In this document: positions 1-53,871 of the stretch, one piece after another | How positions within the stretch are numbered: position 1 is the stretch's first letter | Layout: every line of letters begins with the position of its first letter | Virus record (IMG/VR): IMGVR_UViG_2718218453_000001 | Coordinates: 1-53,871 of that record | DNA length: 53,871 nucleotides | From: a virus | Taxonomy: Duplodnaviria; Heunggongvirae; Uroviricota; Caudoviricetes | Strand: one strand, 5' to 3' | Position numbers and translations under genes: made by a program | Notes under the pieces: model-generated | Database searches by the model: none | Seen by the model: the letters and a program-made list of their open reading frames with translations, nothing else | Told to the model about the DNA's origin: nothing

Positions 1-1374
1 ATGTTAGTTAGTAAAAGCAACGGATTTAACGCTAGCGCAGTTTTGGGTAGTGGAAGTTATAATGAAAATAAATCTTCTAAACACATGGAGCTACTAGCTC
101 ATAGTATTTTAAAATTAATTTGTAAGAAAGCTGCATCAGAGACGTATCGCGGTGCTCTTGAAACTTTACAAAAAATGATGTCTGAATGTATATATCAAGA
201 AGGCAACGCCTTTGTCATTATGGGAGCTGGAGAACAATTAAAACGTATTAAATATGAAGTTGGTGAAAATAACTTAAAGGTATTCAACGTACACTTTAAT
301 AATAATCACGAGTTAGTTAGTTCTGGTGAGCCTGACGTAATATGTTTAAGCAAGCAGGTCTGGGAAAATCTTCTCATTAAACTAAAGCTGGAAAACAATG
401 AAAATGTGTTTTCTGAAACTAAAAAATTATCGAATAAAAATAATGCCGATCAGTTTTTTGAATGCGCTAAAAGAAATGAACAGAACCTTTTCGATAATAT
501 AAGAAAAAGTGATTTTCATGTTGGTTTACTTAAGCCAAGTAGTACGCGTAGTGTTATTTTAGAAACGCCGCCAAATGTCTGTATGGAATCACGTAATTCA
601 TATGAAAACAAAATAGATGAGATTTCATCTTTGTCAGAGTCAAAGGAACACCCCATAGATATTCAAGAAAAAAAAGATGCGTTTGTGAATGAGTTCAAGG
701 GGATATTATTTGATAAAAATGGAAGGTCTTCAGAGTTTCTACTTAATTTTTATGAATGTTGCTATGAGTTTTTACCAAGAGCGCAGCCTCAGGATAAAAT
801 CGAAAGCTATAATTCAGCACTGCAAGCTTTCTCCATCTTTTGTTCATCTACGTTGATACATAATAATATAGGCTTTGATTTCAAATTATTTCCAGAAGTC
901 AAACTGTGTGGGGAAAATCTTGAAACGGTATTCAAATATAAAAATGGCGATGATGTCCGGGAGATAGCCAAAATTAACATTACTCTCCAAAAAGAAGAGG
1001 ATGGTTTATATAATTTAGGTGGATTGGATTTTAAGGGATGCTTCTTTTCTGGACAGAACTTCAGTAACTATGATATTCAATATGTGAACTGGGGAACGTC
1101 ATTGTTTGATCTTGATACTCCGTGTATTTTTAATGCGCCTGCTTACAACAAGAGTAATGAAAAATCATTAAAACCTGTGAGCGAAAACGGTTTAAGTGGA
1201 GTCTTGACTGATCGTAATAATAAAATAAAACTCATCACGGGCGTGGCACCATTCGATGATATTTTATTTATGGATGATGACTTTGATGATAGTTCCTCTG
1301 AGGATGATCCCGTTGAGAATAGTCCTGTTGTGACTAGTCCCGTTGTATCAAGTTCTAAAAGCAGTTTTCAATGA
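1..1374 (+). CDS. Hypothetical AT-rich protein (457 aa) with pentapeptide-repeat-like stretch; possible effector-like cargo
   Basis: ORF from ATG at 1 to stop at 1372-1374; visibly AT-rich; C-terminal region LGGLDFKGCFFSGQNFSNYDIQYVNWGTSLFDLD reads like irregular pentapeptide repeats; acidic Ser/Asp-rich tail. Family not recognised with certainty. Confidence 0.5.
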   Translation: MLVSKSNGFNASAVLGSGSYNENKSSKHMELLAHSILKLICKKAASETYRGALETLQKMMSECIYQEGNAFVIMGAGEQLKRIKYEVGENNLKVFNVHFNNNHELVSSGEPDVICLSKQVWENLLIKLKLENNENVFSETKKLSNKNNADQFFECAKRNEQNLFDNIRKSDFHVGLLKPSSTRSVILETPPNVCMESRNSYENKIDEISSLSESKEHPIDIQEKKDAFVNEFKGILFDKNGRSSEFLLNFYECCYEFLPRAQPQDKIESYNSALQAFSIFCSSTLIHNNIGFDFKLFPEVKLCGENLETVFKYKNGDDVREIAKINITLQKEEDGLYNLGGLDFKGCFFSGQNFSNYDIQYVNWGTSLFDLDTPCIFNAPAYNKSNEKSLKPVSENGLSGVLTDRNNKIKLITGVAPFDDILFMDDDFDDSSSEDDPVENSPVVTSPVVSSSKSSFQ

Positions 1375-1467
1375 TTAATAAATGGCTATTTTTACAAAGA
1401 GATAATAACGTAGATTGAAACAATATGTATTATTGATTGATTAAACGGGATTATTTTTTACACTACA

Positions 1468-1560
1468 ACCATTTTGCTGCCACTACCAAAGAAAAAGGGG
1501 CTACGCTTTCACGTAACCCCTTGATTTATTTGTTGAGCTGGCGGTGTCTGAATTGGTGCT
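1468..1560. repeat. att-like remnant: copy of phage-supplied ssrA terminator flank plus degenerate ssrA 3' core
   Basis: 1468-1531 matches 52750-52811 with a single mismatch seen, including the AAGGGG...CCCCTT hairpin; followed by a degenerate tmRNA 3' end (ttgagctggcggtgtctgaatt versus tggagctggcgggagttgaacc). Confidence 0.7.
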
Positions 1561-1649
1561 GTAATTGGTTGAAATATTTATTCTAATGTCTGGTTCAACT
1601 TTCCTTAGCTGCCTGAAAGTTTTTTTGATCTTACCCATCAATAATAGGG

Positions 1650-1760
1650 TTACGGTACACCACGCCTGACTGATGAACTGCGTGCTCAGGGTTACCTCTT
1701 CAACGTAAAACCGTGGCAGGAGGTCCGGACTGAAAAAACTGCTCAGGACATTATCGGCGG
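1650..1760 (+). pseudogene. Possible IS3-family transposase fragment
   Basis: Short open frame translating YGTPRLTDELRAQGYLFNVK, reminiscent of IS3-family transposase N-terminal region; no intact gene. Confidence 0.3.
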
Positions 1761-1948
1761 TGGACGCACGGGTAGTCTGTAAACCGAACCGACTGGGGCG
1801 CAGTATGTGGCATCTTGTCGTGCTGTTGGAGGAGCTGTGCAAACGTGGTATTAACTTTCGTGCTCTGGCCCAATCTATATTTGCCCAACAATGGGGGGAC
1901 GAATGCTGTAAAAGTAAAAGAATCTGCGATCTCAAAGTTATTGTGTGA
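1760..1948 (+). pseudogene. Serine recombinase (DNA invertase, Pin/Hin-like) fragment
   Basis: Translation KPNRLGRSMWHLVVLLEELCKRGINFRALAQSI matches the conserved LDRLGRS...ELRERGINFRSL block of Hin/Gin/Pin invertases, then diverges; no N-terminal catalytic region. Confidence 0.6.
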
Positions 1949-2277
1949 TTTTTATGTGAGCAGAAGATATTCATCAGAAACGATTATGTAAATCATTTTA
2001 TTTTGCCGACGACCTGATTGTCGAAAGAAAAGAATACCCCCGTATTCCCTGAATAGATTGACTTTTTTATCCAACCATACTTCAGCGCACTGCGTTTAAA
2101 AAATGCTTCTTTCTTATGTGGAATATCATCATTTCATCATGATGTCTTTGATGAGCGGTGAACACAATACACTTGCGCTGTCTCTTCAGGATGAATCCCC
2201 TGGTCTGGTGCCTGTGGGCTGATGTTGCAGCAGAGCTAAGGTCGCTTAAACGCTACTCAGTATTCACTTTTCAGAGG

Positions 2278-5187
2278 ATGAAATTTATGAACAGGACCAG
2301 TCCCCATTATTGTCGCCGCTCAGTACTTTCCTTATTGATATCTGCCTTGATATATGCCCCGCCCGGTATGGCGGCCTTCACTCCTGATGTTATTGGTGTG
2401 GTAAACGATGAGACTGTAGATGGCAACCAAAAAGTGGATGAACGAGGTACAACAAATAACACTCATATTATCAACCATGGCCAGCAGAATGTTCATGGCG
2501 GGGTATCTAATGGAAGTCTTATTGAATCTGGTGGATATCAAGATATAGGAAGTCATAACAATTTTGTGGGGCAGGCTAATAATACAACCATTAACGGTGG
2601 CAGACAGTCAATTCATGACGGGGGTATTTCCACAGGTACGACAATCGAGAGTGGCAATCAGGACGTTTATAAAGGGGGTATCAGCAATGGAACGACAATT
2701 AAGGGCGGTGCTTCACGCGTAGAGGGAGGGAGTGCGAATGGAATACTCATTGATGGTGGTAGCCAGATAGTAAAAGTTCAAGGGCATGCTGATGGTACAA
2801 CGATAAATAAGTCTGGCTCTCAGGACGTAGTACAAGGAAGTCTGGCAACGAACACAACCATAAATGGTGGTCGACAGTATGTTGAACAGAGCACAGTAGA
2901 AACAACAACCATTAAAAATGGCGGTGAGCAAAGAGTATATGAGAGCCGTGCGCTGGACACGACGATTGAAGGCGGAACTCAGTCTCTGAATAGTAAGTCA
3001 ACGGCAAAAATTACGCAGATCTATTCTGGTGGCACGCAAATTGTTGATAACACCAGCACCTCGGATGTTATTGAAGTTTATTCCGGTGGCGTGCTTGATG
3101 TTAGTGGTGGTACGGCAACAAATGTTACCCAGCACGATGGTGCAATTTTAAAAACAAACACTAACGGTACGACGGTGAGCGGTACGAATAGTGAAGGTGC
3201 ATTCTCCATCCACAATAAAGTGGAAGACAATGTGTTGCTGGAAAATGGAGGCCATTTAGAAGTATCTCATTCCGCAAACAAGACGATTATTAAAGATAAA
3301 GGAACAATGTCAGTTTTAACGAATGCTAAAGCTGATGCGACCCGAATAGATAATGGCGGGGTTATGGATGTTGCAGGAAACGCGACAAATACCATAATTA
3401 ATGGTGGCACACAGAATCTTAATAATTATGGCATAGCCACAGGCACCAATATCAACAGCGGAACGCAAAATATCAAAAGCGGTGGGAAAGCTGACACAAC
3501 AATTATATCCTCCGGGAGCCAGCAAGTTGTTGAGAAAGATGGTACGGCAATTGGCAGCAATATTAGCGCCGGAGGCTCGCTGATTGTCTATACCGGCGGT
3601 ATTGCACATGGGGTTAACCAGGAGACGGGCAGTGCTTTAGTTGCCAACACGGGCGCAGGGACTGATATTGAAGGATACAACAAGCTCTCTCACTTCACTA
3701 TTACCGGAGGGGAGGCTAATTATGTTGTGCTGGAAAATACCGGCGAACTGACGGTAGTGGCTAAAACCTCGGCGAAAAATACTACCGTTGATGCTGGCGG
3801 TAAGCTGATTGTCCAGAAGGAGGCTAAAACAGATACCACCAGACTTAATAATGGTGGCGTTCTGGAGGTTCAGGACGGTGGTGAGGCTAAGCATGTTGAG
3901 CAACAATCCGGCGGCGCATTAATTGCTTCCACAACTTCCGGAACCCTTATCGAAGGAACCAACAGTTATGGTGATGCTTTCTACATCAGGAATTCAGAAG
4001 CTAAAAATGTAGTGCTGGAAAACGCTGGCTCATTAACAGTCGTCACTGGTTCCCGGGCAGTTGATACGATTATTAATGCCAACGGCAAAATGGATGTTTA
4101 TGGAAAAGATGTTGGCACTGTACTTAATAGTGCTGGCACCCAAACAATATATGCCAGTGCCACTTCTGATAAAGCAAATATCAAAGGTGGCAAGCAAACG
4201 GTATATGGTTTAGCCACTGAGGCAAATATTGAAAGTGGTGAACAAATTGTTGATGGTGGGTCAACTGACAAAACGCACATCAATGGCGGCACACAAACCG
4301 TTCAGAATTATGGTAAGGCGATCAATACCGATATCGTCTCTGGCCTACAACAAATTATGGCAAACGGGATAGCGGAAGGTTCCATTATTAATGGGTGTTC
4401 ACAGGTAGTTAATGAGGGCGGTCTGGCTGAAAACTCGGTGCTTAATGACGGCGGCACACTCGATGTGCGGGAGAAAGGCAGCGCAACGGGGATACAGCAG
4501 AGTAGCCAGGGCGCTTTGGTTGCAACCACCAGGGCGACGCGGGTCACAGGAACACGCGCGGATGGCGTCGCGTTCAGCATCGAGCAGGGTGCGGCGAACA
4601 ATATCCTGCTGGCAAATGGCGGCGTGTTAACCGTGGAGTCAGACACCTCTTCTGACAAAACACAGGTCAATACGGGCGGACGGGAGATCGTCAAAACAAA
4701 AGCCACTGCGACAGGCACGACGCTCACCGGCGGCGAACAAATCGTCGAGGGGGTGGCGAATGAGACAACGATTAACGACGGCGGAATACAAACAGTTTCA
4801 GCTAACGGAGAGGCAATAAAAACAAAGATCAATGAAGGCGGTACGCTGACAGTTAACGATAATGGCAAAGCGACAGATATCGTCCAGAACAGCGGTGCCG
4901 CTCTCCAGACGAGCACGGCTAACGGTATTGAAATCAGCGGTACTCACCAGTACGGCACTTTTTCCATTTCCGGCAATTTAGCGACCAATATGTTGCTGGA
5001 AAATGGCGGTAATTTATTGGTATTAGCAGGTACCGAAGCTCGCGACTCCACGGTTGGCAGCGGTGGAGCCGCCAACGGCAGTTATCGCAGCTACGGGCTG
5101 GGCGGTCACATTGAAACCGGGATGCGATTTACCGATGGTAACTGGAACCTGACGCCGTATGCATCGTTAACGGGGGTTCACCGCTGA
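2278..5187 (+). CDS. AIDA-I/Ag43-type autotransporter adhesin, passenger domain (apparently disrupted gene)
   Basis: Signal-peptide-like N-terminus (MKFMNRTSPHYCRRSVLSLLISALIYAPPGMAAF); long run of about 19-residue Gly/Thr-rich repeats typical of beta-helical passengers; frame ends at TGA 5185-5187 inside beta-domain-like sequence. Confidence 0.7.
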   Translation: MKFMNRTSPHYCRRSVLSLLISALIYAPPGMAAFTPDVIGVVNDETVDGNQKVDERGTTNNTHIINHGQQNVHGGVSNGSLIESGGYQDIGSHNNFVGQANNTTINGGRQSIHDGGISTGTTIESGNQDVYKGGISNGTTIKGGASRVEGGSANGILIDGGSQIVKVQGHADGTTINKSGSQDVVQGSLATNTTINGGRQYVEQSTVETTTIKNGGEQRVYESRALDTTIEGGTQSLNSKSTAKITQIYSGGTQIVDNTSTSDVIEVYSGGVLDVSGGTATNVTQHDGAILKTNTNGTTVSGTNSEGAFSIHNKVEDNVLLENGGHLEVSHSANKTIIKDKGTMSVLTNAKADATRIDNGGVMDVAGNATNTIINGGTQNLNNYGIATGTNINSGTQNIKSGGKADTTIISSGSQQVVEKDGTAIGSNISAGGSLIVYTGGIAHGVNQETGSALVANTGAGTDIEGYNKLSHFTITGGEANYVVLENTGELTVVAKTSAKNTTVDAGGKLIVQKEAKTDTTRLNNGGVLEVQDGGEAKHVEQQSGGALIASTTSGTLIEGTNSYGDAFYIRNSEAKNVVLENAGSLTVVTGSRAVDTIINANGKMDVYGKDVGTVLNSAGTQTIYASATSDKANIKGGKQTVYGLATEANIESGEQIVDGGSTDKTHINGGTQTVQNYGKAINTDIVSGLQQIMANGIAEGSIINGCSQVVNEGGLAENSVLNDGGTLDVREKGSATGIQQSSQGALVATTRATRVTGTRADGVAFSIEQGAANNILLANGGVLTVESDTSSDKTQVNTGGREIVKTKATATGTTLTGGEQIVEGVANETTINDGGIQTVSANGEAIKTKINEGGTLTVNDNGKATDIVQNSGAALQTSTANGIEISGTHQYGTFSISGNLATNMLLENGGNLLVLAGTEARDSTVGSGGAANGSYRSYGLGGHIETGMRFTDGNWNLTPYASLTGVHR

Positions 5188-5215
5188 TAACCCTGAATAT
5201 CATTTATCCAATGGC

Positions 5216-5542
5216 ATGGAATCGAAATCAGTCGATACCCGCAGTTTATATCGTGAACTGGGTGCAACGCTGAGTTACAACATGCGTCTGGGGAACGGTA
5301 TGGAAGTTGAGCCGTGGCTGAAGGCGGCTGTGCGCAAAGAATTTGTCGATGATAACCGGGTGAAAGTGAATAGTGACGGTAATTTCGTCAATGATTTGTC
5401 GGGCAGACGTGGAATATACCAGGCAGGTATTAAAGCCTCATTCAGCAGTACGTTAAGCGGGCATCTTGGGGTGGGGTATAGCCATGGTGCCGGTGTGGAA
5501 TCCCCGTGGAACGGGGTAGCTGGTGTGAACTGGTCGTTCTGA
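5216..5542 (+). pseudogene. Autotransporter beta-barrel C-terminal fragment in a different frame
   Basis: 108-aa ORF ending ...GVNWSF (aromatic C-terminus typical of autotransporter barrels); frame-shifted relative to the passenger ORF and too short for a full translocator domain. Confidence 0.6.
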
Positions 5543-5552
5543 CCATCAACGA

Positions 5553-5577
5553 AAAAGCCCACATCTGTGGGCTTTCA
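5553..5577. terminator. Hairpin downstream of autotransporter
   Basis: Inverted repeat aaagcccaca / tgtgggcttt with 3-nt loop; the T-run is on the minus-strand side. Confidence 0.4.
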
Positions 5578-5696
5578 TGTCACCAGGAGCCGCGGCTCCT
5601 TTGCGTATCCTTTTATGTCTCTTCACCGTCTGGTCGGTGTCCTGCTGAGACTGCTAACTTCCTGTTTTTATTGGTGTTGTCCTTATACCGTCCAAT

Positions 5697-5725
5697 CATG
5701 ATTGGCTGGCGGAGTCTGAATTTGT
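5697..5725. repeat. Degenerate ssrA 3' core copy (distal att of the satellite)
   Basis: ttggctggcggagtctgaatttg resembles the tmRNA 3' end and the degenerate copy at 1532-1560. Confidence 0.35.
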
Positions 5726-5774
5726 ATGTTATATCTATGTTTTAATTGGTTATTTATTTAAGTTGTTTTTGTTT

Positions 5775-5793
5775 GTATACCTAAGCGTATACC
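5775..5793. promoter_or_regulatory. Two GTATACC direct repeats (candidate integrase arm-type sites)
   Basis: GTATACC at 5775 and 5787; the same heptamer recurs four times next to the P4-type int gene at 17968-18014. Confidence 0.4.
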
Positions 5794-5880
5794 AATAGCG
5801 GGGTGCAATACTTATTGAACTTTAAAAAAATCACGCTAAATAGGTCTTCTATATTCAAAAAAACTCTTTTTTCAATAAAT

Positions 5881-5958
5881 TGTTCACACTGTTCACTTTG
5901 GATTTTTACCATTCAAAATCAAGGAAATAGAAGTTAACTGTACGGTGAAGAGTGAACA
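5881..5958. promoter_or_regulatory. Iteron cluster (candidate satellite ori for alpha protein)
   Basis: TGTTCAC at 5881 and 5890 and the inverse GTGAACA at 5952 (variant GGTGAAG at 5944), just downstream of the alpha 3' end; P4 ori/crr are known to contain TGTTCACC-type iterons. Confidence 0.4.
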
Positions 5959-5983
5959 GATAACTCTACATTCTTGTGCCAGC

Positions 5984-6012
5984 AAAAATAAAACCCGGCA
6001 TCAGCCGGGTTA
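5984..6012 (-). terminator. Rho-independent terminator of alpha operon
   Basis: Stem aacccggc / gccgggtt with 5-nt loop, followed on the minus strand by a T-run (plus-strand aaaaataaa). Confidence 0.6.
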
Positions 6013-6019
6013 GTTGTAA

Positions 6020-8353
6020 TTATTTGATTGTTGGCTCATCGCACTTGGGTAGCCAGTCTGCATTACTTTCCTCTTTTAAAGTGAGGTTAGTCTGCATTCC
6101 CTGATTAGTTCGCCGTTTCTCATAATGTAGCCCGTACTCCTTCAGCATGACTGGCAACCCTTTGCCAAACATCGTAAGACTCAGGGTGTTTTTATATCCA
6201 TTAGCCTCCATGTATACGAGGTAGGCATGGTAAAGGTAGGTACGTGGCTGGCGTGGGACAATATTGGCGTTCCCCATAAACATGCCGTTGGTGTCAGGTA
6301 ATGCCTCAAGATAGCCACAAAAATCAAATGCTGGATCAGCATCACGCTTGATGGTGAGAGCCTCATCAGAATTCTGCTGCGACTGAAGCAATGTTCTGGC
6401 GCTCATCGGATCGCTGAAACGCTGCATGAGCTGGCGAACAATCACAGCCAGTTCTCGTGCAATTTTATCTTTCAGCTGCGGATCGCGTTCTTCCGGTGCT
6501 ATCTGCTCAGGAAAATGCAGAATAACTCTCCTGCGGGACACACCACCACTGCGATCAGTGAAGCGCATAGGATTATTATTTACGGCCAGGATAACCGCCG
6601 GAATATGTGTTGAATAAGCATTCTGATATTTGGGGTCCACCGATACCGCATCGCCACCAGTTATAGCCTTAAGCCCGGCGCCGTCGCCGCTCCACTTCTC
6701 CTGATCAGGCAGGCGAATAAGAGAAAAACCTATCAGAGCCGCACGTTCTCGCGGGGACTCCAGCGTTTCAATGGTCGCAGAGGTGGCGTTATCCTCTCCA
6801 GCAAGCATGGTCGCAATTTCAGCCAGAATACTTTTGCCACTTCCACCAGGGCCAGTCACTTCCAGAAAGAGCTGCCAGTCATAGCGATTCGCCAGCACCA
6901 TAAATAACGCCGCAAGAATAATGTCGCGTTTTTCTGGCTTGTGTCCGGCAGCCCGGTCCAGCCAGCGCCAGAATGCCGGGGCATGAGTTTCAAGCGTTTC
7001 CCCCTCTACCGGTGGCGTGAAATCGACTTCACACAGGGTACGCAGCCAGTTCTCTTTACAGTGCGGACTAAACAGCCCTGTTCGCGTATCGAGGACGCCA
7101 TTACGAAAACCGATCAGATGACGTGCCGGATTTTGCTGCTGCGGAACAATTAACTTTAATGTTTCCACCAGTGAAGCAATTTTTCCTGAGGAAAACGGTG
7201 CACCGAGGCGCTGGAAAAGGGCTGCGACATCTCGGGCAAAATCTGACTGAGAAATCACTTTCCACGCTCCAGACTCGTAGCGGGATAAAAGCTGCCCGTT
7301 CGGATCAACCGCCAGTGCATCCCTGTAATGCTCCCGAACCCTCTGAGCTTTTTCGCTGACACTCATCGCTGTGAATTCTGCTTCACTCATTGTGTCGAAA
7401 GGACTGGCGTTATGTGGCTTCAAAGCCTCAAGAATTGCCTTCCGGGTGGATTCCTCTCCGTATTGGGTAAGCGCATCATTCCAGTCACCAAAAACCGGTG
7501 GCTGCACAATGTCACACTGACACGCTTTTGCAGCAGTTTCAGCCCTGTTCTGGCCTGAACCATTCAGATCGCGGTCCGCTGCAATAATTAACTGATATCC
7601 CGGATACTTGTTATGGGCAACGCTGGCCAGAGAAAGAAAGTTGACCGACGAAAATGCCACCATGACGGCTTCTCCTGTCAGATGACGAATGGTAAGCGCC
7701 GTGGCGTAACCTTCCGCAATCCACATCCTTCTTACAGAACTCCCGCCCCCTTCTATCAGATGATAGGCCTCCTTAACCTGACCTCCTTTAAGAAAACACT
7801 TGCTACCATTGCCACTGATAAGCTGAATATTCACCAGTTCCCCGTCAGCGTTATAGAGCGGGACGATCAAATCACCGGGGTGGAACATCACCCCACCGGT
7901 TTTATGACCTGAAGTCAGCTCATGGCAAATATGCTCCGGGAAACCTTTATGTGTAAGATAAGTATTTCCGGCAGATTCACGCGAGGCTTGCAGTAGTCGC
8001 GCGGCAAGTGCTGCTGCCGCCTGTTTCCCGCCATCTGTATCTGCGGTTGACGTCCAGACTCCAGAAGAGGCTGAAGACAGACTATGTGTCAGTCCATGTA
8101 TCCTGTCTGCTGCTTCACTGATATCCACATTCAGTACCTTGCTGACAAGCGCTAAACCGTCCCCAGCCCCGCACTGGTTGCAGAACCATGTTCCACGTCC
8201 TTCCAGATCGTCGAAGCGAAAACGATCTTTACCGGCGCAGACCGGACAAGGCTGATGGCGATTTTTCAGTATGTTCATACCCAGCGCTGGCAAAATCCGC
8301 GCCCAGTGACCGCGGGCAGCCTTCACGGCCTGACTGACTTTCATTCCTGACAT
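6020..8353 (-). CDS. alpha: P4 alpha-like primase-helicase
   Basis: Zinc-binding primase motif CPVCAGKDRFRF...CNQCGAGDG, Walker A GPGGSGKS; 777 aa from the ATG at 8353 (GGGAG RBS upstream), same size as P4 alpha. Confidence 0.9.
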   Translation of the reverse strand: MSGMKVSQAVKAARGHWARILPALGMNILKNRHQPCPVCAGKDRFRFDDLEGRGTWFCNQCGAGDGLALVSKVLNVDISEAADRIHGLTHSLSSASSGVWTSTADTDGGKQAAAALAARLLQASRESAGNTYLTHKGFPEHICHELTSGHKTGGVMFHPGDLIVPLYNADGELVNIQLISGNGSKCFLKGGQVKEAYHLIEGGGSSVRRMWIAEGYATALTIRHLTGEAVMVAFSSVNFLSLASVAHNKYPGYQLIIAADRDLNGSGQNRAETAAKACQCDIVQPPVFGDWNDALTQYGEESTRKAILEALKPHNASPFDTMSEAEFTAMSVSEKAQRVREHYRDALAVDPNGQLLSRYESGAWKVISQSDFARDVAALFQRLGAPFSSGKIASLVETLKLIVPQQQNPARHLIGFRNGVLDTRTGLFSPHCKENWLRTLCEVDFTPPVEGETLETHAPAFWRWLDRAAGHKPEKRDIILAALFMVLANRYDWQLFLEVTGPGGSGKSILAEIATMLAGEDNATSATIETLESPRERAALIGFSLIRLPDQEKWSGDGAGLKAITGGDAVSVDPKYQNAYSTHIPAVILAVNNNPMRFTDRSGGVSRRRVILHFPEQIAPEERDPQLKDKIARELAVIVRQLMQRFSDPMSARTLLQSQQNSDEALTIKRDADPAFDFCGYLEALPDTNGMFMGNANIVPRQPRTYLYHAYLVYMEANGYKNTLSLTMFGKGLPVMLKEYGLHYEKRRTNQGMQTNLTLKEESNADWLPKCDEPTIK

Positions 8354-8367
8354 GATGCAGTTCTCCC

Positions 8368-8691
8368 TCAGTGTAAAACCGGCTTTATAATGTGACGGAC
8401 GCATAACTCATCCATTACGGCTATTCCGAGCTGGGAGAGTGCGGGGCAGGACATTAGAGGACCGGATTCCATCAGGTCTGAAAGCAGGGCGCAGGCGATT
8501 TCCATGCCTTTTGTTTGCCCGTGCTGTCGCAGATAAAAACCTTCAAGCTCACGGGCAATGGCGGTTTCAATTTCATCCAGAGTGAGCTGCAGGTGGCGGT
8601 TGTGCTGATGGCAGATACTCAGCCAGGCGCAGGCAACCGCGCGGCGATATAACGCCAGCCGAAGTGAGAGGGGAAGAGTGCGTGATTTCAT
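8368..8691 (-). CDS. Hypothetical protein (satellite regulatory region, Cnr-position)
   Basis: 107-aa ORF immediately upstream of alpha, co-directional; assignment by position only. Confidence 0.45.
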
Positions 8692-8915
8692 TGCACCACC
8701 TCCTTGTTCATCAGGTCATCCTGGCAACGCTGTACCACGCCATCAAGCTGTTCTGTCATCAGATAAATCAGGGAAACCAGTTGCTCACATTGAGCACCTG
8801 CAGGTTTTTCATAGCAGTCCTGAAGAACAGCCATTCCGGTGACAAATTCCCCCACGTTACGAAGATGCTTGAGGCGGACAATATCGTCATAAGAAATTGC
8901 GGCGTGATTCATCAC
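8688..8915 (-). CDS. Hypothetical small protein
   Basis: 75-aa ORF with 4-nt overlap to the next gene, same operon. Confidence 0.4.
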
Positions 8916-9463
8916 ATCACCTCCCCGGCAGGCAGCCGTGCAGAAAGGGAGAGCACATAATCACGGACCAGCGAAAGGCGTGCAAAGCGCTCATCGCAGG
9001 CCACGGTGCGAAGCATACAGATGCGGGGTTGAGTGTCAGCACGGCGGATTGCGGCAAGCACAAAGACATATTGCGGGTAAAACGGGGTGAGGGTTGTAGC
9101 CATGATGGCAGCCTCCATTGAGTAGCGGTTATTGCTACCACCGGAAACGCCAATTTCACTGGTGGCAGCCCGAACGGGGTTGGCGTAACCGGCCTCAATG
9201 GATACCGGCCAGCCCGAAGGCTGCCCCGCCCGGACTGCCATTATCTCGAAAGAACCACGGTGTACGCATAAACACCACAGCCTGGAAAATGGGTGTGCCA
9301 GAGCTTCGACGAAAAAAAAGACGCTTGGCGCGTCTGGTGTCGCCATTGAGTTTCGCGGAACGCCAATTCCGGCTGCCGATTTTGCGGCAGCGGAAAAACT
9401 ATACCTGGAAATGACTGCAGGATGCAAGCCAGAAAAATGGGGATTAATGCGTTCAGGCATCAT
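8912..9463 (-). CDS. Hypothetical protein, start uncertain
   Basis: ORF coupled to the alpA stop; N-terminal half has odd composition, so the true start may be internal (for example [10 protein letters not shown]...). Confidence 0.35.
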
Positions 9464-9723
9464 TATGCATCACATCCCCGTCCGCGGGCACTTATACGAT
9501 CCGCCATCCATGCGCTTACCTCTGACTGTGCCCAGGCAACATTTTTACCACCAAGCGGGATCTGCTTCGGGAAAGCATCGCGGCTTATCAGGTCGTATAT
9601 AGTTGAGCGGGACAAGCCGCATAAATGCATCACCTCGGGAAGACGTAAAAATCGCTCATGCTGGTTCAGCACAGGAAATAATGGCGCAGCCGGAGCTGGC
9701 GCAGAAACAGAAATATCATGCAT
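9463..9723 (-). CDS. alpA: AlpA-family transcriptional regulator / excisionase-like
   Basis: Motif [22 protein letters not shown]...[23 protein letters not shown] typical of AlpA/Vis-family HTH proteins. Confidence 0.85.
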
Positions 9724-10284
9724 TTATCTACCCTCTTTAATTCCTTCATCAGTCCGGATAAATCCCCCCGGATTCAGGTAGTTCCTTATTATGTATATAT
9801 TTCTCGCTTACGCACCCATTATTTATTTAGCGTCACATATTGATTTAATGGAATTTAAAACTATATCAAACCACATAAAATGGCATGATAGATATTATGT
9901 CTGCGAACTATAAATACAGGGACATTAATAGGAACTAACTTTCATCCAGGGGTTACTACCCCATAAGTCATAGAACTTAATGGTACTGAAACCGCAACCC
10001 ATTCAGCAGGGATGCACAATTTCTACATATGGCTTTACATTGCAAACCTAACTTCAGGATATACTCATGAATTGCATCAAGCTCAGAAGAATTAGAACCG
10101 CATAAAATCAATAACCACGCATTCTTAACCTAAAAATATATCCAAATAAATTCATAAAAGACCGAGCAGTTCTAGTTTTATAAAAATCAGATTGAAATGC
10201 AACACCAGGGAAAGGGGGGAATCATGTTATTTCCCGGCAAAGAAAAATCGTCTATTTCATCATCTGTTGAATACTACTGAAGAG

Positions 10285-10480
10285 TGGTGAATAGTTGTGA
10301 GGAACAATAATGAAATAATCATTCGGAATAAAAATTTCACTTTTGATGAAAAAAAATCATAAATCACGCTACCTTCCGATGAACACTCATGAACAGTCAC
10401 TGAATACTGCCTTGTCAACCCTTCACCTCTTAACTAGCTGTATTATCAATTTTTTTATCAAAGTGAACAGTAGTGAATAG
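10285..10480. promoter_or_regulatory. Second iteron cluster (candidate crr-like replication region)
   Basis: Repeated GTGAATAG / TGAACAG / GTGAACAG motifs (10286, 10390, 10463, 10473) in the AT-rich intergenic region; ATCACGCTA is shared with the 5831 region; about 4.5 kb from the first cluster. Confidence 0.35.
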
Positions 10481-10546
10481 TATTTATTAAAGGAAAGTTG
10501 AAGATCAGACATGACACATTTCTCTGGCTAGCCAGAACAAGGTCAT

Positions 10547-10564
10547 TGTTCTGTCACTGACACA
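10547..10564 (+). promoter_or_regulatory. Delta/Ogr-dependent late promoter dyad upstream of sid
   Basis: TGT-N12-ACA inside the perfect inverted repeat ATTGT...ACAAT, centred about 80 nt upstream of the sid start codon. Confidence 0.6.
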
Positions 10565-10636
10565 ATCCCCCTCGGTAGTGCGCTTGTATGGGCATCGGCA
10601 CAATTGACACGACAACAAAACACTACCGGAGCATTC

Positions 10637-11389
10637 ATGACTACTGTTAACCAGATCTCTGATGCAAACATTACATCCTCCCTCCCGCCGAAAATTCGCG
10701 AAGCGGTGGAAAAAGTTAAGGCAGCAAAAGCTGTCTGGCAGGAAGAACGGCGAAAACAAACTGAAGCTGCTGCAATGATTGAAACTATCCGTAAACGTCA
10801 GGAAGATACAAAAACGGAAACGCAGGCGCTTAATGATGAATGGCGAAACCTGTTTCGTGAGAATCAGGGAAATATGACACCACGCATGAAAAAACTGCGG
10901 GCAGAAATCGCCCTCGGACGCGAAACACTGGATGAGTTCGAAGATTTGCTGGCAGCTCAGGTGGCAGAAAATGAATTCCTGCCCTGGAAAACTGCGGATG
11001 CTGCAAACCACTACATCAGCGAACATAATCGCCTGATTGAAACTCATGCAGTGTGGCTCTGGAATGAGTTTATGAAGGAACACGGCCAGAAACTTATTCA
11101 GATCCTTGGACTGTTGAAAATGACTCTGGGCCGAAGCGCTTCTGCTGTTATCGGTGTAGTTCATACCGTAAACGACCCCGAAAGTGTGCTGAAGCAATTT
11201 ATCAGCGAGCAACTCACCACTCCGGCACTGTCCTGTAACGTATCTTCAACGGATGATATTACCCTGCCGGGGATCAGCATTTATGCGGACGATAAAGCCA
11301 TCCAGGATGCCAGACAATCCCCCAGCCCTGCAGCGCGTTCACGGATGCTTAAACAGCGTGACATGGTTAAAGGGGGCGAGAAGAAATGA
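10637..11389 (+). CDS. sid: Sid-like external scaffold (capsid size determination) protein
   Basis: 250 aa from ATG with GGAG RBS; highly charged alpha-helical composition; first gene after the late-promoter dyad, followed by psu and delta. Confidence 0.6.
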   Translation: MTTVNQISDANITSSLPPKIREAVEKVKAAKAVWQEERRKQTEAAAMIETIRKRQEDTKTETQALNDEWRNLFRENQGNMTPRMKKLRAEIALGRETLDEFEDLLAAQVAENEFLPWKTADAANHYISEHNRLIETHAVWLWNEFMKEHGQKLIQILGLLKMTLGRSASAVIGVVHTVNDPESVLKQFISEQLTTPALSCNVSSTDDITLPGISIYADDKAIQDARQSPSPAARSRMLKQRDMVKGGEKK

Positions 11390-11940
11390 ATGCCGGAACC
11401 ATTACTCAGGAAGCTCTCAACGATTACCGCTCGGCGATAAAAAGCTGGCTGACACTACGTAATACGCAAAGTACCTACCAGCTTCGTCTGGCGGCTCTGC
11501 TGAATACTGAAGAAAAACCGGCAGCATATGCCAGCCAGCTTGAGGAGCTTCGTGAGCGTCTTGCTGTCCTCGAATGGCAGATTAACTGTGCTGCACGGGA
11601 TGGTCTTTATGCTCACCAGATTGTGCTGGAGAGTTGTGTTACAAGCGCAACGGAAAACTTCATGAGCGAGCATGGTGATGCACTCACTGACGCACTGGCT
11701 CCTTTTCTTTGCGCTCCATACGGGCTTGAGGCGGCAATGAAAATATTACGAACCGCTGTAGCCCGACAAACGGAAGTGCGTACTCCGGTAATTTCAGCAG
11801 CATACAAGAGCATTATCGACGAAACCGGATTAACGGTGGATGCATCAATGTACGCTGATGCTTCAACCAGTTTCACCCCGGCACAACATAAAGTTTTCCT
11901 GGCCCGCCTTAACCGACTTAATGAAAAAGGAGGGTACTGA
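11386..11940 (+). CDS. psu: Psu-like polarity suppression / capsid decoration protein
   Basis: 184 aa, ATGA overlap with sid; position and size match P4 Psu. Confidence 0.6.
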   Translation: MNAGTITQEALNDYRSAIKSWLTLRNTQSTYQLRLAALLNTEEKPAAYASQLEELRERLAVLEWQINCAARDGLYAHQIVLESCVTSATENFMSEHGDALTDALAPFLCAPYGLEAAMKILRTAVARQTEVRTPVISAAYKSIIDETGLTVDASMYADASTSFTPAQHKVFLARLNRLNEKGGY

Positions 11941-11941
11941 T

Positions 11942-12214
11942 ATGGCCCTGAAGTGTCCTGAATGTGGGACGGTCGCTCACGCCAGAACCAGCGCCTATGA
12001 AGCTCCATCGGTTAAACGCTCATGGTATCAGTGCCAGAATCTGGAATGTTCCTGCACATTTACCGCTCTGGAAAGCGTGGATACGATAATTATGAAGCCT
12101 TGGCGCAATGAACAGGAATCAGACAAAGAACAAATGCCAGAAAAACAACAGCAAACTCTCAACCGCTATGGCTCCGCGTCAAAGCTGTCAAGCCGTCAGC
12201 TAATTCCTGTCTGA
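11942..12214 (+). CDS. delta: Delta/Ogr-family zinc-finger late transcription activator
   Basis: CPECGTVAHARTS...YQCQNLECSCTF matches the Ogr/Delta CxxC-N22-CxxxxC zinc finger; AGGAGGG RBS. Confidence 0.85.
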   Translation: MALKCPECGTVAHARTSAYEAPSVKRSWYQCQNLECSCTFTALESVDTIIMKPWRNEQESDKEQMPEKQQQTLNRYGSASKLSSRQLIPV

Positions 12215-12238
12215 TTAGCAAAATACGCCCACGTAGTC

Positions 12239-12262
12239 CCGGTCCAGTACCGGGATTTTTTA
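12239..12262 (+). terminator. Rho-independent terminator of sid-psu-delta operon
   Basis: Stem cccggt / accggg followed by TTTTTT. Confidence 0.65.
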
Positions 12263-12289
12263 CGCCTTTTCCCTGGCTGGCCTGAAGGC

Positions 12290-12450
12290 GTATGAGTGCA
12301 TATCTATAGCGCATGAAAACGCATGAGTCTCATGCGCCATTTTTGACGCGAAAGCCCTTGTGTGGTGGCTTCTGAGACGATTTACGGGGTGCATGAAAAC
12401 CAGTCTGTTAAGCGAAGCGGGCAGGCGGGCGGGGCAGCGCACGCTGTGTA
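12290..12450. other. cos-like region of satellite (putative cohesive-end site)
   Basis: Homologous block-by-block to 28535-28695 of the prophage (gtgcatatctatagcgcatga, ggtgcatgaaaacca, aagcgggcaggcg); GGCGGGCGGGGCAGCGCAC at 12424-12442 resembles the P2/186 19-nt cohesive end as recalled. Confidence 0.5.
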
Positions 12451-12639
12451 TGGTCAAAGTAACTTTTAACTTTCAATGAGTACCTGATTGAAAGAATCGT
12501 TTATCACGTTAAAGCGATAACAATGATTTTAAGCAGCGAGTGTGGTGTAAGTATCATTGTCGAGTAAAAATGTTGCAAGCTATTGAAATAAGTATATATT
12601 GCAAATGATGAGGAAAATAAAATATGCAAGGACCTACTC

Positions 12640-13038
12640 ATGGATGCACTGCATGTCGCGCTTGAAAATCTGATTAGAGATGATGGTCAAACACTAAATA
12701 GTTATTTTAGTGAAGTTAAAGTTAATTCATTGATTGAAAATACAAATGCAACTTGTCATTTTCATTGCCTTAATCTTGATGGCAATGGACGTCCTCGGGT
12801 AGACGCGTTAATCCAATTCTTGAACGATAAAGTAGTTGATTATGCTATTCCAAGGAAAAAAATCAATGAGGCAGTGCAATATTTTAATGAAACACAATCA
12901 ACAGCGAAAATAACAAAATTAGCAAATCAAGCAAAAAATTATTTACTAGGCTTGCAAATAGTGGCGAAGGCGGTGAATTTATTCTTTTTTTATTTGCAGA
13001 GCAATTCCTTAGATTTCCACAAATTATTTGCAAAATGA
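12640..13038 (+). CDS. Hachiman HamA-like protein, N-terminal part (possibly one gene with next ORF)
   Basis: AT-rich 132-aa ORF; ends in ATGA overlap with the next ORF; a T7 homopolymer at 12985-12991 lies where the two frames are both open. Confidence 0.45.
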   Translation: MDALHVALENLIRDDGQTLNSYFSEVKVNSLIENTNATCHFHCLNLDGNGRPRVDALIQFLNDKVVDYAIPRKKINEAVQYFNETQSTAKITKLANQAKNYLLGLQIVAKAVNLFFFYLQSNSLDFHKLFAK

Positions 13039-13580
13039 GCCTGAAAACGAGTTCTCAAATGCATTACCATGGTGCAGATGGAATACATATAGGCGTAGAT
13101 AAAGATAATAAAAAATTATGTTTATACTGGGGCGAGTCTAAACTCTATTCCAATCTGAGCAAAGGTATTTCTGAGTGTATGGATAGTATAGCTCCATTAC
13201 TTCAAAGTTCTATGGGAATAGAAGGCGCTGAGACACGTGATATGCAGTTGCTGGAGTCGCACTTAAATGTTGATGATATAGAACTAGAACAAGCGTTGAA
13301 AAGATTCTTAGATCCTGATAGCCCGGATTTTAATAAATTGGAATACAGAGGAATATGCTTAGTTGGGTTTGATCTTAAAGATTATCCACAAGGGCCCAGT
13401 TCAATTGATATCAGTGAACTAGTTGCTTTGATTAATACTAAAGTCGGGAAATGGTCAACTAGTGTGCAAGGTGGTATAGTTAATAAAAAACTTGATCGCT
13501 TTGCTATGCATGTTTTTATTCTTCCTTTTCCTTCAGTAAAAGCATTTAGGGCTAGTTTAATTAAAGCATTGGAGAGTTGA
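13035..13580 (+). CDS. Putative PD-(D/E)xK-type nuclease module (HamA-like, C-terminal part)
   Basis: 181 aa; motif GVDKD...LCLYWGESK resembles a D...ExK nuclease core; stop 2 nt before the helicase ATG. Confidence 0.5.
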   Translation: MSLKTSSQMHYHGADGIHIGVDKDNKKLCLYWGESKLYSNLSKGISECMDSIAPLLQSSMGIEGAETRDMQLLESHLNVDDIELEQALKRFLDPDSPDFNKLEYRGICLVGFDLKDYPQGPSSIDISELVALINTKVGKWSTSVQGGIVNKKLDRFAMHVFILPFPSVKAFRASLIKALES

Positions 13581-13581
13581 A

Positions 13582-16164
13582 ATGTCGTTGCGAGATTTAT
13601 CTGGGTGGTTGATTAAGAATCAAGGATTCTTAAGAAAATATCAGGCATTAGTCGCTAACTCGATAAAAGATCAATTTCCAGAGTTAAAATCAGATGTAAT
13701 CCCACAGATTAGTTCTGAGGATGTCGGCTATCTTTTAACATGTGCTAGTTCTTTGGCTTTCTCAAGTGATGAGAAATGCCAAGATGCAGCCTTAAGGATT
13801 GCACAGTATTGCTTATTGAATGAAAAAAGTGAAGCAAGAAAAGATAGTGCTGCATTAATTCTTGATTCATTATCTAATAATCCAGCAATACAACTTGCTG
13901 AAAATAGGGGGTATCTTAACCCTGATTTCGAAGAAAGATTACCCTTAAAGGCTCAGTTAGAACTAACTAAAAGAAAAATTCTATATACAATTGAAATAGA
14001 TGCTGATAAGCATATTTATGCTAATAGGTTTCAATCAGAGTTTTGGGATGCGGTACAAGAAAACTCATGGGTTAGTGTCTCTGCTCCTACCTCTGTAGGA
14101 AAATCATTTATCCTGGAATCTTGGGTGGAGCAGTTTGTAAAAAGAAATAAGAATTGCTTAGTTATTTATATCGTACCAACAAGGGCATTGATTTCAGAAG
14201 TATATTCTGAGTTGCAAAAACGTTTGGATCCTAATTTAACAAATATAGTTAATATTCAGACACTACCATTGAGTAATGTATACCAGAGCGAAAAATCTAA
14301 TGTCTTCATATTTACACAGGAAAGATTAAATTTATTCTACAATCATTTCTCACAAATTCCAAAGATAGACGTCTTAGTTGTTGATGAAGCACACAAGATC
14401 GGTGATGGTGGAAGAGGTGTTATTCTTCAACATGTAATTGAACTGACTTGTCTAAATAACCCTGATTCAAAAGTTATCTTTGCAAGTCCTTTCACCTTAA
14501 ATCCTGAAATATTGCTCAGTGATGCTCCAATATTAAAAAACAAAAGAACTATAAAAAGTGACTATGTTACAGTTAATCAAAATTTAATATGGGTAGAACA
14601 AAAACCACGCAAGACCAAAGATTGGTTGATGTATTATTTTGCAAACGGTGAAAAACGCGAGTTAGGAAACTTTTCTTTAGAAAATGCACCATCTCCTGAA
14701 AGTAAAAGATTGCCTTTTGTAGCTCTTTGTTTAGGTAAGGGGGCTTCTGGTAACGTAGTTTACGTAAATGGAGCCGCTGAAGCAGAATCTACTTCCAAGC
14801 TAATATCTGCAAGTATAGAAAATGAGACTGAGGATGAAGAAATTTTAGCTCTCGTTGAGCTTAGTGAGACAATTATACATAAAAATTTCGCATTAAATCG
14901 CACTCTAAAAAAGAGAGTCGCTTTTCATTATGGCAACATGCCTTTAATAATAAAGGGCGAGATTGAACGATTGTTTAGTAAAGGTAAGATTGATTTTTTA
15001 ATTTGTACCTCAACTTTAGTTGAGGGCGTAAACATGGCTTGTAAAAATATTTTTATAAGAGGCCCTAAAAAGGGTAATTCAACCCCGATGCGAGAAGAGG
15101 ATTTTTGGAATCTTGCTGGCAGAGCTGGTCGTTGGGGAAAAGAATTCCAAGGTAATGTCATCTGCATCGATAGCGACAATGAAAAAATTTGGAATGGAGA
15201 GCCTCCAAAAACCAAAAAAAATATATTTATAACTCGCGCCACGGATGCTATTTCCCATGACATGGATAAGTTGGTTTCCTATATTTTTTCAGAGCATCAT
15301 TTTGGTATGTCTGAGCGGAATCCTAATCTCCAGAGTCTATTTAGTTATTTATGTTCATCATTTTATTTTTATAATGGCTTGGATAATAATCCTTACATGG
15401 AAAAGTACAATATAAAAAATATCGATGTTTTAAATGAAGCAATATTTGATGTTTTTGATTCTTTAACTTTTCCACACGAATTGGTTGTGCGGCATCCTGG
15501 TATAAGCCCGCTTTTAATGCAAAACCTTTGGGATAGATTTTCGCGGGATACAAACAAACCTGTAGAGAGATTACTGCTTTCTGAACCTGGTAGTAATGAT
15601 GCGTTAGATTCATATGTATCCGCATTCTCTAGAATTAGTGATACTCTGAGTAAGAAGCTAGGTTATAATTCAAAAGGAGCTTACGTACAGGCCTTGTTAG
15701 TTTCCAAGTGGATGAAAGGTTATCCCCTAGCAAGATTGATCTCGGATAGAATAAGATATAACAAAAAGAAAAATATTGTTTTCAAAGAAGCGACTTTAAT
15801 ACGAGGGGTTATGAAGGATGTTGAAGAGATCGCTCGCTATCAAGCTCCAAGGCTTTTAGGATGTTATAATGATTTATTAAAAAGCTTTTATCTTTCGATA
15901 GATCGCACAGACTTAGCAAAAGATGTTGAAGATATCGGTGTTTATTTAGAACTGGGTGTAAGTTTAAAAACTCAGATTTCACTAATAGGGCTTGGCTTTT
16001 CAAGAACTGCTGCTGTAATGATTTCAGAGCTTATTCCTAATGATAGTTTAGATGAGGAAGAATGCATTAATTGGATTAAGGACAATAAAGTTGACATGGA
16101 AGAACTGCCACAATTAGTTCAAAACGAAATACATAATATATTTCGTAACTTTTGGGTACAATAG
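13582..16164 (+). CDS. SF2 (Ski2/Lhr-like) helicase, Hachiman HamB-like
   Basis: Walker A APTSVGKS, motif II VVDEAH, motif VI NLAGRAGRWG, C-terminal RecA-like block FHYGNMP...ICTSTLVEGVNMACKNIFI; 860 aa, AT-rich. Confidence 0.8.
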   Translation: MSLRDLSGWLIKNQGFLRKYQALVANSIKDQFPELKSDVIPQISSEDVGYLLTCASSLAFSSDEKCQDAALRIAQYCLLNEKSEARKDSAALILDSLSNNPAIQLAENRGYLNPDFEERLPLKAQLELTKRKILYTIEIDADKHIYANRFQSEFWDAVQENSWVSVSAPTSVGKSFILESWVEQFVKRNKNCLVIYIVPTRALISEVYSELQKRLDPNLTNIVNIQTLPLSNVYQSEKSNVFIFTQERLNLFYNHFSQIPKIDVLVVDEAHKIGDGGRGVILQHVIELTCLNNPDSKVIFASPFTLNPEILLSDAPILKNKRTIKSDYVTVNQNLIWVEQKPRKTKDWLMYYFANGEKRELGNFSLENAPSPESKRLPFVALCLGKGASGNVVYVNGAAEAESTSKLISASIENETEDEEILALVELSETIIHKNFALNRTLKKRVAFHYGNMPLIIKGEIERLFSKGKIDFLICTSTLVEGVNMACKNIFIRGPKKGNSTPMREEDFWNLAGRAGRWGKEFQGNVICIDSDNEKIWNGEPPKTKKNIFITRATDAISHDMDKLVSYIFSEHHFGMSERNPNLQSLFSYLCSSFYFYNGLDNNPYMEKYNIKNIDVLNEAIFDVFDSLTFPHELVVRHPGISPLLMQNLWDRFSRDTNKPVERLLLSEPGSNDALDSYVSAFSRISDTLSKKLGYNSKGAYVQALLVSKWMKGYPLARLISDRIRYNKKKNIVFKEATLIRGVMKDVEEIARYQAPRLLGCYNDLLKSFYLSIDRTDLAKDVEDIGVYLELGVSLKTQISLIGLGFSRTAAVMISELIPNDSLDEEECINWIKDNKVDMEELPQLVQNEIHNIFRNFWVQ

Positions 16165-16196
16165 TCTTATTTAGACGATTTTTTAAACAATCAATA

Positions 16197-16245
16197 GAGA
16201 AGTTTTTGAATTTTATCATTCTTCCAGTAACAAAAACTTCTCTTT
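16197..16245. terminator. Bidirectional hairpin between convergent genes
   Basis: Perfect 13-bp inverted repeat AGAGAAGTTTTTG / CAAAAACTTCTCT. Confidence 0.5.
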
Positions 16246-16256
16246 TATAACACCGC

Positions 16257-16715
16257 TCAGGCTATTCCAGAATAGGCTTTGCTTACTTCACTATGCCTTG
16301 TGCCGCAATGCCTCAAAATAACAAGGCCATGTTGCAGTAACGCCTCACTACGTTCAGGTTCAAACCATTTCCCGTTAAATTTTCCTCCGTGAAAAAGATT
16401 GTTTCTTACACGGCGGATTAACAAAAAAAGAAATTTTGCTAAATCTTTTTCTTGTGGTAAAGAATCATCCCAAACTAAAGAGTCATCTTCTATGATTTGT
16501 TTTTTGGGTGGGTGTTCTTTAAAGTAGGTGATAGCAGCAATTAGCTCTGGATCAGTTGTGTTATTTATGATTTCAGAAACTTGCTTTGCATACTCATCCC
16601 AGTTCGCTTTAGCATCTTTTATTTTATGATGAAGTCCACATGCCTTAAGGCAATATTCATAACGTGAAAACTCTCTAAAGAATTCATAACATAAATTATC
16701 TAGATTATTCTCCAT
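16257..16715 (-). CDS. HEPN-motif protein (putative RNase-type abortive-infection or toxin component)
   Basis: 152 aa, AT-rich; R-x4-H motif RNNLFH near C-terminus; GGAGAT RBS; downstream of and co-directional with int. Confidence 0.55.
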   Translation of the reverse strand: MENNLDNLCYEFFREFSRYEYCLKACGLHHKIKDAKANWDEYAKQVSEIINNTTDPELIAAITYFKEHPPKKQIIEDDSLVWDDSLPQEKDLAKFLFLLIRRVRNNLFHGGKFNGKWFEPERSEALLQHGLVILRHCGTRHSEVSKAYSGIA

Positions 16716-16744
16716 GAACTATATCTCCATGTATAACAAGTTAA

Positions 16745-17944
16745 CTAATATTGATTGCGCTCGTACACTTTTTGGCCCCACCAATTCATAAGTCCTATTC
16801 GTTGCTCAAGGTAAGTTGAACGATTATATGCTCTGCGCACTTCATTTTTATCACTATGTGCAAGAGCAGCCTCAATTACATCTGCATTAAAACCCGCTTC
16901 ATTTAATGCGGTGCTGGCAATTGAACGCAATCCATGAGCAACCAATCTACCACCAAATCCAATCCTTTTTAAAGCAGCATTTGCCGTCTGGCTATTCATT
17001 GGTTGCTTTGGGTCATTCCGACTCGGGAAAACATGTTCACGATGGGCACTGATTAGCTTCATCACATCAAGAATCTCTAATGCCTGAGGAGATAGAGGGA
17101 CTATGTGTTCCCGCTTAGCCTTCATTCGTTCAGCTGGGATAGTCCAGAGCTTTGCATCGAGATCGAGCTCAGCCCACCTAGCACCGGAAGCCTCAGAAGG
17201 ACGAACTAGAGTCAGGAGTTGCCACTCAATGAGGCAGCGAGTCGGAACAGACAAATTTGACATGACGAGAGAACGCATCAGCATAGGCAATTCTTCTGGG
17301 CGCAACGTAGGCATATTTTGTTTTTTTGGCTTCTCAAAGGCCATTCCAATGCCTGATGCTGGATTGGCATCAATAAGACCAGTATTTACGGCATAAATCA
17401 TTATCTCGTTAACACGCTGCACCAACCGGCGCACCGTCTCCAGCGCCCCACGAGCTTTGATCGGTTCAAGGGCTTCAACCAGTGTTCGGGCTTTGATTTG
17501 CTGGACAGGGATCTCCCCGATGGTGGGGAATACGTCTTTTTCCAGTGAACGCCATATATCTTTAGCGTAATCATGGGTAACGCTTTTGCTTTTGAGCTGG
17601 AACCAGTTAGCGGCGACCGTCGAAAAAATACTGTCCAGAGCGATTTGCTGCTGTTCCTCTGCAACTTCAGCTTGAATTTGCGGGTCGATTCCGTTGGCTA
17701 ATAGGGCAAGGTAATCTGCTCTTAACCCTCGGGCATCAGCAAGAGAAAGGGCAGGAAAAGCACCAAGTCCCATCATAGTCCGCTGTTTTGTTGCTGGGCG
17801 TTGATAGCGAAAGCGCCAGAGTTTCTTGCCGCTAGTTTTCACTATCAGGAAAAGCCCATCGCCATCATGCAGCGTTAGATCCTTCTCTAACGCTTTCGCG
17901 CGCAGAACTTCGGTGTTGGTCAGGGGGCGTGTTGTCCGTGCCAC
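16745..17944 (-). CDS. int: P4-type tyrosine integrase
   Basis: 399 aa; N-terminal MARTTRPLTNTEVLRAKA...DGDGLFL typical of P4/CP4-57 IntA-like integrases; adjacent to ssrA core copy. First codon is GTG. Confidence 0.9.
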   Translation of the reverse strand: MARTTRPLTNTEVLRAKALEKDLTLHDGDGLFLIVKTSGKKLWRFRYQRPATKQRTMMGLGAFPALSLADARGLRADYLALLANGIDPQIQAEVAEEQQQIALDSIFSTVAANWFQLKSKSVTHDYAKDIWRSLEKDVFPTIGEIPVQQIKARTLVEALEPIKARGALETVRRLVQRVNEIMIYAVNTGLIDANPASGIGMAFEKPKKQNMPTLRPEELPMLMRSLVMSNLSVPTRCLIEWQLLTLVRPSEASGARWAELDLDAKLWTIPAERMKAKREHIVPLSPQALEILDVMKLISAHREHVFPSRNDPKQPMNSQTANAALKRIGFGGRLVAHGLRSIASTALNEAGFNADVIEAALAHSDKNEVRRAYNRSTYLEQRIGLMNWWGQKVYERNQY

Positions 17945-17967
17945 TGTGGCCGCTCCTTCATGAATTG

Positions 17968-18014
17968 GTATACGCTTTTAGGTATACATCCTACCGTATA
18001 CCGAAACGTATACC
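17968..18014. promoter_or_regulatory. Four GTATAC(C) direct repeats (candidate integrase arm-type sites)
   Basis: GTATAC at 17968, 17982, 17996, 18008 with 12-14 bp spacing between int and att. Confidence 0.45.
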
Positions 18015-18060
18015 AATAATCATCGGATTTAGCCGGATGTTCTCGGACAACGACAAACAC

Positions 18061-18095
18061 AAAAAAGCCCGCAGGGCTTGTGCCATGCGGGCTTT
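18061..18095 (-). terminator. Rho-independent terminator following the ssrA 3' copy
   Basis: Minus-strand hairpin agcccgca...tgcgggct followed by TTTTTT. Confidence 0.55.
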
Positions 18096-18128
18096 CTGTA
18101 CTTCACCGGACGTATCCGGATCATTATT

Positions 18129-18173
18129 TGGTGGAGCTGGCGGGAGTTGAACCCGCGTCCGAAATTCCTACAT
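18129..18173 (-). repeat. 45-bp direct repeat of ssrA 3' end (att core)
   Basis: TGGTGGAGCTGGCGGGAGTTGAACCCGCGTCCGAAATTCCTACAT identical to 52812-52856. Confidence 0.9.
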
Positions 18174-18258
18174 ACTATCTTAACTATAACAAAAACAATG
18201 ATTTGCTTTTTAAAACAGTAGGTTGGTATTACTCGGTGTTTGTTCATTTTACTCGTTT

Positions 18259-19212
18259 TTAATGCTCTGCCGCCAAAGTGCCGCCAGTCTTTCTTGAATC
18301 TTCTAATGCTTCATGATCTTTAATTAGTACCTTCAACGAGTTAATTACTTTAATTTGGCATTCCTTAATTAAGTCAGGTAATTTTTCATCAATCTTTGTT
18401 TCTTTTGAATAGAATAAAGTTCTGTTAATGCAATTTTCCAGTCCTCCACTCTCATTCAAATCGGGGAATAGTACAAATCTCCCAAATGCAATGCCATTTT
18501 CCACTTCAACATATACCTTTGGGTGCTCATCTATATAACCGTGGTGAATTATATGATTTCGTAATGATGTTACAGTGTTTATAAAATTGCTATTTTCAAA
18601 TATGGTATCCGTTGTTGTCGAAAAAACTAATTCTTTATAGTTGCCGTATAATTTATTTTTGGATATTAATTTCTTGTATTTAGAGATTGGGAAGTTACTC
18701 TTTAATAATTCAAAGGAGATTTTAGTAACGTAGTCAAACAAACTATTCATTTTTATAAATAGCATGCTTAACAAAGAAAATAGCAAGCTTGTTTTTGGCG
18801 ATTTTGCTACTAAAATCCCTTTAAAATCTTTGTCTGGTGTGGTTATTAACAAATCGCTCCAGAGTATTTCATAAAATTGTTGCGCTATAACAGAGAGTTC
18901 CAAACTACACTCTGTTATATATGAAATTAAGACTTCACAGTCTTGGATGTAAAGAATGTTTGAATCAAAAAATTGCGTTAATTTATTAAAAGTGTTTTTG
19001 CAAACTTGAGATTCCGAGTTATGACCAACATCTCTGATAGTGTAAATGTTAGATTCTTCGGCGATGGAAATCCTTTCTTTTATTTTATCGAAAATTGCAT
19101 ACAGGGCTATACTTAGATTTTCGATTTCATATTGTTCGTTTGTATAGATGATGTTATTCATCAGATCACTTCCTATTTCTATAATGGAGTTAGAGGTTTT
19201 TTGTAACTGCAT
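18259..19212 (-). CDS. Hypothetical protein, partner of RES-like gene (cargo)
   Basis: 317 aa, strongly AT-rich, ATG with AAGAGG RBS, 33 nt downstream of the RES-like gene. Confidence 0.65.
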   Translation of the reverse strand: MQLQKTSNSIIEIGSDLMNNIIYTNEQYEIENLSIALYAIFDKIKERISIAEESNIYTIRDVGHNSESQVCKNTFNKLTQFFDSNILYIQDCEVLISYITECSLELSVIAQQFYEILWSDLLITTPDKDFKGILVAKSPKTSLLFSLLSMLFIKMNSLFDYVTKISFELLKSNFPISKYKKLISKNKLYGNYKELVFSTTTDTIFENSNFINTVTSLRNHIIHHGYIDEHPKVYVEVENGIAFGRFVLFPDLNESGGLENCINRTLFYSKETKIDEKLPDLIKECQIKVINSLKVLIKDHEALEDSRKTGGTLAAEH

Positions 19213-19245
19213 CCTCTTAATACTCTACCGCCAAAACGCCGCCAC

Positions 19246-20457
19246 TTAAGGCTCAAGATAATCATGCTTCATCATTTTATGAATTAACAATTGAACTTTT
19301 TTGAATGAGGTATTATTGTAATATTCCACTAGCGATTCATCAAAATCTTCAATTGTACCTGATGCTGGAGTTGGTCCTCCCATTATGAGTCTATCTTCAT
19401 CCATACCATCGGTCTTGACGTTTAAAGTGCTAAATACTTGCCATGAAACAGGTTTGGTAAATTTAAATATATTTAGTAAGTGTGGGCAGTAATCATAACC
19501 AGAATCCAAAATATTATCCATTTTAGGTGGCATGATTATATTAATACCAATATCACTATCTTTTTGATTGAGAATTTTAGTCGTGCGATAAGCGATACCG
19601 GCTATGCCCTTATTTTCATTGCTGCTGAGCCATTGCATAAGAAGGTTGGGGATTATGTACTCAGGGTTGAAACTAGAGTTTTTATGTTGTTTTGTATAAT
19701 TACAGGCTAACACAAGTGGCCAGGAAATTAAGTTCGAAATGACCCTATTCATAGTTCCTTCAGTATCATTATCTAACAGCCATGCTAAGGTGTTTATGTT
19801 CAATGCTGATCTCAAATTATAACCAAGGTTAAGTATTCTATGTGATGAACCAGACTCTGTGATGAATGAAGATACATATAATTTATCAAAGTCTGGTTTT
19901 TCCATTTCTTGCCAACATACAAAAATAGAGGTTCCTAAATATAAACAAGGAAGGCCTGAGACTGAGTATCTTTGTGCATTCACAAGATAACGTTTAGAAA
20001 AAGGAATATGAAAGATATCACGCCTTTCTTTTATTATTTGATCGCTTTTTCTTACGCGAAATAGAGGTTTTCCAGGATGACAAAACACACTTAATGGAAC
20101 GGACATATTATAGATGTGGTCATTTATATTTGTCTTGGTGATAGCGTGATCAAATGTTAGGTAAGATTCTTTGATTTTACCGTTTAAATATAATCTAAGT
20201 GTTTCTGAAATTTTATCCGAGAGTGTTTTTGTGCTTTTTATTTTTGATTTTATTTCACGAATTACAAGGTTGTGAGGGTTTTTACTGTAAATCTTGTTTA
20301 TGACTTCTAGGTAACATTTAACCCTATTGTTAAAATCTTTAATGATATTATTTCCCGCGAGATAAGGAGCTTGTAATAGTGGTTTGGACTCTATTTCGAA
20401 TAATATTTCATTAAGCATTGCTACATAATCTGTGGTACTAATTTTATTAATTTTCAT
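19246..20457 (-). CDS. RES-domain-like protein (cargo)
   Basis: 403 aa, AT-rich; segment QRYSVSGLPCLYLGTSIFVCWQEM resembles the RES-domain core (Arg ... Glu); starts 4 nt after int stop. Confidence 0.65.
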   Translation of the reverse strand: MKINKISTTDYVAMLNEILFEIESKPLLQAPYLAGNNIIKDFNNRVKCYLEVINKIYSKNPHNLVIREIKSKIKSTKTLSDKISETLRLYLNGKIKESYLTFDHAITKTNINDHIYNMSVPLSVFCHPGKPLFRVRKSDQIIKERRDIFHIPFSKRYLVNAQRYSVSGLPCLYLGTSIFVCWQEMEKPDFDKLYVSSFITESGSSHRILNLGYNLRSALNINTLAWLLDNDTEGTMNRVISNLISWPLVLACNYTKQHKNSSFNPEYIIPNLLMQWLSSNENKGIAGIAYRTTKILNQKDSDIGINIIMPPKMDNILDSGYDYCPHLLNIFKFTKPVSWQVFSTLNVKTDGMDEDRLIMGGPTPASGTIEDFDESLVEYYNNTSFKKVQLLIHKMMKHDYLEP

Positions 20458-20461
20458 TATG

Positions 20462-21481
20462 TTAAATCGCTAGTGATGATAAAGGGTTTTTTGTTACAGC
20501 ATCTTCAAGATGCTCAGGTGAAAAATGAGAATAGACCATAGTCATTTTTATATCTGAATGGCCTAAAATATCTCTTAGTACAAGAATATTCCCTCCATTC
20601 ATCATAAAGTAACTGGCGAATGTATGGCGCAAGACGTGGGTACATTGTCCCTCTGGCAAGTCGATACCAGCTCGTTTAACTGCACGCTCAAAAGCTTTTC
20701 TGCATGGGGTGAATAACTTCCCTCTGTTCTTGGGGAGTTCGTCATACAGATCCTGAGATATCGGCACGGTACGGTTTTTCTTGCCCTTCGTCTTGGTATA
20801 AGTGATGCGGTATTTTGATAACTGATGGCCCTGCAGGTTTTCTGCTTCACTCCACCGCGCACCAGTAGCTAGGCATATTTTTGCAATCATCAGCAGGCTG
20901 GGGCTTTGAGAATCCGCGCAGGCATCCAGCAGGCGTTTAATTTCTTCTGGGGTCAGGAATGCCAGTTCACCCTCTGCGATTTTGAATGTTGGCAGACCGG
21001 CGAGCGGGTTAGGGGCTGACCAGTGGCCCAGTTTTTTCAGAGTCCCAAAAACTGATGATAGGTTGCGTTGTTCGAGGTTTACCGTTCGGGGCTTAACTGG
21101 CGACATAAGCGCGCCATCTTCATTTCGCACTTCACCTTTTAATCGCGCTTCACGGTATTTCGTAAAATCTCCGGCGGTCAGCTCTGAGGCGATAGGGTCG
21201 CCCAGGCCATTACAGATAATTCTAAGTTTCGCCATCAGGCGTTTGGGGTCTGCGAGCGTCTGCCCGTATAGTGAGTGCCATTGCTCTATCACTTCTGACA
21301 GATGCCGCCGATCTTCCTTTTCCCCCAGCCATGGTTTTTTGTTTACTTCATCCATGGTGAAGTTTTCGAATGCTACGGCTTCGCCTTTCGTCGCAAATTG
21401 CTTGCGCACGCGCTTGCCGTCCCGCCCGTTAGGGTAGCACTCACACAACCATTTTCCGTTCGGCTGTTTACTGATGGTCAT
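20462..21481 (-). CDS. int: P2/186-type tyrosine integrase
   Basis: 339 aa; C-terminal HVLRHTFAS...ILGHSDIKMTMVYSH catalytic motifs; position next to the repressor gene. Confidence 0.9.
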   Translation of the reverse strand: MTISKQPNGKWLCECYPNGRDGKRVRKQFATKGEAVAFENFTMDEVNKKPWLGEKEDRRHLSEVIEQWHSLYGQTLADPKRLMAKLRIICNGLGDPIASELTAGDFTKYREARLKGEVRNEDGALMSPVKPRTVNLEQRNLSSVFGTLKKLGHWSAPNPLAGLPTFKIAEGELAFLTPEEIKRLLDACADSQSPSLLMIAKICLATGARWSEAENLQGHQLSKYRITYTKTKGKKNRTVPISQDLYDELPKNRGKLFTPCRKAFERAVKRAGIDLPEGQCTHVLRHTFASYFMMNGGNILVLRDILGHSDIKMTMVYSHFSPEHLEDAVTKNPLSSLAI

Positions 21482-21483
21482 GA

Positions 21484-22116
21484 CTAAATACTCTTGATTA
21501 CTTTAATGGCTCGCCCGACAACTTCCACATCATCAACAGAACACTCAAAGGATGAGTCGTCCTGGTGAACAACAATTCTGTTGCCTGGTATTCGGGCAAT
21601 CTTGACGATGCTTTTCACCCCATCAATATCGACAAGCCAGTAACCATTGCTAACCTGTTTGACAGATATATCCACTACAAAGCAGTCAGTAGACGTTTTT
21701 ATAAACAATGAATTGCCGGGCTCACTGTCCAGTAAGCTGCTATCAAGCAAGACTTCCCCTTCGTTATTCAACTCCCCATTCTTCAATTCGGCTTGCTTAA
21801 TGCTGGGGGCAACGATTTTGGAAAGTGGTCGAAGCGTGACGTTTGACTCGTTTACGGGATTTTTTTCTCGATCTTCTGAAGTGAACATTTCACCCTGGCC
21901 TGTGGCTAGCCATAGCAGCGAAACCCCTGTTTCAAGTGCACACTGGATGACCCACTCAGCAGGAAAGCTATCTCGTAAGTTTCTGTTTGCCATAGTGCTT
22001 TTTGAAATTTTTAAATGGTCAGCTAGTGCTTGTTTGGTGCTGAATCCATATGCCTTAAGCAATCTTTCGATCGCCTCTCTACCTCCCGTATTGGGACCTG
22101 CCTGAATGTTGATCAT
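21484..22116 (-). CDS. cI: 186 CI-like immunity repressor
   Basis: Divergent from the apl-cII operon, adjacent to int; HTH-like N-terminus; start chosen at second ATG with GGAG RBS. Confidence 0.7.
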   Translation of the reverse strand: MINIQAGPNTGGREAIERLLKAYGFSTKQALADHLKISKSTMANRNLRDSFPAEWVIQCALETGVSLLWLATGQGEMFTSEDREKNPVNESNVTLRPLSKIVAPSIKQAELKNGELNNEGEVLLDSSLLDSEPGNSLFIKTSTDCFVVDISVKQVSNGYWLVDIDGVKSIVKIARIPGNRIVVHQDDSSFECSVDDVEVVGRAIKVIKSI

Positions 22117-22235
22117 CAAATACTCCATTGACGACCACTTAAAGTGATCGTAGTATCGCGATTATCCCGCAAGGGGAATCCTGAAAAGTGAGCTAAAACG
22201 AGATAAAACTAACTTAAATCTAAGGATACTGCACT

Positions 22236-22478
22236 ATGAGCACAGATATTTCAATTCGTGTACCAAAAGAGATGGCTACGCCTGCTGAATTCGCTGAATG
22301 GGAAGGTATTTCCCGTGGGTCTGTTTACCAAAAAATTCACCATGGCCAACTCGCTAAGTACATGGTCAAGAAAGAAAAAAACAAAGGCCGCGTAAGCCTG
22401 CGTTATCTGATGTACAAAACTGATCAGGTCCGTGAATCCCTCGGTCATTCCAACTTCCGCGTCATTGTTGGTAAGTAA
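22236..22478 (+). CDS. apl: Apl/Cox-like excisionase-regulator
   Basis: 80-aa basic protein, first gene of the rightward early operon. Confidence 0.55.
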   Translation: MSTDISIRVPKEMATPAEFAEWEGISRGSVYQKIHHGQLAKYMVKKEKNKGRVSLRYLMYKTDQVRESLGHSNFRVIVGK

Positions 22479-22510
22479 CTTCAATTATGGGAACTTTCTA
22501 AGGGAGCACC

Positions 22511-23020
22511 ATGTTTGATTACAAGATTTCCAAACATCCGCATTTTGATGAAGCCTGTCGGGCTTTCGCACTGCGTCACAACATGGCGAAGCTGGCAGAA
22601 CGCGCGGGAATGAACGTCCAGACGCTGCGTAACAAGCTTAACCCGGAACAATCACATCAGCTCACGCCGTCAGAAATCTGGTTGCTTACCGATCTGACTG
22701 AAGATTCAACGCTGGTCGATGGCTTTCTGGCTCAGATTCATTGTCTGCCATGTGTACCGATTAATGAGGTGGCAAAAGAGAAACTGCCACATTACGTCAT
22801 GAGTGCAACCGCAGAGATCGGGCGTGTTGCTGCAGGTGCGGTATCTGGCGATGTAAAAACCTGTGCCGGTCGTCGTGATGCTATCAGCAGCATTAACTCT
22901 GTAACACGACTGATGGCGCTGGCGGCTGTTTCATTGCAGGCCCGTTTACAGGCTAATCCTGCGATGGCGAGTGCAGTTGATACCGTGACTGGCCTCGGTG
23001 CTTCATTCGGTTTGCTGTGA
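22511..23020 (+). CDS. cII: 186 CII-like regulator
   Basis: 169 aa; sequence (MFDYKISKHPHFDEACRAFALRHNMAKLAERAGMNVQTLRNKLNPEQ...) closely matches my recollection of phage 186 CII. Confidence 0.8.
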   Translation: MFDYKISKHPHFDEACRAFALRHNMAKLAERAGMNVQTLRNKLNPEQSHQLTPSEIWLLTDLTEDSTLVDGFLAQIHCLPCVPINEVAKEKLPHYVMSATAEIGRVAAGAVSGDVKTCAGRRDAISSINSVTRLMALAAVSLQARLQANPAMASAVDTVTGLGASFGLL

Positions 23021-23027
23021 GGTGCTT

Positions 23028-23324
23028 ATGCTGACGAAAGAACCATCATTTGCATCGCTGCTGGTAAAACAAAGCCCGGCAATGCACTACGGTCACGGCT
23101 GGATCATGGGTGAGGATGGTAAACGCTGGCATCCGTGCCGTTCACAAGATGAATTGCTGTCTGAATTGACCACGAGGAAACGGAGAAAGTCCAAATGTAT
23201 GCGGCAGAAAATAAAGTGGTTTATCACTTTCGTTACAGAGGGGAGAATTATTCAGTACCTGAAGATGATTTGCTCTGTTGTTATCCGTCGTTGTCGGGCG
23301 ATGGTAGCTACTTTTTCACGCTAA
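23028..23324 (+). CDS. Hypothetical early protein (extent uncertain)
   Basis: Open frame after cII; C-terminal part overlaps the next ORF in another frame and looks non-protein-like. Confidence 0.3.
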   Translation: MLTKEPSFASLLVKQSPAMHYGHGWIMGEDGKRWHPCRSQDELLSELTTRKRRKSKCMRQKIKWFITFVTEGRIIQYLKMICSVVIRRCRAMVATFSR

Positions 23325-23419
23325 AGGATGGAACCTTTATACGTGGTGAAAAAGTACAAGAAGTGATGCGTATAAAGACATCACCTCTTGAACGTTATCG
23401 GCGAAATATTTATCGGTAA
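23195..23419 (+). CDS. Hypothetical early protein
   Basis: 74-aa ORF with GGAG upstream; plausible composition. Confidence 0.4.
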   Translation: MYAAENKVVYHFRYRGENYSVPEDDLLCCYPSLSGDGSYFFTLKDGTFIRGEKVQEVMRIKTSPLERYRRNIYR

Positions 23420-23658
23420 CGATCTATCAGTGTCTGTATCAGATGAGTGAATTCTTGTTGTTTAACCGAACCTAAAGGAAGTTTGTTTAATTCTTCGCGG
23501 AGGAGCTCAAAAAATGCTGATTGATTTGCTGAGTCAGTTCGAAATAAGGAGTGGATCAGACCTGAAACAAGAATTCGTTGAACAGCAACCTCATCGCGAA
23601 GACTGGAGATCTCGTTTTCAAGTTGCTCTATACGCTCTCTTTCAACCGGGTTCAACAT
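23410..23658 (-). CDS. Hypothetical small protein encoded antisense to the early operon
   Basis: 82 aa, AAGGAA RBS, coiled-coil-like composition; fills a gap in plus-strand genes. Confidence 0.4.
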   Translation of the reverse strand: MLNPVERERIEQLENEISSLRDEVAVQRILVSGLIHSLFRTDSANQSAFFELLREELNKLPLGSVKQQEFTHLIQTLIDRYR

Positions 23659-23739
23659 TGATGATTCCTTCTAGCTATCAATATGTTGGTAATGGATCAT
23701 ATCAAAAATTTTTTAGTAGATGTGTTGTGGGATGCATAA

Positions 23740-24081
23740 ATGGCTATTGAAGGCACTGCGGCGACTGTTCCATTAAGCCCCGGTGAACGCCTGAATGGAC
23801 TTAATCACATTGCGGAGTTAAGGGCGAAAGTTTTTGGCCTGAATATTGAGTCAGAGCTTGAGCGGTTTATTAAAGATATGCGTGATTCACGGGATATTAA
23901 TAGCGAACAAAATAAACGGGCACTGGCTGCCATATTCTTTATGGCAAAAATTCCAGCTGAACGTCATAGCATCAGCATTAATGAGCTGACCACTGACGAA
24001 AAGCGGGAGTTGATTAAAGCAATGAATCATTTTCGTGCAGTGGTGAGCTTATTTCCCAGACGGCTAACCATGCCGAATTAA
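23740..24081 (+). CDS. Hypothetical early protein
   Basis: 113-aa ORF in early operon. Confidence 0.55.
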   Translation: MAIEGTAATVPLSPGERLNGLNHIAELRAKVFGLNIESELERFIKDMRDSRDINSEQNKRALAAIFFMAKIPAERHSISINELTTDEKRELIKAMNHFRAVVSLFPRRLTMPN

Positions 24082-24148
24082 CCAACTAATGAAATTAATG
24101 GCGTAAACCCGCCGGGCATCCCTTTATCTAAATTCAGGAGAATTGATT

Positions 24149-24382
24149 ATGCGTAATATTGAAACCCTCACGACTAAAACCGGACCGGATGATGCAGGTC
24201 TTAATCTTTTACTGACAGAGGCCCGTCTTGAAGAACGTCGGGCAAGGGCTGAGGCAATGGCTGCCCGCCTTGATAGCCTGGCGTGTCATATCACATCCCG
24301 CCAGTTAAACCACGTCGAAGCGGCAGAACTGCTGCGTGTGACTGCTGAAGCAATCCAGAACGAAGCGCAGGAGATCCACTGA
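24149..24382 (+). CDS. Small early protein (DUF2732-like)
   Basis: ATG at 24149 with AGGAG RBS; small helical protein at the P2 orf80-83 position. Confidence 0.55.
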   Translation: MRNIETLTTKTGPDDAGLNLLLTEARLEERRARAEAMAARLDSLACHITSRQLNHVEAAELLRVTAEAIQNEAQEIH

Positions 24383-24609
24383 TGGCTGATGCAATGGATC
24401 TCGTACAGCAGCGAGTTGAAGAAGAACGCCAACGTCATATCCGTGCTGCCCGTGCCAAAACACCGGGCGTGTCCCGCGTGCTTTGCGTTGAGTGTGAAGC
24501 GCCAATTCCGCCAGCACGCCGTCGTGCCATTCCGGGTGTGCAGCTTTGCATTACCTGTCAGGAAATCGCAGAGCTGAAAGGCAAACATTACAACGGAGGT
24601 GCTGTATGA
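24382..24609 (+). CDS. TraR/DksA-family C4 zinc-finger protein
   Basis: CVECEAPIPPARRRAIPGVQLCITCQ four-cysteine motif. Confidence 0.75.
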   Translation: MADAMDLVQQRVEEERQRHIRAARAKTPGVSRVLCVECEAPIPPARRRAIPGVQLCITCQEIAELKGKHYNGGAV

Positions 24610-25463
24610 GCACCATCCTGAAATGGGCGGGAAATAAAACCGCAATTATGTCCGAACTGAAAAAACACCTTCCTGCTGGCCCGCGACTGGTTGAACCTTT
24701 CGCGGGTTCCTGTGCGGTGATGATGGAGACGGATTATCCAAGCTATCTGGTTGCGGATATTAATCCTGATTTAATCAACCTCTATAAAAAGGTTGCCGCT
24801 GATTGTGAATCGTTTATATCTCGCGCCAGAGTTTTATTTGAGATCGCAAACAGGGAGGTAGCTTATTACAACATAAGGCAGGAGTTTAATTACTCAACTG
24901 AAATTACTGATTTCATGAAAGCGGTATATTTCCTGTATCTCAATCGTCACGGTTACCGTGGTTTATGTCGCTATAACAAGAGCGGGCATTTCAACATTCC
25001 CTACGGTAATTATAAAAATCCGTATTTATCTGAAAAAGAAATTCGCGCATTTGCAGAAAAAGCCCAGCGGGCAACGTTTATCTGCGCCAGCTTTGATGAA
25101 ACGCTGGCGATGTTGAAGGCGGGGGATGTGGTGTATTGCGATCCGCCGTATGACGGTACGTTTTCCGGCTATCACACTGATGGTTTCACTGAAGATGACC
25201 AGTATCACCTGGCATCCGTTCTTGAACATCGAGCATCTGAAGGACATCCGGTCATTGTTTCTAACAGTGACACATCCCTGATCCGTTCGCTGTATCGCAA
25301 TTTTACTCACCACTACATCAAGGCAAAACGCAGCATCGGCGTAGCAGCTGGTGAGAGTAAATCTGCAACAGAAATCATCGCTGTTTCCGGGGCGCGCTGC
25401 TGGGTGGGATTTGATCCTTTGCGTGGCGTGGATAGTTCTGCCGTGAACGGAGTGCGTGCATGA
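24606..25463 (+). CDS. DNA adenine methyltransferase (Dam-like, orphan)
   Basis: N-terminal KWAGNK...EPFAGSCAV and catalytic DPPY motif; no adjacent restriction gene. Confidence 0.85.
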
Positions 25464-27874
25464 GCCATGCTGATATGAACAACTGCAGCGGCTTTAACGA
25501 GGCCGCCGCAGCATTCTCATGGAACAGCCCGAAAAAGGCCATTAACCCTTATCTGGACCCGGCGGAAGTCGCGCCGGTTTCTGCGCTTTCAAACCTGATC
25601 ACTCTGTACGCTGCCGATAACGAGCAGGAACAGCTGCGCCGCGAGGCACTGAGTGCTCAGGTCTGGGAGCGTTATTTCTTTAATGAATCCCGTGATCCTG
25701 TCCAACGCGAAATGGAGCAGGATAAGCTCATTAGCTGGGCAAAGCTGGCGCATGAGCAGCAGCGTTTTAATCCAGACATGGTCATTCTGGCGGACGTTAA
25801 CGCCCAGCCTTCCCATATCAGCAAGCCGCTGATGCAACGTATTGAATACTTCAGCAGCCTGGGCAGGCCAAAGGCTTATTCCCGCTATTTGCGTGAGACG
25901 ATTAAGCCATGTCTGGAACGGCTGGAGCATGTACGCGACAGTCAGCTATCCACTTCTTTTCGCTTTATGGCAAGCCATGAAGGGCTGGATGGCCTGCTGA
26001 TTCTGCCTGAAATGAGTCAGGATCAGGTGAAACGCCTGTCCACCTTGGTAGCTGCGCATATGAGCATGTGCCTTGATGCTGCTTGTGGCGATTTGTATGC
26101 CACCGATGATGTTAAGCCAGAAGAAATCCGCAAGACATGGGAAAAGGTGGCAGCAGAAACCCTGCGACTGGATGTCATACCGCCTGCGTTTGAGCAACTC
26201 CGCCGGAAAAGAAACCGCCGTAAACCCGTGCCCTATGAACTCATTCCGGGGTCGCTGGCGCGTATGCTGTGCGCCGACTGGTGGTATCGGAAATTGTGGA
26301 AGATGCGTTGCGAATGGCGGGAAGAGCAGTTGCGTGCTGTTTGCCTGGTCAGCAAAAAAGCATCTCCCTATGTCAGCTATGAAGCCGTGATGCATAAACG
26401 TGAGCAGCGCCGCAAGTCACTGGAGTTTTTCCGTTCTCATGAACTGGTGAACGAAGACGGCGACACGCTGGACATGGAGGATGTGGTAAACGCCAGCAGC
26501 AGCAACCCTGCGCATCGCCGCAATGAGATGATGGCCTGTGTTAAAGGTCTGGAGCTTATCGCGGAAATGCGCGGTGACTGCGCCGTTTTCTACACCATCA
26601 CCTGTCCGTCACGTTTCCATTCCACGCTAAATAACGGCAGGCCCAACCCGACCTGGACAAATGCGACGGTAAGACAAAGCAGTGATTATCTGGTCGGCAT
26701 GTTTGCTGCATTTCGTAAGGCGATGCACAAAGCCGGATTGCGCTGGTATGGCGTGCGGGTGGCTGAGCCGCATCATGACGGTACAGTTCACTGGCATCTG
26801 TTGTGTTTTATGCGCAAAAAAGATCGCCGCACCATTACTGCTTTGTTGCGTAAGTTTGCCATTCGTGAAGACCGCGAGGAGCTGGGTAATAACACGGGAC
26901 CACGCTTTAAGTCTGAGCTGATAAACCCGCGCAAAGGTACGCCAACAAGCTACATCGCGAAATACATCAGTAAGAACATTGACGGGCGTGGTCTGGCTGG
27001 CGAGATCAGCAAGGAAACGGGTAAATCCCTGCGTGATAACGCTGAATACGTTAATGCCTGGGCGTCTCTGCATCGTGTTCAGCAATTCCGCTTCTTTGGC
27101 ATTCCGGGGCGTCAGGCTTACCGTGAACTGCGATTGCTGGCTGGTCAGGCGGCAAGGCAACAGGGGGACAAAAAAGCAGGTGCGCCGGTACTGGATAACC
27201 CGCGCCTTGATGCAATCCTGGCTGCTGCTGATGCTGGTTGTTTTGCCACCTACATCATGAAGCAGGGCGGCGTACTGGTTCCCCGCAAATATCACCTCAT
27301 CAGAACTGCTTATGAAATCAACGAAGAACCGACCGCCTATGGCGATCACGGTATTCGTATTTATGGCATCTGGTCACCCATTGCAGAGGGCAAGATCTGC
27401 ACTCATGCGGTGAAGTGGAAAATGGTTCGTAAGGCCGTTGACGTTCAGGAGGCGGCAGCCGACCAGGGCGCTTGCGCCCCTTGGACTCGTGACAATAACT
27501 GTCCCCTTGCTGAAAATTTGAACCAACAGGAGAAAGATAAATCAGCTGATGGGGACACCAGAACGGACATTACCCGCATGGATGACAAAGAATTGCACGA
27601 TTACCTGCACAGTATGAGCAAAAAAGAACGCCGGGAACTGGCAGCGAGGTTACTCCTGGTTAAACCGAAACGGCGTGAAGACTACAAACAGCGAATTACA
27701 GACCATCAGCGACAGCAGCTCGTGTATGAGCTGAAGTCCAGAGGATTTGATGGTAGCGAGAAAGAGGTCGATTTACTCCTTCGCGGCGGCAGTATTCCGT
27801 CAGGAGCAGGCCTGCGTATCTTCTATCGGAACCAGCGTTTGCAGGAAGATGATAAGTGGCGAAACCTGTATTAA
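25460..27874 (+). CDS. A: Replication initiation endonuclease gpA (rolling-circle)
   Basis: 804 aa; active-site tyrosine pair in YIAKYISK; position and size as P2/186 A. Confidence 0.9.
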
Positions 27875-27965
27875 TTACGCTGGTTAACAATTCGTGCTCT
27901 TAATAATACCAGGCATATCAGGCTGATAAGCGTAAAAAAACGTTTTACATCAGTAAGATTATTAT

Positions 27966-27985
27966 ATACTGTAAATATAAACAGT
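27966..27985 (+). promoter_or_regulatory. LexA box (SOS operator)
   Basis: TACTGTAAATATAAACAGTG fits CTGT-N8-ACAG (core 27968-27983), upstream of the small ORF and DinI-like gene. Confidence 0.6.
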
Positions 27986-28027
27986 GGTTATACATACAGT
28001 ATTGCGTGTGGTGTCATAGGAGGAAAG

Positions 28028-28216
28028 ATGCAGGACTATTTTTTGGAGTCTTTGAAGCTCCAGCGCATTGATTTTTTTCTTAAGCTTGTAGCGGCTAGTG
28101 AGTGTAGTGATGAAGAGAAGGGGCTGGCTTTGCAGTGGGTTTCTGAACTAACAGATGAACTCATGGCAAAAATCAGAACCCACGAATACAACCGCTCAAT
28201 GGATGTCATCAGCTGA
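28028..28216 (+). CDS. Hypothetical small protein
   Basis: 62-aa ORF downstream of the LexA box. Confidence 0.4.
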   Translation: MQDYFLESLKLQRIDFFLKLVAASECSDEEKGLALQWVSELTDELMAKIRTHEYNRSMDVIS

Positions 28217-28226
28217 GGTGACTTTT

Positions 28227-28460
28227 ATGCGCATTGAAATAATGATCGATAAAGAGCAGAAGATTAGCCAGTCTACACTGGACGCCCTTGAATCCGAGCT
28301 TTACCGCAATCTGCGCCCCCTGTATCCCAAAACGGTAATTCGTATCCGCAAAGGTAGCTCTAACGGTGTGGAACTGACCGGACTGCAACTGGACGAAGAA
28401 AGAAAACAAGTGATGAAAATTATGCAGAAGGTGTGGGAAGACGACAGCTGGCTGCATTAA
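28227..28460 (+). CDS. DinI-family protein
   Basis: MRIEIMIDKEQKISQSTLDALESELYRNLRPLYPKTVIRIRKGSSNGVELTG... DinI-like; GAGGTG RBS; LexA box upstream. Confidence 0.8.
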   Translation: MRIEIMIDKEQKISQSTLDALESELYRNLRPLYPKTVIRIRKGSSNGVELTGLQLDEERKQVMKIMQKVWEDDSWLH

Positions 28461-28534
28461 GAAACGTTGCTGGCGTCTGAACTTGCTTCTGGCGTCAGCA
28501 AGGTTGAACAACGAGCTGTGCGAGGCGTTAGCTC

Positions 28535-28695
28535 TGTGGTGCATGTCTATGCCGCATGAGATCGCATGATCGTTTGAGGATCGTTTTTGCTAAGGCCTGC
28601 CAGAACTGGCGGGCTTTTGCGTAGATCATGCAGGTGCATGAAAACCACTACATAAAGCGGGCAGGCGTGGCGGGGATACGAGCGCGCGCAAGGTA
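28535..28695. other. cos-like region of prophage (putative cohesive-end site)
   Basis: GGCGTGGCGGGGATACGAG at 28664-28682 shares its first 13 nt with the 186 cohesive end as recalled; surrounding about 150 bp homologous to satellite 12290-12450. Confidence 0.5.
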
Positions 28696-28829
28696 TAGAA
28701 ACAGTCGTTTGTTTACAAACAGATACTATGATTTTCAATGTTCTTTCAAATTGTTGCTTTAAGATAGCAGGTAGATGTTTGTAGTTGTTGCGTGAACTGA
28801 TAAGCTTCAACAACTATCGAGGAAAGGAT

Positions 28830-29897
28830 ATGAAGCGGCTAACTGAAGAACAAATTGAACATTCTTTGATCAGAGCAAGGAAGATTGCGAAGCGGGAGTC
28901 AAGAAAGCTTTCTGGTGGAAGACGGATGCTACAGCCCATGCGGGTATTCTCTCGTGTGAGAATACCCGCGCCTGCGTCATTGGACTTATTTAATACTAAA
29001 AATTACAAACTATTTATAGAGTTTATCACTTTAATCAGAGATTACATCAATGATGGTGAGAAAATTTTAATAGATTTCAGAAATACAAAATCTCTGAAAG
29101 CATGTGCAGTAATCGTATTGTATGCACATATTGACTTTTTACAAAGGCAAACAAAAGATAAAAATATAATTTCTATTACTACGTGCGGTTCACCCAGGGC
29201 AAATAACTGGTTTAAAATATGTGGTATTTGGGGGATTACAGGGTTTCAGCGTATAGCTGCAGATAAGCTTAATTCAATGGAAATTGTTTCCGCTGTTGCA
29301 GGCAAAACTAGAGATGATCATGAAAGTGCCGAAGCAAGACAAAAAATTAAAAATATTCTACGTTATATAAAAGATACCATTTATGAAGGTAAGATTTCCG
29401 CTTCGGATGGTGTGAAATTATATGCAGCATTAACTGAATCTATTAGCAATGTTGGTCTACATGCGTATTCAAATGAAGAACAGTTCTCTGAATTTATTGA
29501 GGACATTGGTAAAAGATGGTGGATATTGGCACACAAAGTCGAAGAACAACTATTTTTGATGGTGTATGATATGGGAGAAGGTATCCCAGTTACATTGGTT
29601 AAAAAAGACTTTTTCACATTTATCGCTCAGATATTTAATCCTAAGACGGATTCTGATAAAATATTCGCGGCTGTACAGTATGGTGAGACAAGAATGAATA
29701 GTCAGAAGCATGGTAAAGGATTACCTGATATGAAAAGGTATGTTGTAGATAACCCTGAGGGGCAGTTACATATTTTTAGTGGAATGGGACGATATTCTTA
29801 TGATGCTGAAAATAATGTTGAAGATAAATTTGATCTGCCATACTCCATAGGTGGAACCCTTATTCAATGGAATGTAAGTTTGAGAGGTGCTGAATGA
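28830..29897 (+). CDS. RsbW/SpoIIAB-like GHKL kinase/ATPase domain protein (cargo gene 1)
   Basis: AT-rich; GHKL motifs: N-box ESISNVGLHAY, G1 VYDMGEGIP, G2 GKGLPD; start at ATG 28830 with GAGGAAAGG RBS; inverted repeat TAGTTGTTG / CAACAACTA just upstream. Confidence 0.7.
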   Translation: MKRLTEEQIEHSLIRARKIAKRESRKLSGGRRMLQPMRVFSRVRIPAPASLDLFNTKNYKLFIEFITLIRDYINDGEKILIDFRNTKSLKACAVIVLYAHIDFLQRQTKDKNIISITTCGSPRANNWFKICGIWGITGFQRIAADKLNSMEIVSAVAGKTRDDHESAEARQKIKNILRYIKDTIYEGKISASDGVKLYAALTESISNVGLHAYSNEEQFSEFIEDIGKRWWILAHKVEEQLFLMVYDMGEGIPVTLVKKDFFTFIAQIFNPKTDSDKIFAAVQYGETRMNSQKHGKGLPDMKRYVVDNPEGQLHIFSGMGRYSYDAENNVEDKFDLPYSIGGTLIQWNVSLRGAE

Positions 29898-30214
29898 AAA
29901 TCAAAGAGATACATGTTGCTGAAGATTTTTCAGATGTTCCCTATGGCCGCTATGATGAGGATGGTCCTGATAATGGACAACGTTTCCGTGAAAAGTATCT
30001 TTTGAAAGCCATCCAAGATTATGATGAGGTGCACGTGTACCTTGATGGTGCTATGGGTTATGGTTCTTCATTCTTGGAAGAGGCGTTTGGTGGACTTTAT
30101 AGAACAAATAATATAGATAAAGCTATAATTAGGAAAAAATTAAAAATATTTACTGATTTGGATTTCCTCAAGGATAGTATATGGGGATATATTTCTGATG
30201 CTAAAAAGGAGTGA
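29894..30214 (+). CDS. STAS-like (anti-sigma-antagonist fold) small protein (cargo gene 2)
   Basis: 106 aa, ATGA overlap with gene 1; VHVYLDGAMGYGSSFLEEAFGGL resembles STAS/DUF4325-like sequences. Confidence 0.6.
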   Translation: MKIKEIHVAEDFSDVPYGRYDEDGPDNGQRFREKYLLKAIQDYDEVHVYLDGAMGYGSSFLEEAFGGLYRTNNIDKAIIRKKLKIFTDLDFLKDSIWGYISDAKKE

Positions 30215-30219
30215 TGTTC

Positions 30220-30708
30220 ATGGATGAACTTCCGGTTTATCTGCGGTTATTACAATACCTTGCTAGTTCAGGTGTGATTGCAATTCTAACAGCCTTGATT
30301 GGTTGGGTTTTTGTATATAGAAACTCCCGTGCGTTGCAAAAGAGGAGTGAAACATGGTCAATTGTAAAAAATGTTTCAGATAATTTAAAGGAAATTGAAT
30401 CTGCATCAAGAAAGTTTTGGATACCGGGAGATTCAAAAGAAATTGATGCAATGTCATTTCAAAATGAGATAACAGCACTTCTTGCGGAGACCGAGCGGTG
30501 GTTGAATCATCTAAAACAACGCATTAATATCGAAGGTGACTATAAACCTTTGATTGCTGATTTATTCAAAGATGCTACATCTAATATTGAAAAAGCACAG
30601 GAGTATGATAAAAGTCAAAGGACAAGAATTAGTGTATTAGTGTCAAAAAGGGCGAAAATAATTAAATCTCTAATTGATGAGTCTTATCAGAAAAAATTCT
30701 TAAAGTGA
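30220..30708 (+). CDS. Small membrane protein (cargo gene 3)
   Basis: N-terminal hydrophobic helix LASSGVIAILTALIGWVFVY then charged helical region; AAAGGAG RBS 8 nt upstream; overlaps gene 2 stop. Confidence 0.6.
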   Translation: MDELPVYLRLLQYLASSGVIAILTALIGWVFVYRNSRALQKRSETWSIVKNVSDNLKEIESASRKFWIPGDSKEIDAMSFQNEITALLAETERWLNHLKQRINIEGDYKPLIADLFKDATSNIEKAQEYDKSQRTRISVLVSKRAKIIKSLIDESYQKKFLK

Positions 30709-30793
30709 TAATTTGTTACGGCACGGTAGTGCCGTAGTTTTTTTTCTTATTATGTGTTGAGCGATGGATGTCCTATTAAGTGATGTAAATGTA

Positions 30794-31822
30794 TCAGAAT
30801 GAATATATTTCAAATTCTATTATTTTTTTATCAAGCCATTCATTTATCTCTCCTAAGCGTTTTTGTAATGGTATAAGTTCGTTTCGTACAAACACTTTAC
30901 TTGCTTTCTCCACATCCCCAAACCCCCCAACATTATTAGGCATAATCCCCATCATCTGAGGCGGCACGCGGTGCGCTGCCATCATGTCATCCCGACTAAC
31001 ATTTTTGATATTCAGAAATTCATCCTTCGCCGCGACTTCTGACAATGGGATGATCTGAAGCCCGTCCTTTTTGCCGTTAGGCGAGTACATAAACAGGTTG
31101 CGGAAGTTGCCTGGACCTTTGGCGCTTTTCATCGCGTTGCGGAGGTTGTTCACATCCTCCTGGTTTTGCGCGGCATCGGTCATGTACATGATAAAGCCCG
31201 CATGGCTGCCGTTAATGTAATACTTGCGACGGAACAGCGTGGCGGACTCGTTGAGCAGGGCTGACGGAATGGCAGAAAGATAGCCGGGCAGGCCGTAGAT
31301 CTCCTGGTTGATGTCCGGTTCCATCAGATGAAAAATGCTGCCTTTCGTGAACTGATACGGCTGGGTTGTCATACCGTATTGCACAAACCAGTAGGTATCC
31401 AGGTCTAATCCGCGTCGGGTGTATTTTGCCAGCGCAGGCTCAAGAGCGATAACTTCACCGAATCGGTTTGTGCGTTTCTCCAGGTAGGCGTTACCAAATA
31501 CCAGATAGTCCTGCACAAAACGCGAAAAAGCCTGCTGGCTGAGCAGCGGATGAGGGATATAGGTACTGGTCAGAATGTTGCACTTTACTGCAATCGGGGA
31601 ACTGTGATGCACGGCAGCGCGGAAGGTGCGCGCCAGTCCGTCAAAGCTGACGGGCGGCTCATACCAACGGTCCATCTGTACGCATTCCACATAGTCCAGC
31701 AGTTCTCGGCGGTCCAGAACAGGAACGGGATCGCCGAAGCTGAATGCTTCGGCTGTAGTCTGGTTTTTAAGCTGGAGCTGTTTCGTCGCCGCAGCGCGGT
31801 TCTTCTTACTCTTTCCCATCAA
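30794..31822 (-). CDS. Q: Portal protein gpQ
   Basis: 342 aa; P2 Q-like; upstream of terminase on minus strand. Confidence 0.9.
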   Translation of the reverse strand: MMGKSKKNRAAATKQLQLKNQTTAEAFSFGDPVPVLDRRELLDYVECVQMDRWYEPPVSFDGLARTFRAAVHHSSPIAVKCNILTSTYIPHPLLSQQAFSRFVQDYLVFGNAYLEKRTNRFGEVIALEPALAKYTRRGLDLDTYWFVQYGMTTQPYQFTKGSIFHLMEPDINQEIYGLPGYLSAIPSALLNESATLFRRKYYINGSHAGFIMYMTDAAQNQEDVNNLRNAMKSAKGPGNFRNLFMYSPNGKKDGLQIIPLSEVAAKDEFLNIKNVSRDDMMAAHRVPPQMMGIMPNNVGGFGDVEKASKVFVRNELIPLQKRLGEINEWLDKKIIEFEIYSF

Positions 31823-33585
31823 AAAATCTCCACAATATTGCTGGTATTGGCGGATTCGCCCTGCAGCGGTTCGTTAAACAGTGCGTGCATTGTTGCCCAG
31901 GCCAGATCGGCGTGGCTGGCTTCTTCGCTGCGGCTGGCTTCATAGGTCGGGCGGTTGCCGCTGGCGGTGGTTGCGCGACGGATTGCCATGAATGACTGCG
32001 CAATGTCGGTGTGTCCGGCGTCAAACTCCAGACGACGGTGACTGATAATGTCGTAGGCCTTGAGTACCAGAGCGTTTTTAACGTTGGGGTTGTAGACAAA
32101 CTCCCGGACGGCAGGAAAGAACGCTTTCACGTTCTCATAAACCCCGTGACCGACGCCTGTCGAGTCAATGCCGATATAGGTCACGTTGTACTGCTCGGTC
32201 AGTTTTTTGATTGCATCAGCCTGGGCGCGGAAGTCCATCCCGCGCCACTGGTGACGCTCAAGAATACGGAACTTACCGCCCGGCACCGCTGGCGGAGCCA
32301 CCACCACGCATCCGGCACTGTCGCCGTTTTGCGTACCTTTCGCCGGGTCATATCCGATCCACACTTCGCGCCAGCCAAACGGGCGCAGGGCCAGTGCATG
32401 AAAGTCGGTCCAGACTTCCCAACTGTCCACCATGCACGCCTGCAGCTCGCTGAGCGGGAACACGGACGCGAGATCGTCCACGAACTCACACATCAGCAGG
32501 TTCTGGTATTCGTCCGGGCTGTACTCCATGCGTAGCTGGTCGAGGTCGAACAGGTTACAGCCGCCGCGCACCGCATCTTCCACGGTGACTATCTGGCGGT
32601 ACTGCCCGTCTGCGCACAGCAGGCCGGGGGCCAGATTGCTGTGGGACAGGTCGATGTCCACCTTATCGGCTTTGTTGCGCCCTCGGTTGAACAGCGCACC
32701 GGACCAGAACGGATAAGCACTGTGTGTCAGGCTGGATGGCGTGGAAAAATAGGTTTGTCGCCATTTTTTGTGAATAGCCATACCGGAAGCCACTTTGCGC
32801 AGCTCCTGGAATTTCGGTATCCAGAAATATTCATCCAGATACAGGTTGCCGTGGTAACTCTGGGCCGTGCGGGCATTGGTGCCGAGGAAGTAAAGCGTGG
32901 CCCCGTTAGGAAGCACCATCGGATCGCCTTTCAGCTCCACCTCGACTTCTTTGGCGAAGTCGATGATGTACTGCTTAAAGACGTGGGCCTGTGCCTTGCT
33001 GGCGGAAAGAAAAATCTGGTTACGTCCGGTAAGCAGGGCGTCAATCAGGGCTTCACGGGCAAAGTAAAAGGTCGCGCCGATCTGGCGTGATTTCAGCAGG
33101 TTGCGGATGCGGTTGGTTTTTCCGGCTTCCCACCAGTGGCGCTGGTAGTTGAACATGGAGGAATGGAAGATTTCTTCCAGCTTCTCAATCTGTTCATCGG
33201 TGAAGACATTCTTTTCCGGTTGACGGCGCGGGCCTTTGTTGCGGTTGGCGACGTTAGGGTTTAAGTCGGCTTCGTTGCCGCCATTGTTAAACTTGCCGAT
33301 CCGCGCGTGGCGCTCCGACTGGCGCGCCAGCAGGTCAATCTCTTTGAAATCTTTCCCTTCTTTGTGCTCCTTCATAATGAGCTGGCAGTAGCGTGCGGCG
33401 GTGGTGAGCTGCATCTGATCCAGCGGCCCATAGTCACCCCACTTGTCGCGTTTTTTCCAGCTGTGAACGGTTGCAACTTTCTCGCCCAGCATTTCAGCAA
33501 TGCGGGCTACGCGGTATCCCTGAAAGTACAGCAGCATGGCCTGCCGACGGGGATCGAGATCTGCGGGTGTCAGTGTGGTGTTCAT
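31819..33585 (-). CDS. P: Terminase large subunit gpP
   Basis: 588 aa; P2 P-like size and order. Confidence 0.9.
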   Translation of the reverse strand: MNTTLTPADLDPRRQAMLLYFQGYRVARIAEMLGEKVATVHSWKKRDKWGDYGPLDQMQLTTAARYCQLIMKEHKEGKDFKEIDLLARQSERHARIGKFNNGGNEADLNPNVANRNKGPRRQPEKNVFTDEQIEKLEEIFHSSMFNYQRHWWEAGKTNRIRNLLKSRQIGATFYFAREALIDALLTGRNQIFLSASKAQAHVFKQYIIDFAKEVEVELKGDPMVLPNGATLYFLGTNARTAQSYHGNLYLDEYFWIPKFQELRKVASGMAIHKKWRQTYFSTPSSLTHSAYPFWSGALFNRGRNKADKVDIDLSHSNLAPGLLCADGQYRQIVTVEDAVRGGCNLFDLDQLRMEYSPDEYQNLLMCEFVDDLASVFPLSELQACMVDSWEVWTDFHALALRPFGWREVWIGYDPAKGTQNGDSAGCVVVAPPAVPGGKFRILERHQWRGMDFRAQADAIKKLTEQYNVTYIGIDSTGVGHGVYENVKAFFPAVREFVYNPNVKNALVLKAYDIISHRRLEFDAGHTDIAQSFMAIRRATTASGNRPTYEASRSEEASHADLAWATMHALFNEPLQGESANTSNIVEIF

Positions 33586-33631
33586 GGCACAAACCTACAG
33601 CCTTGAATGAAGGCTTTCCCCGCCTTCGGTT

Positions 33632-33649
33632 TGTGTGGTTGTCGGTACA
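33632..33649. promoter_or_regulatory. Late promoter dyad TGT-N12-ACA between divergent P and O operons
   Basis: TGTGTGGTTGTCGGTACA. Confidence 0.5.
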
Positions 33650-33727
33650 AATACCGCGCATTGTTTCACTGCCCCCATCACCGCAACCATAAGGCTCCAG
33701 TAAGTTTTTTCTAACGGAGCACGGCTC

Positions 33728-34561
33728 ATGACAGTGAAAGCAAAGCGTTTTCGCATCGGGGTGGAAGGTGCCACCACCGACGGACGCGAAATCCAGCGTG
33801 AATGGCTGGAACAGATGGCAGCCAGCTACAACCCGGCGGTGTATACCGCGCTGATTAACCTTGAGCACATCAAGTCTTATCTGCCGGACAGCACCTTTAA
33901 CCGTTACGGCAAGGTGACGGCGCTGTTTGCTGAAGAAATCACGGAGGGTCCGCTGGCGGGCAAGATGGCACTGTATGCCGACGTTGAGCCAACGGAATCA
34001 CTGGTGGAACTGGTGAAAAAAGGCCAGAAATTATTCACCTCTATGGAAGTCAGCCCGAAGTTTGCTGATACGGGCAAAGCCTACCTGGTCGGCCTGGCTG
34101 CCACTGATGACCCTGCCAGTCTGGGCACTGAAATGCTGACATTCAGCGCCAGTGCAGCCCATAACCCGCTGGCAAACCGCAAGCAGAATCCCGCCAATCT
34201 TTTTACCGCTGCAGAGGAAACGGTGATCGAACTGGAAGAAATCCAGGATGACAAACCGTCCCTGTTTGCCCGTGTCACGGCGCTGTTCACCAAAAAAGAG
34301 CAGTCCGATGATGCCCGGTTCTCTGATGTGCATAAGGCCGTGGAGCTGGTCGCCACTGAGCAGCAGAACCTGAGCGCACGCACCGAAAAATCCCTGTCTG
34401 AGCAGGAAGAACGCCTGTCTGAACTGGAGACTGCTCTGCAGGAGCAGCAAACCGCTTTTAACGAACTGGTGAATAAGCTGAGTCATGAAGACAGCCGCCA
34501 GGACTACCGCCAGCGTGCAACAGGCGGTAACGCCCCCGCTGACACTCTGACCAATTGCTGA
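33728..34561 (+). CDS. O: Capsid scaffold protein gpO
   Basis: 277 aa, P2 O position and size. Confidence 0.85.
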   Translation: MTVKAKRFRIGVEGATTDGREIQREWLEQMAASYNPAVYTALINLEHIKSYLPDSTFNRYGKVTALFAEEITEGPLAGKMALYADVEPTESLVELVKKGQKLFTSMEVSPKFADTGKAYLVGLAATDDPASLGTEMLTFSASAAHNPLANRKQNPANLFTAAEETVIELEEIQDDKPSLFARVTALFTKKEQSDDARFSDVHKAVELVATEQQNLSARTEKSLSEQEERLSELETALQEQQTAFNELVNKLSHEDSRQDYRQRATGGNAPADTLTNC

Positions 34562-34577
34562 TGGAGCACAAAACCTG

Positions 34578-35636
34578 ATGAAGAAGAATACCCGCTTTGC
34601 TTTTAACGCTTACCTGCAGCAGCTGGCGCGTCTGAACGGTGTGGCAGTTGAAGAACTGTCCAGCAAGTTCACCGTGGAGCCGTCTGTACAGCAGACGCTG
34701 GAAGACCAGATCCAGCAGTCCGCCGCTTTCCTGACGCTGATTAACGTCACGCCAGTGACTGAGCAGTCCGGTCAGCTGCTGGGGTTGGGTGTTGGCAGCA
34801 CCATTGCCGGAACCACTGATACCACCGCGAAAGAGCGTGAACCTGTCGATCCGACGCTGATGGTCGATGTGGAATACAAATGCGAGCAGACCAACTTTGA
34901 CACGGTGCTGACCTACGCGAAGCTGGACCTGTGGGCGAAATTTCAGGATTTCCAGGTGCGTATCCGTGACGCCATCGTGAAACGTCAGGCACTGGACCGC
35001 ATCATGATCGGCTTTAACGGCGTGAAGCGTGCGAAAACCTCCAACCGTAGTGAAAACCCGCTGCTGCAGGATGTGAACAAAGGCTGGCTGCAGAAAATCC
35101 GTGAGGATGCACCGGATCACGTCATGGGCAGCACCACCACAGGCGGTGAAACCACACCGGGCGCGGTGAAAGTCGGTAAAGGTGGCGAATATGTCAACCT
35201 GGACGCCGTGGTGATGGATGCCGTCAATGAGCTTATCGACGTGGTCTACCAGGACGATGACGATCTGGTGGTGATTTGCGGTCGTGAACTGTTGTCTGAC
35301 AAGTATTTCCCGCTGGTCAACAAAGAGCAGGAAAACAGTGAAAAACTCGCTGCCGATATGATCATCAGTCAGAAACGCATGGGTGGCCTGCAGGCCGTGC
35401 GTGCGCCGTTCTTCCCGCCGAATGCACTGCTGATCACCCGTCTGGATAACTTGTCCATCTACTGGCAGGAAGACACCCGCCGCCGTTCAGTTATCGACAA
35501 CCCGAAACGTGACCGGATTGAAAACTTTGAATCCGTTAATGAAGCCTATGTGGTTGAGGACTACCGCTGCGTCGCACTGGTGGAAAACATCCAGATTGGT
35601 GATTTCAGCGCCGCCGCAGCAGAAGCCGGAGCGTAA
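34578..35636 (+). CDS. N: Major capsid protein gpN
   Basis: 352 aa, GGAG RBS, P2 N position. Confidence 0.9.
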   Translation: MKKNTRFAFNAYLQQLARLNGVAVEELSSKFTVEPSVQQTLEDQIQQSAAFLTLINVTPVTEQSGQLLGLGVGSTIAGTTDTTAKEREPVDPTLMVDVEYKCEQTNFDTVLTYAKLDLWAKFQDFQVRIRDAIVKRQALDRIMIGFNGVKRAKTSNRSENPLLQDVNKGWLQKIREDAPDHVMGSTTTGGETTPGAVKVGKGGEYVNLDAVVMDAVNELIDVVYQDDDDLVVICGRELLSDKYFPLVNKEQENSEKLAADMIISQKRMGGLQAVRAPFFPPNALLITRLDNLSIYWQEDTRRRSVIDNPKRDRIENFESVNEAYVVEDYRCVALVENIQIGDFSAAAAEAGA

Positions 35637-35639
35637 ACC

Positions 35640-36290
35640 ATGAGCCTGAGTCCCGCACGGCAGCATCGCCTGCGCGTTCAGGCTGAACAGGCCGCCCGTG
35701 AGGGCGGCAGTGTTCGCCACGCGTCGGGCTATGACCTGATGCTGCTGCAGCTGGCGGAAGACCGCCGCCGTCTCAAGGGCGTTCAGTCCACGGTGAAAAA
35801 AGCGGAAATAAAGGTGGAGCTGCTGCCGAAATATGCCGCCTGGGCGGAGGGCGTCCTGGCTGCCGGAGGCGCTCAACAGGATGACGTGCTGATGTACGTG
35901 ATGCTGTGGCGCATTGATGCCGGAGATTATTCCGGGGCGCTGGAGATCGGGCGTCATGCCCTGCGTCATGGCTGGGTGATGCCGCTGGGTAACCGCAACG
36001 TGCAGACCGTGCTGGCAGAGGAAATGGCAGATGCAGCGCAGAGCGCAATGCTTGCCGCTACCGGCTTTGATGCCGATCTGTTGCTGCAGACGCTGGAGCT
36101 GACAGACGGTCTGGATATGCCGGACCAGTCACGGGCGCGTCTGCATAAAGCGATTGGCGCGGTCCTGAGTGAAAGCAATCCGGCGTCCGCCCTTAATCAT
36201 CTCAACCATGCGTTACAGCTCGATCCCCGCTGTGGCGTGAAAAAAGACAAACAGCAGCTGGAGCGCAGACTGCGCAATGACAGCCGCTGA
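35640..36290 (+). CDS. M: Terminase small (endonuclease) subunit gpM
   Basis: 216 aa, follows N. Confidence 0.85.
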   Translation: MSLSPARQHRLRVQAEQAAREGGSVRHASGYDLMLLQLAEDRRRLKGVQSTVKKAEIKVELLPKYAAWAEGVLAAGGAQQDDVLMYVMLWRIDAGDYSGALEIGRHALRHGWVMPLGNRNVQTVLAEEMADAAQSAMLAATGFDADLLLQTLELTDGLDMPDQSRARLHKAIGAVLSESNPASALNHLNHALQLDPRCGVKKDKQQLERRLRNDSR

Positions 36291-36385
36291 CAGAACGTGC
36301 CCCCGCGCACGGGCGGCACGGGGTGGCGAAAGGCATAGCCACATCAAAATCCCGTCCACCGCCCTCTATTTCAGGAGAAAGCAGC

Positions 36386-36850
36386 ATGAAGTTTGTTGCG
36401 CCAGAACAGGCACCGGAACAGGCGGAAATCATCAGAAATACGCCGTTCTGGCCTGATGTGGACCTGTCGGAGTTCCGCAGTGTGATGCGCACTGACGGCA
36501 CGGTGACGCAGCCGCGTTTAAAGCAGGTTGCGCTGTCGGCAATTTCGGAGGTCAACGCAGAGCTGTATGAGTTTCGCAGACGCCAGCAGATGCTGGGATA
36601 TGCCTCGCTGGCAGAGGTTCCGGCGGAACAGCTGGACGGCAAAAGTGAGCGCATTCAGCACTATTTCAACGCGGTTTACTGCTGGGCACGCGCCATGCTC
36701 AACGAACGATACCAGGACTATGACGCCACGGCATCCGGTGTGAAGCGGGGCGAAGAACTGGCAGAAGCCAGCGGTGATTTGTGGCGTGACGCCCGCTGGG
36801 CCATCAGCCGGGTACAGGATGCGCCGCACTGCACAGTGGAGCTTATCTGA
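36386..36850 (+). CDS. L: Head completion protein gpL
   Basis: Start at ATG 36386 with AGGAGA RBS. Confidence 0.8.
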   Translation: MKFVAPEQAPEQAEIIRNTPFWPDVDLSEFRSVMRTDGTVTQPRLKQVALSAISEVNAELYEFRRRQQMLGYASLAEVPAEQLDGKSERIQHYFNAVYCWARAMLNERYQDYDATASGVKRGEELAEASGDLWRDARWAISRVQDAPHCTVELI

Positions 36851-37053
36851 TGAAAGTGCGTGCGCATCAGTATGACACGGTGGACGCGCTTTGCTGGCGT
36901 CATTACGGGCGCACGCAGGGTGTCACGGAGCAGGTACTGAAGGCAAATCCGGGGCTTGCCGAATACAGCCCCTTTTTACCTCACGGGCTGCAGGTGGAGC
37001 TGCCGGACATTCCGACCACCACCACCGTGCAGACCGTCCAGCTATGGGACTGA
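36850..37053 (+). CDS. X: Tail protein X
   Basis: 67 aa, P2 X position. Confidence 0.75.
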   Translation: MKVRAHQYDTVDALCWRHYGRTQGVTEQVLKANPGLAEYSPFLPHGLQVELPDIPTTTTVQTVQLWD

Positions 37054-37056
37054 ATT

Positions 37057-37272
37057 ATGACGCTTGAGCGAATCAGCGCCTTTATCACGTATTGCATCGC
37101 CGTCGTGCTGGCCTGGCTGGGCGATTTGTCCATCAAGGATGCCTCAACGCTGGGCGGCCTGATGATTGGTGTGCTGATGCTGGCTATCAACTGGTACTAC
37201 AAACACAAAGCCTACCAGCTTCTGCGCGACGGGCAGATCTCGCGGGAGGACTATGAATCCATCAATCGTTAA
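37057..37272 (+). CDS. Putative holin
   Basis: 71 aa with two hydrophobic segments and a charged C-terminus, immediately before the endolysin. Confidence 0.6.
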   Translation: MTLERISAFITYCIAVVLAWLGDLSIKDASTLGGLMIGVLMLAINWYYKHKAYQLLRDGQISREDYESINR

Positions 37273-37765
37273 ACGCTGCCTTATCGGGACCGTGCTGGCT
37301 ATTGCTGCCACGCTGCCGGGTTTTCAGCAGCTTCACACCTCCGTGGAGGGGCTGAAACTGATTGCCGATTACGAAGGCTGTCGTCTGCAGCCGTATCAGT
37401 GCAGCGCGGGTGTCTGGACCGACGGCATTGGTAATACATCGGGCGTCATTCCCGGCAAAACAATCACGGAGCGACAGGCAGCAGAAGGGCTGATCTCCAA
37501 CGTGCTGCGTGTGGAGCGGGCGCTGGAAAGGTGTGTGAAGCAACAGCCGCCGCAGAAGGTGTATGACGCTGCGGTGTCGTTTGCCTTCAACGTGGGTACG
37601 GGCAATGCCTGCAGTTCCACGCTGGTGAAATTACTCAATCAGCGGCGCTGGGCGGATGCATGCCGACAGTTGCCGCGCTGGGTTTATGTGAAAGGTGTTT
37701 TTAATCAGGGGCTGGATAACCGCCGTGCGCGGGAGATGGCCTGGTGCTTACAGGGAGCAAACTGA
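37253..37765 (+). CDS. K: Endolysin (lysozyme-like)
   Basis: LIADYEGCRLQPYQCSAGVWTDGIGNT catalytic-region motif; GGGAGGA RBS. Confidence 0.85.
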   Translation: MNPSIVKRCLIGTVLAIAATLPGFQQLHTSVEGLKLIADYEGCRLQPYQCSAGVWTDGIGNTSGVIPGKTITERQAAEGLISNVLRVERALERCVKQQPPQKVYDAAVSFAFNVGTGNACSSTLVKLLNQRRWADACRQLPRWVYVKGVFNQGLDNRRAREMAWCLQGAN

Positions 37766-37766
37766 A

Positions 37767-38144
37767 ATGAAAAAGAAATTAATCAGCTGGCTGTTTCTGA
37801 TGTTATGGATGGCGCTGTTAATCGCAGCAATGATGTATCCGCAGGGAATTTTTCCGGTACTGGCAGCATCCGGCGTTTGGGTAGCCTGTCTGCTGACATG
37901 GGCAGTAATTCCGGTAGCACTGGCTGCGTTAATTAAGAACGACCCGCTCTGGCAGGAGTTGAGGGCATCTTTGCTGAAGAGCATTACCCGAAAAGAAAAC
38001 GTATTTATCAGCTGGATGATGCGATTGCTGATTGTCGTAAGTCTCGCCTGGACGGGGTGGGCTATTACCCTGGTCTTTTATCTGCTGACCGTTATTGCCT
38101 TCTGGATCACCCGTAATCAGATGGCGCAACAGGTAGCAGCATGA
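37767..38144 (+). CDS. LysA-like membrane protein
   Basis: Four hydrophobic helices; ATG at 37767. Confidence 0.6.
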   Translation: MKKKLISWLFLMLWMALLIAAMMYPQGIFPVLAASGVWVACLLTWAVIPVALAALIKNDPLWQELRASLLKSITRKENVFISWMMRLLIVVSLAWTGWAITLVFYLLTVIAFWITRNQMAQQVAA

Positions 38145-38569
38145 ACCGGTTACTGCTGGTTGTGCTGGCTTTATTACTGGCGGCGCTGGGCTGGCAGACG
38201 TGGCGGCTGGCTGATGCCAGCCAGACCATAAGCACGCAGGCAGACGAGCTGCAGAGCAAAAGCCAGGCGCTGGCAAAGAGCAACAACCAGCTTATCAGCC
38301 TGTCCATTCTGACTGAAACTAACAACTGGGAGCAGGCGCGGCTCTATGCCGAAGCAGAACAGACCAGTGCACTGCTGAGACAACGACAACGCCGGATTGA
38401 GGAACTGAAACGTGAGAACGAGGATTTACGCCGCTGGGCTGATACTCCTTTGCCTGCTGACATTATCCGGCTGCGAAAACGTCCGGCATTCACCGGAGGT
38501 GCAGCTTACCGTCAGTGGTTGTCCGCGAGTGACGCCGTGTCGGCTGGATCAGGCCGCGCCGCACACTAA
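38141..38569 (+). CDS. lysB: LysB / Rz-like i-spanin
   Basis: N-terminal TM helix then coiled coil. Confidence 0.7.
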   Translation: MNRLLLVVLALLLAALGWQTWRLADASQTISTQADELQSKSQALAKSNNQLISLSILTETNNWEQARLYAEAEQTSALLRQRQRRIEELKRENEDLRRWADTPLPADIIRLRKRPAFTGGAAYRQWLSASDAVSAGSGRAAH

Positions 38570-38702
38570 CGGTGATCTGAGCGCATTGCTGGATGAAACG
38601 GAAGCCGCCTGGGCGGTCTGTGCAGATAAAGTGGACATGATTATTGCGTGTCAGGAGCGAAACAGTGAACAAACCACAATCCCTGCGCCACGCCCTCAAT
38701 AA
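38412..38702 (+). CDS. lysC: LysC / Rz1-like o-spanin (overlapping frame)
   Basis: Lipobox LTLSGC; embedded in and extending beyond lysB; start codon uncertain (GTG). Confidence 0.55.
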   Translation: MRTRIYAAGLILLCLLTLSGCENVRHSPEVQLTVSGCPRVTPCRLDQAAPHTNGDLSALLDETEAAWAVCADKVDMIIACQERNSEQTTIPAPRPQ

Positions 38703-39096
38703 AGCGGTGCCTTATGTCCGCAATAACCCGGACAAACTGCATCTGTTTGTGGATAACGGTTCGCTGGTTGCTACAGGGGCCAGCTCCATGTCATGGGAGT
38801 ATCGTTACACCCTGAACGTGGTGGTTGAGGATTTCAGCGGCGACCAGAATCTGTTGATGGCCCCGGTTTTGCTGTGGCTGCGGGATAACCAGCCCGATGC
38901 CATCAATAACCCGGCGTTACGGGAAAAGCTATTCACCTTTGAGGTGGATATTCTGCGCAACGATGTCTGTGATATCAGCCTTAACCTGCAACTGACGGAA
39001 CGTGTGCTGGTCAGCACTAACGGCAGTGTGTCGAGCGTTGAAGCTGTAGCAGAACCCGATGAACCTGAAGAAATGTGGACGGTGAAACGTGGCTGA
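38665..39096 (+). CDS. R: Tail completion protein gpR
   Basis: GTG start with AGGAG RBS; P2 R position. Confidence 0.75.
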   Translation: MNKPQSLRHALNKAVPYVRNNPDKLHLFVDNGSLVATGASSMSWEYRYTLNVVVEDFSGDQNLLMAPVLLWLRDNQPDAINNPALREKLFTFEVDILRNDVCDISLNLQLTERVLVSTNGSVSSVEAVAEPDEPEEMWTVKRG

Positions 39097-39538
39097 ACTG
39101 CAGAAGGTGGACGACTGGCTGAGTGCCTTGCTGGCGAATCTGGAACCAGCCACGAGAAGCCGCATGATGCGCCAGCTGGCGCAGGAACTGCGCCGGACAC
39201 AGCAGCAGAATATCAGGATGCAGCGCAATCCAGATGGCAGCAGTTATGAACCGCGCAGGGTAACAGCACGCAGCAAAAAAGGCCGCATCAAACGTCAGAT
39301 GTTTGCAAAGCTGCGCACCACAAAATACCTGAAAACTGCCGCCAGCGCCGGCTCTGCCAGCGTACAGTTTGAAGGCAAGGTGCAGCGTATTGCCCGTGTT
39401 CACCATTACGGCCTGCGCGATCGCGTTAGCCGTAACGGCCCAGAAGTGCGCTATGCGGTGAGGAAGTTGTTGGGTATCAACGAAGAAGTGGAAACTTTAA
39501 CTCAAGACATATTATTAATGTGGATATCCAGGAAGTAA
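39089..39538 (+). CDS. S: Tail completion protein gpS
   Basis: 149 aa; P2 S position. Confidence 0.8.
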   Translation: MAELQKVDDWLSALLANLEPATRSRMMRQLAQELRRTQQQNIRMQRNPDGSSYEPRRVTARSKKGRIKRQMFAKLRTTKYLKTAASAGSASVQFEGKVQRIARVHHYGLRDRVSRNGPEVRYAVRKLLGINEEVETLTQDILLMWISRK

Positions 39539-39650
39539 TATTAGGTGATAAGGGAATGCGTAGACTCTTGCTAATTCCATGATCTTTCTCTTATTTTTTA
39601 ATGCCGTGATCTGATACATTGCCCTCTAGAGTTTGAGTTAGGAGGGTGTT

Positions 39651-40451
39651 ATGTCTGAAAAGTTAATTTTTTTATCCCATATAACAGAAGAAAAAGAATT
39701 AGCGAAAATAATCAAAGATGCAATTGAAGACGAGTTTTCTGGATTCGTTGAAGTGTTTGTATCGTCAGATGGGAATACAATTAAAGCCGGTCAAAATTTC
39801 TTAAATGTTATTGAAAATGGGTTAGTAAATTGTATTGCTGCTATTTATCTGATAAGCCCAGAATCTGTCCAGAGAAGCTGGATTAGTTTTGAGTTAGGGG
39901 CTGTATGGGTTAGAAATGCTATCAGCCGGCAAAACGGCGGGCCAGAAATCCCTGCTATTCCTTTTTGCCACTCGGATATGACGTTTAGAGACTTGCCCCA
40001 ACCTATCTGTAATCTAAATGGTATTGAAGCAAACCGATCTCATTCCTTGGAGTTTGCATTTAAGTCGATTCAGACCGCTGTTGGAGGAAAAGGACGATTG
40101 AGAACTGATTTTGATGTTCTTGCCGAGAAAGTTAACATTTTTGAGAGAGATTATACAGTCTTCAAAAGTATAGGCGAAATTCTCGGTTTAATTGGTGTAG
40201 ATAGCCAGCGTCGCGCACAATTAGTTCAGCTTGTTAATAGTTCAGCAGAGAATGAAGTTATAATTAAAACTGATACTAGGCAGGATTCAGCAGATATAAT
40301 ATTTAAATTAGTTGATACTAAGTTAAGTCATTTCGCTAAATATAAAGTAACATCTTCTGGTTTAGGTATGGGACTTCAAGGCGCTTCTCCTTTCTGTGAA
40401 TTTGAATTGAGAATGGATCGGAAAATACTCAGTGATTACTTGGCTCGATAG
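39651..40451 (+). CDS. TIR-domain-like protein (cargo in S-V slot)
   Basis: AT-rich 266 aa; N-terminal IFLSHITEEKELAKIIKDAIED...VEVFVSS...ISPESVQRSWISFELG resembles TIR motifs including a conserved Glu; AGGAGGG RBS. Confidence 0.65.
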   Translation: MSEKLIFLSHITEEKELAKIIKDAIEDEFSGFVEVFVSSDGNTIKAGQNFLNVIENGLVNCIAAIYLISPESVQRSWISFELGAVWVRNAISRQNGGPEIPAIPFCHSDMTFRDLPQPICNLNGIEANRSHSLEFAFKSIQTAVGGKGRLRTDFDVLAEKVNIFERDYTVFKSIGEILGLIGVDSQRRAQLVQLVNSSAENEVIIKTDTRQDSADIIFKLVDTKLSHFAKYKVTSSGLGMGLQGASPFCEFELRMDRKILSDYLAR

Positions 40452-40463
40452 TTTCTATTACCT

Positions 40464-40481
40464 TGTGTGAGGTGCCACACA
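40464..40481 (+). promoter_or_regulatory. Late promoter dyad TGT-N12-ACA upstream of V
   Basis: TGTGTGAGGTGCCACACA; a hairpin gcctgcca/tggcaggc with T-run follows at 40500-40524. Confidence 0.45.
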
Positions 40482-40527
40482 ATTCCCTATATTACTAAAG
40501 CCTGCCAATTTCTGGCAGGCTTTTTCT

Positions 40528-41106
40528 ATGAACGCACAATTAACCGAAATCATGCGCCTTATCACCAACCTGATCCGCACTGGGGTAGTCACCGAAGTGG
40601 ACAGGGAAAACTGGCTTTGCCGGGTGAAAACGGGCGAGCTTGAAACCAACTGGATCAGCTGGCTGACGCTGCGTGCCGGGAATGCCCGCACATGGTGGCG
40701 ACCATCGGAAGGTGAGCAGGTGGTGCTGCTGAGTCTGGGCGGAAATCTGGAAACCGCCTTTGCGTTGCCCGCTGTCTATTCGAATCAGTTCGCGCCACCG
40801 TCGACGTCGGCAGACGCCTGCGTGACAGAACATCCTGACGGCGGCTGGTTTGAATACGAGCCCACCACCGGGCGCTGGTATGTCAGAGGCATCAAATCCA
40901 TGGTCATTGAGGCTGCCGACAACATCACCCTGAAAACCTGTGAGTTTGTGCTGGAGGCTGACCGCACGCGTATTAACAGCGAAGTGGTGATCAATGGTGG
41001 CGTTACCCAGGGCGGCGGTGCGATGAGTTCTAACGGGATTGTGGTTGATGCGCATCAGCATACTGGCGTCCTGAAAGGCGGCGATACAACCGGAGGCCCG
41101 GTATGA
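40528..41106 (+). CDS. V: Baseplate spike gpV
   Basis: Strong similarity to P2 gpV as recalled (WISWLTLRAGNARTWWRPSEGEQV). Confidence 0.9.
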   Translation: MNAQLTEIMRLITNLIRTGVVTEVDRENWLCRVKTGELETNWISWLTLRAGNARTWWRPSEGEQVVLLSLGGNLETAFALPAVYSNQFAPPSTSADACVTEHPDGGWFEYEPTTGRWYVRGIKSMVIEAADNITLKTCEFVLEADRTRINSEVVINGGVTQGGGAMSSNGIVVDAHQHTGVLKGGDTTGGPV

Positions 41107-41462
41107 CGCTTTATAGCGGGATGAACAATACCAGCGGCAAAGTCATTACTGATATTGATCATCTGCGCCAGTCGGTGCGGGACATTCTGCTGACACCGCA
41201 GGGTAGCCGCATTGCCCGCCGGGAATATGGTTCCCTCCTGTCGGTTTTAATAGATCAGCCACAAAATCCGGCATTACGCCTGCAGGTCATGTCGGCAGTG
41301 TATGTGGCGCTGAGTCGCTGGGAGCCACGGCTGACGCTGGATTCCATCACCATCAACAGCAACTTTGACGGTTCTATGGTGGTGGAGCTGACCGGGCGGC
41401 GGAATAACGGTGTGCCTGTGTCCCTTTCCGTATCAACAGGAGCAGAGAATGGCAGTGATTGA
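41103..41462 (+). CDS. W: Baseplate protein gpW
   Basis: 119 aa; P2 W position. Confidence 0.85.
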   Translation: MTLYSGMNNTSGKVITDIDHLRQSVRDILLTPQGSRIARREYGSLLSVLIDQPQNPALRLQVMSAVYVALSRWEPRLTLDSITINSNFDGSMVVELTGRRNNGVPVSLSVSTGAENGSD

Positions 41463-42357
41463 CCTTTCGCAGTTGCCTGCACCGCAGATTGTGGATGTGC
41501 CGGACTTTGAGACGCTGCTTGCCGAACGCAAAGCAGAATTTGTGGCGCTTCATCCGAAAGATGAGCAGGAAGCCGTGATCCGCACGCTGGAACTGGAATC
41601 TGAACCCGTCACTAAATTGTTGCAGGAGAACGCTTACCGTGAGTTGCTTCTGCGCCAGCGCATTAACGAAGCCGCGCAGGCGGTGATGGTGGCTTACGCG
41701 ATGGGCGGCGATCTTGACCAGCTCGCTGCTAACTACAACGTGACACGCCTGACGGTGACGCCTGCTGATAATGATGCTGTGCCGCCCGTTGCAGCTGTGA
41801 TGGAAAGCGATGAAGCGTTACGCCTGCGTGTGCCTGCAGCCTTTGAAGGGCTTTCTGTTGCGGGGCCCACTGCAGCTTATGAATTTCATGCCCGAAGCGC
41901 CGACGGTCGGGTGGCGGATGCCAGTGCAACCAGTCCGGCTCCTGCAGAGGTGGTGCTTACGGTCCTAAGCCGTGAAGGCGACGGAACAGCAGAAAAAGAC
42001 TTGCTGGATGTGGTGGAGAAAGCTCTGAACAGTGAGAACGTCCGCCCGGTTGCTGACCGTCTTACGGTTCGCAGCGCAGAAATCATCCCGTATCGCGTGG
42101 AAGCCACCATTTTTCTCTATCCGGGACCGGAAGCAGAGCCGGTAATGGCAGCGGCAAAAGCCAGTCTGCAGAAGTACATTGCCAGCCAGACGAGGCTTGG
42201 TCGGGATATTCGCCGTAGCGCCATCTTTGCTGCTCTGCATGTTGAGGGTGTTCAACGTGTGGAACTGGCTTCTCCGCTGGCGGATGTGGTCCTGAACAAA
42301 ACACAGGCGGCATCATGTACGCAGTGGAGCGTAACCAACGGAGGAACGGATGAATAG
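41449..42357 (+). CDS. J: Baseplate protein gpJ
   Basis: 302 aa from ATG 41449 with AGGAG RBS, same size as P2 J. Confidence 0.9.
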   Translation: MAVIDLSQLPAPQIVDVPDFETLLAERKAEFVALHPKDEQEAVIRTLELESEPVTKLLQENAYRELLLRQRINEAAQAVMVAYAMGGDLDQLAANYNVTRLTVTPADNDAVPPVAAVMESDEALRLRVPAAFEGLSVAGPTAAYEFHARSADGRVADASATSPAPAEVVLTVLSREGDGTAEKDLLDVVEKALNSENVRPVADRLTVRSAEIIPYRVEATIFLYPGPEAEPVMAAAKASLQKYIASQTRLGRDIRRSAIFAALHVEGVQRVELASPLADVVLNKTQAASCTQWSVTNGGTDE

Positions 42358-42955
42358 TCTGCTGCCACCGGGTTCAACTTCACTGGAGCGCCGACTGGCG
42401 CAAACCTGTAGCGGGATTTCTGATCTGCAGGTGCCGCTGCGTGACTTGTGGAATCCGGCTGCCTGTCCGGTCAGCTTCCTGCCTTATCTCGCCTGGGCGT
42501 TCTCTGTGGATCGCTGGGACGAGGGCTGGACAGAAAGCGTCAAACGCCAGGTGGTGAAGGATGCTTTTTATATTCATCAGCATAAAGGAACCACCAGTGC
42601 CGTGCGGCGGGTGGTGGAACCGTTCGGATTCCTGATCCGCATTATTGAGTGGTGGCAGACCGGAGAAACACCGGGCACGTTTCGCCTGGATATCGGCGTG
42701 CAGGACCAGGGCATCACTGAAGATACCTATCTGGAACTTGAGCGGCTGATAAGCGATGCCAAACCATGTAGCCGTCACATGATCGGCATGTCCATCAATC
42801 TGCAGACCAGCGGTCCGCATTGGGTGGGGGCCGCCAGCTATCTTGGCGAAGAAATCACGATCTATCCGTATATCAACGAAACAATTATTTCTGGCGGCAC
42901 CGCGCATGAAGGCGGGGCGGTCCATGTTATTGACACAATGAGAGTGAATCCATGA
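42350..42955 (+). CDS. I: Baseplate protein gpI
   Basis: 201 aa; P2 I position. Confidence 0.85.
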   Translation: MNSLLPPGSTSLERRLAQTCSGISDLQVPLRDLWNPAACPVSFLPYLAWAFSVDRWDEGWTESVKRQVVKDAFYIHQHKGTTSAVRRVVEPFGFLIRIIEWWQTGETPGTFRLDIGVQDQGITEDTYLELERLISDAKPCSRHMIGMSINLQTSGPHWVGAASYLGEEITIYPYINETIISGGTAHEGGAVHVIDTMRVNP

Positions 42956-44535
42956 GCACAAAATTTTATACCCTGCTGACGGATATTGGCGCGGCGAAAC
43001 TTGCCAGCGCCGCCGCACTCGGTGTGCCGTTAAAAATTACCCATATGGCGGTAGGCGATGGCGGCGGAACATTACCAACGCCGGATGCAAAGCAGACTGC
43101 ACTGGTAAATGAGAAACGCCGGGCTGCGCTGAATATGCTCTATATCGACCCGCAAAACAGCAGCCAGATTATTGCTGAACAGGTGATCCCTGAAAACGAG
43201 GGTGGTTGGTGGATACGTGAAGTGGGCCTGTTTGATGAATCCGGGGCATTAATTGCCGTGGGCAACTGCCCGGAAAGCTATAAGCCGCAACTGGCTGAAG
43301 GCAGCGGGCGCACCCAGACCGTGCGCATGGTGCTGATTACCAGCAGTACGGACAATATCACCCTGAAAATTGACCCTGCCGTAGTGCTGTCAACCCGCAA
43401 GTATGTGGATGACAAAATATCAGAGCACGAACAGTCACGACGTCACCCGGACGCCTCGCTGACCGCAAAAGGTTTTACTCAGTTAAGCAGTGCGACCAAC
43501 AGTGAATCCGAAATACTGGCCGCAACACCGAAGGCTGTGAAGGCTGCATATGATCTTGCAGCAGGTAAAGCATCCGCCAGTCACACACACCCGTGGAGCC
43601 AGATAACGGATGTGCCTGCAGCTTCACTGACGGTAAAAGGTACCGTGCAACTCAGCAGCGCCACTAACAGCACGTCAGAAACGCAGGCTGCCACACCAAA
43701 AGCTGTGAAGGCTGTATATGACCTTGCCAATGGAAAACAACCTGCCGACGCCACACTGACCGCACTGGCAGGCCTTGCCACTGCGGCAGACAAACTTCCG
43801 TATTTTACGGGGAATGATACAGCCAGCCTGACAACCCTGACTAACGTTGGACGGAATATTCTGGATAAAGCAAGCACACAGGCGGTTATTCAATATCTTG
43901 GTCTGAGCGATGCAAGTGGATACGTTGGACGCTGGCTGAATACCCGGGTTTTCACCTCATCAGGTACGTACACACCGACGCCAGGAACAAAACGGATCAG
44001 GGTTACAATAACGGGCGGCGGTGGCGGAGGGGGCGGCTGCAAGGCTACATCCAATAATGAAACGTTTTTCGGTGCTGGCGGTGGGGCCGGTGGAACAATA
44101 ATTTCAATAATGACCCCGACACAGAATAGTTATCCAGTCACTATCGGCGCAGGTGGGGCCGGTGGTGTTAGTGCGACGAACGGCACCAGTGGCGGGAATA
44201 GCGTATTCGCATCGTTAATTGCTCCTGGTGGCGCAGGTGGCGGGAAAGTGGGAGTTACAAACACAAACGGCGGTAACGGAGGTGTGCCGAGTACTGGCGA
44301 TATCCGCATCACTGGTGGAAATGGAGGCGACGGTCAGTCCGGAAATATCGGCGTCAGCGGTGAAGGCGGAACATCGCACTGGGGCGGCGGTGGACGCGCA
44401 GGCGCTGGCGGTGGTGTTAGTGGTAAGGCATATGGTTCAGGTGGCGGTGGCGCATACGATGCCGGTTATAGCGGAACCAGTATGACAGGCGGGAAAGGTG
44501 CCGCTGGGATTTGTATTATCGAGGAGTTTGCATAA
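42952..44535 (+). CDS. H: Tail fibre protein gpH with Gly-rich C-terminal tip
   Basis: 527 aa; tandem SSATNS...AATPKAVKA.YDLA repeats; C-terminal poly-Gly motifs. Confidence 0.85.
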   Translation: MSTKFYTLLTDIGAAKLASAAALGVPLKITHMAVGDGGGTLPTPDAKQTALVNEKRRAALNMLYIDPQNSSQIIAEQVIPENEGGWWIREVGLFDESGALIAVGNCPESYKPQLAEGSGRTQTVRMVLITSSTDNITLKIDPAVVLSTRKYVDDKISEHEQSRRHPDASLTAKGFTQLSSATNSESEILAATPKAVKAAYDLAAGKASASHTHPWSQITDVPAASLTVKGTVQLSSATNSTSETQAATPKAVKAVYDLANGKQPADATLTALAGLATAADKLPYFTGNDTASLTTLTNVGRNILDKASTQAVIQYLGLSDASGYVGRWLNTRVFTSSGTYTPTPGTKRIRVTITGGGGGGGGCKATSNNETFFGAGGGAGGTIISIMTPTQNSYPVTIGAGGAGGVSATNGTSGGNSVFASLIAPGGAGGGKVGVTNTNGGNGGVPSTGDIRITGGNGGDGQSGNIGVSGEGGTSHWGGGGRAGAGGGVSGKAYGSGGGGAYDAGYSGTSMTGGKGAAGICIIEEFA

Positions 44536-44948
44536 TGAATGCGTCATATGCAGTTATTGAAAATGGGATGGTTGTGAATGTCATTGTCTGGGATGGCGAG
44601 GCTGAATTCACAGTGCCGGATAATCAGCAGCTCATTAATATTTCTGATATCAGTGAGCAGCCCGGAATCGGCTGGGCGTATTCAGACGGGGTATTTACTG
44701 CGCCGCTCCCTCCGGAACGTTCTCATGATGAACTGGTAGCTGACGCTGAACAGAAAAAACAGTCGCTGATAGACGCAGCAATGGTCAATATCAGCGTGAT
44801 TCAGTTAAAGCTGCAGGCCGGGCGCAAACTGACGCAAGAGGAAACTACCCGACTTAACGTTGTGCTGGATTATATCGAGGCTGTGACGGCAACAAATACC
44901 AGCACCGCACCTGATATTATTTGGCCTGTTTTCCCTGCAAGCAGATAA
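44535..44948 (+). CDS. G: Tail fibre assembly chaperone gpG
   Basis: ATG 44535 with GAGGAG RBS overlapping H stop. Confidence 0.8.
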   Translation: MNASYAVIENGMVVNVIVWDGEAEFTVPDNQQLINISDISEQPGIGWAYSDGVFTAPLPPERSHDELVADAEQKKQSLIDAAMVNISVIQLKLQAGRKLTQEETTRLNVVLDYIEAVTATNTSTAPDIIWPVFPASR

Positions 44949-44960
44949 ATACCGTCATTT

Positions 44961-44978
44961 TGTGTGAATAACGGTACA
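44961..44978 (+). promoter_or_regulatory. Late promoter dyad TGT-N12-ACA upstream of FI
   Basis: TGTGTGAATAACGGTACA, centre about 85 nt upstream of the FI ATG. Confidence 0.5.
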
Positions 44979-45054
44979 ACTGCGCTTAGCTGCTTGTCAG
45001 ACACAATCACTTCAACATAGGGCGAAGCCTAATCCAATCAGGAGGTTCGCCACT

Positions 45055-46227
45055 ATGGCTCAGGATTACCACCACGGAGTGCGCGTTGTTGAAGTCAACG
45101 AAGGCACTCGATCCATTACCACGGTGAGCACCGCCATCGTGGGCATGGTCTGCACGGGCGATGATGCCGATGCAAAAATGTTCCCTCTTAATAAACCCGT
45201 GCTGATCACTGATGTGCTTACTGCCAGCGGTAAGGCGGGTGAATCCGGTACGCTGGCCCGTTCGCTGGATGCCATCGCTGACCAGGCAAAACCCGTGACC
45301 GTTGTTGTGCGTGTGCCGCAGGGTGAAACGGAAGAAGAAACCACGACCAATATCATCGGCGCAGTGACTGCTGAAGGTAAAAAAACTGGTATGAAAGCCC
45401 TGTTATCTGCCCAGTCACAGCTCGGTGTTAAACCGCGCATTCTCGGCGTGCCGGGGCACGATAATAAAGCCGTTGCTACTGAGTTGCTGGGCGTGGCGCA
45501 AAGCCTGCGTGGGTTTGCTTACCTGTCAGCGTATGGCTGCAAGACGGTGCAGGAGGCGATCACTTACCGTAAAAACTTCAGTCAGCGTGAAGGGATGCTG
45601 ATTTGGCCTGACTTTACTGGCTGGGACACGGTGCTGAATGCCGACGCAACGGCATATGCCACCGCCCGTGCGCTTGGTCTGCGTGCCAAAATTGATGAGC
45701 AGACCGGATGGCACAAAAGCCTGTCCAACGTGGGCGTGAACGGTGTCACCGGAATTTCTGCTGATGTGTTCTGGGATCTGCAGGACCCGGCAACTGATGC
45801 GGGACTACTTAACCAGAACGATGTTACCACACTTATCCGCAAAGACGGCTTTCGCTTCTGGGGTTCCCGCTGCCTGAGTGATGACCCACTCTTTGCCTTC
45901 GAAAACTACACCCGCACGGCGCAGGTGCTGATGGACACGATGGCAGAAGCGCCAATGTGGGCGGTCGACAAACCGCTGAATCCGTCGCTGGCCCGCGACA
46001 TTATCGAAGGTATCCGCGCCAAAATGCGCAGCCTGATCAGTCAGGGCTATCTCATTGGTGGCGATTGCTGGCTGGATGAGTCGGTGAACGACAAAGACAC
46101 TCTGAAAGCTGGAAAACTCACCATCGACTACGACTACACACCAGTGCCGCCACTTGAAAACCTGATGCTGCGTCAGCGCATCACCGATCAGTACCTGGTG
46201 AATTTCTCCAGCCAGGTCAGCGCGTAA
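45055..46227 (+). CDS. FI: Tail sheath protein FI
   Basis: 390 aa, AGGAGG RBS. Confidence 0.9.
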
Positions 46228-46236
46228 GGGGACAAC

Positions 46237-46752
46237 ATGGCTTTACCACGCAAATTAAAACACCTCAACCTGTTTAACGACGGGAACAACTGGCAGGGGA
46301 TCGTTGAGTCGCTGACGCTGCCGAAATTCACCCGCAAATATGAGAAGTATCGCGGTGGCGGAATGCCGGGTGCAGTGGATGTGGATTTGGGGCTGGATGA
46401 TAGTGCGCTGGACACAGAATTTTCCATTGGTGGTACTGAACTGCTGCTGTTTAAGCAGATGGGCAAAGTCACGGTGGATGGTATCCAGTTGCGCTTTACC
46501 GGCTCTATTCAGCGTGACGATACCGGGGAAGTGCAGGCCGTGGAGCTTGTGGTGCGTGGACGTCACAAAGAAGTGGATTCCGGCGAGTGGAAGACGGGCG
46601 AAAGCAACACCACCAAAGTGACCAGTACCAACAGCTACGCGAAGCTGACTATCAATGGTGAGGTGCTCTATGAAGTGGACCTTATCAACATGGTGGAAAT
46701 TGTGGACGGCGTGGACCTGATGGAAGCGCACCGCAACGCCCTCGGCCTCTGA
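46237..46752 (+). CDS. FII: Tail tube protein FII
   Basis: 171 aa. Confidence 0.9.
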   Translation: MALPRKLKHLNLFNDGNNWQGIVESLTLPKFTRKYEKYRGGGMPGAVDVDLGLDDSALDTEFSIGGTELLLFKQMGKVTVDGIQLRFTGSIQRDDTGEVQAVELVVRGRHKEVDSGEWKTGESNTTKVTSTNSYAKLTINGEVLYEVDLINMVEIVDGVDLMEAHRNALGL

Positions 46753-46806
46753 TGTATCTGAACGGCGCGGGATTCCGCGCCAGAACCCAATTGACAGGAC
46801 AGAAAA

Positions 46807-47109
46807 ATGAGCGATAAGCAGACTGAAAAGACTATTCAACTGGATACCCCTATCAAGCGCGGTAAAACGGAAATCACCGAAATTGTGCTGCGTAAACCGC
46901 AGTCCGGTGCGCTGCGCGGTACACGCCTGCAGGCCATTATGGATATGGATGTGAACGCGATGATGACCGTGATCCCCCGCATCTCCAGTCCGGCACTGAC
47001 TGCACAGGAAATTGCAGAGATGGACCCGGCAGATCTCACTGCCATGTCGGTTGAGGTTGTTACTTTTTTGTTGAAGAAGTCGGTGCTTGCCGGTTTACCG
47101 ACAGCCTGA
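46807..47109 (+). CDS. E: Tail assembly chaperone gpE
   Basis: 100 aa upstream of the tape measure gene. Confidence 0.85.
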   Translation: MSDKQTEKTIQLDTPIKRGKTEITEIVLRKPQSGALRGTRLQAIMDMDVNAMMTVIPRISSPALTAQEIAEMDPADLTAMSVEVVTFLLKKSVLAGLPTA

Positions 47110-47243
47110 CGGTTGACGATCTGGTGGCTGATATCGCCACCATCTTTCACTGGCCGCCATCCGTTACTGACGTTATGCCGCTGACCGAAGTGCTGGAATG
47201 GCGGTATAAAGCGATTCAGAGAAGCGGGGCCAACGATGAGTGA
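46807..47243 (+). CDS. gpE+E' produced by -1 programmed frameshift
   Basis: Slippery heptamer T TTT TTG at 47064-47070; the -1 frame stays open to TGA 47241-47243 (extension ...LTEVLEWRYKAIQRSGANDE). Confidence 0.65.
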
Positions 47244-50200
47244 TAATAACCTGCGCCTGCAGGTCATTCTTAATGCGGTTGACAAACTCACCCGCCCATT
47301 CCGTGCTGCACAGGCCAGTTCGAAAGAGTTGGTTGGCGCAATTCAGAATACCCGAAACAGCCTCAAAGAACTGAATAAGCAGGCTGGCAGAATTGATGAA
47401 TTTCGCAAGACGCGCTCGCAACTAGCCATAACAGCCAACAACCTGAACGCAGCCCGCGAAGAGGCGGCAAAACTCGCCACACAATTTGCTGCCACTAACA
47501 GGCCAACCGCCGCGCAGGCAAAGTTATTCAGTCAGGCCAAAACACGAGTACAGGAACTTCAGCAGACCTATAACGGCTTGTTGGGTGCGGTCCAGAGACA
47601 ACGTCAGGCACTTAAAGAATCAGGGATTGATACCAGACAACTCAGTAGTGCCCAGCGAGAACTTAAGAAAAATGCTGAAGAAACAAGGCAGGCACTGGAG
47701 GGCCAGCAAAAAGCACTTAAACGTCTGGGTGAACAACAGGCACGGATGAACGCTGCCAGAGAACAATACTCAAGACGGCTTGAAGTGCGCGATCGCATCG
47801 CAGGAGCCGGAGCCACTACCACGGCTGCAGGGCTGGCAATGGGTGCGACAGTGATGGCGGCAGTAAAAAGCTATACCAGCATGGAAGATGCCATGAAAGG
47901 TGTGGCAAAGCAGGTCAATGGTCTGCGTGACGATAATGGCAACCGCACTGCACGTTTTTATGAAATGCAGGATGCCATCAAGGCTGCCAGCGAACAGTTG
48001 CCGATGGAAAACGGTGCGGTGGACTTCGCTGCACTGGTTGAAGGAGGTGCGCGCATGAACGTCGCAAACCCTGACGACAGCTGGGAAGACCAGAAACGTG
48101 ACCTGCTGGCCTTCGCCAGTACGGCAGCAAAGGCGGCAACAGCCTTTGAGCTGCCAGCGGATGAACTGTCAGAAAGTCTGGGGAAAATCGCCCAGCTCTA
48201 CAAAATACCTACCCGCAATATTGAACAGCTCGGCGATGCGCTGAACTATCTGGATGATAACGCCATGTCGAAAGGGGCGGACATCATTGATGTGATGCAA
48301 CGTCTGGGCGGTGTGGCTGACCGTCTGGATTATCGTAAAGCGGCGGCATTGGGTTCCACCTTTCTGACACTGGGCGCTGCGCCGGAGGTTGCAGCCAGTG
48401 CAGCAAACGCGATGGTGCGTGAATTGTCCATTGCCACCATGCAAAGCAAGAGTTTCTTTGAAGGGATGAATCTGCTGAAACTCAATCCTGAAGTGATTGA
48501 AAAGCAGATGACGAAGGATGCGATGGGAACTATCCAGCGTGTGCTGGAGAAGGTGAACGCACTGCCGCAGGACAAGCGTCTGTCTGCCATGACCATGTTG
48601 TTTGGTAAAGAGTTTGGTGATGATGCGGCGAAACTGGCAAACAACCTTCCGGAACTGCAGCGCCAGCTAAAACTGACAGCGGGCAATGATGCGCTCGGTT
48701 CCATGCAGAAAGAATCCGACATCAACAAAGACTCACTTTCCGCTCAGTGGTTGCTGGTCAAAACCGGAACGCAGAACACCTTCAGCAGCCTGGGCGAAAC
48801 GCTGCGCCAGCCGCTGATGGATATTCTGTACACGGTGAAAAGCATTACGGGGGCGTTGCGCCGCTGGGTGGAAGCTAACCCGGAACTGACAGGCACACTG
48901 ATGAAAGTAGCGGCTGTTGTGGCTGCGGTTACCGTAGGCCTCGGCACCTTAGCGGTGGCGCTGGCTGCAGTGCTGGGGCCGCTGGCAGTGATCCGTCTGG
49001 GATTCTCTGTGCTGGGTATCAAAACGTTACCTTCCGTTACGGCAGCAGTAACTCGAACCAGCAGCGCGTGGTCCTGGCTGGCTGAAGCACCACTGGCACT
49101 GCTGCGACGCGGGCTTGCTTCATCAGGCAACGCCGCAGGTTTACTTACTGCGCCGTTGTCGTCTTTGCGCCGCACGGCATCACTGACGGGAAATGTCCTG
49201 AAAACTGTAGCTGGTGCGCCGGTTGCACTGTTGCGGTCTGGATTATCCGGTTTACGTGCGGTTGCTGTGATGTTTATGAATCCACTGGCAGCACTACGCG
49301 GCGGGCTGGCTGCCGCAGGCACGGTGCTGCGAGTACTGGCATCTGGTCCACTGGCGATGTTGCGCGTTGCCCTGTATGCCGTATCTGGTCTGTTAGGTGC
49401 TCTGCTTAGTCCGATAGGTCTTGTGGTTACTGCACTGGCGGGTGTGGCACTGGTTGTCTGGAAATACTGGCAACCCATCACCGCATTTCTCGGTGGCGTG
49501 GTGGAAGGATTCAAAGCGGCGGCAGGTCCCATCAGTGCAGCGTTCGAACCGCTTAAGCCTGTGTTCCAGTGGATTGGCGACAAAGTGCAGGCGCTATGGG
49601 GCTGGTTTACTGATCTGCTGACTCCCGTTAAGTCGACCTCTGCCGAACTGCAGAGCGCAGCGGCAATGGGGCGACGATTCGGGGAGGCACTGGCGGAAGG
49701 GCTGAATATGGTTATGCATCCGCTGGACTCCCTGAAATCCGGCGTTTCCTGGTTGCTGGATAAACTCGGCATTGTCAGTAAAGAGGCTGCAAAGGCGAAA
49801 CTGCCGGAAAGCGTGACGCGTCAGCAACCTGCGACGGTGAATGCAGACGGTAAAGTGATGATGCCATCGGGTGGTTTTCCGTCATGGGGATATGGCTTTG
49901 CGGGGATGTATGACAGCGGCGGCTATATCCCGCGCGGGCAGTTTGGCATCGTCGGTGAAAACGGGCCGGAAATTGTTAACGGCCCGGCAAATGTGACCAG
50001 CCGGAGAAATACAGCTGCACTGGCTGCCGTTGTTGCCGGAATGATGGGCGTTGCTGCCGCGCCTGCAGAGCTTCCACCGTTGCATCCTTTGGCACTTCCC
50101 GCGAAAGGCGGCGAAGCGATGGTGAGTCGTGCAGCCACTGTGCCGCCCGTTCAACGGATTGAGGCACCGATGCAGATCATCATTCAGACGCAGCCAGGAC

Positions 50201-50313
50201 AAAGTGCGCAGGATATTGCGCGGGAGGTGGCCCGCCAGCTTGATGAGCGTGAACGCAGGCTGAAGGCAAAAGCCAGGAGTAACTACAGCGATCAGGGGGG
50301 ATACGAAGCATGA
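47236..50313 (+). CDS. T: Tail tape measure protein gpT
   Basis: 1025 aa, Ala-rich helical, hydrophobic central region. Confidence 0.9.
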   Translation: MSDNNLRLQVILNAVDKLTRPFRAAQASSKELVGAIQNTRNSLKELNKQAGRIDEFRKTRSQLAITANNLNAAREEAAKLATQFAATNRPTAAQAKLFSQAKTRVQELQQTYNGLLGAVQRQRQALKESGIDTRQLSSAQRELKKNAEETRQALEGQQKALKRLGEQQARMNAAREQYSRRLEVRDRIAGAGATTTAAGLAMGATVMAAVKSYTSMEDAMKGVAKQVNGLRDDNGNRTARFYEMQDAIKAASEQLPMENGAVDFAALVEGGARMNVANPDDSWEDQKRDLLAFASTAAKAATAFELPADELSESLGKIAQLYKIPTRNIEQLGDALNYLDDNAMSKGADIIDVMQRLGGVADRLDYRKAAALGSTFLTLGAAPEVAASAANAMVRELSIATMQSKSFFEGMNLLKLNPEVIEKQMTKDAMGTIQRVLEKVNALPQDKRLSAMTMLFGKEFGDDAAKLANNLPELQRQLKLTAGNDALGSMQKESDINKDSLSAQWLLVKTGTQNTFSSLGETLRQPLMDILYTVKSITGALRRWVEANPELTGTLMKVAAVVAAVTVGLGTLAVALAAVLGPLAVIRLGFSVLGIKTLPSVTAAVTRTSSAWSWLAEAPLALLRRGLASSGNAAGLLTAPLSSLRRTASLTGNVLKTVAGAPVALLRSGLSGLRAVAVMFMNPLAALRGGLAAAGTVLRVLASGPLAMLRVALYAVSGLLGALLSPIGLVVTALAGVALVVWKYWQPITAFLGGVVEGFKAAAGPISAAFEPLKPVFQWIGDKVQALWGWFTDLLTPVKSTSAELQSAAAMGRRFGEALAEGLNMVMHPLDSLKSGVSWLLDKLGIVSKEAAKAKLPESVTRQQPATVNADGKVMMPSGGFPSWGYGFAGMYDSGGYIPRGQFGIVGENGPEIVNGPANVTSRRNTAALAAVVAGMMGVAAAPAELPPLHPLALPAKGGEAMVSRAATVPPVQRIEAPMQIIIQTQPGQSAQDIAREVARQLDERERRLKAKARSNYSDQGGYEA

Positions 50314-50795
50314 TGATGGTGCTGGGATTGTACGTGTTTATGCTGCGCACTGTGCCGTATCAGGAACTGCAGTATCAACGCAGCTGGCGACATGCGGCAA
50401 ACAGCCGGGTCAACCGACGTCCGTCCACGCAGTTTCTGGGACCAGACAACGACATGCTGACGCTTTCTGGTGTTCTTATGCCGGAGATAACGGGCGGCAG
50501 GCTGTCGTTGCTGGCTCTGGAGCAGATGGCAGAACAGGGAAAAGCATGGCCCCTGATTGAAGGCAGCGGCACGATTTACGGCATGTATGTGATTGAGGGA
50601 CTGAATCAGACTAAAACGGAGTTTTTCCGCGATGGTATGCCGCGCCGGATTGAGTTCACCCTGTCGCTCAAACGGGTGGATGAATCCCTGTCCGATATGT
50701 TCGGTGATCTCAGTGCGCAGCTGAATAATTTGCAGGATACGACAACGTCTGCCTTAAGCGATATCAGTAAAACGGTGGGAGGGCTGCTGTCGTGA
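50310..50795 (+). CDS. U: Tail protein gpU
   Basis: 161 aa. Confidence 0.85.
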   Translation: MMMVLGLYVFMLRTVPYQELQYQRSWRHAANSRVNRRPSTQFLGPDNDMLTLSGVLMPEITGGRLSLLALEQMAEQGKAWPLIEGSGTIYGMYVIEGLNQTKTEFFRDGMPRRIEFTLSLKRVDESLSDMFGDLSAQLNNLQDTTTSALSDISKTVGGLLS

Positions 50796-51892
50796 ATTTC
50801 AGCTCTGAACTGCTTAACAAAGGAAACAAAACTCCCGCATTCAGCATCAGTATTGAGGGGAAGGATATCACCACTGTGCTGGATAACCGCCTGATGAGTC
50901 TGACGCTGACGGACAATCGGGGCTTTGAAGCAGACCAGCTTGATCTGGAGCTGGACGACGCCGACGGAAAAATCGTGCTGCCGCGCCGTGGTGCGGTCAT
51001 TACGCTGGCGCTGGGGTGGAAGGGGCAGCCGCTTTTCCCGAAAGGGGCATTCACGGTGGACGAGATTGAACACACTGGCGCACCGGACCGCCTGACTATC
51101 CGGGCGCGAAGTGCTGATTTTCGGGAAACGCTGAATACCCGCCGCGAAAAATCGTGGCACAAGACCACTGTCGGGGAAGTGGTGAAGGAAATAGCCGTAC
51201 GTCACAAGCTGAAGATGGCACTGGGTAAAGACCTGTCGGATAAGCCCGTGGAGCATATAGACCAGACTAATGAGAGTGACGGTAGTTTTTTGATGCGGCT
51301 GGCGCGCCAGTACGGTGCTATTGCGTCGGTGAAAAATGGCAATCTGTTATTCATCCGGCAGGGACAGGGCAAAAGCGCCAGCGGTAAACCACTGCCGGTG
51401 ATCACTATCACGCGTAAGGACGGCGACAGTCACCGCTTTACCCTGGCAGATCGCGGAGCCTATACGGGCGTAATTGCCAGCTGGTTGCATACCCGCGAAC
51501 CCGCGAAGAAAGAAAGCACCACGGTGAAGCGTAAGCGCAGGACTAAGAAGCAGAAGAAAGAGCCGGAAGCGAAGCAGGGCGATTACCTGGTGGGTACGGA
51601 TGAAAACGTGCTGGTACTTAATCGCACTTATGCCAACCGGAGCAACGCCGAACGAGCGGCGAAAATGCAGTGGGAACGTCTGCAACGCGGTGTTGCGGCA
51701 TTCTCGCTACAACTGGCGGAAGGGCGGGCAGATCTCTACACGGAAATGCCAGTGAAAGTCAGTGGCTTTAAACAGCCGATAGATGATGCGGAATGGACCA
51801 TTACCACCCTGACACATACCGTCAGCCCGGATAACGGTTTTACAACCAGTATTGAACTCGAAGTGAGGATAAGTGATCTTGAAATGGAATAA
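50792..51892 (+). CDS. D: Tail protein gpD
   Basis: 366 aa. Confidence 0.9.
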   Translation: MNFSSELLNKGNKTPAFSISIEGKDITTVLDNRLMSLTLTDNRGFEADQLDLELDDADGKIVLPRRGAVITLALGWKGQPLFPKGAFTVDEIEHTGAPDRLTIRARSADFRETLNTRREKSWHKTTVGEVVKEIAVRHKLKMALGKDLSDKPVEHIDQTNESDGSFLMRLARQYGAIASVKNGNLLFIRQGQGKSASGKPLPVITITRKDGDSHRFTLADRGAYTGVIASWLHTREPAKKESTTVKRKRRTKKQKKEPEAKQGDYLVGTDENVLVLNRTYANRSNAERAAKMQWERLQRGVAAFSLQLAEGRADLYTEMPVKVSGFKQPIDDAEWTITTLTHTVSPDNGFTTSIELEVRISDLEME

Positions 51893-51963
51893 TGTGCTCT
51901 CAATATTGATATTTTGTGTATCATTGCAATGATTCTGATAGCAAAGGTAGGGATCTGGATATG

Positions 51964-52179
51964 ATGAATTGTCCAAAGTGTGGTCATGCGGCACACACAA
52001 GGAGCAGTTTTCAAGTAACTGAAAGCACCAAAGAGCGTTACTGCCAGTGCCAAAATATTAACTGCGGGAGCACTTTTGTTACCCATGAAACAGTGGTCCG
52101 GTTTATTGTGACACCCGCACTGATTGCTACTGCTCCTCCACATCCATTGCCAGGTGGTCAGGGGCATATGAATTTCTGA
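51964..52179 (+). CDS. ogr: Ogr-family zinc-finger late gene activator
   Basis: MNCPKCGHAAHTRSS...YCQCQNINCGSTF matches the Ogr zinc finger. Confidence 0.85.
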   Translation: MNCPKCGHAAHTRSSFQVTESTKERYCQCQNINCGSTFVTHETVVRFIVTPALIATAPPHPLPGGQGHMNF

Positions 52180-52205
52180 GAAAGAGAACCTGCTACGGCA
52201 GGTTT

Positions 52206-52688
52206 TTATTCATCTGGGATCTCACCCGTTTCAAGAAAATGTATAAAGCCAGGCTCATCTATGATGATCGTGCCTTTCATCCTGGCTGCCGATACTTTCG
52301 ATGGGCCTGCATTGTAACCGCAACAGAGCATCTGAAGGCTTTGGGTTACAGAGGCTCTTACCGTTAATCCTTGTTCATTCGCCTTATCAACCAATCTTTC
52401 TTTATCTGCTTTCTTAAATCCGGTGAAACACACATCGAATGTATTTTTTTTCGGACCAGACTGCTTAGTGAGATGTGAGTAGTTTTCGGGGAGGAATGAC
52501 GCGCATTCCTGAATGGCTTGTTCTGGTGAATCGTACTGTTTAAGAATGCGGTCTTTTCGGAAGGTTTTTATTCGATCGGTGTTCTTACAAATGCCCTGTA
52601 TATGATTTTCGCTATAACTGATGCTCTGTATTGAGTGAACACCGATACGACCATTTGCATTGATGTAAACAAAGTGAAGTTCTTCCAT
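52206..52688 (-). CDS. WYL-like plus BRCT-like domain protein (cargo between ogr and att)
   Basis: 160 aa; N-terminal HIQGICKNTDRIKTFRKDRI resembles WYL motif; C-terminal FDVCFTGFKKADKERL...GLTVRASVTQSLQMLCCG...IIIDEPGFIHFL resembles BRCT; AAGAGG RBS. Confidence 0.6.
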   Translation of the reverse strand: MEELHFVYINANGRIGVHSIQSISYSENHIQGICKNTDRIKTFRKDRILKQYDSPEQAIQECASFLPENYSHLTKQSGPKKNTFDVCFTGFKKADKERLVDKANEQGLTVRASVTQSLQMLCCGYNAGPSKVSAARMKGTIIIDEPGFIHFLETGEIPDE

Positions 52689-52714
52689 GTGAAACCTCTT
52701 TGCATGATTTCAAG

Positions 52715-52753
52715 ATGGCGACAGGCAAGATGGACGCAATAGTCTGTCGCCAT
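52715..52753. promoter_or_regulatory. Palindromic operator-like element upstream of WYL/BRCT gene
   Basis: Perfect 10-bp inverted repeat ATGGCGACAG / CTGTCGCCAT with 19-bp spacer, 27-65 nt upstream of the start codon. Confidence 0.4.
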
Positions 52754-52764
52754 TTTGCCGCCAC

Positions 52765-52803
52765 TACCAAAGAAAAAGGGGCTACGCTTTCACGTAACCC
52801 CTT
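52765..52803 (-). terminator. Rho-independent terminator of ssrA (phage-supplied)
   Basis: Minus-strand hairpin AAGGGG...CCCCTT followed by TTTTTCTTT; the same element is copied at 1483-1521. Confidence 0.7.
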
Positions 52804-52811
52804 GATTTATT

Positions 52812-53174
52812 TGGTGGAGCTGGCGGGAGTTGAACCCGCGTCCGAAATTCCTACATCCTCGGTACTACATGCTTAGTCAGTCTTTACATTCGCTTGCCAG
52901 CTGCGGACGGACACGCCACTAACAAACTAGCCTGATTAAGTTTTAACGCTTCAACCCCAGGCAGGGCTTCCACGCGATCTCTTTTGGGTTTGACCTCTCT
53001 TGATCCCCGTCCTAAGAGCGGAGGCTAGGGAGAGAGGGCTCTAAGCAGGTTATTAAGCTGCTAAAGCGTAGTTTTCGTCGTTTGCGACTATTTTTTGCGG
53101 CTTTTTACGAGGCCAACCGCCCCTCGGCATGCACCTTGGGTTTCGCAAATCCCGTCGAATCCAGAATCAGCCCC
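52812..53174 (-). ncRNA. ssrA: tmRNA (SsrA)
   Basis: Reverse complement gives GGGGCTGATTCTGGATTCGACGGG at the 5' end and ...GGACGCGGGTTCAACTCCCGCCAGCTCCACCA at the 3' end, matching the enterobacterial tmRNA sequence as recalled; 363 nt. Confidence 0.95.
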
Positions 53175-53388
53175 AATGTGTAAAGGTAAGTATACCAGAT
53201 TTATGAGCGCCATGACCAGCCTCAATGGCGTTATCGTTAAAGATTTAGCACCCATGTAGCCTGATTTTTATTCGATTAAGCAATGGGATGGCAACATTTG
53301 TGTCGGATGTGATAGCCAATAAGATGTTCATTCGCGCCGCCGGAGAGGGAGGCGCGGTGAGGAACTGGTCAATAATTGGAGTGCAGGT

Positions 53389-53871
53389 TTAACGGTGGGC
53401 GTTTTTCATGATACGTGCTTTATCCACCTGCCATTCGCGTTCTTTGATATCTGAACGTTTATCGTGCTGTTTTTTACCTTTGGCGACGCCGATTTTCACT
53501 TTGCACCAGGCATTTTTCCAGTACAGGGAGAGCGCCACTACGGTATAGCCTTCTCGATTGACGCGACCGTACAATGAGTCCAGTTCGCGTTGGTTGAGAA
53601 GTAACTTGCGGGTACGGGTAGGATCGCACACCACATGCGTGGAGGCCACGGCCATTGGCGTGATGTTAGCGCCAAACAGAAATGCCTCTCCGTCACGCAG
53701 AAGGACGTAGCTGTCGCTGATATTGGCTTTTCCTGCGCGCAGGGATTTAACCTCCCAGCCTTGCAGGGCAAGTCCCGCTTCGAACTCTTCTTCGATAAAG
53801 TATTCGTGACGGGCGCGCTTGTTAAGCGCGATGGTCGCTGAACCAGGTTTATGTGCTTTTTTCTTCGTCAT
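53389..53871 (-). CDS. smpB: SsrA-binding protein SmpB
   Basis: 160 aa, [51 protein letters not shown]... matches SmpB; upstream of ssrA on the same strand. Confidence 0.95.

Follow-up and report, generated by a model that had tools for sequence, protein, structure and literature searches.

Here we analyzed a three-gene cassette of a P2-like prophage, which is a putative, previously undescribed membrane-protein version of the VapKSC phosphorylation switch. The cassette lies directly after a cos-like site in the window (the whole stretch of DNA that was analyzed, 53,871 nucleotides) and codes for a kinase, a small STAS-like protein and a single-pass membrane protein. In our judgement there is about an even chance that it is a self-contained, prophage-borne switch of the VapKSC type which has the membrane protein as its output. 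In VapKSC, an ssDNA-activated STAS-GHKL kinase phosphorylates a STAS antitoxin, by which a PIN toxin is freed (Chambers et al., EMBO J 2026; PMC13373217). The features of the cassette and of the DNA around it are presented in Table 1.

Table 1. Positions (in the window) of the cassette genes, their domains and the neighbouring DNA features
Feature	Position	Strand	Description
cos-like site GGCGTGGCGGGGATACGAG	28664..28682	+	single match, 3 mismatches to the presumed P2/186 cos consensus
GTTTGT-TT-ACAAAC palindrome	28707..28720	.	start of cargo; TTTACAAACA also in the Klebsiella ortholog
inverted repeat TAGTTGTTG / CAACAACTA	28782..28816	.	9-bp arms, 17-nt spacer, 4 nt before the ribosome binding site
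Shine-Dalgarno-like AGGAAAGG of gene 1	28820..28827	+	read from the sequence; kept in Klebsiella
gene 1	28830..29897	+	355 aa, ATG 28830; VapK-like kinase: N-terminal basic helix, STAS and RsbW-type GHKL
Lys/Arg-rich N-terminal segment	28830..28964	+	gene 1 residues 1-45; 14 K/R vs 4 D/E, helix 6-26
internal STAS domain	28938..29309	+	gene 1 residues ~37-160
GHKL kinase/ATPase domain	29316..29885	+	gene 1 residues ~163-352; N box E203/N207 29436-29450, G1 D247/G249 29568-29576, G2 G295/G297 29712-29720
gene 2	29894..30214	+	106 aa, DUF4325 STAS-like protein; Ser59 codon 30068-30070
gene 3	30220..30708	+	162 aa, alternative starts 30211/30214; single-pass membrane protein
intrinsic terminator	30715..30748	+	10-bp stem, then T run; closes the cassette

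The preliminary description of this DNA had reported three tightly coupled, AT-rich genes, and this is borne out by the ORF coordinates (28830-30708) and by the GC profile, which is 0.32-0.37 over 28800-30800 against 0.51-0.58 in the adjoining phage genes. The ATGA shared by genes 1 and 2 at 29894-29897 is visible in the sequence itself. The overlap of gene 3 with the stop of gene 2, which had also been described, exists only with the mechanically chosen starts GTG 30211 or ATG 30214 and is lost with ATG 30220. The last of these is the start that the Shine-Dalgarno sequence AAGGAG at 30206-30211 fits best; it lies 5 nt past the gene 2 stop and agrees with the RefSeq annotation. For gene 1 an alternative start is present at TTG 28785. 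The portal gene is placed past the terminator, on the minus strand at 30794-31822, and is convergent with the cassette.

The cassette lies between the cos-like site and portal gene Q, as was first described, and this locus of P2-like phages is a known hotspot (gpA-gpQ, cos-proximal). The site at 28664-28682 was called cos-like by comparison with a sequence which we take to be the P2/186 cos consensus, and it is kept in Klebsiella and Serratia prophages. The homology to 86 P2-like phage records stops at query position ~229-232, which is ~28690 of the window and ~8 nt past the cos-like site, so the cargo begins directly after cos. In the annotation of an identical prophage the variable stretch that holds the cassette is bordered by replication gene A with DinI on one side and by portal gene Q on the other, and it adjoins cos.

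Between this border and gene 1, both of the symmetric elements noted earlier were recovered, the GTTTGT..ACAAAC palindrome by reading the sequence and the perfect 9-bp inverted repeat (28782-28790/28808-28816) by a repeat search. The chance expectation for such a repeat in this stretch is ~0.1 by a rough estimate, and the repeat is a candidate operator or 5' hairpin. The Klebsiella ortholog retains the 5-bp core GTTCC/GGAAC through two changes in both arms, which is weak evidence from two compared sequences, and it also retains the loop TGAACTG.TAAGCTT. A scan for sigma-70 promoters ahead of gene 1 gave nothing convincing; the count of promoter-like sequences was equal to the expectation from shuffling, and candidates picked by eye were weak.

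The RsbW/SpoIIAB-type GHKL module that had been recognized in gene 1 has real motifs, and the fold search agrees with them. The residues E203/N207/H211 (N box), D247/G249 (G1), G295/G297/L298 (G2) and G342/T343 are invariant in 20 homologs. The Pfam family HATPase_c (PF02518) matched gene 1 with 19 bits (E 0.002; gathering cut-off 26.4). Single-sequence PDB searches with genes 1 and 2 gave noise only, such as a match of gene 2 to the T7 portal that is spurious, and the assignments of both genes needed profiles and fold searches. The N-terminal region of ~200 aa, which had been left without an assignment, is present and can now be assigned to a basic helix and a second, kinase-internal STAS domain, which is the architecture of VapK and CapK. 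The N-terminal segment is basic across the family alignment of gene 1; its helix is taken from the AF2 model, in which residues 25-33 are of low confidence. The kinase belongs to a distinct subfamily having a C-terminal GTLIQW motif, and it is paired with a TM partner in 22/22 loci.

The comparison of gene 1 with VapK by hhalign gave 93.9% and E 1.6e-7 over 255 aligned columns spanning both domains, with an identity of only 22%, and gene 1 is thus a distant VapK homolog. The position of the aromatic residue required for ssDNA activation (F54 in VapK, W68 in CapK) aligns to Ser88 of gene 1, in a column which is variable in the family, and this counts against the preferred reading; it is possible that ssDNA is contacted elsewhere on the gene 1 protein.

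The STAS-like fold suspected for gene 2 was confirmed by Pfam, where DUF4325 matched with E 3.5e-12 and 46.3 bits against a cut-off of 23. The best PDB profile match of gene 2 is VapS (9z7o, E 0.13), in which Ser48 is aligned to Ser59 of gene 2, and Ser59 is invariant in 23/23 orthologs; it is hence the predicted phospho-acceptor. The direct comparison of gene 2 with VapS by hhalign gave E 6e-5 and a probability of 64%, and the VapS fragment itself falls in DUF4325. This similarity is weak, which is a further point against the preferred reading. A tblastn search of plasmids with the VapS fragment returned one marginal match. The match of gene 2 to PHROG 5816 is restricted to the C-terminal 100 of 441 profile positions, which hints at fusions of a gene 2-like domain with another N-terminal domain. 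Gene 1 did not match that profile, and PHROG 5816 was dropped as Rosetta-stone evidence.

The kinase-STAS pair is related to CapK-CapS and there are inverted repeats upstream of the operon, from which one may think of a transcriptional regulator of the CapK-CapS type that acts on the neighbouring phage genes upon DNA damage. We regard this as very improbable. Gene 2 has 106 aa which form the STAS-like domain only, and no winged helix was found in it by Pfam and the ortholog alignment; gene 1 has no HTH, as no such family was matched in Pfam and its N-terminus is a single helix in the AF2 model. The cassette is closed by a terminator (30715-30738), beyond which the portal gene runs in the opposite direction, and there is thus no downstream operon to regulate.

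Gene 3 was described as a small single-pass membrane protein, and one N-terminal TM helix was indeed found at residues ~12-33 (30253-30318). The model of the protein consists of this TM helix and a four-helix bundle, without an enzymatic fold, and the bundle is generic. The TM helix has a conserved small-residue face (G18/A21/A25/G28), and the motif NSRxLQxRSETW, also conserved, stands next to the membrane. By the positive-inside rule the four-helix bundle is predicted to lie in the cytoplasm. When only the cytoplasmic tails of the third genes were compared in a leave-one-out control, 22/24 outscored all of the ~820 decoys; these tails make up a single family. No PIN domain was matched in gene 3 by Pfam, NCBIfam or PADLOC. 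One gene 3 homolog carries the UniRef label DUF2489, which was disregarded as Pfam gives no such match for gene 3.

Gene 3 may also be considered as a sensor or anchor. Its membrane-tethered bundle would respond to injection or to an event at the membrane, and would then recruit the STAS protein or let it go, and the kinase would be the output by binding a host or phage factor like an anti-sigma factor, in the manner of RsbW/SpoIIAB. In fold the kinase domain is nearest to true anti-sigma factor kinases, four-helix bundles are common as sensor modules of membrane receptors, and in some members of the gene 3 family the bundle is flanked by a second TM helix at the C-terminus. We nevertheless hold this explanation to be quite unlikely. 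No sigma factor or other candidate target is present in the cassette or conserved beside it, and there is no phosphatase to reset the switch; the annotated prophage neighbours of the cassette and the 25 commonest of 121 neighbour families at the 22 loci include no sigma factor and no PP2C phosphatase. In the characterized relatives the partner of the STAS protein and not the kinase is the output, and the positive-inside rule would put the bundle beside the STAS protein.

The distribution of related loci was surveyed in Proteobacteria, Planctomycetes and Verrucomicrobia. In 22/22 loci the kinase, the STAS protein and a small protein whose N-terminus has a hydrophobic (TM) segment were found in this order, and their genes overlap or have very short gaps; the trio is a conserved system rather than chance cargo. 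Klebsiella and Serratia P2-like prophages carry the trio in the same slot, and prophages of Klebsiella pneumoniae commonly have a close ortholog. A variant trio is found in the P4 satellite hotspot, and in the lambdoid Marinobacter phage AS1 a trio stands directly after a CI-like gene. The exact cassette proteins are present in about 800 to >1000 contigs of E. coli and Salmonella, and the kinase family comprises ~4,000 clusters at 50% identity. At the DNA level, megablast found no copy of the cassette in the phage collection, and no diverged relative of genes 1-2 was found in E. coli complete genomes. Integrases are the commonest neighbours of related loci elsewhere. Known defence genes are rare beside the 22 loci.

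The cassette had also not been recognized as any named defence system. This holds for PADLOC-DB v2.0.0, where no family matched any of the three proteins at E <= 1, and NCBIfam gave nothing useful for them; it does not hold further, as the cassette has been catalogued and has a characterized relative in VapKSC. The gene 1 and gene 2 proteins are identical to those of P2 hotspot system 61 ('DUF4325', 68 occurrences), and the exact accession combination of the cassette is also listed (Rousset et al. 2022, Table S5). In the summary row of system 61 the third protein is a different one of 214 aa, distantly related to gene 3. P4 system 69 ('HATPase_c | DUF4325') of the same study is a divergent trio of a kinase, a DUF4325 protein and a protein with one TM helix. 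These entries are catalogue rows without a proposed mechanism, and no entry for the cassette was found in the table of tested systems (Rousset et al. 2022). The literature search found no study of this cassette. In the DefensePredictor panel the E. coli candidate VPUS, a set of hypothetical, STAS-like and hypothetical proteins on 1871 bp, was cloned and scored as non-defensive; it is likened to the cassette by its annotation pattern alone. Its proteins are WP_000060412.1, WP_001244589.1 and WP_000154254.1, encoded on NZ_QOYT01000008.1 at 24729-26599, and these accessions are absent from the tables of Rousset et al. and from the cluster listings.

A kinase-STAS mechanism has been demonstrated in VapKSC and CapKS, where ssDNA turns on the kinase and Ser phosphorylation frees the STAS protein from its partner (PMC13373217), and by analogy this supports the preferred reading of the cassette as a VapKSC-type switch with a membrane output. 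We infer that in the resting lysogen unphosphorylated gene 2 protein would hold gene 3 protein inert, by binding either its cytoplasmic four-helix bundle or its juxtamembrane segment. A cue associated with infection, which is ssDNA in the relatives, would switch on the gene 1 kinase, whose sensor surface differs from that of the relatives and in which the basic N-terminal helix may take part. The kinase would then add phosphate to Ser59 of gene 2. The phosphorylated STAS protein would release gene 3 protein, which may self-associate through the small-residue face of its TM helix and damage or depolarize the inner membrane. Growth would stop before the competing phage finishes its cycle, as abortive infection or exclusion. 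No phosphatase is encoded, and the switch would thus be one-way. The non-defensive score of VPUS, which is alike by annotation only, and the few defence genes near the 22 loci stand against this explanation.

The same two observations favour a toxin-antitoxin or stress element, in which the kinase answers DNA damage or a global stress such as prophage induction and the membrane protein arrests or kills the cell. Such an element may stabilize the prophage or time induction events, with phage protection being incidental or absent. VapKSC itself was presented as a TA system that responds to DNA damage, with the boundary between immunity and stress response called fuzzy (PMC13373217), and the order of antitoxin before toxin with tight coupling is typical of TA pairs. 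We consider this explanation unlikely. It is mechanistically the same switch as the preferred one and differs only in the biological role, and the hotspot, together with the fact that P2 prophages, P4 satellites and a lambdoid phage have all come to carry such a trio, fits a competition between mobile elements.

In a wider and more doubtful reading, which we put forward tentatively, the trio represents an unnamed, large and phylogenetically broad three-component immune system, where a toxin made of a membrane-anchored four-helix bundle is controlled by a one-way Ser-phosphorylation switch of its STAS antitoxin, in response to a cue other than ssDNA. The different cue is proposed from the loss of the key aromatic residue and the gain of a basic N-terminal helix. 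The range of this reading extends from Enterobacteria to Planctomycetes and includes P2, P4 and lambdoid phages. If the switch model proposed for the cassette is true, the kinase-STAS phospho-switch will be a general and exchangeable trigger module of bacterial immunity. The outputs of such pairs have so far been CapS, which represses transcription, and the PIN toxin VapC, to which a membrane effector would be added, and a TM helix with a four-helix bundle and no enzymatic fold would be a new class of toxin. The cassette would also be a test of sensor evolution, as it does not keep the residue by which the relatives contact ssDNA. The exact proteins are abundant in E. coli and Salmonella, as is a close ortholog in Klebsiella pneumoniae, and any phenotype would therefore bear on the phage-host range in clinically important species. 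Caution is given by VPUS, which is alike by annotation and was negative in a large screen, so that activity may depend on native expression or on a particular trigger.

Among the known systems, VapKSC gave ~2-log protection against phage Bas42, and neither the S48A mutant nor the F54A mutant of the kinase retained it (PMC13373217). The cassette resembles VapKSC in being a three-gene operon that opens with a STAS and GHKL kinase, followed by a small DUF4325 STAS protein, in the homology of the kinases over both domains, and in a conserved phospho-acceptor Ser, which is Ser48 in VapS and, by prediction, Ser59 here. In both operons the third gene is the presumed output and no phosphatase is encoded. 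The two systems differ in this third gene, which in the cassette codes for a membrane protein with one TM helix and a four-helix bundle and in VapKSC for the PIN nuclease VapC. The cassette kinase also carries an extra basic N-terminal segment of ~45 aa and has a variable Ser in place of the ssDNA-stacking Phe54 of VapK, and the similarity between gene 2 and VapS is marginal.

CapK-CapS, a regulator of CBASS, Bub and Thoeris operons (PMC13373217), is likewise a module of mobile immune loci in which a STAS-GHKL kinase phosphorylates a STAS partner at a conserved Ser, the latter step being predicted for the cassette. The N-terminal HTH of CapK and the C-terminal DNA-binding winged helix of CapS are missing from the cassette, and CapKS stands upstream of an immune operon that it represses, whereas the cassette stops at its terminator before the portal gene. 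With RsbW-RsbV and SpoIIAB-SpoIIAA of Bacillus and SiaB-SiaC of Pseudomonas, the cassette shares a GHKL serine kinase that has the N, G1 and G2 boxes and a single-domain STAS-type substrate having a Ser at the start of helix 2. In contrast to these systems, the cassette kinase has its own STAS domain, a membrane protein is the putative output, and neither a sigma factor target nor a PP2C phosphatase is encoded. RexA-RexB of phage lambda is an exclusion system in which a prophage-borne cytoplasmic sensor acts with a membrane protein. It has no relationship to the cassette in sequence or fold, and the analogy is one of logic and genomic position only: both combine a cytoplasmic sensor with a membrane protein, and the trio of phage AS1 follows a CI-like gene just as rexAB does in lambda.

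Three open reading frames on the same strand lie within a low-GC block at 28,690-30,790 (GC 0.32-0.37, against 0.51-0.58 in the adjoining P2-type phage genes). The coupled AT-rich genes near a cos-like site reported in the preliminary description, the ATGA overlap of genes 1 and 2, the inverted repeat and the palindrome were all found again, which confirms its observation apart from a minor correction at the gene 2/gene 3 junction. The overlap of gene 3 with the gene 2 stop holds only for the mechanical GTG start at 30211 and is lost with the ATG at 30220, for which AAGGAG at 30206-30211 has the right spacing and which is the RefSeq annotation in an identical prophage.

Coordinates of the cassette, its flanking elements and other cargo in the window
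Feature	Position	Strand	Size	Remark
P4-like satellite	6020-17944			directly adjoins the P2-like prophage
HamA, two ORFs	12641-13012; 13035-13580			second covers only profile positions 134-312
HamB	13582-16164			intact (PADLOC E = 0)
Two adjacent genes	18259-20457	-	316 and 402 aa	between P4 integrase and P2 integrase
62-aa ORF and DinI-like gene	28028-28460			between gene A and cos
Cos-like GGCGTGGCGGGGATACGAG	28664-28682			upstream of cassette
GTTTGT..ACAAAC palindrome	28707-28720			upstream of gene 1
Perfect inverted repeat	28782-28790/28808-28816		9 bp	upstream of gene 1
Gene 1	28830-29897	+	355 aa	ATG start; AGGAAAGG just upstream
Gene 2	29894-30214	+	106 aa	ATGA overlap with gene 1
Gene 3	30220-30708	+	162 aa	preferred ATG; mechanical ORF start GTG 30211
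Strong intrinsic terminator	30715-30738			ends the block just ahead of the convergent portal gene
TIR-domain gene	39651-40451	+	266 aa	between tail genes S and V

The sequence shared with 86 P2-like phage records ends at ~28,690, and therefore the cargo starts right after cos. This backbone break bears out the earlier view of a variable P2 locus, as does the gpA-gpQ hotspot beside cos described by Rousset et al. 2022. The gene order in the identical RefSeq prophage is integrase, CI, ..., replication endonuclease A, 62-aa ORF, DinI, cassette, portal Q and terminase P. Both the 62-aa ORF and its DinI-like neighbour (Pfam DinI E 6.6e-23) are conserved backbone, common to Klebsiella prophages, and stand outside the variable cargo. 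No convincing promoter was found upstream of gene 1 by a sigma-70 promoter scan. The inverted repeat is flanked by a weak promoter-like region and by the RBS. Its arms have diverged in the Klebsiella ortholog, yet a 5-bp core still pairs, with two changes on both arms, and the loop is kept, which hints at a candidate operator or 5′ hairpin, two sequences being too few for a claim.

Gene 1 gave only a sub-threshold match to Pfam HATPase_c (E 0.002). Across 20 aligned homologs, the most distant at 24% identity, no residue varies at the N box (E203, N207, H211), G1 (D247, G249), G2 (G295, G297, L298) or GT (G342, T343) positions, in agreement with the RsbW/SpoIIAB-type GHKL module proposed earlier. 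With the rest of the gene 1 evidence, these boxes therefore give a three-part architecture of a Lys/Arg-rich N-terminal helix (~1-45), a STAS domain (~37-160) and a GHKL serine-kinase-type domain (~163-352), and the N-terminal region of ~200 aa which had been left unplaced is now assigned. The STAS fold suggested for gene 2 was recovered as a clear DUF4325 match (Pfam E 3.5e-12). Of the 441 positions of PHROG 5816, gene 2 covers only the C-terminal 100, and therefore in some phage proteins the STAS-like domain appears to be fused behind a large N-terminal part unlike gene 1.

Gene 3 belongs to no Pfam, NCBIfam or PADLOC family. Its model (pLDDT 88) has a single TM helix, as expected of the small single-pass membrane protein described earlier, running on into a four-helix bundle. 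The strongly basic residues YRNSRALQKRSE stand after the helix, and therefore the bundle should be cytoplasmic. The helix carries a conserved small-residue face (G18/A21/A25/G28).

The cassette is a conserved system. Profile search of a 50%-identity library with gene 1 gave 4,007 clusters, 1,377 of them below 1e-30 and nearly all full-length (~350 aa). Locus scanning with one genome per species yielded 22 loci from Gamma-, Beta- and Alphaproteobacteria, Planctomycetes and Verrucomicrobia. In every one a gene 2 homolog immediately follows the kinase and a third gene comes next, whose product of 140-219 aa has a hydrophobic (TM) segment near the N-terminus; the genes overlap or lie a few bases apart. 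All third genes are joined by iterated profiles; in a leave-one-out control using cytoplasmic tails only, 22 of 24 tails outscored every one of ~820 decoys, including shuffled tails. Some third genes (L007-L012, e.g. L007 6303-6956), from Shewanella, Cellvibrionaceae, Piscirickettsiaceae and other gammaproteobacterial MAGs, have a second TM helix at the C-terminus, so the cytoplasmic bundle would be anchored at both ends.

The trio occupies the same gpA-portal slot in P2-like prophages of Klebsiella, where it is very common (87% identity), and of Serratia (61% identity), and the hotspot of P4 satellites has a divergent trio (Rousset system 69). Exact copies of the E. coli proteins are present on ~800 to >1000 contigs from E. 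coli and Salmonella; of the 5,426 complete genomes of E. coli, 20 encode them. The cultured temperate Marinobacter phage AS1 (MK088078.1, 2399-4777) carries the kinase-STAS-TM trio AS1_41/40/39 directly 3′ of a CI-like HTH gene, divergent from cro. In lambda, rexAB stands after cI, and by this analogy the AS1 position points to lysogenic expression. Phage integrase was the commonest family (7) among the 115 neighbours examined at the 22 loci, which further included SmpB, lambda P, transposases and structural genes of phages; the context is thus clearly mobile. The survey of homologs for defence-island enrichment, proposed earlier, did not show it: known defence genes are rare around the 22 loci.

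The window holds further cargo. The P4-like satellite has primase-like, Icd-like, two psu-like, ogr/Delta-like and integrase genes, and its hotspot carries Hachiman, which may be inactivated since HamA is split. The TIR-domain protein (Pfam TIR_2 E 1.5e-7; weak PADLOC matches to PDC-S66 and SpbK) marks a second cargo site of the prophage; its gene is intact here, but in strain 4012 (NZ_CP103626.1), whose prophage is otherwise identical, IS1 interrupts it. The 316-aa and 402-aa genes, without Pfam or PADLOC match, occupy the P2 prophage's integrase-att edge, a minor defence hotspot according to a 2026 preprint.

The structural reading of the preliminary description was good, and the function of the cassette is putative. 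Architecture, homologies, the aligned serine, operon conservation and mobile context are established here; the likeliest mechanism, with about an even chance of being right, is a phosphorylation switch with membrane output, its biochemical steps drawn by analogy. Unphosphorylated gene 2 would keep the cytoplasmic part of gene 3 inactive until a cue of infection or damage switches on the gene 1 kinase; phosphorylation of Ser59 would then release gene 3, which could self-associate via its small-residue TM face and compromise the membrane, leading to growth arrest or abortive infection. The cassette has no phosphatase and the switch would therefore be irreversible, which is more in keeping with suicide or exclusion than with homeostatic regulation.

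The absence of any named defence system stood in so far as PADLOC-DB v2 has no model for genes 1, 2 or 3; it did not stand in that the VapKSC relative is known and the cassette was already catalogued, without study, in 2022. System 61 'DUF4325' of Rousset 2022 Table S5 contains the identical gene 1 and gene 2 proteins (68 occurrences, '1 TM in protein 3'), and the table also holds the exact accession combination. Its summary row gives a different 214-aa third protein, placed by profile as a distant member of the gene 3 family. No entry was found in the Rousset 2022 table of tested systems, and the other literature examined does not describe the system. VPUS in Table S6 of DefensePredictor (Science 2026), a hypothetical + STAS-like + hypothetical locus of 1,871 bp from an ECOR strain (log-odds 5.75), was cloned under pBAD, is recorded as defensive = FALSE and has no DS name. 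Similar in annotation pattern, it may be a member of this family or a vapKSC relative, and either way its negative is a caution for the defence reading. That the same switch serves as a toxin-antitoxin or stress module without real anti-phage function is rather unlikely.

VapKSC is itself a three-gene toxin-antitoxin system (Chambers et al., EMBO J 2026, PMC13373217), in which VapK (STAS-GHKL) phosphorylates Ser48 of VapS (STAS plus short tail) and the PIN toxin VapC is freed; the ~2-log protection against phage Bas42 is gone in the VapS S48A, VapC D28A and VapK F54A mutants. The gene 1 family profile aligned over both domains with VapK residues 1-286, transcribed from the AlphaFold file of that paper (hhalign 93.9%, E 1.6e-7, 255 columns; BLASTP identity 22%). 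VapS (9z7o) was the best PDB match of the gene 2 profile (E 0.13), with the invariant Ser59 exactly on Ser48; hhalign agrees on this alignment (E 6e-5, probability 64%), and a VapS fragment is also a DUF4325 member (E 2.5e-14). In contrast to VapKSC, a membrane protein takes the place of the PIN nuclease as third gene product, a basic segment is added at the kinase N-terminus, and the aromatic needed for ssDNA activation (VapK F54, CapK W68; PMC13373217) aligns with gene 1 Ser88 in a variable column. A CapKS-like regulator is very improbable, as the cassette lacks an HTH, a winged helix and a downstream operon. The fold matches RsbW/SpoIIAB switching, but sigma factor and phosphatase are missing from the cassette; that gene 3 is the sensor or anchor and the kinase an anti-sigma-like output is quite improbable. 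The breadth, the conserved three-gene architecture, the different sensor surface and the non-enzymatic membrane output make the cassette a worthwhile experimental target. It is not categorically new, being a version, with a putative membrane effector, of the kinase-STAS switch reported in 2026.

Follow-up and report, generated by a model that had tools for sequence, protein, structure and literature searches.

The closest described systems are TIR proteins that act alone against phages. SpbK from ICEBs1 of Bacillus subtilis (PDB 9phb) consists of a single protein, a TIR NADase that is activated when the dodecameric portal protein YonE brings its TIR domains together (PMC12847820). [quoted passage not shown] Other TIR proteins work with partners. 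Thoeris is defined by its ThsA-ThsB pair, ThsB being a group of short TIR proteins with variable surfaces that recognize different phages, and SPARTA TIR-APAZ, TIR-SAVED and TIR-STING depend on an Argonaute or on a cyclase-made nucleotide signal.

P2-like prophages are known reservoirs of defense genes, with hotspots described between A and Q (PMC9122126) and at fun(Z) (PMC9519451). The P2 morons, i.e. old/tin at A-Q, fun(Z) at G-FI and orf30 at S-V, are AT-rich and non-essential cargo varying between syntenic prophages. The S-V slot has been mentioned as variable (PMC6823313), and no description of it as a defense hotspot was found in the papers surveyed here. We analyzed a cassette with the same properties as these morons that occupies the S-V slot of a P2-like (Peduoviridae) prophage and carries a single gene for a TIR-domain protein. 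The window, meaning the whole stretch of DNA analyzed, is 53,871 nucleotides long and includes the prophage integrase (20462-21481), the CI repressor (21484-22128) and late genes extending to approximately 52 kb.

Results

Features of the slot are listed in Table 1. An earlier note, made from the sequence of the window, had described an AT-rich open reading frame of 266 codons with a strong ribosome binding site between the tail genes S and V, and this description is borne out, with the reading frame at 37% GC. The predicted protein is identical to NCBI WP_001504072, annotated as "toll/interleukin-1 receptor domain-containing protein", and the identical protein occurs on at least 1000 public contigs, where it carries the generic label "TIR domain-containing protein". 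The GC fraction is 0.34-0.42 over positions 39500-40550 compared with 0.54-0.60 on either side, and for the gene alone 0.37 compared with about 0.56 around it. When the gene was compared with alleles of 91% and 86% identity, dN/dS was 0.04-0.05 over residues 1-168 but higher, at 0.18-0.21, over residues 169-266. This purifying selection, together with the existence of hundreds of full-length homologs, indicates that the gene is real.

Table 1. Positions of genes, protein regions and regulatory elements in and around the S-V slot (window coordinates).
Feature	Position	Strand	Description	Basis
gpR	38644-39096		Upstream of gpS	Pfam
Gene S	39089-39538	+	Tail completion/virion morphogenesis; closes the P2-type O late operon	Pfam Phage_tail_S, 1.4e-40
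Cassette	39451-40523		Variable AT-rich cargo cassette; S-V slot, equivalent to the P2 orf30 slot	Composition and comparison with empty-site relatives
Spacer between S and TIR gene	39539-39650	+	Block ATGATCTTyCTCTTA conserved among three alleles	Alignment
Shine-Dalgarno sequence	39640-39645	+	AGGAGG, 5 nt before the TIR ATG	Read from sequence
TIR-domain protein gene	39651-40451	+	266 aa, ATG start
Extended TIR module, residues 1-168	39651-40154	+	Conserved; betaA FLSH, BB-loop FVSSDG..AG.NF, W77-x3-E81, C106-H107-S108
W77-E81 codons	39879-39893	+	TGG ATT AGT TTT GAG; WxxxE motif with putative catalytic Glu
Interdomain linker helix, residues 154-180	40110-40190	+	Long helix	AlphaFold models
C-terminal domain, residues 169-266	40155-40448	+	Hypervariable, alpha+beta; helix, then beta-alpha-beta-beta-alpha
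TGT-N12-ACA dyad	40464-40481	+	Predicted Ogr/Delta-type activator site of P_V	Pattern and position relative to P2
Putative terminator	40497-40523	+	11-bp G+C-rich hairpin with T-rich tail	Lies between P_V dyad and V start
Gene V	40528-41106	+	Baseplate spike; first gene of the V late operon	Pfam Phage_base_V and Apex

The slot had been equated with the one where P2 carries a non-essential open reading frame, and the P2 record does place Orf30 in the same interval. Gene order in that record is S, a "putative rho-independent terminator for O operon", Orf30 (non-essential, minus strand), the pV activator site and V, with transcription of the V operon starting at the first base of the V coding sequence. 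In close relatives, including Escherichia phage 500465-1 and many Klebsiella phages, the S-V junction is empty and only 68 bp long, while S and V align with the window at 93-97% identity. Homology to 500465-1 is lost within S, at approximately 39450, and picks up again a few nucleotides ahead of the V start codon; the last 29 or so codons of S (about 39451-39538) are AT-rich, diverged from the empty-site relatives and part of the exchanged cassette. The AT-rich cassette therefore begins further to the left than the interval given in the earlier note, at about 39450 within the 3′ end of S. No direct or inverted repeats flanking the cassette were found. Insertion of a transposon or integron type was rejected on this ground and on the position of the junctions, inside S and at the start of V, a combination that fits exchange of the cassette by homologous recombination.

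The TIR gene shares the properties of orf30-slot cargo in that it comes after the S stop codon and before the position of the P_V activator, is absent from close relatives and has an anomalous composition. A structural tail protein was considered and rejected, as close relatives have the empty junction and the gene is found in only about 2% of sister prophages. The prospect that homologs might turn out to be structural phage proteins can likewise be set aside since the gene is absent from close phage relatives. Six other cargos were seen in this slot, namely P2 Orf30 (261 aa), a 176-aa protein in Cartapus, a 283-aa protein in RE-2010, two Klebsiella phage proteins (288 and 230 aa) and an FRG-domain protein in SEN8. 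All six are antisense, whereas the TIR cassette is in sense orientation and holds the position of the O-operon terminator. The SEN8 protein matches PDC-S15, a single-gene defense candidate in PADLOC, at 3e-31.

The N-terminal part of the protein had been called TIR-like, with a candidate catalytic glutamate, and both points are now well founded. The motifs named were located at residues 6-10 (IFLSH), 33-39 (VEVFVSS) and 76-83 (SWISFELG), and Pfam TIR_2 (PF13676) matches residues 6-90 with 32.4 bits, above its gathering score of 28. Matches found by phmmer among PDB sequences were bacterial TIR NADases (7uxr at 1.4e-4, AbTir and SpbK), with weak matches to the TIR domains of Brucella BtpA/TcpB (E 0.11-0.47). 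The AlphaFold model had a pLDDT of 86.4, and the top Foldseek matches were all TIRs, including SPARTA TIR-APAZ (1e-6) and AbTir (target-normalised TM-score 0.70); matches to BtpA and to the anti-Thoeris factor 9b7d, a ThsB binder, were also recorded. In a comparison of fold membership, the TIR-type flavodoxin-like fold matched TIRs better than generic alpha/beta folds. W77 and E81, within SWISFELG, align in the phmmer alignment with WTNYEL of AbTir, in which we take the tryptophan and glutamate to be W204 and E208, with E208 the catalytic residue. Both W77 and E81 were invariant in 52 aligned family members. A generic flavodoxin-like fold without the catalytic glutamate was rejected because the fold matches were specific to TIRs and E81 was kept in 133 of 134 representatives. 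The product is thus a genuine TIR-domain protein with an intact catalytic motif, and its sequence predicts that it is an NADase.

Matches to models of known defense systems were weak and confined to the TIR part. Among PADLOC models, ThsB1 matched with 16 bits (E 1.6e-3); PDC-S66 matched at E 8.9e-7 but only positions 151-231 of its 282, i.e. its C-terminal TIR, were aligned, to residues 6-90; and spbK was matched only over profile positions 148-235, again the TIR part, by residues 3-89. NCBIfam yielded weak matches to retron-TIR and Thoeris type III models, similarly limited to the TIR part. Pfam ThsB_TIR was near its cut-off only in longer relatives of the family and was not reported for the TIR protein itself.

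The family shows a clear two-domain pattern of conservation. Mean pairwise identity was 69% over residues 1-168, with many invariant positions, and 23% over residues 169-266. Counts in 134 divergent representatives were 134 for W77, 133 for E81, 134 for G83, 132 for C106, 128 for H107 and 133 for P118. The C106-H107-S108 motif is specific to the clade, and its Cys-His pair lies outside the canonical TIR motif. The C-terminal domain is a putative sensor or specificity domain. Its dN/dS of approximately 0.2 represents faster evolution, short of demonstrated positive selection, and comparison of folds found no structural relative or known sensor for this fold of about 95 aa. Homologs that match over their full length, with 262-294 aa, are present in Enterobacteriaceae, Yersinia, Vibrio, Aeromonas, Pseudomonas, Vreelandella and Bacteroidota. 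When 1.84 billion cluster representatives were searched exhaustively with a profile, 213 clusters were recovered at E <= 1e-30 and a total of 1389 at E <= 1e-10, with clusters counted at 50% identity. Distant relatives, with total lengths of 320-490 aa, keep the module of about 170 aa and have different C-termini, and no Pfam annotation was found for these swapped C-termini.

The TGT-N12-ACA pattern of Ogr/Delta-type activator sites occurred 11 times in the window, which is not above chance, and four of these occurrences were at positions expected for late promoters: two in the divergent region between P and O, one before FI and one between the TIR gene and V. The last is downstream of the TIR stop codon, is at a constant distance from the V start codon in five loci including an empty site, and is positionally homologous to the P2 feature "activator binding site; activation of pV promoter". 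Its location beyond the stop codon, and the position of orf30 in P2, put the TIR gene where the O late operon ends and the V late operon begins. The earlier claim that the gene interrupts the tail operon is therefore correct as to its place between S and V but not as to the operon, since the gene is situated at the O/V boundary and not inside an operon.

Downstream of the TIR gene, the RNA fold of 40452-40535 had a free energy of -26.4 kcal/mol (z = -4.8). The hairpin within it is kept by compensatory changes in other TIR alleles and is missing at the empty site, and it likely marks the end of the O-operon/TIR transcript. No terminator-like structure was found between S and the TIR gene (39539-39650), where the RNA fold had z = +0.72. 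With no terminator after S and a hairpin after the TIR gene, the gene is effectively appended to the O operon, and co-transcription with late genes is plausible. No sigma-70 consensus promoter was detected upstream of the gene at the threshold of the promoter scan, and sites picked out by eye were too weak to be listed. Expression is probably by read-through from the O late operon, and the gene probably has a weak promoter of its own as well. A known RNA element in the cassette was considered and rejected; the only match was to GlmZ, with 22.7 bits compared with a gathering score of 60, and is attributed to the terminator hairpin.

Alleles in the S-V slot of other P2-like prophages had identities of 86% (from a metagenome), 63% (Salmonella) and 54% (E. 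coli). The 91% allele, from Klebsiella aerogenes, is in a decayed prophage remnant that has only a truncated fragment of S and lies beside IS and integrase fragments; this allele is found in many assemblies and is under purifying selection. An allele in Yersinia follows gpU, at another operon boundary of the P2-type tail cluster. In Pseudomonas, Bacteroidota and Aeromonas, members of the family stand alone on the chromosome, away from any phage genes. Among 50,697 deposited phage genome records no close homolog was found; the only matches were in Streptococcus prophages such as Javan47, where the TIR module has 32% identity over 180 aa and the gene is flanked by the late activator and the small terminase, another classic moron slot. 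In complete E. coli genomes, 19 copies of the window allele and two of a 271-aa allele were found for approximately 1038 copies of this type of S, i.e. about 2%, and one of the 19 is split by IS1 near codon 178, between the two domains.

The gene is solitary throughout. Its neighbors in the window are gpS and gpV, in agreement with the earlier statement that no partner gene is adjacent, and no ThsA-type gene was seen in homolog contexts. No neighboring gene was common to the Pseudomonas, Bacteroidota, Aeromonas, Yersinia and Klebsiella contexts, such that the proposed check for co-occurrence with TIR partner genes yielded no conserved partner. Thoeris or another two-gene system was accordingly rejected, for want of a partner in any homolog context examined.

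Discussion

A catalytic TIR domain joined to a fast-evolving domain, autonomy as a single gene and residence in accessory slots of prophages together make up the pattern of single-protein TIR abortive infection. By analogy with the systems that have this pattern, we consider it reasonably probable that the protein is a stand-alone TIR sensor-effector of the prophage, carried as moron cargo at the P2 orf30 slot and serving to exclude other phages. The N-terminal module would be an NAD+ glycohydrolase, with the W77/E81 active site forming only when TIR domains cluster. The fast-evolving C-terminal domain and the linker helix would bind a component of an infecting phage, the trigger being, by the same analogy, probably an oligomeric structural protein. 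Binding would gather the TIR domains and lead to cleavage of NAD+, after which the infected cell would arrest or die before the competing phage could finish its cycle, a form of abortive infection or superinfection exclusion. Several observations weigh against this proposal: only 37.5% of the E. coli TIR candidates tested were active (PMC11350192), the PADLOC matches are weak and limited to the TIR part, the faster evolution of the C-terminal domain falls short of demonstrated positive selection, its fold resembles no known sensor, and none of the 50,697 deposited phage records has a close homolog.

We propose, again by analogy, that the protein works like SpbK and TIR-V/IX, but it belongs to neither family: its domain order is reversed, the recognition domains are unrelated and matches to defense models are limited to the TIR part. 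In SpbK the recognition domain is N-terminal and the TIR C-terminal, which is the opposite of the order here. [quoted passage not shown] The TIR of TIR-V and TIR-IX is C-terminal, and their C-termini superimpose while their N-termini differ, whereas the protein studied here has its TIR at the N-terminus and varies at the C-terminus. The TIR protein may fall into one of the 64 TIR clusters surveyed in E. coli (PMC11350192), and would already be known if it belonged to TIR-VI or another validated cluster; equally, it could be among the candidates that tested negative. ThsB is similar in its TIR fold and catalytic glutamate, but Thoeris is a pair and the absence of a linked ThsA argues that this gene is not Thoeris. 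The APAZ, SAVED and STING domains at the C-termini of SPARTA TIR-APAZ, TIR-SAVED and TIR-STING are unrelated to the C-terminal domain of about 95 aa found here.

An alternative explanation could be that the protein is a factor of benefit to the phage itself, made with the late genes. Such a factor might use up or modify immune signals derived from NAD, weaken NAD-dependent host defenses, hinder satellites of the P4 type or condition the cell before lysis, which corresponds to the counter-defense or signaling-interference role raised in the earlier note. The arrangement of the slot is what speaks for it, and this arrangement, which would suit a late-expressed phage function, also counts against defense: the gene points the same way as the O operon, no terminator follows S and the sole terminator follows the TIR gene, no sigma-70 consensus promoter was found upstream, and the orientation is distinctive since all other S-V cargos seen are antisense. 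However, many members of the family are solitary chromosomal genes away from phage genes, the K. aerogenes remnant retains the gene under purifying selection without a late operon, and approximately 98% of sister prophages do without it. In addition, no TIR-domain counter-defense protein was found in the literature surveyed on TIR and P2 defense, the anti-Thoeris factor 9b7d being a ThsB binder, and such variability at the C-terminus is more usual in sensors. Evidence leans to defense over counter-defense, and we regard a late-expressed phage-benefit factor as unlikely.

Another explanation would be that the protein is an orphan generator of the Thoeris kind, which on sensing infection produces a cyclic ADPR-type messenger for an effector that the host encodes at another locus. 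However, neither the window nor nine homolog contexts have a ThsA-type gene (SIR2/SLOG, Macro/TM or caspase-like) next to the TIR gene, and a single-gene cassette spread over Enterobacteriaceae, Vibrio, Pseudomonas and Bacteroidota cannot rely on finding a matching effector. We consider this explanation improbable. A selfish toxin of the addiction type, or a gene with no function that is tolerated in a permissive slot, would be consistent with the IS1-split copy among the 19 in E. coli, which hints at a cost, and with a slot that accepts unrelated cargo; against this, there is strong purifying selection on both domains, the reading frame is intact in nearly all copies, no antitoxin-like neighbor was seen and full-length members occur broadly across phyla, making this very improbable. 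Lastly, a virulence effector of the TcpC, BtpA or TcpB type, directed at animal Toll-like receptor/MyD88 signaling and carried for lysogenic conversion, is brought to mind by the gene's place as a moron in prophages of E. coli, Salmonella and Klebsiella and by the weak BtpA/TcpB sequence matches and the Foldseek matches to BtpA, but is the least credible explanation given that the family reaches marine and environmental Bacteroidota, Vibrio, Aeromonas and Vreelandella, that no secretion signal or delivery domain is evident, that the catalytic glutamate and the whole TIR surface are strongly constrained while the C-terminus diverges fast, and that the best structure and sequence matches are NADase TIRs and not adaptor mimics.

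The TIR protein represents an uncharacterized, widespread family within the known class of stand-alone TIR defense candidates. What is interesting about it is the compact C-terminal domain without a known fold, the additional near-invariant Cys-His pair and the wiring into a late operon. A more far-reaching reading would combine these features, with S-V as a third defense-cargo hotspot of P2 and the family as a new class of single-protein sensors expressed last in a late operon; we think this combination doubtful, but if it were true the TIR protein could act during the lytic cycle of the prophage itself, against satellites or co-infecting phages, and not solely in the lysogen. The co-orientation of the cassette with the late operon in any case raises the question of when prophage defense genes act.

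If the role in defense is correct, the S-V junction would be another site at which P2-like prophages may be mined for defense genes, and the protein would have an unusually compact architecture, with an enzyme of approximately 170 aa joined to a specificity domain of approximately 95 aa. The natural series of alleles in a single slot would be a convenient model for activation of TIRs by recognition and for the evolution of specificity. One-gene TIR immune sensors of this kind would then be widespread, extending from Proteobacteria and Bacteroidota to prophages of Streptococcus.

Results and Discussion

The AT-rich 3′ end of gene S, the tail gene immediately upstream of the TIR gene, differs in sequence from that of empty-site relatives, and each type of cargo in the S-V slot, whether TIR alleles or Cartapus, is accompanied by its own S C-terminus. 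These cargo-specific termini therefore place the recombination junction inside an essential tail gene. At least six further unrelated cargos occupy the slot in other genomes, all of them antisense to the late genes. The FRG-domain protein of Salmonella phage SEN8 matches the PADLOC defence candidate PDC-S15 (3e-31), and the remaining cargos, P2 Orf30 among them, have no match in Pfam or PADLOC.

Features in the window and in compared loci
Feature	Sequence	Position	Description
Gene S 3′ end	Window	39451-39538	Last ~29 codons, AT-rich
C106-H107-S108	Window	39966-39974	Clade-specific, within TIR module
L115-P116-Q117-P118	Window	39993-40004	Clade-specific, within TIR module
Terminator hairpin	Window	40497-40523	Between P_V activator dyad and V start
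A-Q ORFs	Window	28785-30708	Three co-directional ORFs (370, 106 and 165 aa), cos-proximal hotspot
Integrase-side ORFs	Window	18259-20457	Two ORFs (317 and 403 aa), minus strand, adjoin prophage integrase
S-V cargo	Salmonella phage SEN8 (L020)	465-1400	FRG-domain protein
S-V cargo	P2 (L019)	940-1725	
S-V cargo	L003, L021, L022, L023		
TIR gene, Streptococcus phage Javan47	L014	6001-6753	250 aa
TIR allele, Yersinia kristensenii	L018	5001-5807	51% identity
TIR allele, Klebsiella aerogenes	L015/L016	2426-3801	91% identity
TIR copy with IS1, E. coli 4012	L024 (NZ_CP103626.1)	713-2289	Insertion near codon 178

To judge from the homologous region annotated in the P2 record, transcription of V, the gene downstream of the slot, would start at the first base of its coding sequence, so that the V mRNA would be leaderless, and there is no Shine-Dalgarno sequence upstream of the V ATG (window 40464-40528). 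Where prophages carry the TIR gene, the core-promoter region of P_V, the late promoter of the V operon, is filled by a strong terminator hairpin. A weak match to the Rfam family GlmZ_SraJ (window 40311-40528; 22.7 bits, with the gathering cut-off at 60; E 0.004), covering the TIR-gene 3′ end and this hairpin, was taken as chance.

Two clade-specific residue groups lie within the TIR module but outside the canonical TIR NADase motif. They hardly vary: among 134 divergent representatives of the family C106 is conserved in 132, H107 in 128 and P118 in 133. Family members also occur at other sites. The Javan47 protein, from a Gram-positive prophage, combines the family's conserved TIR module, with 32% identity across 180 aa, with a different C-terminus, and its gene is flanked by those for the late transcriptional activator and small terminase. 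In the P2-type tail cluster of Y. kristensenii the TIR allele, close to a Fic-domain gene, follows gpU at the junction with an inverted V-W-J-I-H module, so that the family uses a second boundary within tail clusters.

The A-Q region is a known defence hotspot of P2 phages (PMC9122126), occupied in the related prophage of E. coli VG1046-3E9 by a retron St85 reverse transcriptase and effector instead. In the window the middle A-Q ORF matches Pfam DUF4325 (STAS-like, 3.5e-12), the sole Pfam match of the three, and none matches PADLOC; the set may be an uncharacterised defence candidate. Neither integrase-side ORF has a Pfam or PADLOC match.

One of 19 E. coli TIR copies is interrupted by IS1 between the TIR module and the C-terminal domain, a situation reminiscent of TIR-V, whose inactivation by IS1 or IS4 under trigger toxicity has been reported (PMC11350192). 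The K. aerogenes allele lies in a decayed prophage remnant, with S reduced to a 117-aa fragment, adjoining fragments of integrase and IS genes and a Mrr_cat gene. The allele was found again in many assemblies, and this recurrence suggests domestication of the TIR gene by the host.

Follow-up and report, generated by a model that had tools for sequence, protein, structure and literature searches.

A prophage-encoded WYL-BRCT protein between ogr and a putative integrase arm-site palindrome: a large, often cI-linked family with a possible role in exclusion

Many of the genes that lie behind cI in temperate phages encode membrane proteins that exclude other phages; rexAB of lambda, sie2009 of lactococcal phages and glo of K139 lie between the repressor and the integrase or attachment site and are expressed with the repressor in lysogens. 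WYL and BRCT domains are nucleic acid-related modules with described ligand contacts: in CapW, arginines flanking the WYL triad (RWHVR) touch single-stranded DNA (ssDNA; PMC11662680), and the phosphate pocket of BRCT domains is formed by Ser/Thr-Gly in the β1-α1 loop and a Lys at the N terminus of α2 (PMC10386641). The WYL fusions collected by Makarova et al. (2014) include "BRCT", without comment (PMC4012209). The published consensus of 186-type integrase (Int) arm sites is tgccGCCActt (PMC3448106), and Nilsson et al. is one of two sources that identify the tandem form of this motif as a 186-type Int arm site. The phage 186 record itself carries the annotation [quoted passage not shown]; the left sites are one inverted and two tandem copies, after which come a terminator on the minus strand and the core. 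Phage 186 has no gene between B and attP.

The window analyzed here, the whole 53,871-nucleotide stretch of IMG/VR record IMGVR_UViG_2718218453_000001, contains a 186-like prophage with a 186-type CI and a P2-type Int, which is integrated at ssrA and forms a tandem there with a P4-like satellite. The end of the window reads, in order, gpD, ogr, an ORF for a 160-aa WYL-BRCT protein, ssrA, and smpB. The features on which the analysis rests are the following (coordinates, strand, feature).

18124..18173, minus: attL core, a second copy of the ssrA 3′ end, at the junction of the P2/186-like prophage with the P4-like satellite
18268-78 and 18279-89, plus: two tandem P-arm Int arm-type sites, TGCCGCCAAAG and TGCCGCCAGTC, about 95 nt from the core
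20462-21481, minus: int (Pfam Int_N and Phage_integrase)
21484-22128, minus: cI, 186-type (Pfam Phage_CI_repr and Phage_CI_C)
27967-28460: LexA box, 62-aa ORF and DinI-like ORF, directly after gene A
51961..52179, plus: ogr, converging with the WYL-BRCT ORF
52187..52204, strand unspecified: hairpin in the gap where ogr and the WYL-BRCT gene converge, with a terminator-like site on the minus strand
52206..52688, minus: WYL-BRCT coding sequence, 160 aa, from the ORF listing, with an ATG start (RefSeq "BRCT domain-containing protein", WP_021534458.1)
52227..52436, minus: predicted BRCT domain, residues 85-154, with T89, G90, and K131 invariant
52533..52682, minus: predicted WYL-like five-stranded β-barrel, residues 3-52, with T42-F-R-K-D-R-I48 and with H29-I-Q31 in place of W-Y-L
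52713..52723, minus: third Int arm-type site, inverted, the left arm of the palindrome; TGTCGCCATCT on the minus strand, from a pattern match
52745-55 and 52756-66, plus: two tandem P′-arm Int arm-type sites with an 11-bp period, TGTCGCCATTT and TGCCGCCACTA
52776..52803, minus: strong intrinsic terminator, a 12-pair stem followed by a T run (186 annotation)
52807..52856, minus: attR core, a 50-bp identity block over the ssrA 3′ end, duplicated exactly at 18124-18173
52812-53174, minus: ssrA (tmRNA)

A preliminary description of this DNA had placed a 160-aa gene convergent on ogr, and the ORF at 52206..52688 (minus, ATG start) facing ogr at 51961..52179 (plus) bears this out. The coding sequence is annotated likewise in E. 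coli genomes that are 100% identical here; a RefSeq strain with 100% identity over the 931-bp ogr-to-ssrA query has a Rha-family gene at the apl position, then cII, fil, and A. The hairpin at 52187-52204 is probably a bidirectional terminator of the ogr/WYL-BRCT pair, and phage 186 has tB in the equivalent place after B. On the minus strand of the circular phage the order is cI, int, ORF403, ORF317, attP, WYL-BRCT; because this order ends with attP and the WYL-BRCT gene, integration at ssrA makes the latter the last gene of the prophage. The genes int and cI (20462..22128, minus) make up the lysogenic operon, and the WYL-BRCT gene is co-oriented with it across attP. The terminator at 52776-52803, the counterpart of the one annotated in 186 as "terminator of lysogenic operon", is supplied by the phage P′ arm and, in the lysogen, terminates transcripts of ssrA. 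A promoter scan of 52100-52900 gave no sigma-70-like site and manual inspection none that was convincing; no promoter is recognizable in the interval from this strong terminator of ssrA and the lysogenic operon to the ATG of the WYL-BRCT gene.

An AlphaFold2 model of the protein, built on a 45-sequence alignment, has a pLDDT of 91.3 over its whole length and of 90.7 over residues 1-78. It comprises a barrel (residues 3-52) and two helices, which a linker of low confidence (about 74-84) joins to a β-α-β-β-α-β-α domain (85-154); the barrel has the five-stranded Sm/SH3-like fold of WYL domains, and the order of elements in residues 85-154 is that of the BRCT fold. Compared by fold, the modeled N-terminal domain matched WYL domains best, those of DriD, PafBC, CapW, and BrxR among them. 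By sequence, the WYL assignment failed and was rescued only through this fold comparison and through homologues: Pfam WYL (PF13280) gave no match to the 160-aa protein even at E ≤ 10, and a profile search of PDB sequences with the N-terminal domain returned nothing. The BRCT profile (PF00533) scored 18.7 bits on the protein, under its Pfam gathering score of 21.3. At E ≤ 0.01, 33 of the 45 family members match BRCT and three match WYL; one homologue (L046) is above the Pfam thresholds for both domains (WYL 27.5 bits, cut-off 21.8; BRCT 34.9 bits), as are five others (P0200, P0141, P0152, P0238, and P0196). The preliminary description had guessed at a WYL-like N terminus and a BRCT-like C terminus; both folds and the homologues above threshold show the guess to be right, whereas the protein itself stays below threshold for both domains. 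The domain search that it had proposed as a check, once run, left BRCT sub-threshold and WYL undetected, and it is the homologues and the fold comparison that bear both out. The protein is thus a WYL-BRCT protein too divergent for the WYL profile, with the modeled architecture of a WYL-type Sm-like barrel, a short linker, and a single LigA/RFC1-type BRCT domain.

Invariant in the 45-sequence alignment are Y8, T42, T89, G90, F91, K93, L99, L121, G124, K131, and A135. The T-F-R-K-D-R-I strand is conserved, with T42 invariant and F43 nearly so. The position of the W-Y-L triad is taken by H29-I-Q31 within N-H-I-Q-G, an equivalence drawn by spacing, not by superposition. Arginines of the CapW type (PMC11662680) do not flank this position in the 160-aa protein, and the ligand may not be ssDNA. 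In the model, T89-G90 lies at the end of β1, in the β1-α1 loop, and K131 at the start of α2, the positions of the phosphate pocket, so that a BRCT phosphate pocket formed by T89, G90, and K131 is predicted to be present. The closest solved sequence to the BRCT part is the DNA-end-binding BRCT domain of RFC1 p140. Neither Pfam nor the model places a helix-turn-helix (HTH), catalytic, or effector domain in the 160 aa, and the predicted pI is neutral (6.95).

Several database labels attached to this protein or its relatives were rejected. PHROG 2561 ("DNA ligase") matches the protein over its full length (E = 5e-77), and the label, which also appears in NC_049342 and NC_008201, is a mis-transfer from a BRCT match. 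An NAD-dependent DNA ligase was rejected because the 160 aa contain no adenylation, OB-fold, Zn-finger, or HhH domain; LigA models were matched only over their last ~100 positions (e.g., TIGR00575, positions 549-650 of 652, with a score of 19 bits where the cut-off is 444). The NCBIfam label "DEDDh exonuclease" likewise comes from a match confined to the BRCT domain. A PADLOC v2.0 search gave no full-length match to a known defense system; in it the BRCT part resembles the C terminus of the candidate system PDC-S48 (E = 2e-7), and there is a weak match to SspE.

The protein belongs to a large family. A search of 5.8 billion proteins yielded 114 homologues, most of them full length (155-190 aa), and a profile run against 1.84 billion cluster representatives gave 2620 matches at E ≤ 1e-3, 879 at E ≤ 1e-10, and 193 at E ≤ 1e-30. 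The best 150 cluster matches are mostly stand-alone proteins of about 160 aa; 44 of these 150 have an N-terminal extension of at least 50 aa, with at least one predicted transmembrane (TM) helix in 38 of the 44, and 17 have C-terminal extensions that lack any Pfam domain. Membrane-tethered forms are thus predicted for about a quarter of family clusters. Function could not be assigned by fusion: the extensions of family members carry no Pfam domain, membrane helices being the only exception. Orthologues are under purifying selection (pN 0.06-0.25 against saturated pS of 0.67-0.91), the complete locus is present in 169 of 5426 complete E. coli genomes (about 3%), and relatives are encoded on 203 IMG/VR contigs, matches that are mostly near-identical prophage ends and served only for assessing conservation of the inverted repeat. 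These sequence comparisons indicate a genuine, selectively maintained gene of a large uncharacterized family, for no member of which a functional study was found in the searched literature.

For most P2/186-like prophages the family gene is found behind cI in the same orientation, after a gap of 3-50 nt, and it is usually operonic with cI. In Mannheimia PHL101, ORF35 (CI) is followed directly by the homologue ORF34; in Vibrio PV94 and in Pectobacterium and Yersinia prophages the homologue is likewise directly behind cI, and in Burkholderia vB_FUB5a one hypothetical gene separates it from an XRE regulator. A same-strand ORF ends within 200 nt upstream of the WYL-BRCT gene at 31 of 54 loci, and these 31 ORFs include Phage_CI_repr (11), HTH_3 (11), and Peptidase_S24 (7) proteins; by inspection, a repressor gene is immediately upstream at 18 loci, drawn from two unrelated repressor families. 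The TM-fused versions at three loci (L046, L051, and L055) are also behind cI. The genes downstream are variable cargo that differs by locus, only some of them encoding membrane proteins, and a search among the neighbors revealed no conserved downstream partner gene. A few loci adjoin AbiGi-like or McrB-N/HNH genes. By eye, one neighbor at one locus resembles a KAP P-loop NTPase. The second arrangement, that of the window, in which the WYL-BRCT gene follows att and converges on ogr, occurs in Escherichia, Citrobacter, Klebsiella, Erwinia, Tatumella, Plesiomonas, and Pantoea.

Upstream of the gene lies the inverted repeat that the preliminary description had reported and taken for a plausible auto-regulatory operator. 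The repeat itself is as described there, a perfect 10-bp core (ATGGCGACAG) at 52715-52724 with its complement at 52744-52753 and a 19-nt spacer, located 27-65 nt ahead of the start codon; at 93% its arms reach 14 nt (52711-24 / 52744-57). The window has eight perfect inverted repeats of at least 10 bp with a spacer of at most 30, where Markov-1 random sequences built from the window's base-to-base transitions have about 1.4. Such repeats are thus enriched, and the one at 52715-52753 stands above chance chiefly because the same motif recurs in tandem. Its left arm belongs to the inverted site at 52713-23 and its right arm to the first tandem site, 52745-55. The sites match the Int arm consensus, and the att core has no fewer than two direct repeats on either flank. 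The tandem pair of the P′ arm is conserved in all relatives aligned, and in a Pantoea prophage at tRNA-Met both tandem copies read TGGCAGCA. The inverted site is present in 42 of 45 loci of the E. coli lineage and in none of 16 loci at 59-74% protein identity, where the upstream regions keep only "TGGCGGCA AAA TGGCG(G/A)CAG", in tandem with an 11-bp period. At two loci in which the WYL-BRCT gene adjoins cI (L011 and L037), the tandem motif coincides with or closely follows the 3′ end of int, away from the WYL-BRCT gene.

The same motif in the same layout makes up the attP of phage 186, with one inverted and two tandem sites on the ogr/B side, then the minus-strand terminator and the core, and a further tandem pair toward int, and this exact agreement identifies the palindrome as part of the attP P′ arm, that is, a set of putative 186-type integrase arm sites. 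The two phages differ in the att core (the ssrA 3′ end here, tRNA-Ile in 186), in the spacer between the inverted and the first direct site (19-21 nt here, 7 in 186), and in the interval from the ogr terminator to the arm sites, into which the WYL-BRCT gene is inserted here and which spans about 25 nt in 186. That the palindrome is instead the operator of the WYL-BRCT gene, bound by its own product or by another regulator, was suggested by a repeat perfect over 10 bp at 27-65 nt before a start codon, and any protein bound there, Int included, could incidentally affect transcription of the gene. We nevertheless give this reading very little credence: the arms are the published 186-type Int arm motif (PMC3448106), which returns as a tandem pair across the core, toward int; all relatives at 59-74% identity lack the left arm; the motif stays beside int and att, far from the WYL-BRCT gene, at L011 and L037; and neither an HTH nor any other domain for sequence-specific DNA binding is present in the protein. 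A CI operator was rejected since the palindrome half-site does not occur in the cI-apl region, and an RNA element since the leader fold is not significant (z = −1.89) and Rfam finds tmRNA alone.

The preliminary description had also likened the locus to the place where phage 186 carries its SOS-controlled antirepressor, while finding no LexA box. The second point held in a scan of the window: there is no LexA box near the WYL-BRCT gene, and the sole LexA-like site, at 27967-27986, scores 17/20 where none is expected by chance. The first did not, as tum of phage 186 sits after gene A and not between B/ogr and att (p95 promoter, LexA site, and tum at 29020-29522; tum itself at 29082-29522). A Tum-type SOS antirepressor was accordingly discarded as an identity for the WYL-BRCT protein, which has no LexA box nearby, no match to DinI, and the wrong location. 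The prophage carries its own Tum-like SOS module elsewhere, at 27967-28460; in related phages the DinI-like module is annotated as DinI or "SOS induction modulator".

We propose that the protein acts without catalysis, by binding nucleic acid structures. The WYL barrel would hold ssDNA, as in CapW, DriD, and PafBC, and the BRCT pocket (T89-G90...K131) would bind a 5′-phosphate or the end of a DNA molecule, in the manner of RFC1 and LigA. In a lysogen, the protein may recognize incoming or replicating foreign DNA by its cohesive ends, nicks, or gaps and, once bound, might block circularization or replication of that DNA by occupancy or tethering, which would amount to superinfection exclusion or defense; membrane-tethered versions would be placed where phage DNA enters. 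The cI-linked niche, the variable cargo downstream, the TM-fused forms, the AbiGi-like and McrB-N/HNH neighbors, and the resemblance to PDC-S48 are consistent with such a role. Against it count the stretch without a sigma-70-like promoter between the ssrA terminator and the start codon, the lack of the CapW-type arginines beside the triad, a pI that is atypical for a DNA-coating protein, the failure to match any PADLOC system over full length, and the usual place beside cI and before cargo, which suits a switch role at least equally. Taken whole, the explanation that best fits the locus, a real WYL-BRCT protein, Int arm sites, and a non-catalytic binder acting in exclusion, is in our judgment modestly probable; its functional part, binding of ssDNA or phosphate-end structures that excludes foreign DNA in the lysogen, is tentative and, taken by itself, rather more apt to fail than to hold.

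A switch role is the close rival, near-equal to the exclusion proposal, although it too is possible rather than likely; it takes up the suggestion of the preliminary description that the protein may be a DNA-damage or infection sensor-regulator. Here the protein would be a DNA damage sensor on the lysis-lysogeny decision, whose WYL domain senses ssDNA and whose BRCT domain contacts CI, RecA, or another switch component, promoting or restraining induction in the manner of ImmR/ImmA repressor-sensor pairs, minus the protease. The strict adjacency to cI speaks for this reading: the gene directly follows cI at 18 or more loci, with two unrelated repressor families, and always precedes the variable cargo. 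The best fold matches, moreover, are WYL domains that sense damage when activated by ssDNA, those of DriD, PafBC, and CapW (PMC9186387, PMC11662680); in Roseobacter prophages, cI/BRCT modules, presumed to sense damage, are described as replacing quorum-sensing modules (PMC13345283, 2026 preprint). The prophage, however, already has its LexA-box and DinI/Tum-like module, seven of the partner repressors have a self-cleaving S24 domain that makes an additional sensor unneeded, and anchoring to the membrane in about a quarter of clusters would be odd for a factor directed at a repressor. In the window, int, two ORFs, attP, and a strong terminator separate the gene from cI, and the protein lacks an HTH. 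Far less probable is a counter-defense decoy, pre-made in the lysogen to protect the prophage upon induction, that soaks up ssDNA fragments or phosphate-bearing nucleotides signaling to CapW, BrxR, or other sensors, or that mimics the BRCT domain of LigA. The protein does have the ligand-binding fold of CapW and BrxR without an output domain, it is small and neutral like known sponge proteins, and CapW-controlled CBASS restricts prophage induction (PMC11662680); yet the ssDNA-binding residues of CapW are only partly conserved (PMC11662680), and membrane-anchored variants are ill-suited to a soluble sponge.

Should the targets of the family in lysogens indeed be ssDNA or DNA ends, it would represent a non-enzymatic, sensor-only mechanism for exclusion or for control of lysis and lysogeny, and the first role of a BRCT domain in phage-bacterium conflict. 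A broader conjecture, that effector-less prophage sensors of ssDNA and a 5′-phosphate DNA end are widespread and either cap the cohesive ends or nicks of incoming phage DNA at the membrane, a mechanism of superinfection exclusion that would be new, or couple ssDNA sensing to the CI switch independently of RecA/LexA, is possible rather than likely. For annotation, WYL-BRCT proteins should be called neither DNA ligases nor exonucleases, contrary to some phage records, and palindromes beside att in P2/186-like prophages should be read first as integrase arm sites. With at least 193 protein clusters and its link to cI, the family is sizeable and deserves to be tested.

Compared with described systems, the exclusion genes rexAB, sie2009, and glo occupy the same genomic niche as the WYL-BRCT family, to which they have no sequence or fold relationship, an exclusion role for the family being a proposal. 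The wHTH-WYL-WCX regulators (CapW, BrxR, PafBC, and DriD) possess an HTH and a WCX domain, neither of which is found in the WYL-BRCT protein; relative to the CapW type, the W-Y-L triad is changed to H-I-Q and the ssDNA-contacting arginines are missing, and where those regulators have promoter DNA binding as their output, the WYL-BRCT protein has a BRCT domain instead. That domain is of the same sequence type as the single BRCT domains of LigA and RFC1 p140 (CFTGF...GYNAGPSK vs. ...GRDSGQSK), the matches being weak, and it conserves the Thr-Gly and Lys of their phosphate pocket; LigA and RFC1 p140 are a ligase and a clamp loader, whereas the WYL-BRCT protein is neither. The architecture was already catalogued as WYL plus BRCT by Makarova et al. 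(2014), who gave no family description, genomic context, or function (PMC4012209). Nothing in the WYL-BRCT family is categorically new; what is described here is its link to cI in P2-like prophages and its membrane-anchored variants.

Across the loci of the two-domain WYL-BRCT family, a domain with the motif W..VPYA.R.ALD...W.WTQG....F..GD occurs in two forms, either fused to the N-terminus of WYL-BRCT or encoded by its own adjoining ORF. None of the five occurrences listed below (L numbers denote loci compared with the window, with positions in that locus) had a Pfam match; the domain may be a functional partner of WYL-BRCT. In three further loci, genes for membrane-anchored WYL-BRCT proteins, with 1–3 predicted N-terminal TM helices, lie immediately 3′ of cI, as is usual in the family; their hosts are Pasteurellaceae and one betaproteobacterium.

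VPYA-motif domains and membrane-anchored WYL-BRCT proteins
L023 4443–5000, VPYA-motif domain
L024 4242–4990, VPYA-motif domain
L058 3587–4036, VPYA-motif domain
L026 5502–6098, VPYA-motif domain
L043 2174–3163, VPYA-motif domain
L046 4536–5492, membrane-anchored WYL-BRCT
L051 4719–5519, membrane-anchored WYL-BRCT
L055 4590–5531, membrane-anchored WYL-BRCT

At the attachment site, two more Int arm-type motifs in tandem (TACCGCCAAAA and CGCCGCCACTT, window 19226–19247) separate two ORFs of 403 and 317 aa downstream of int (window region 18259–20457), neither of which matched Pfam or PADLOC. Because the extra pair lies between these ORFs, the 317-aa ORF is flanked on both sides by arm-site pairs, an arrangement suggestive of an insertion of this ORF within the P arm. 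At the other end, a 76-nt piece comprising the P′ arm sites, a terminator and the ssrA tip (window 52750–52826) is repeated at L061 and L062 (2501–2576), with 90–97% identity between copies. Outside the window this piece carries no annotation and adjoins ypjC/ypjA, and ~820 further complete E. coli genomes show no more than similar partial matches; the piece resembles the relic of an attachment-site end left by a 186-like phage. A P4-like satellite also lies in tandem at ssrA (window ~9000–17944; L005 1119–8425).

Features of the P4-like satellite (window ~9000–17944)
psu-like genes
delta-like gene
Hachiman system, HamA fragments and an 860-aa helicase (helicase at 13582–16164)
16745–17944, the satellite's own integrase, with an Arm_DNA-bind_3 domain

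Between the DinI-like and portal genes, at the position of the P2 tin/old hotspot, window 28785–30708 contains three cargo ORFs that may form a defence cassette. Their products are 370 aa, 106 aa (STAS-like according to RefSeq) and 165 aa long, the last with a hydrophobic N-terminus. In the prophage copy of E. coli strain 4012 (L005 30132–31708), the interval separating the positions of genes S and V, which is the second P2 hotspot, carries a TIR-domain gene with IS1 following it.

Immediately 3′ of replication gene A lies a module with a LexA-box-like site, TACTGTAAATATAAACAGTG, which agrees with the consensus at 17/20 positions (chance alone would give none).

LexA-box/DinI-like module
27967–28460, whole module
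28028–28216, 62-aa ORF after the LexA-box-like site
ending at 28460, DinI-like ORF after the LexA-box-like site

Together, the LexA-box-like site and these two ORFs are the positional counterpart of p95-tum in phage 186.
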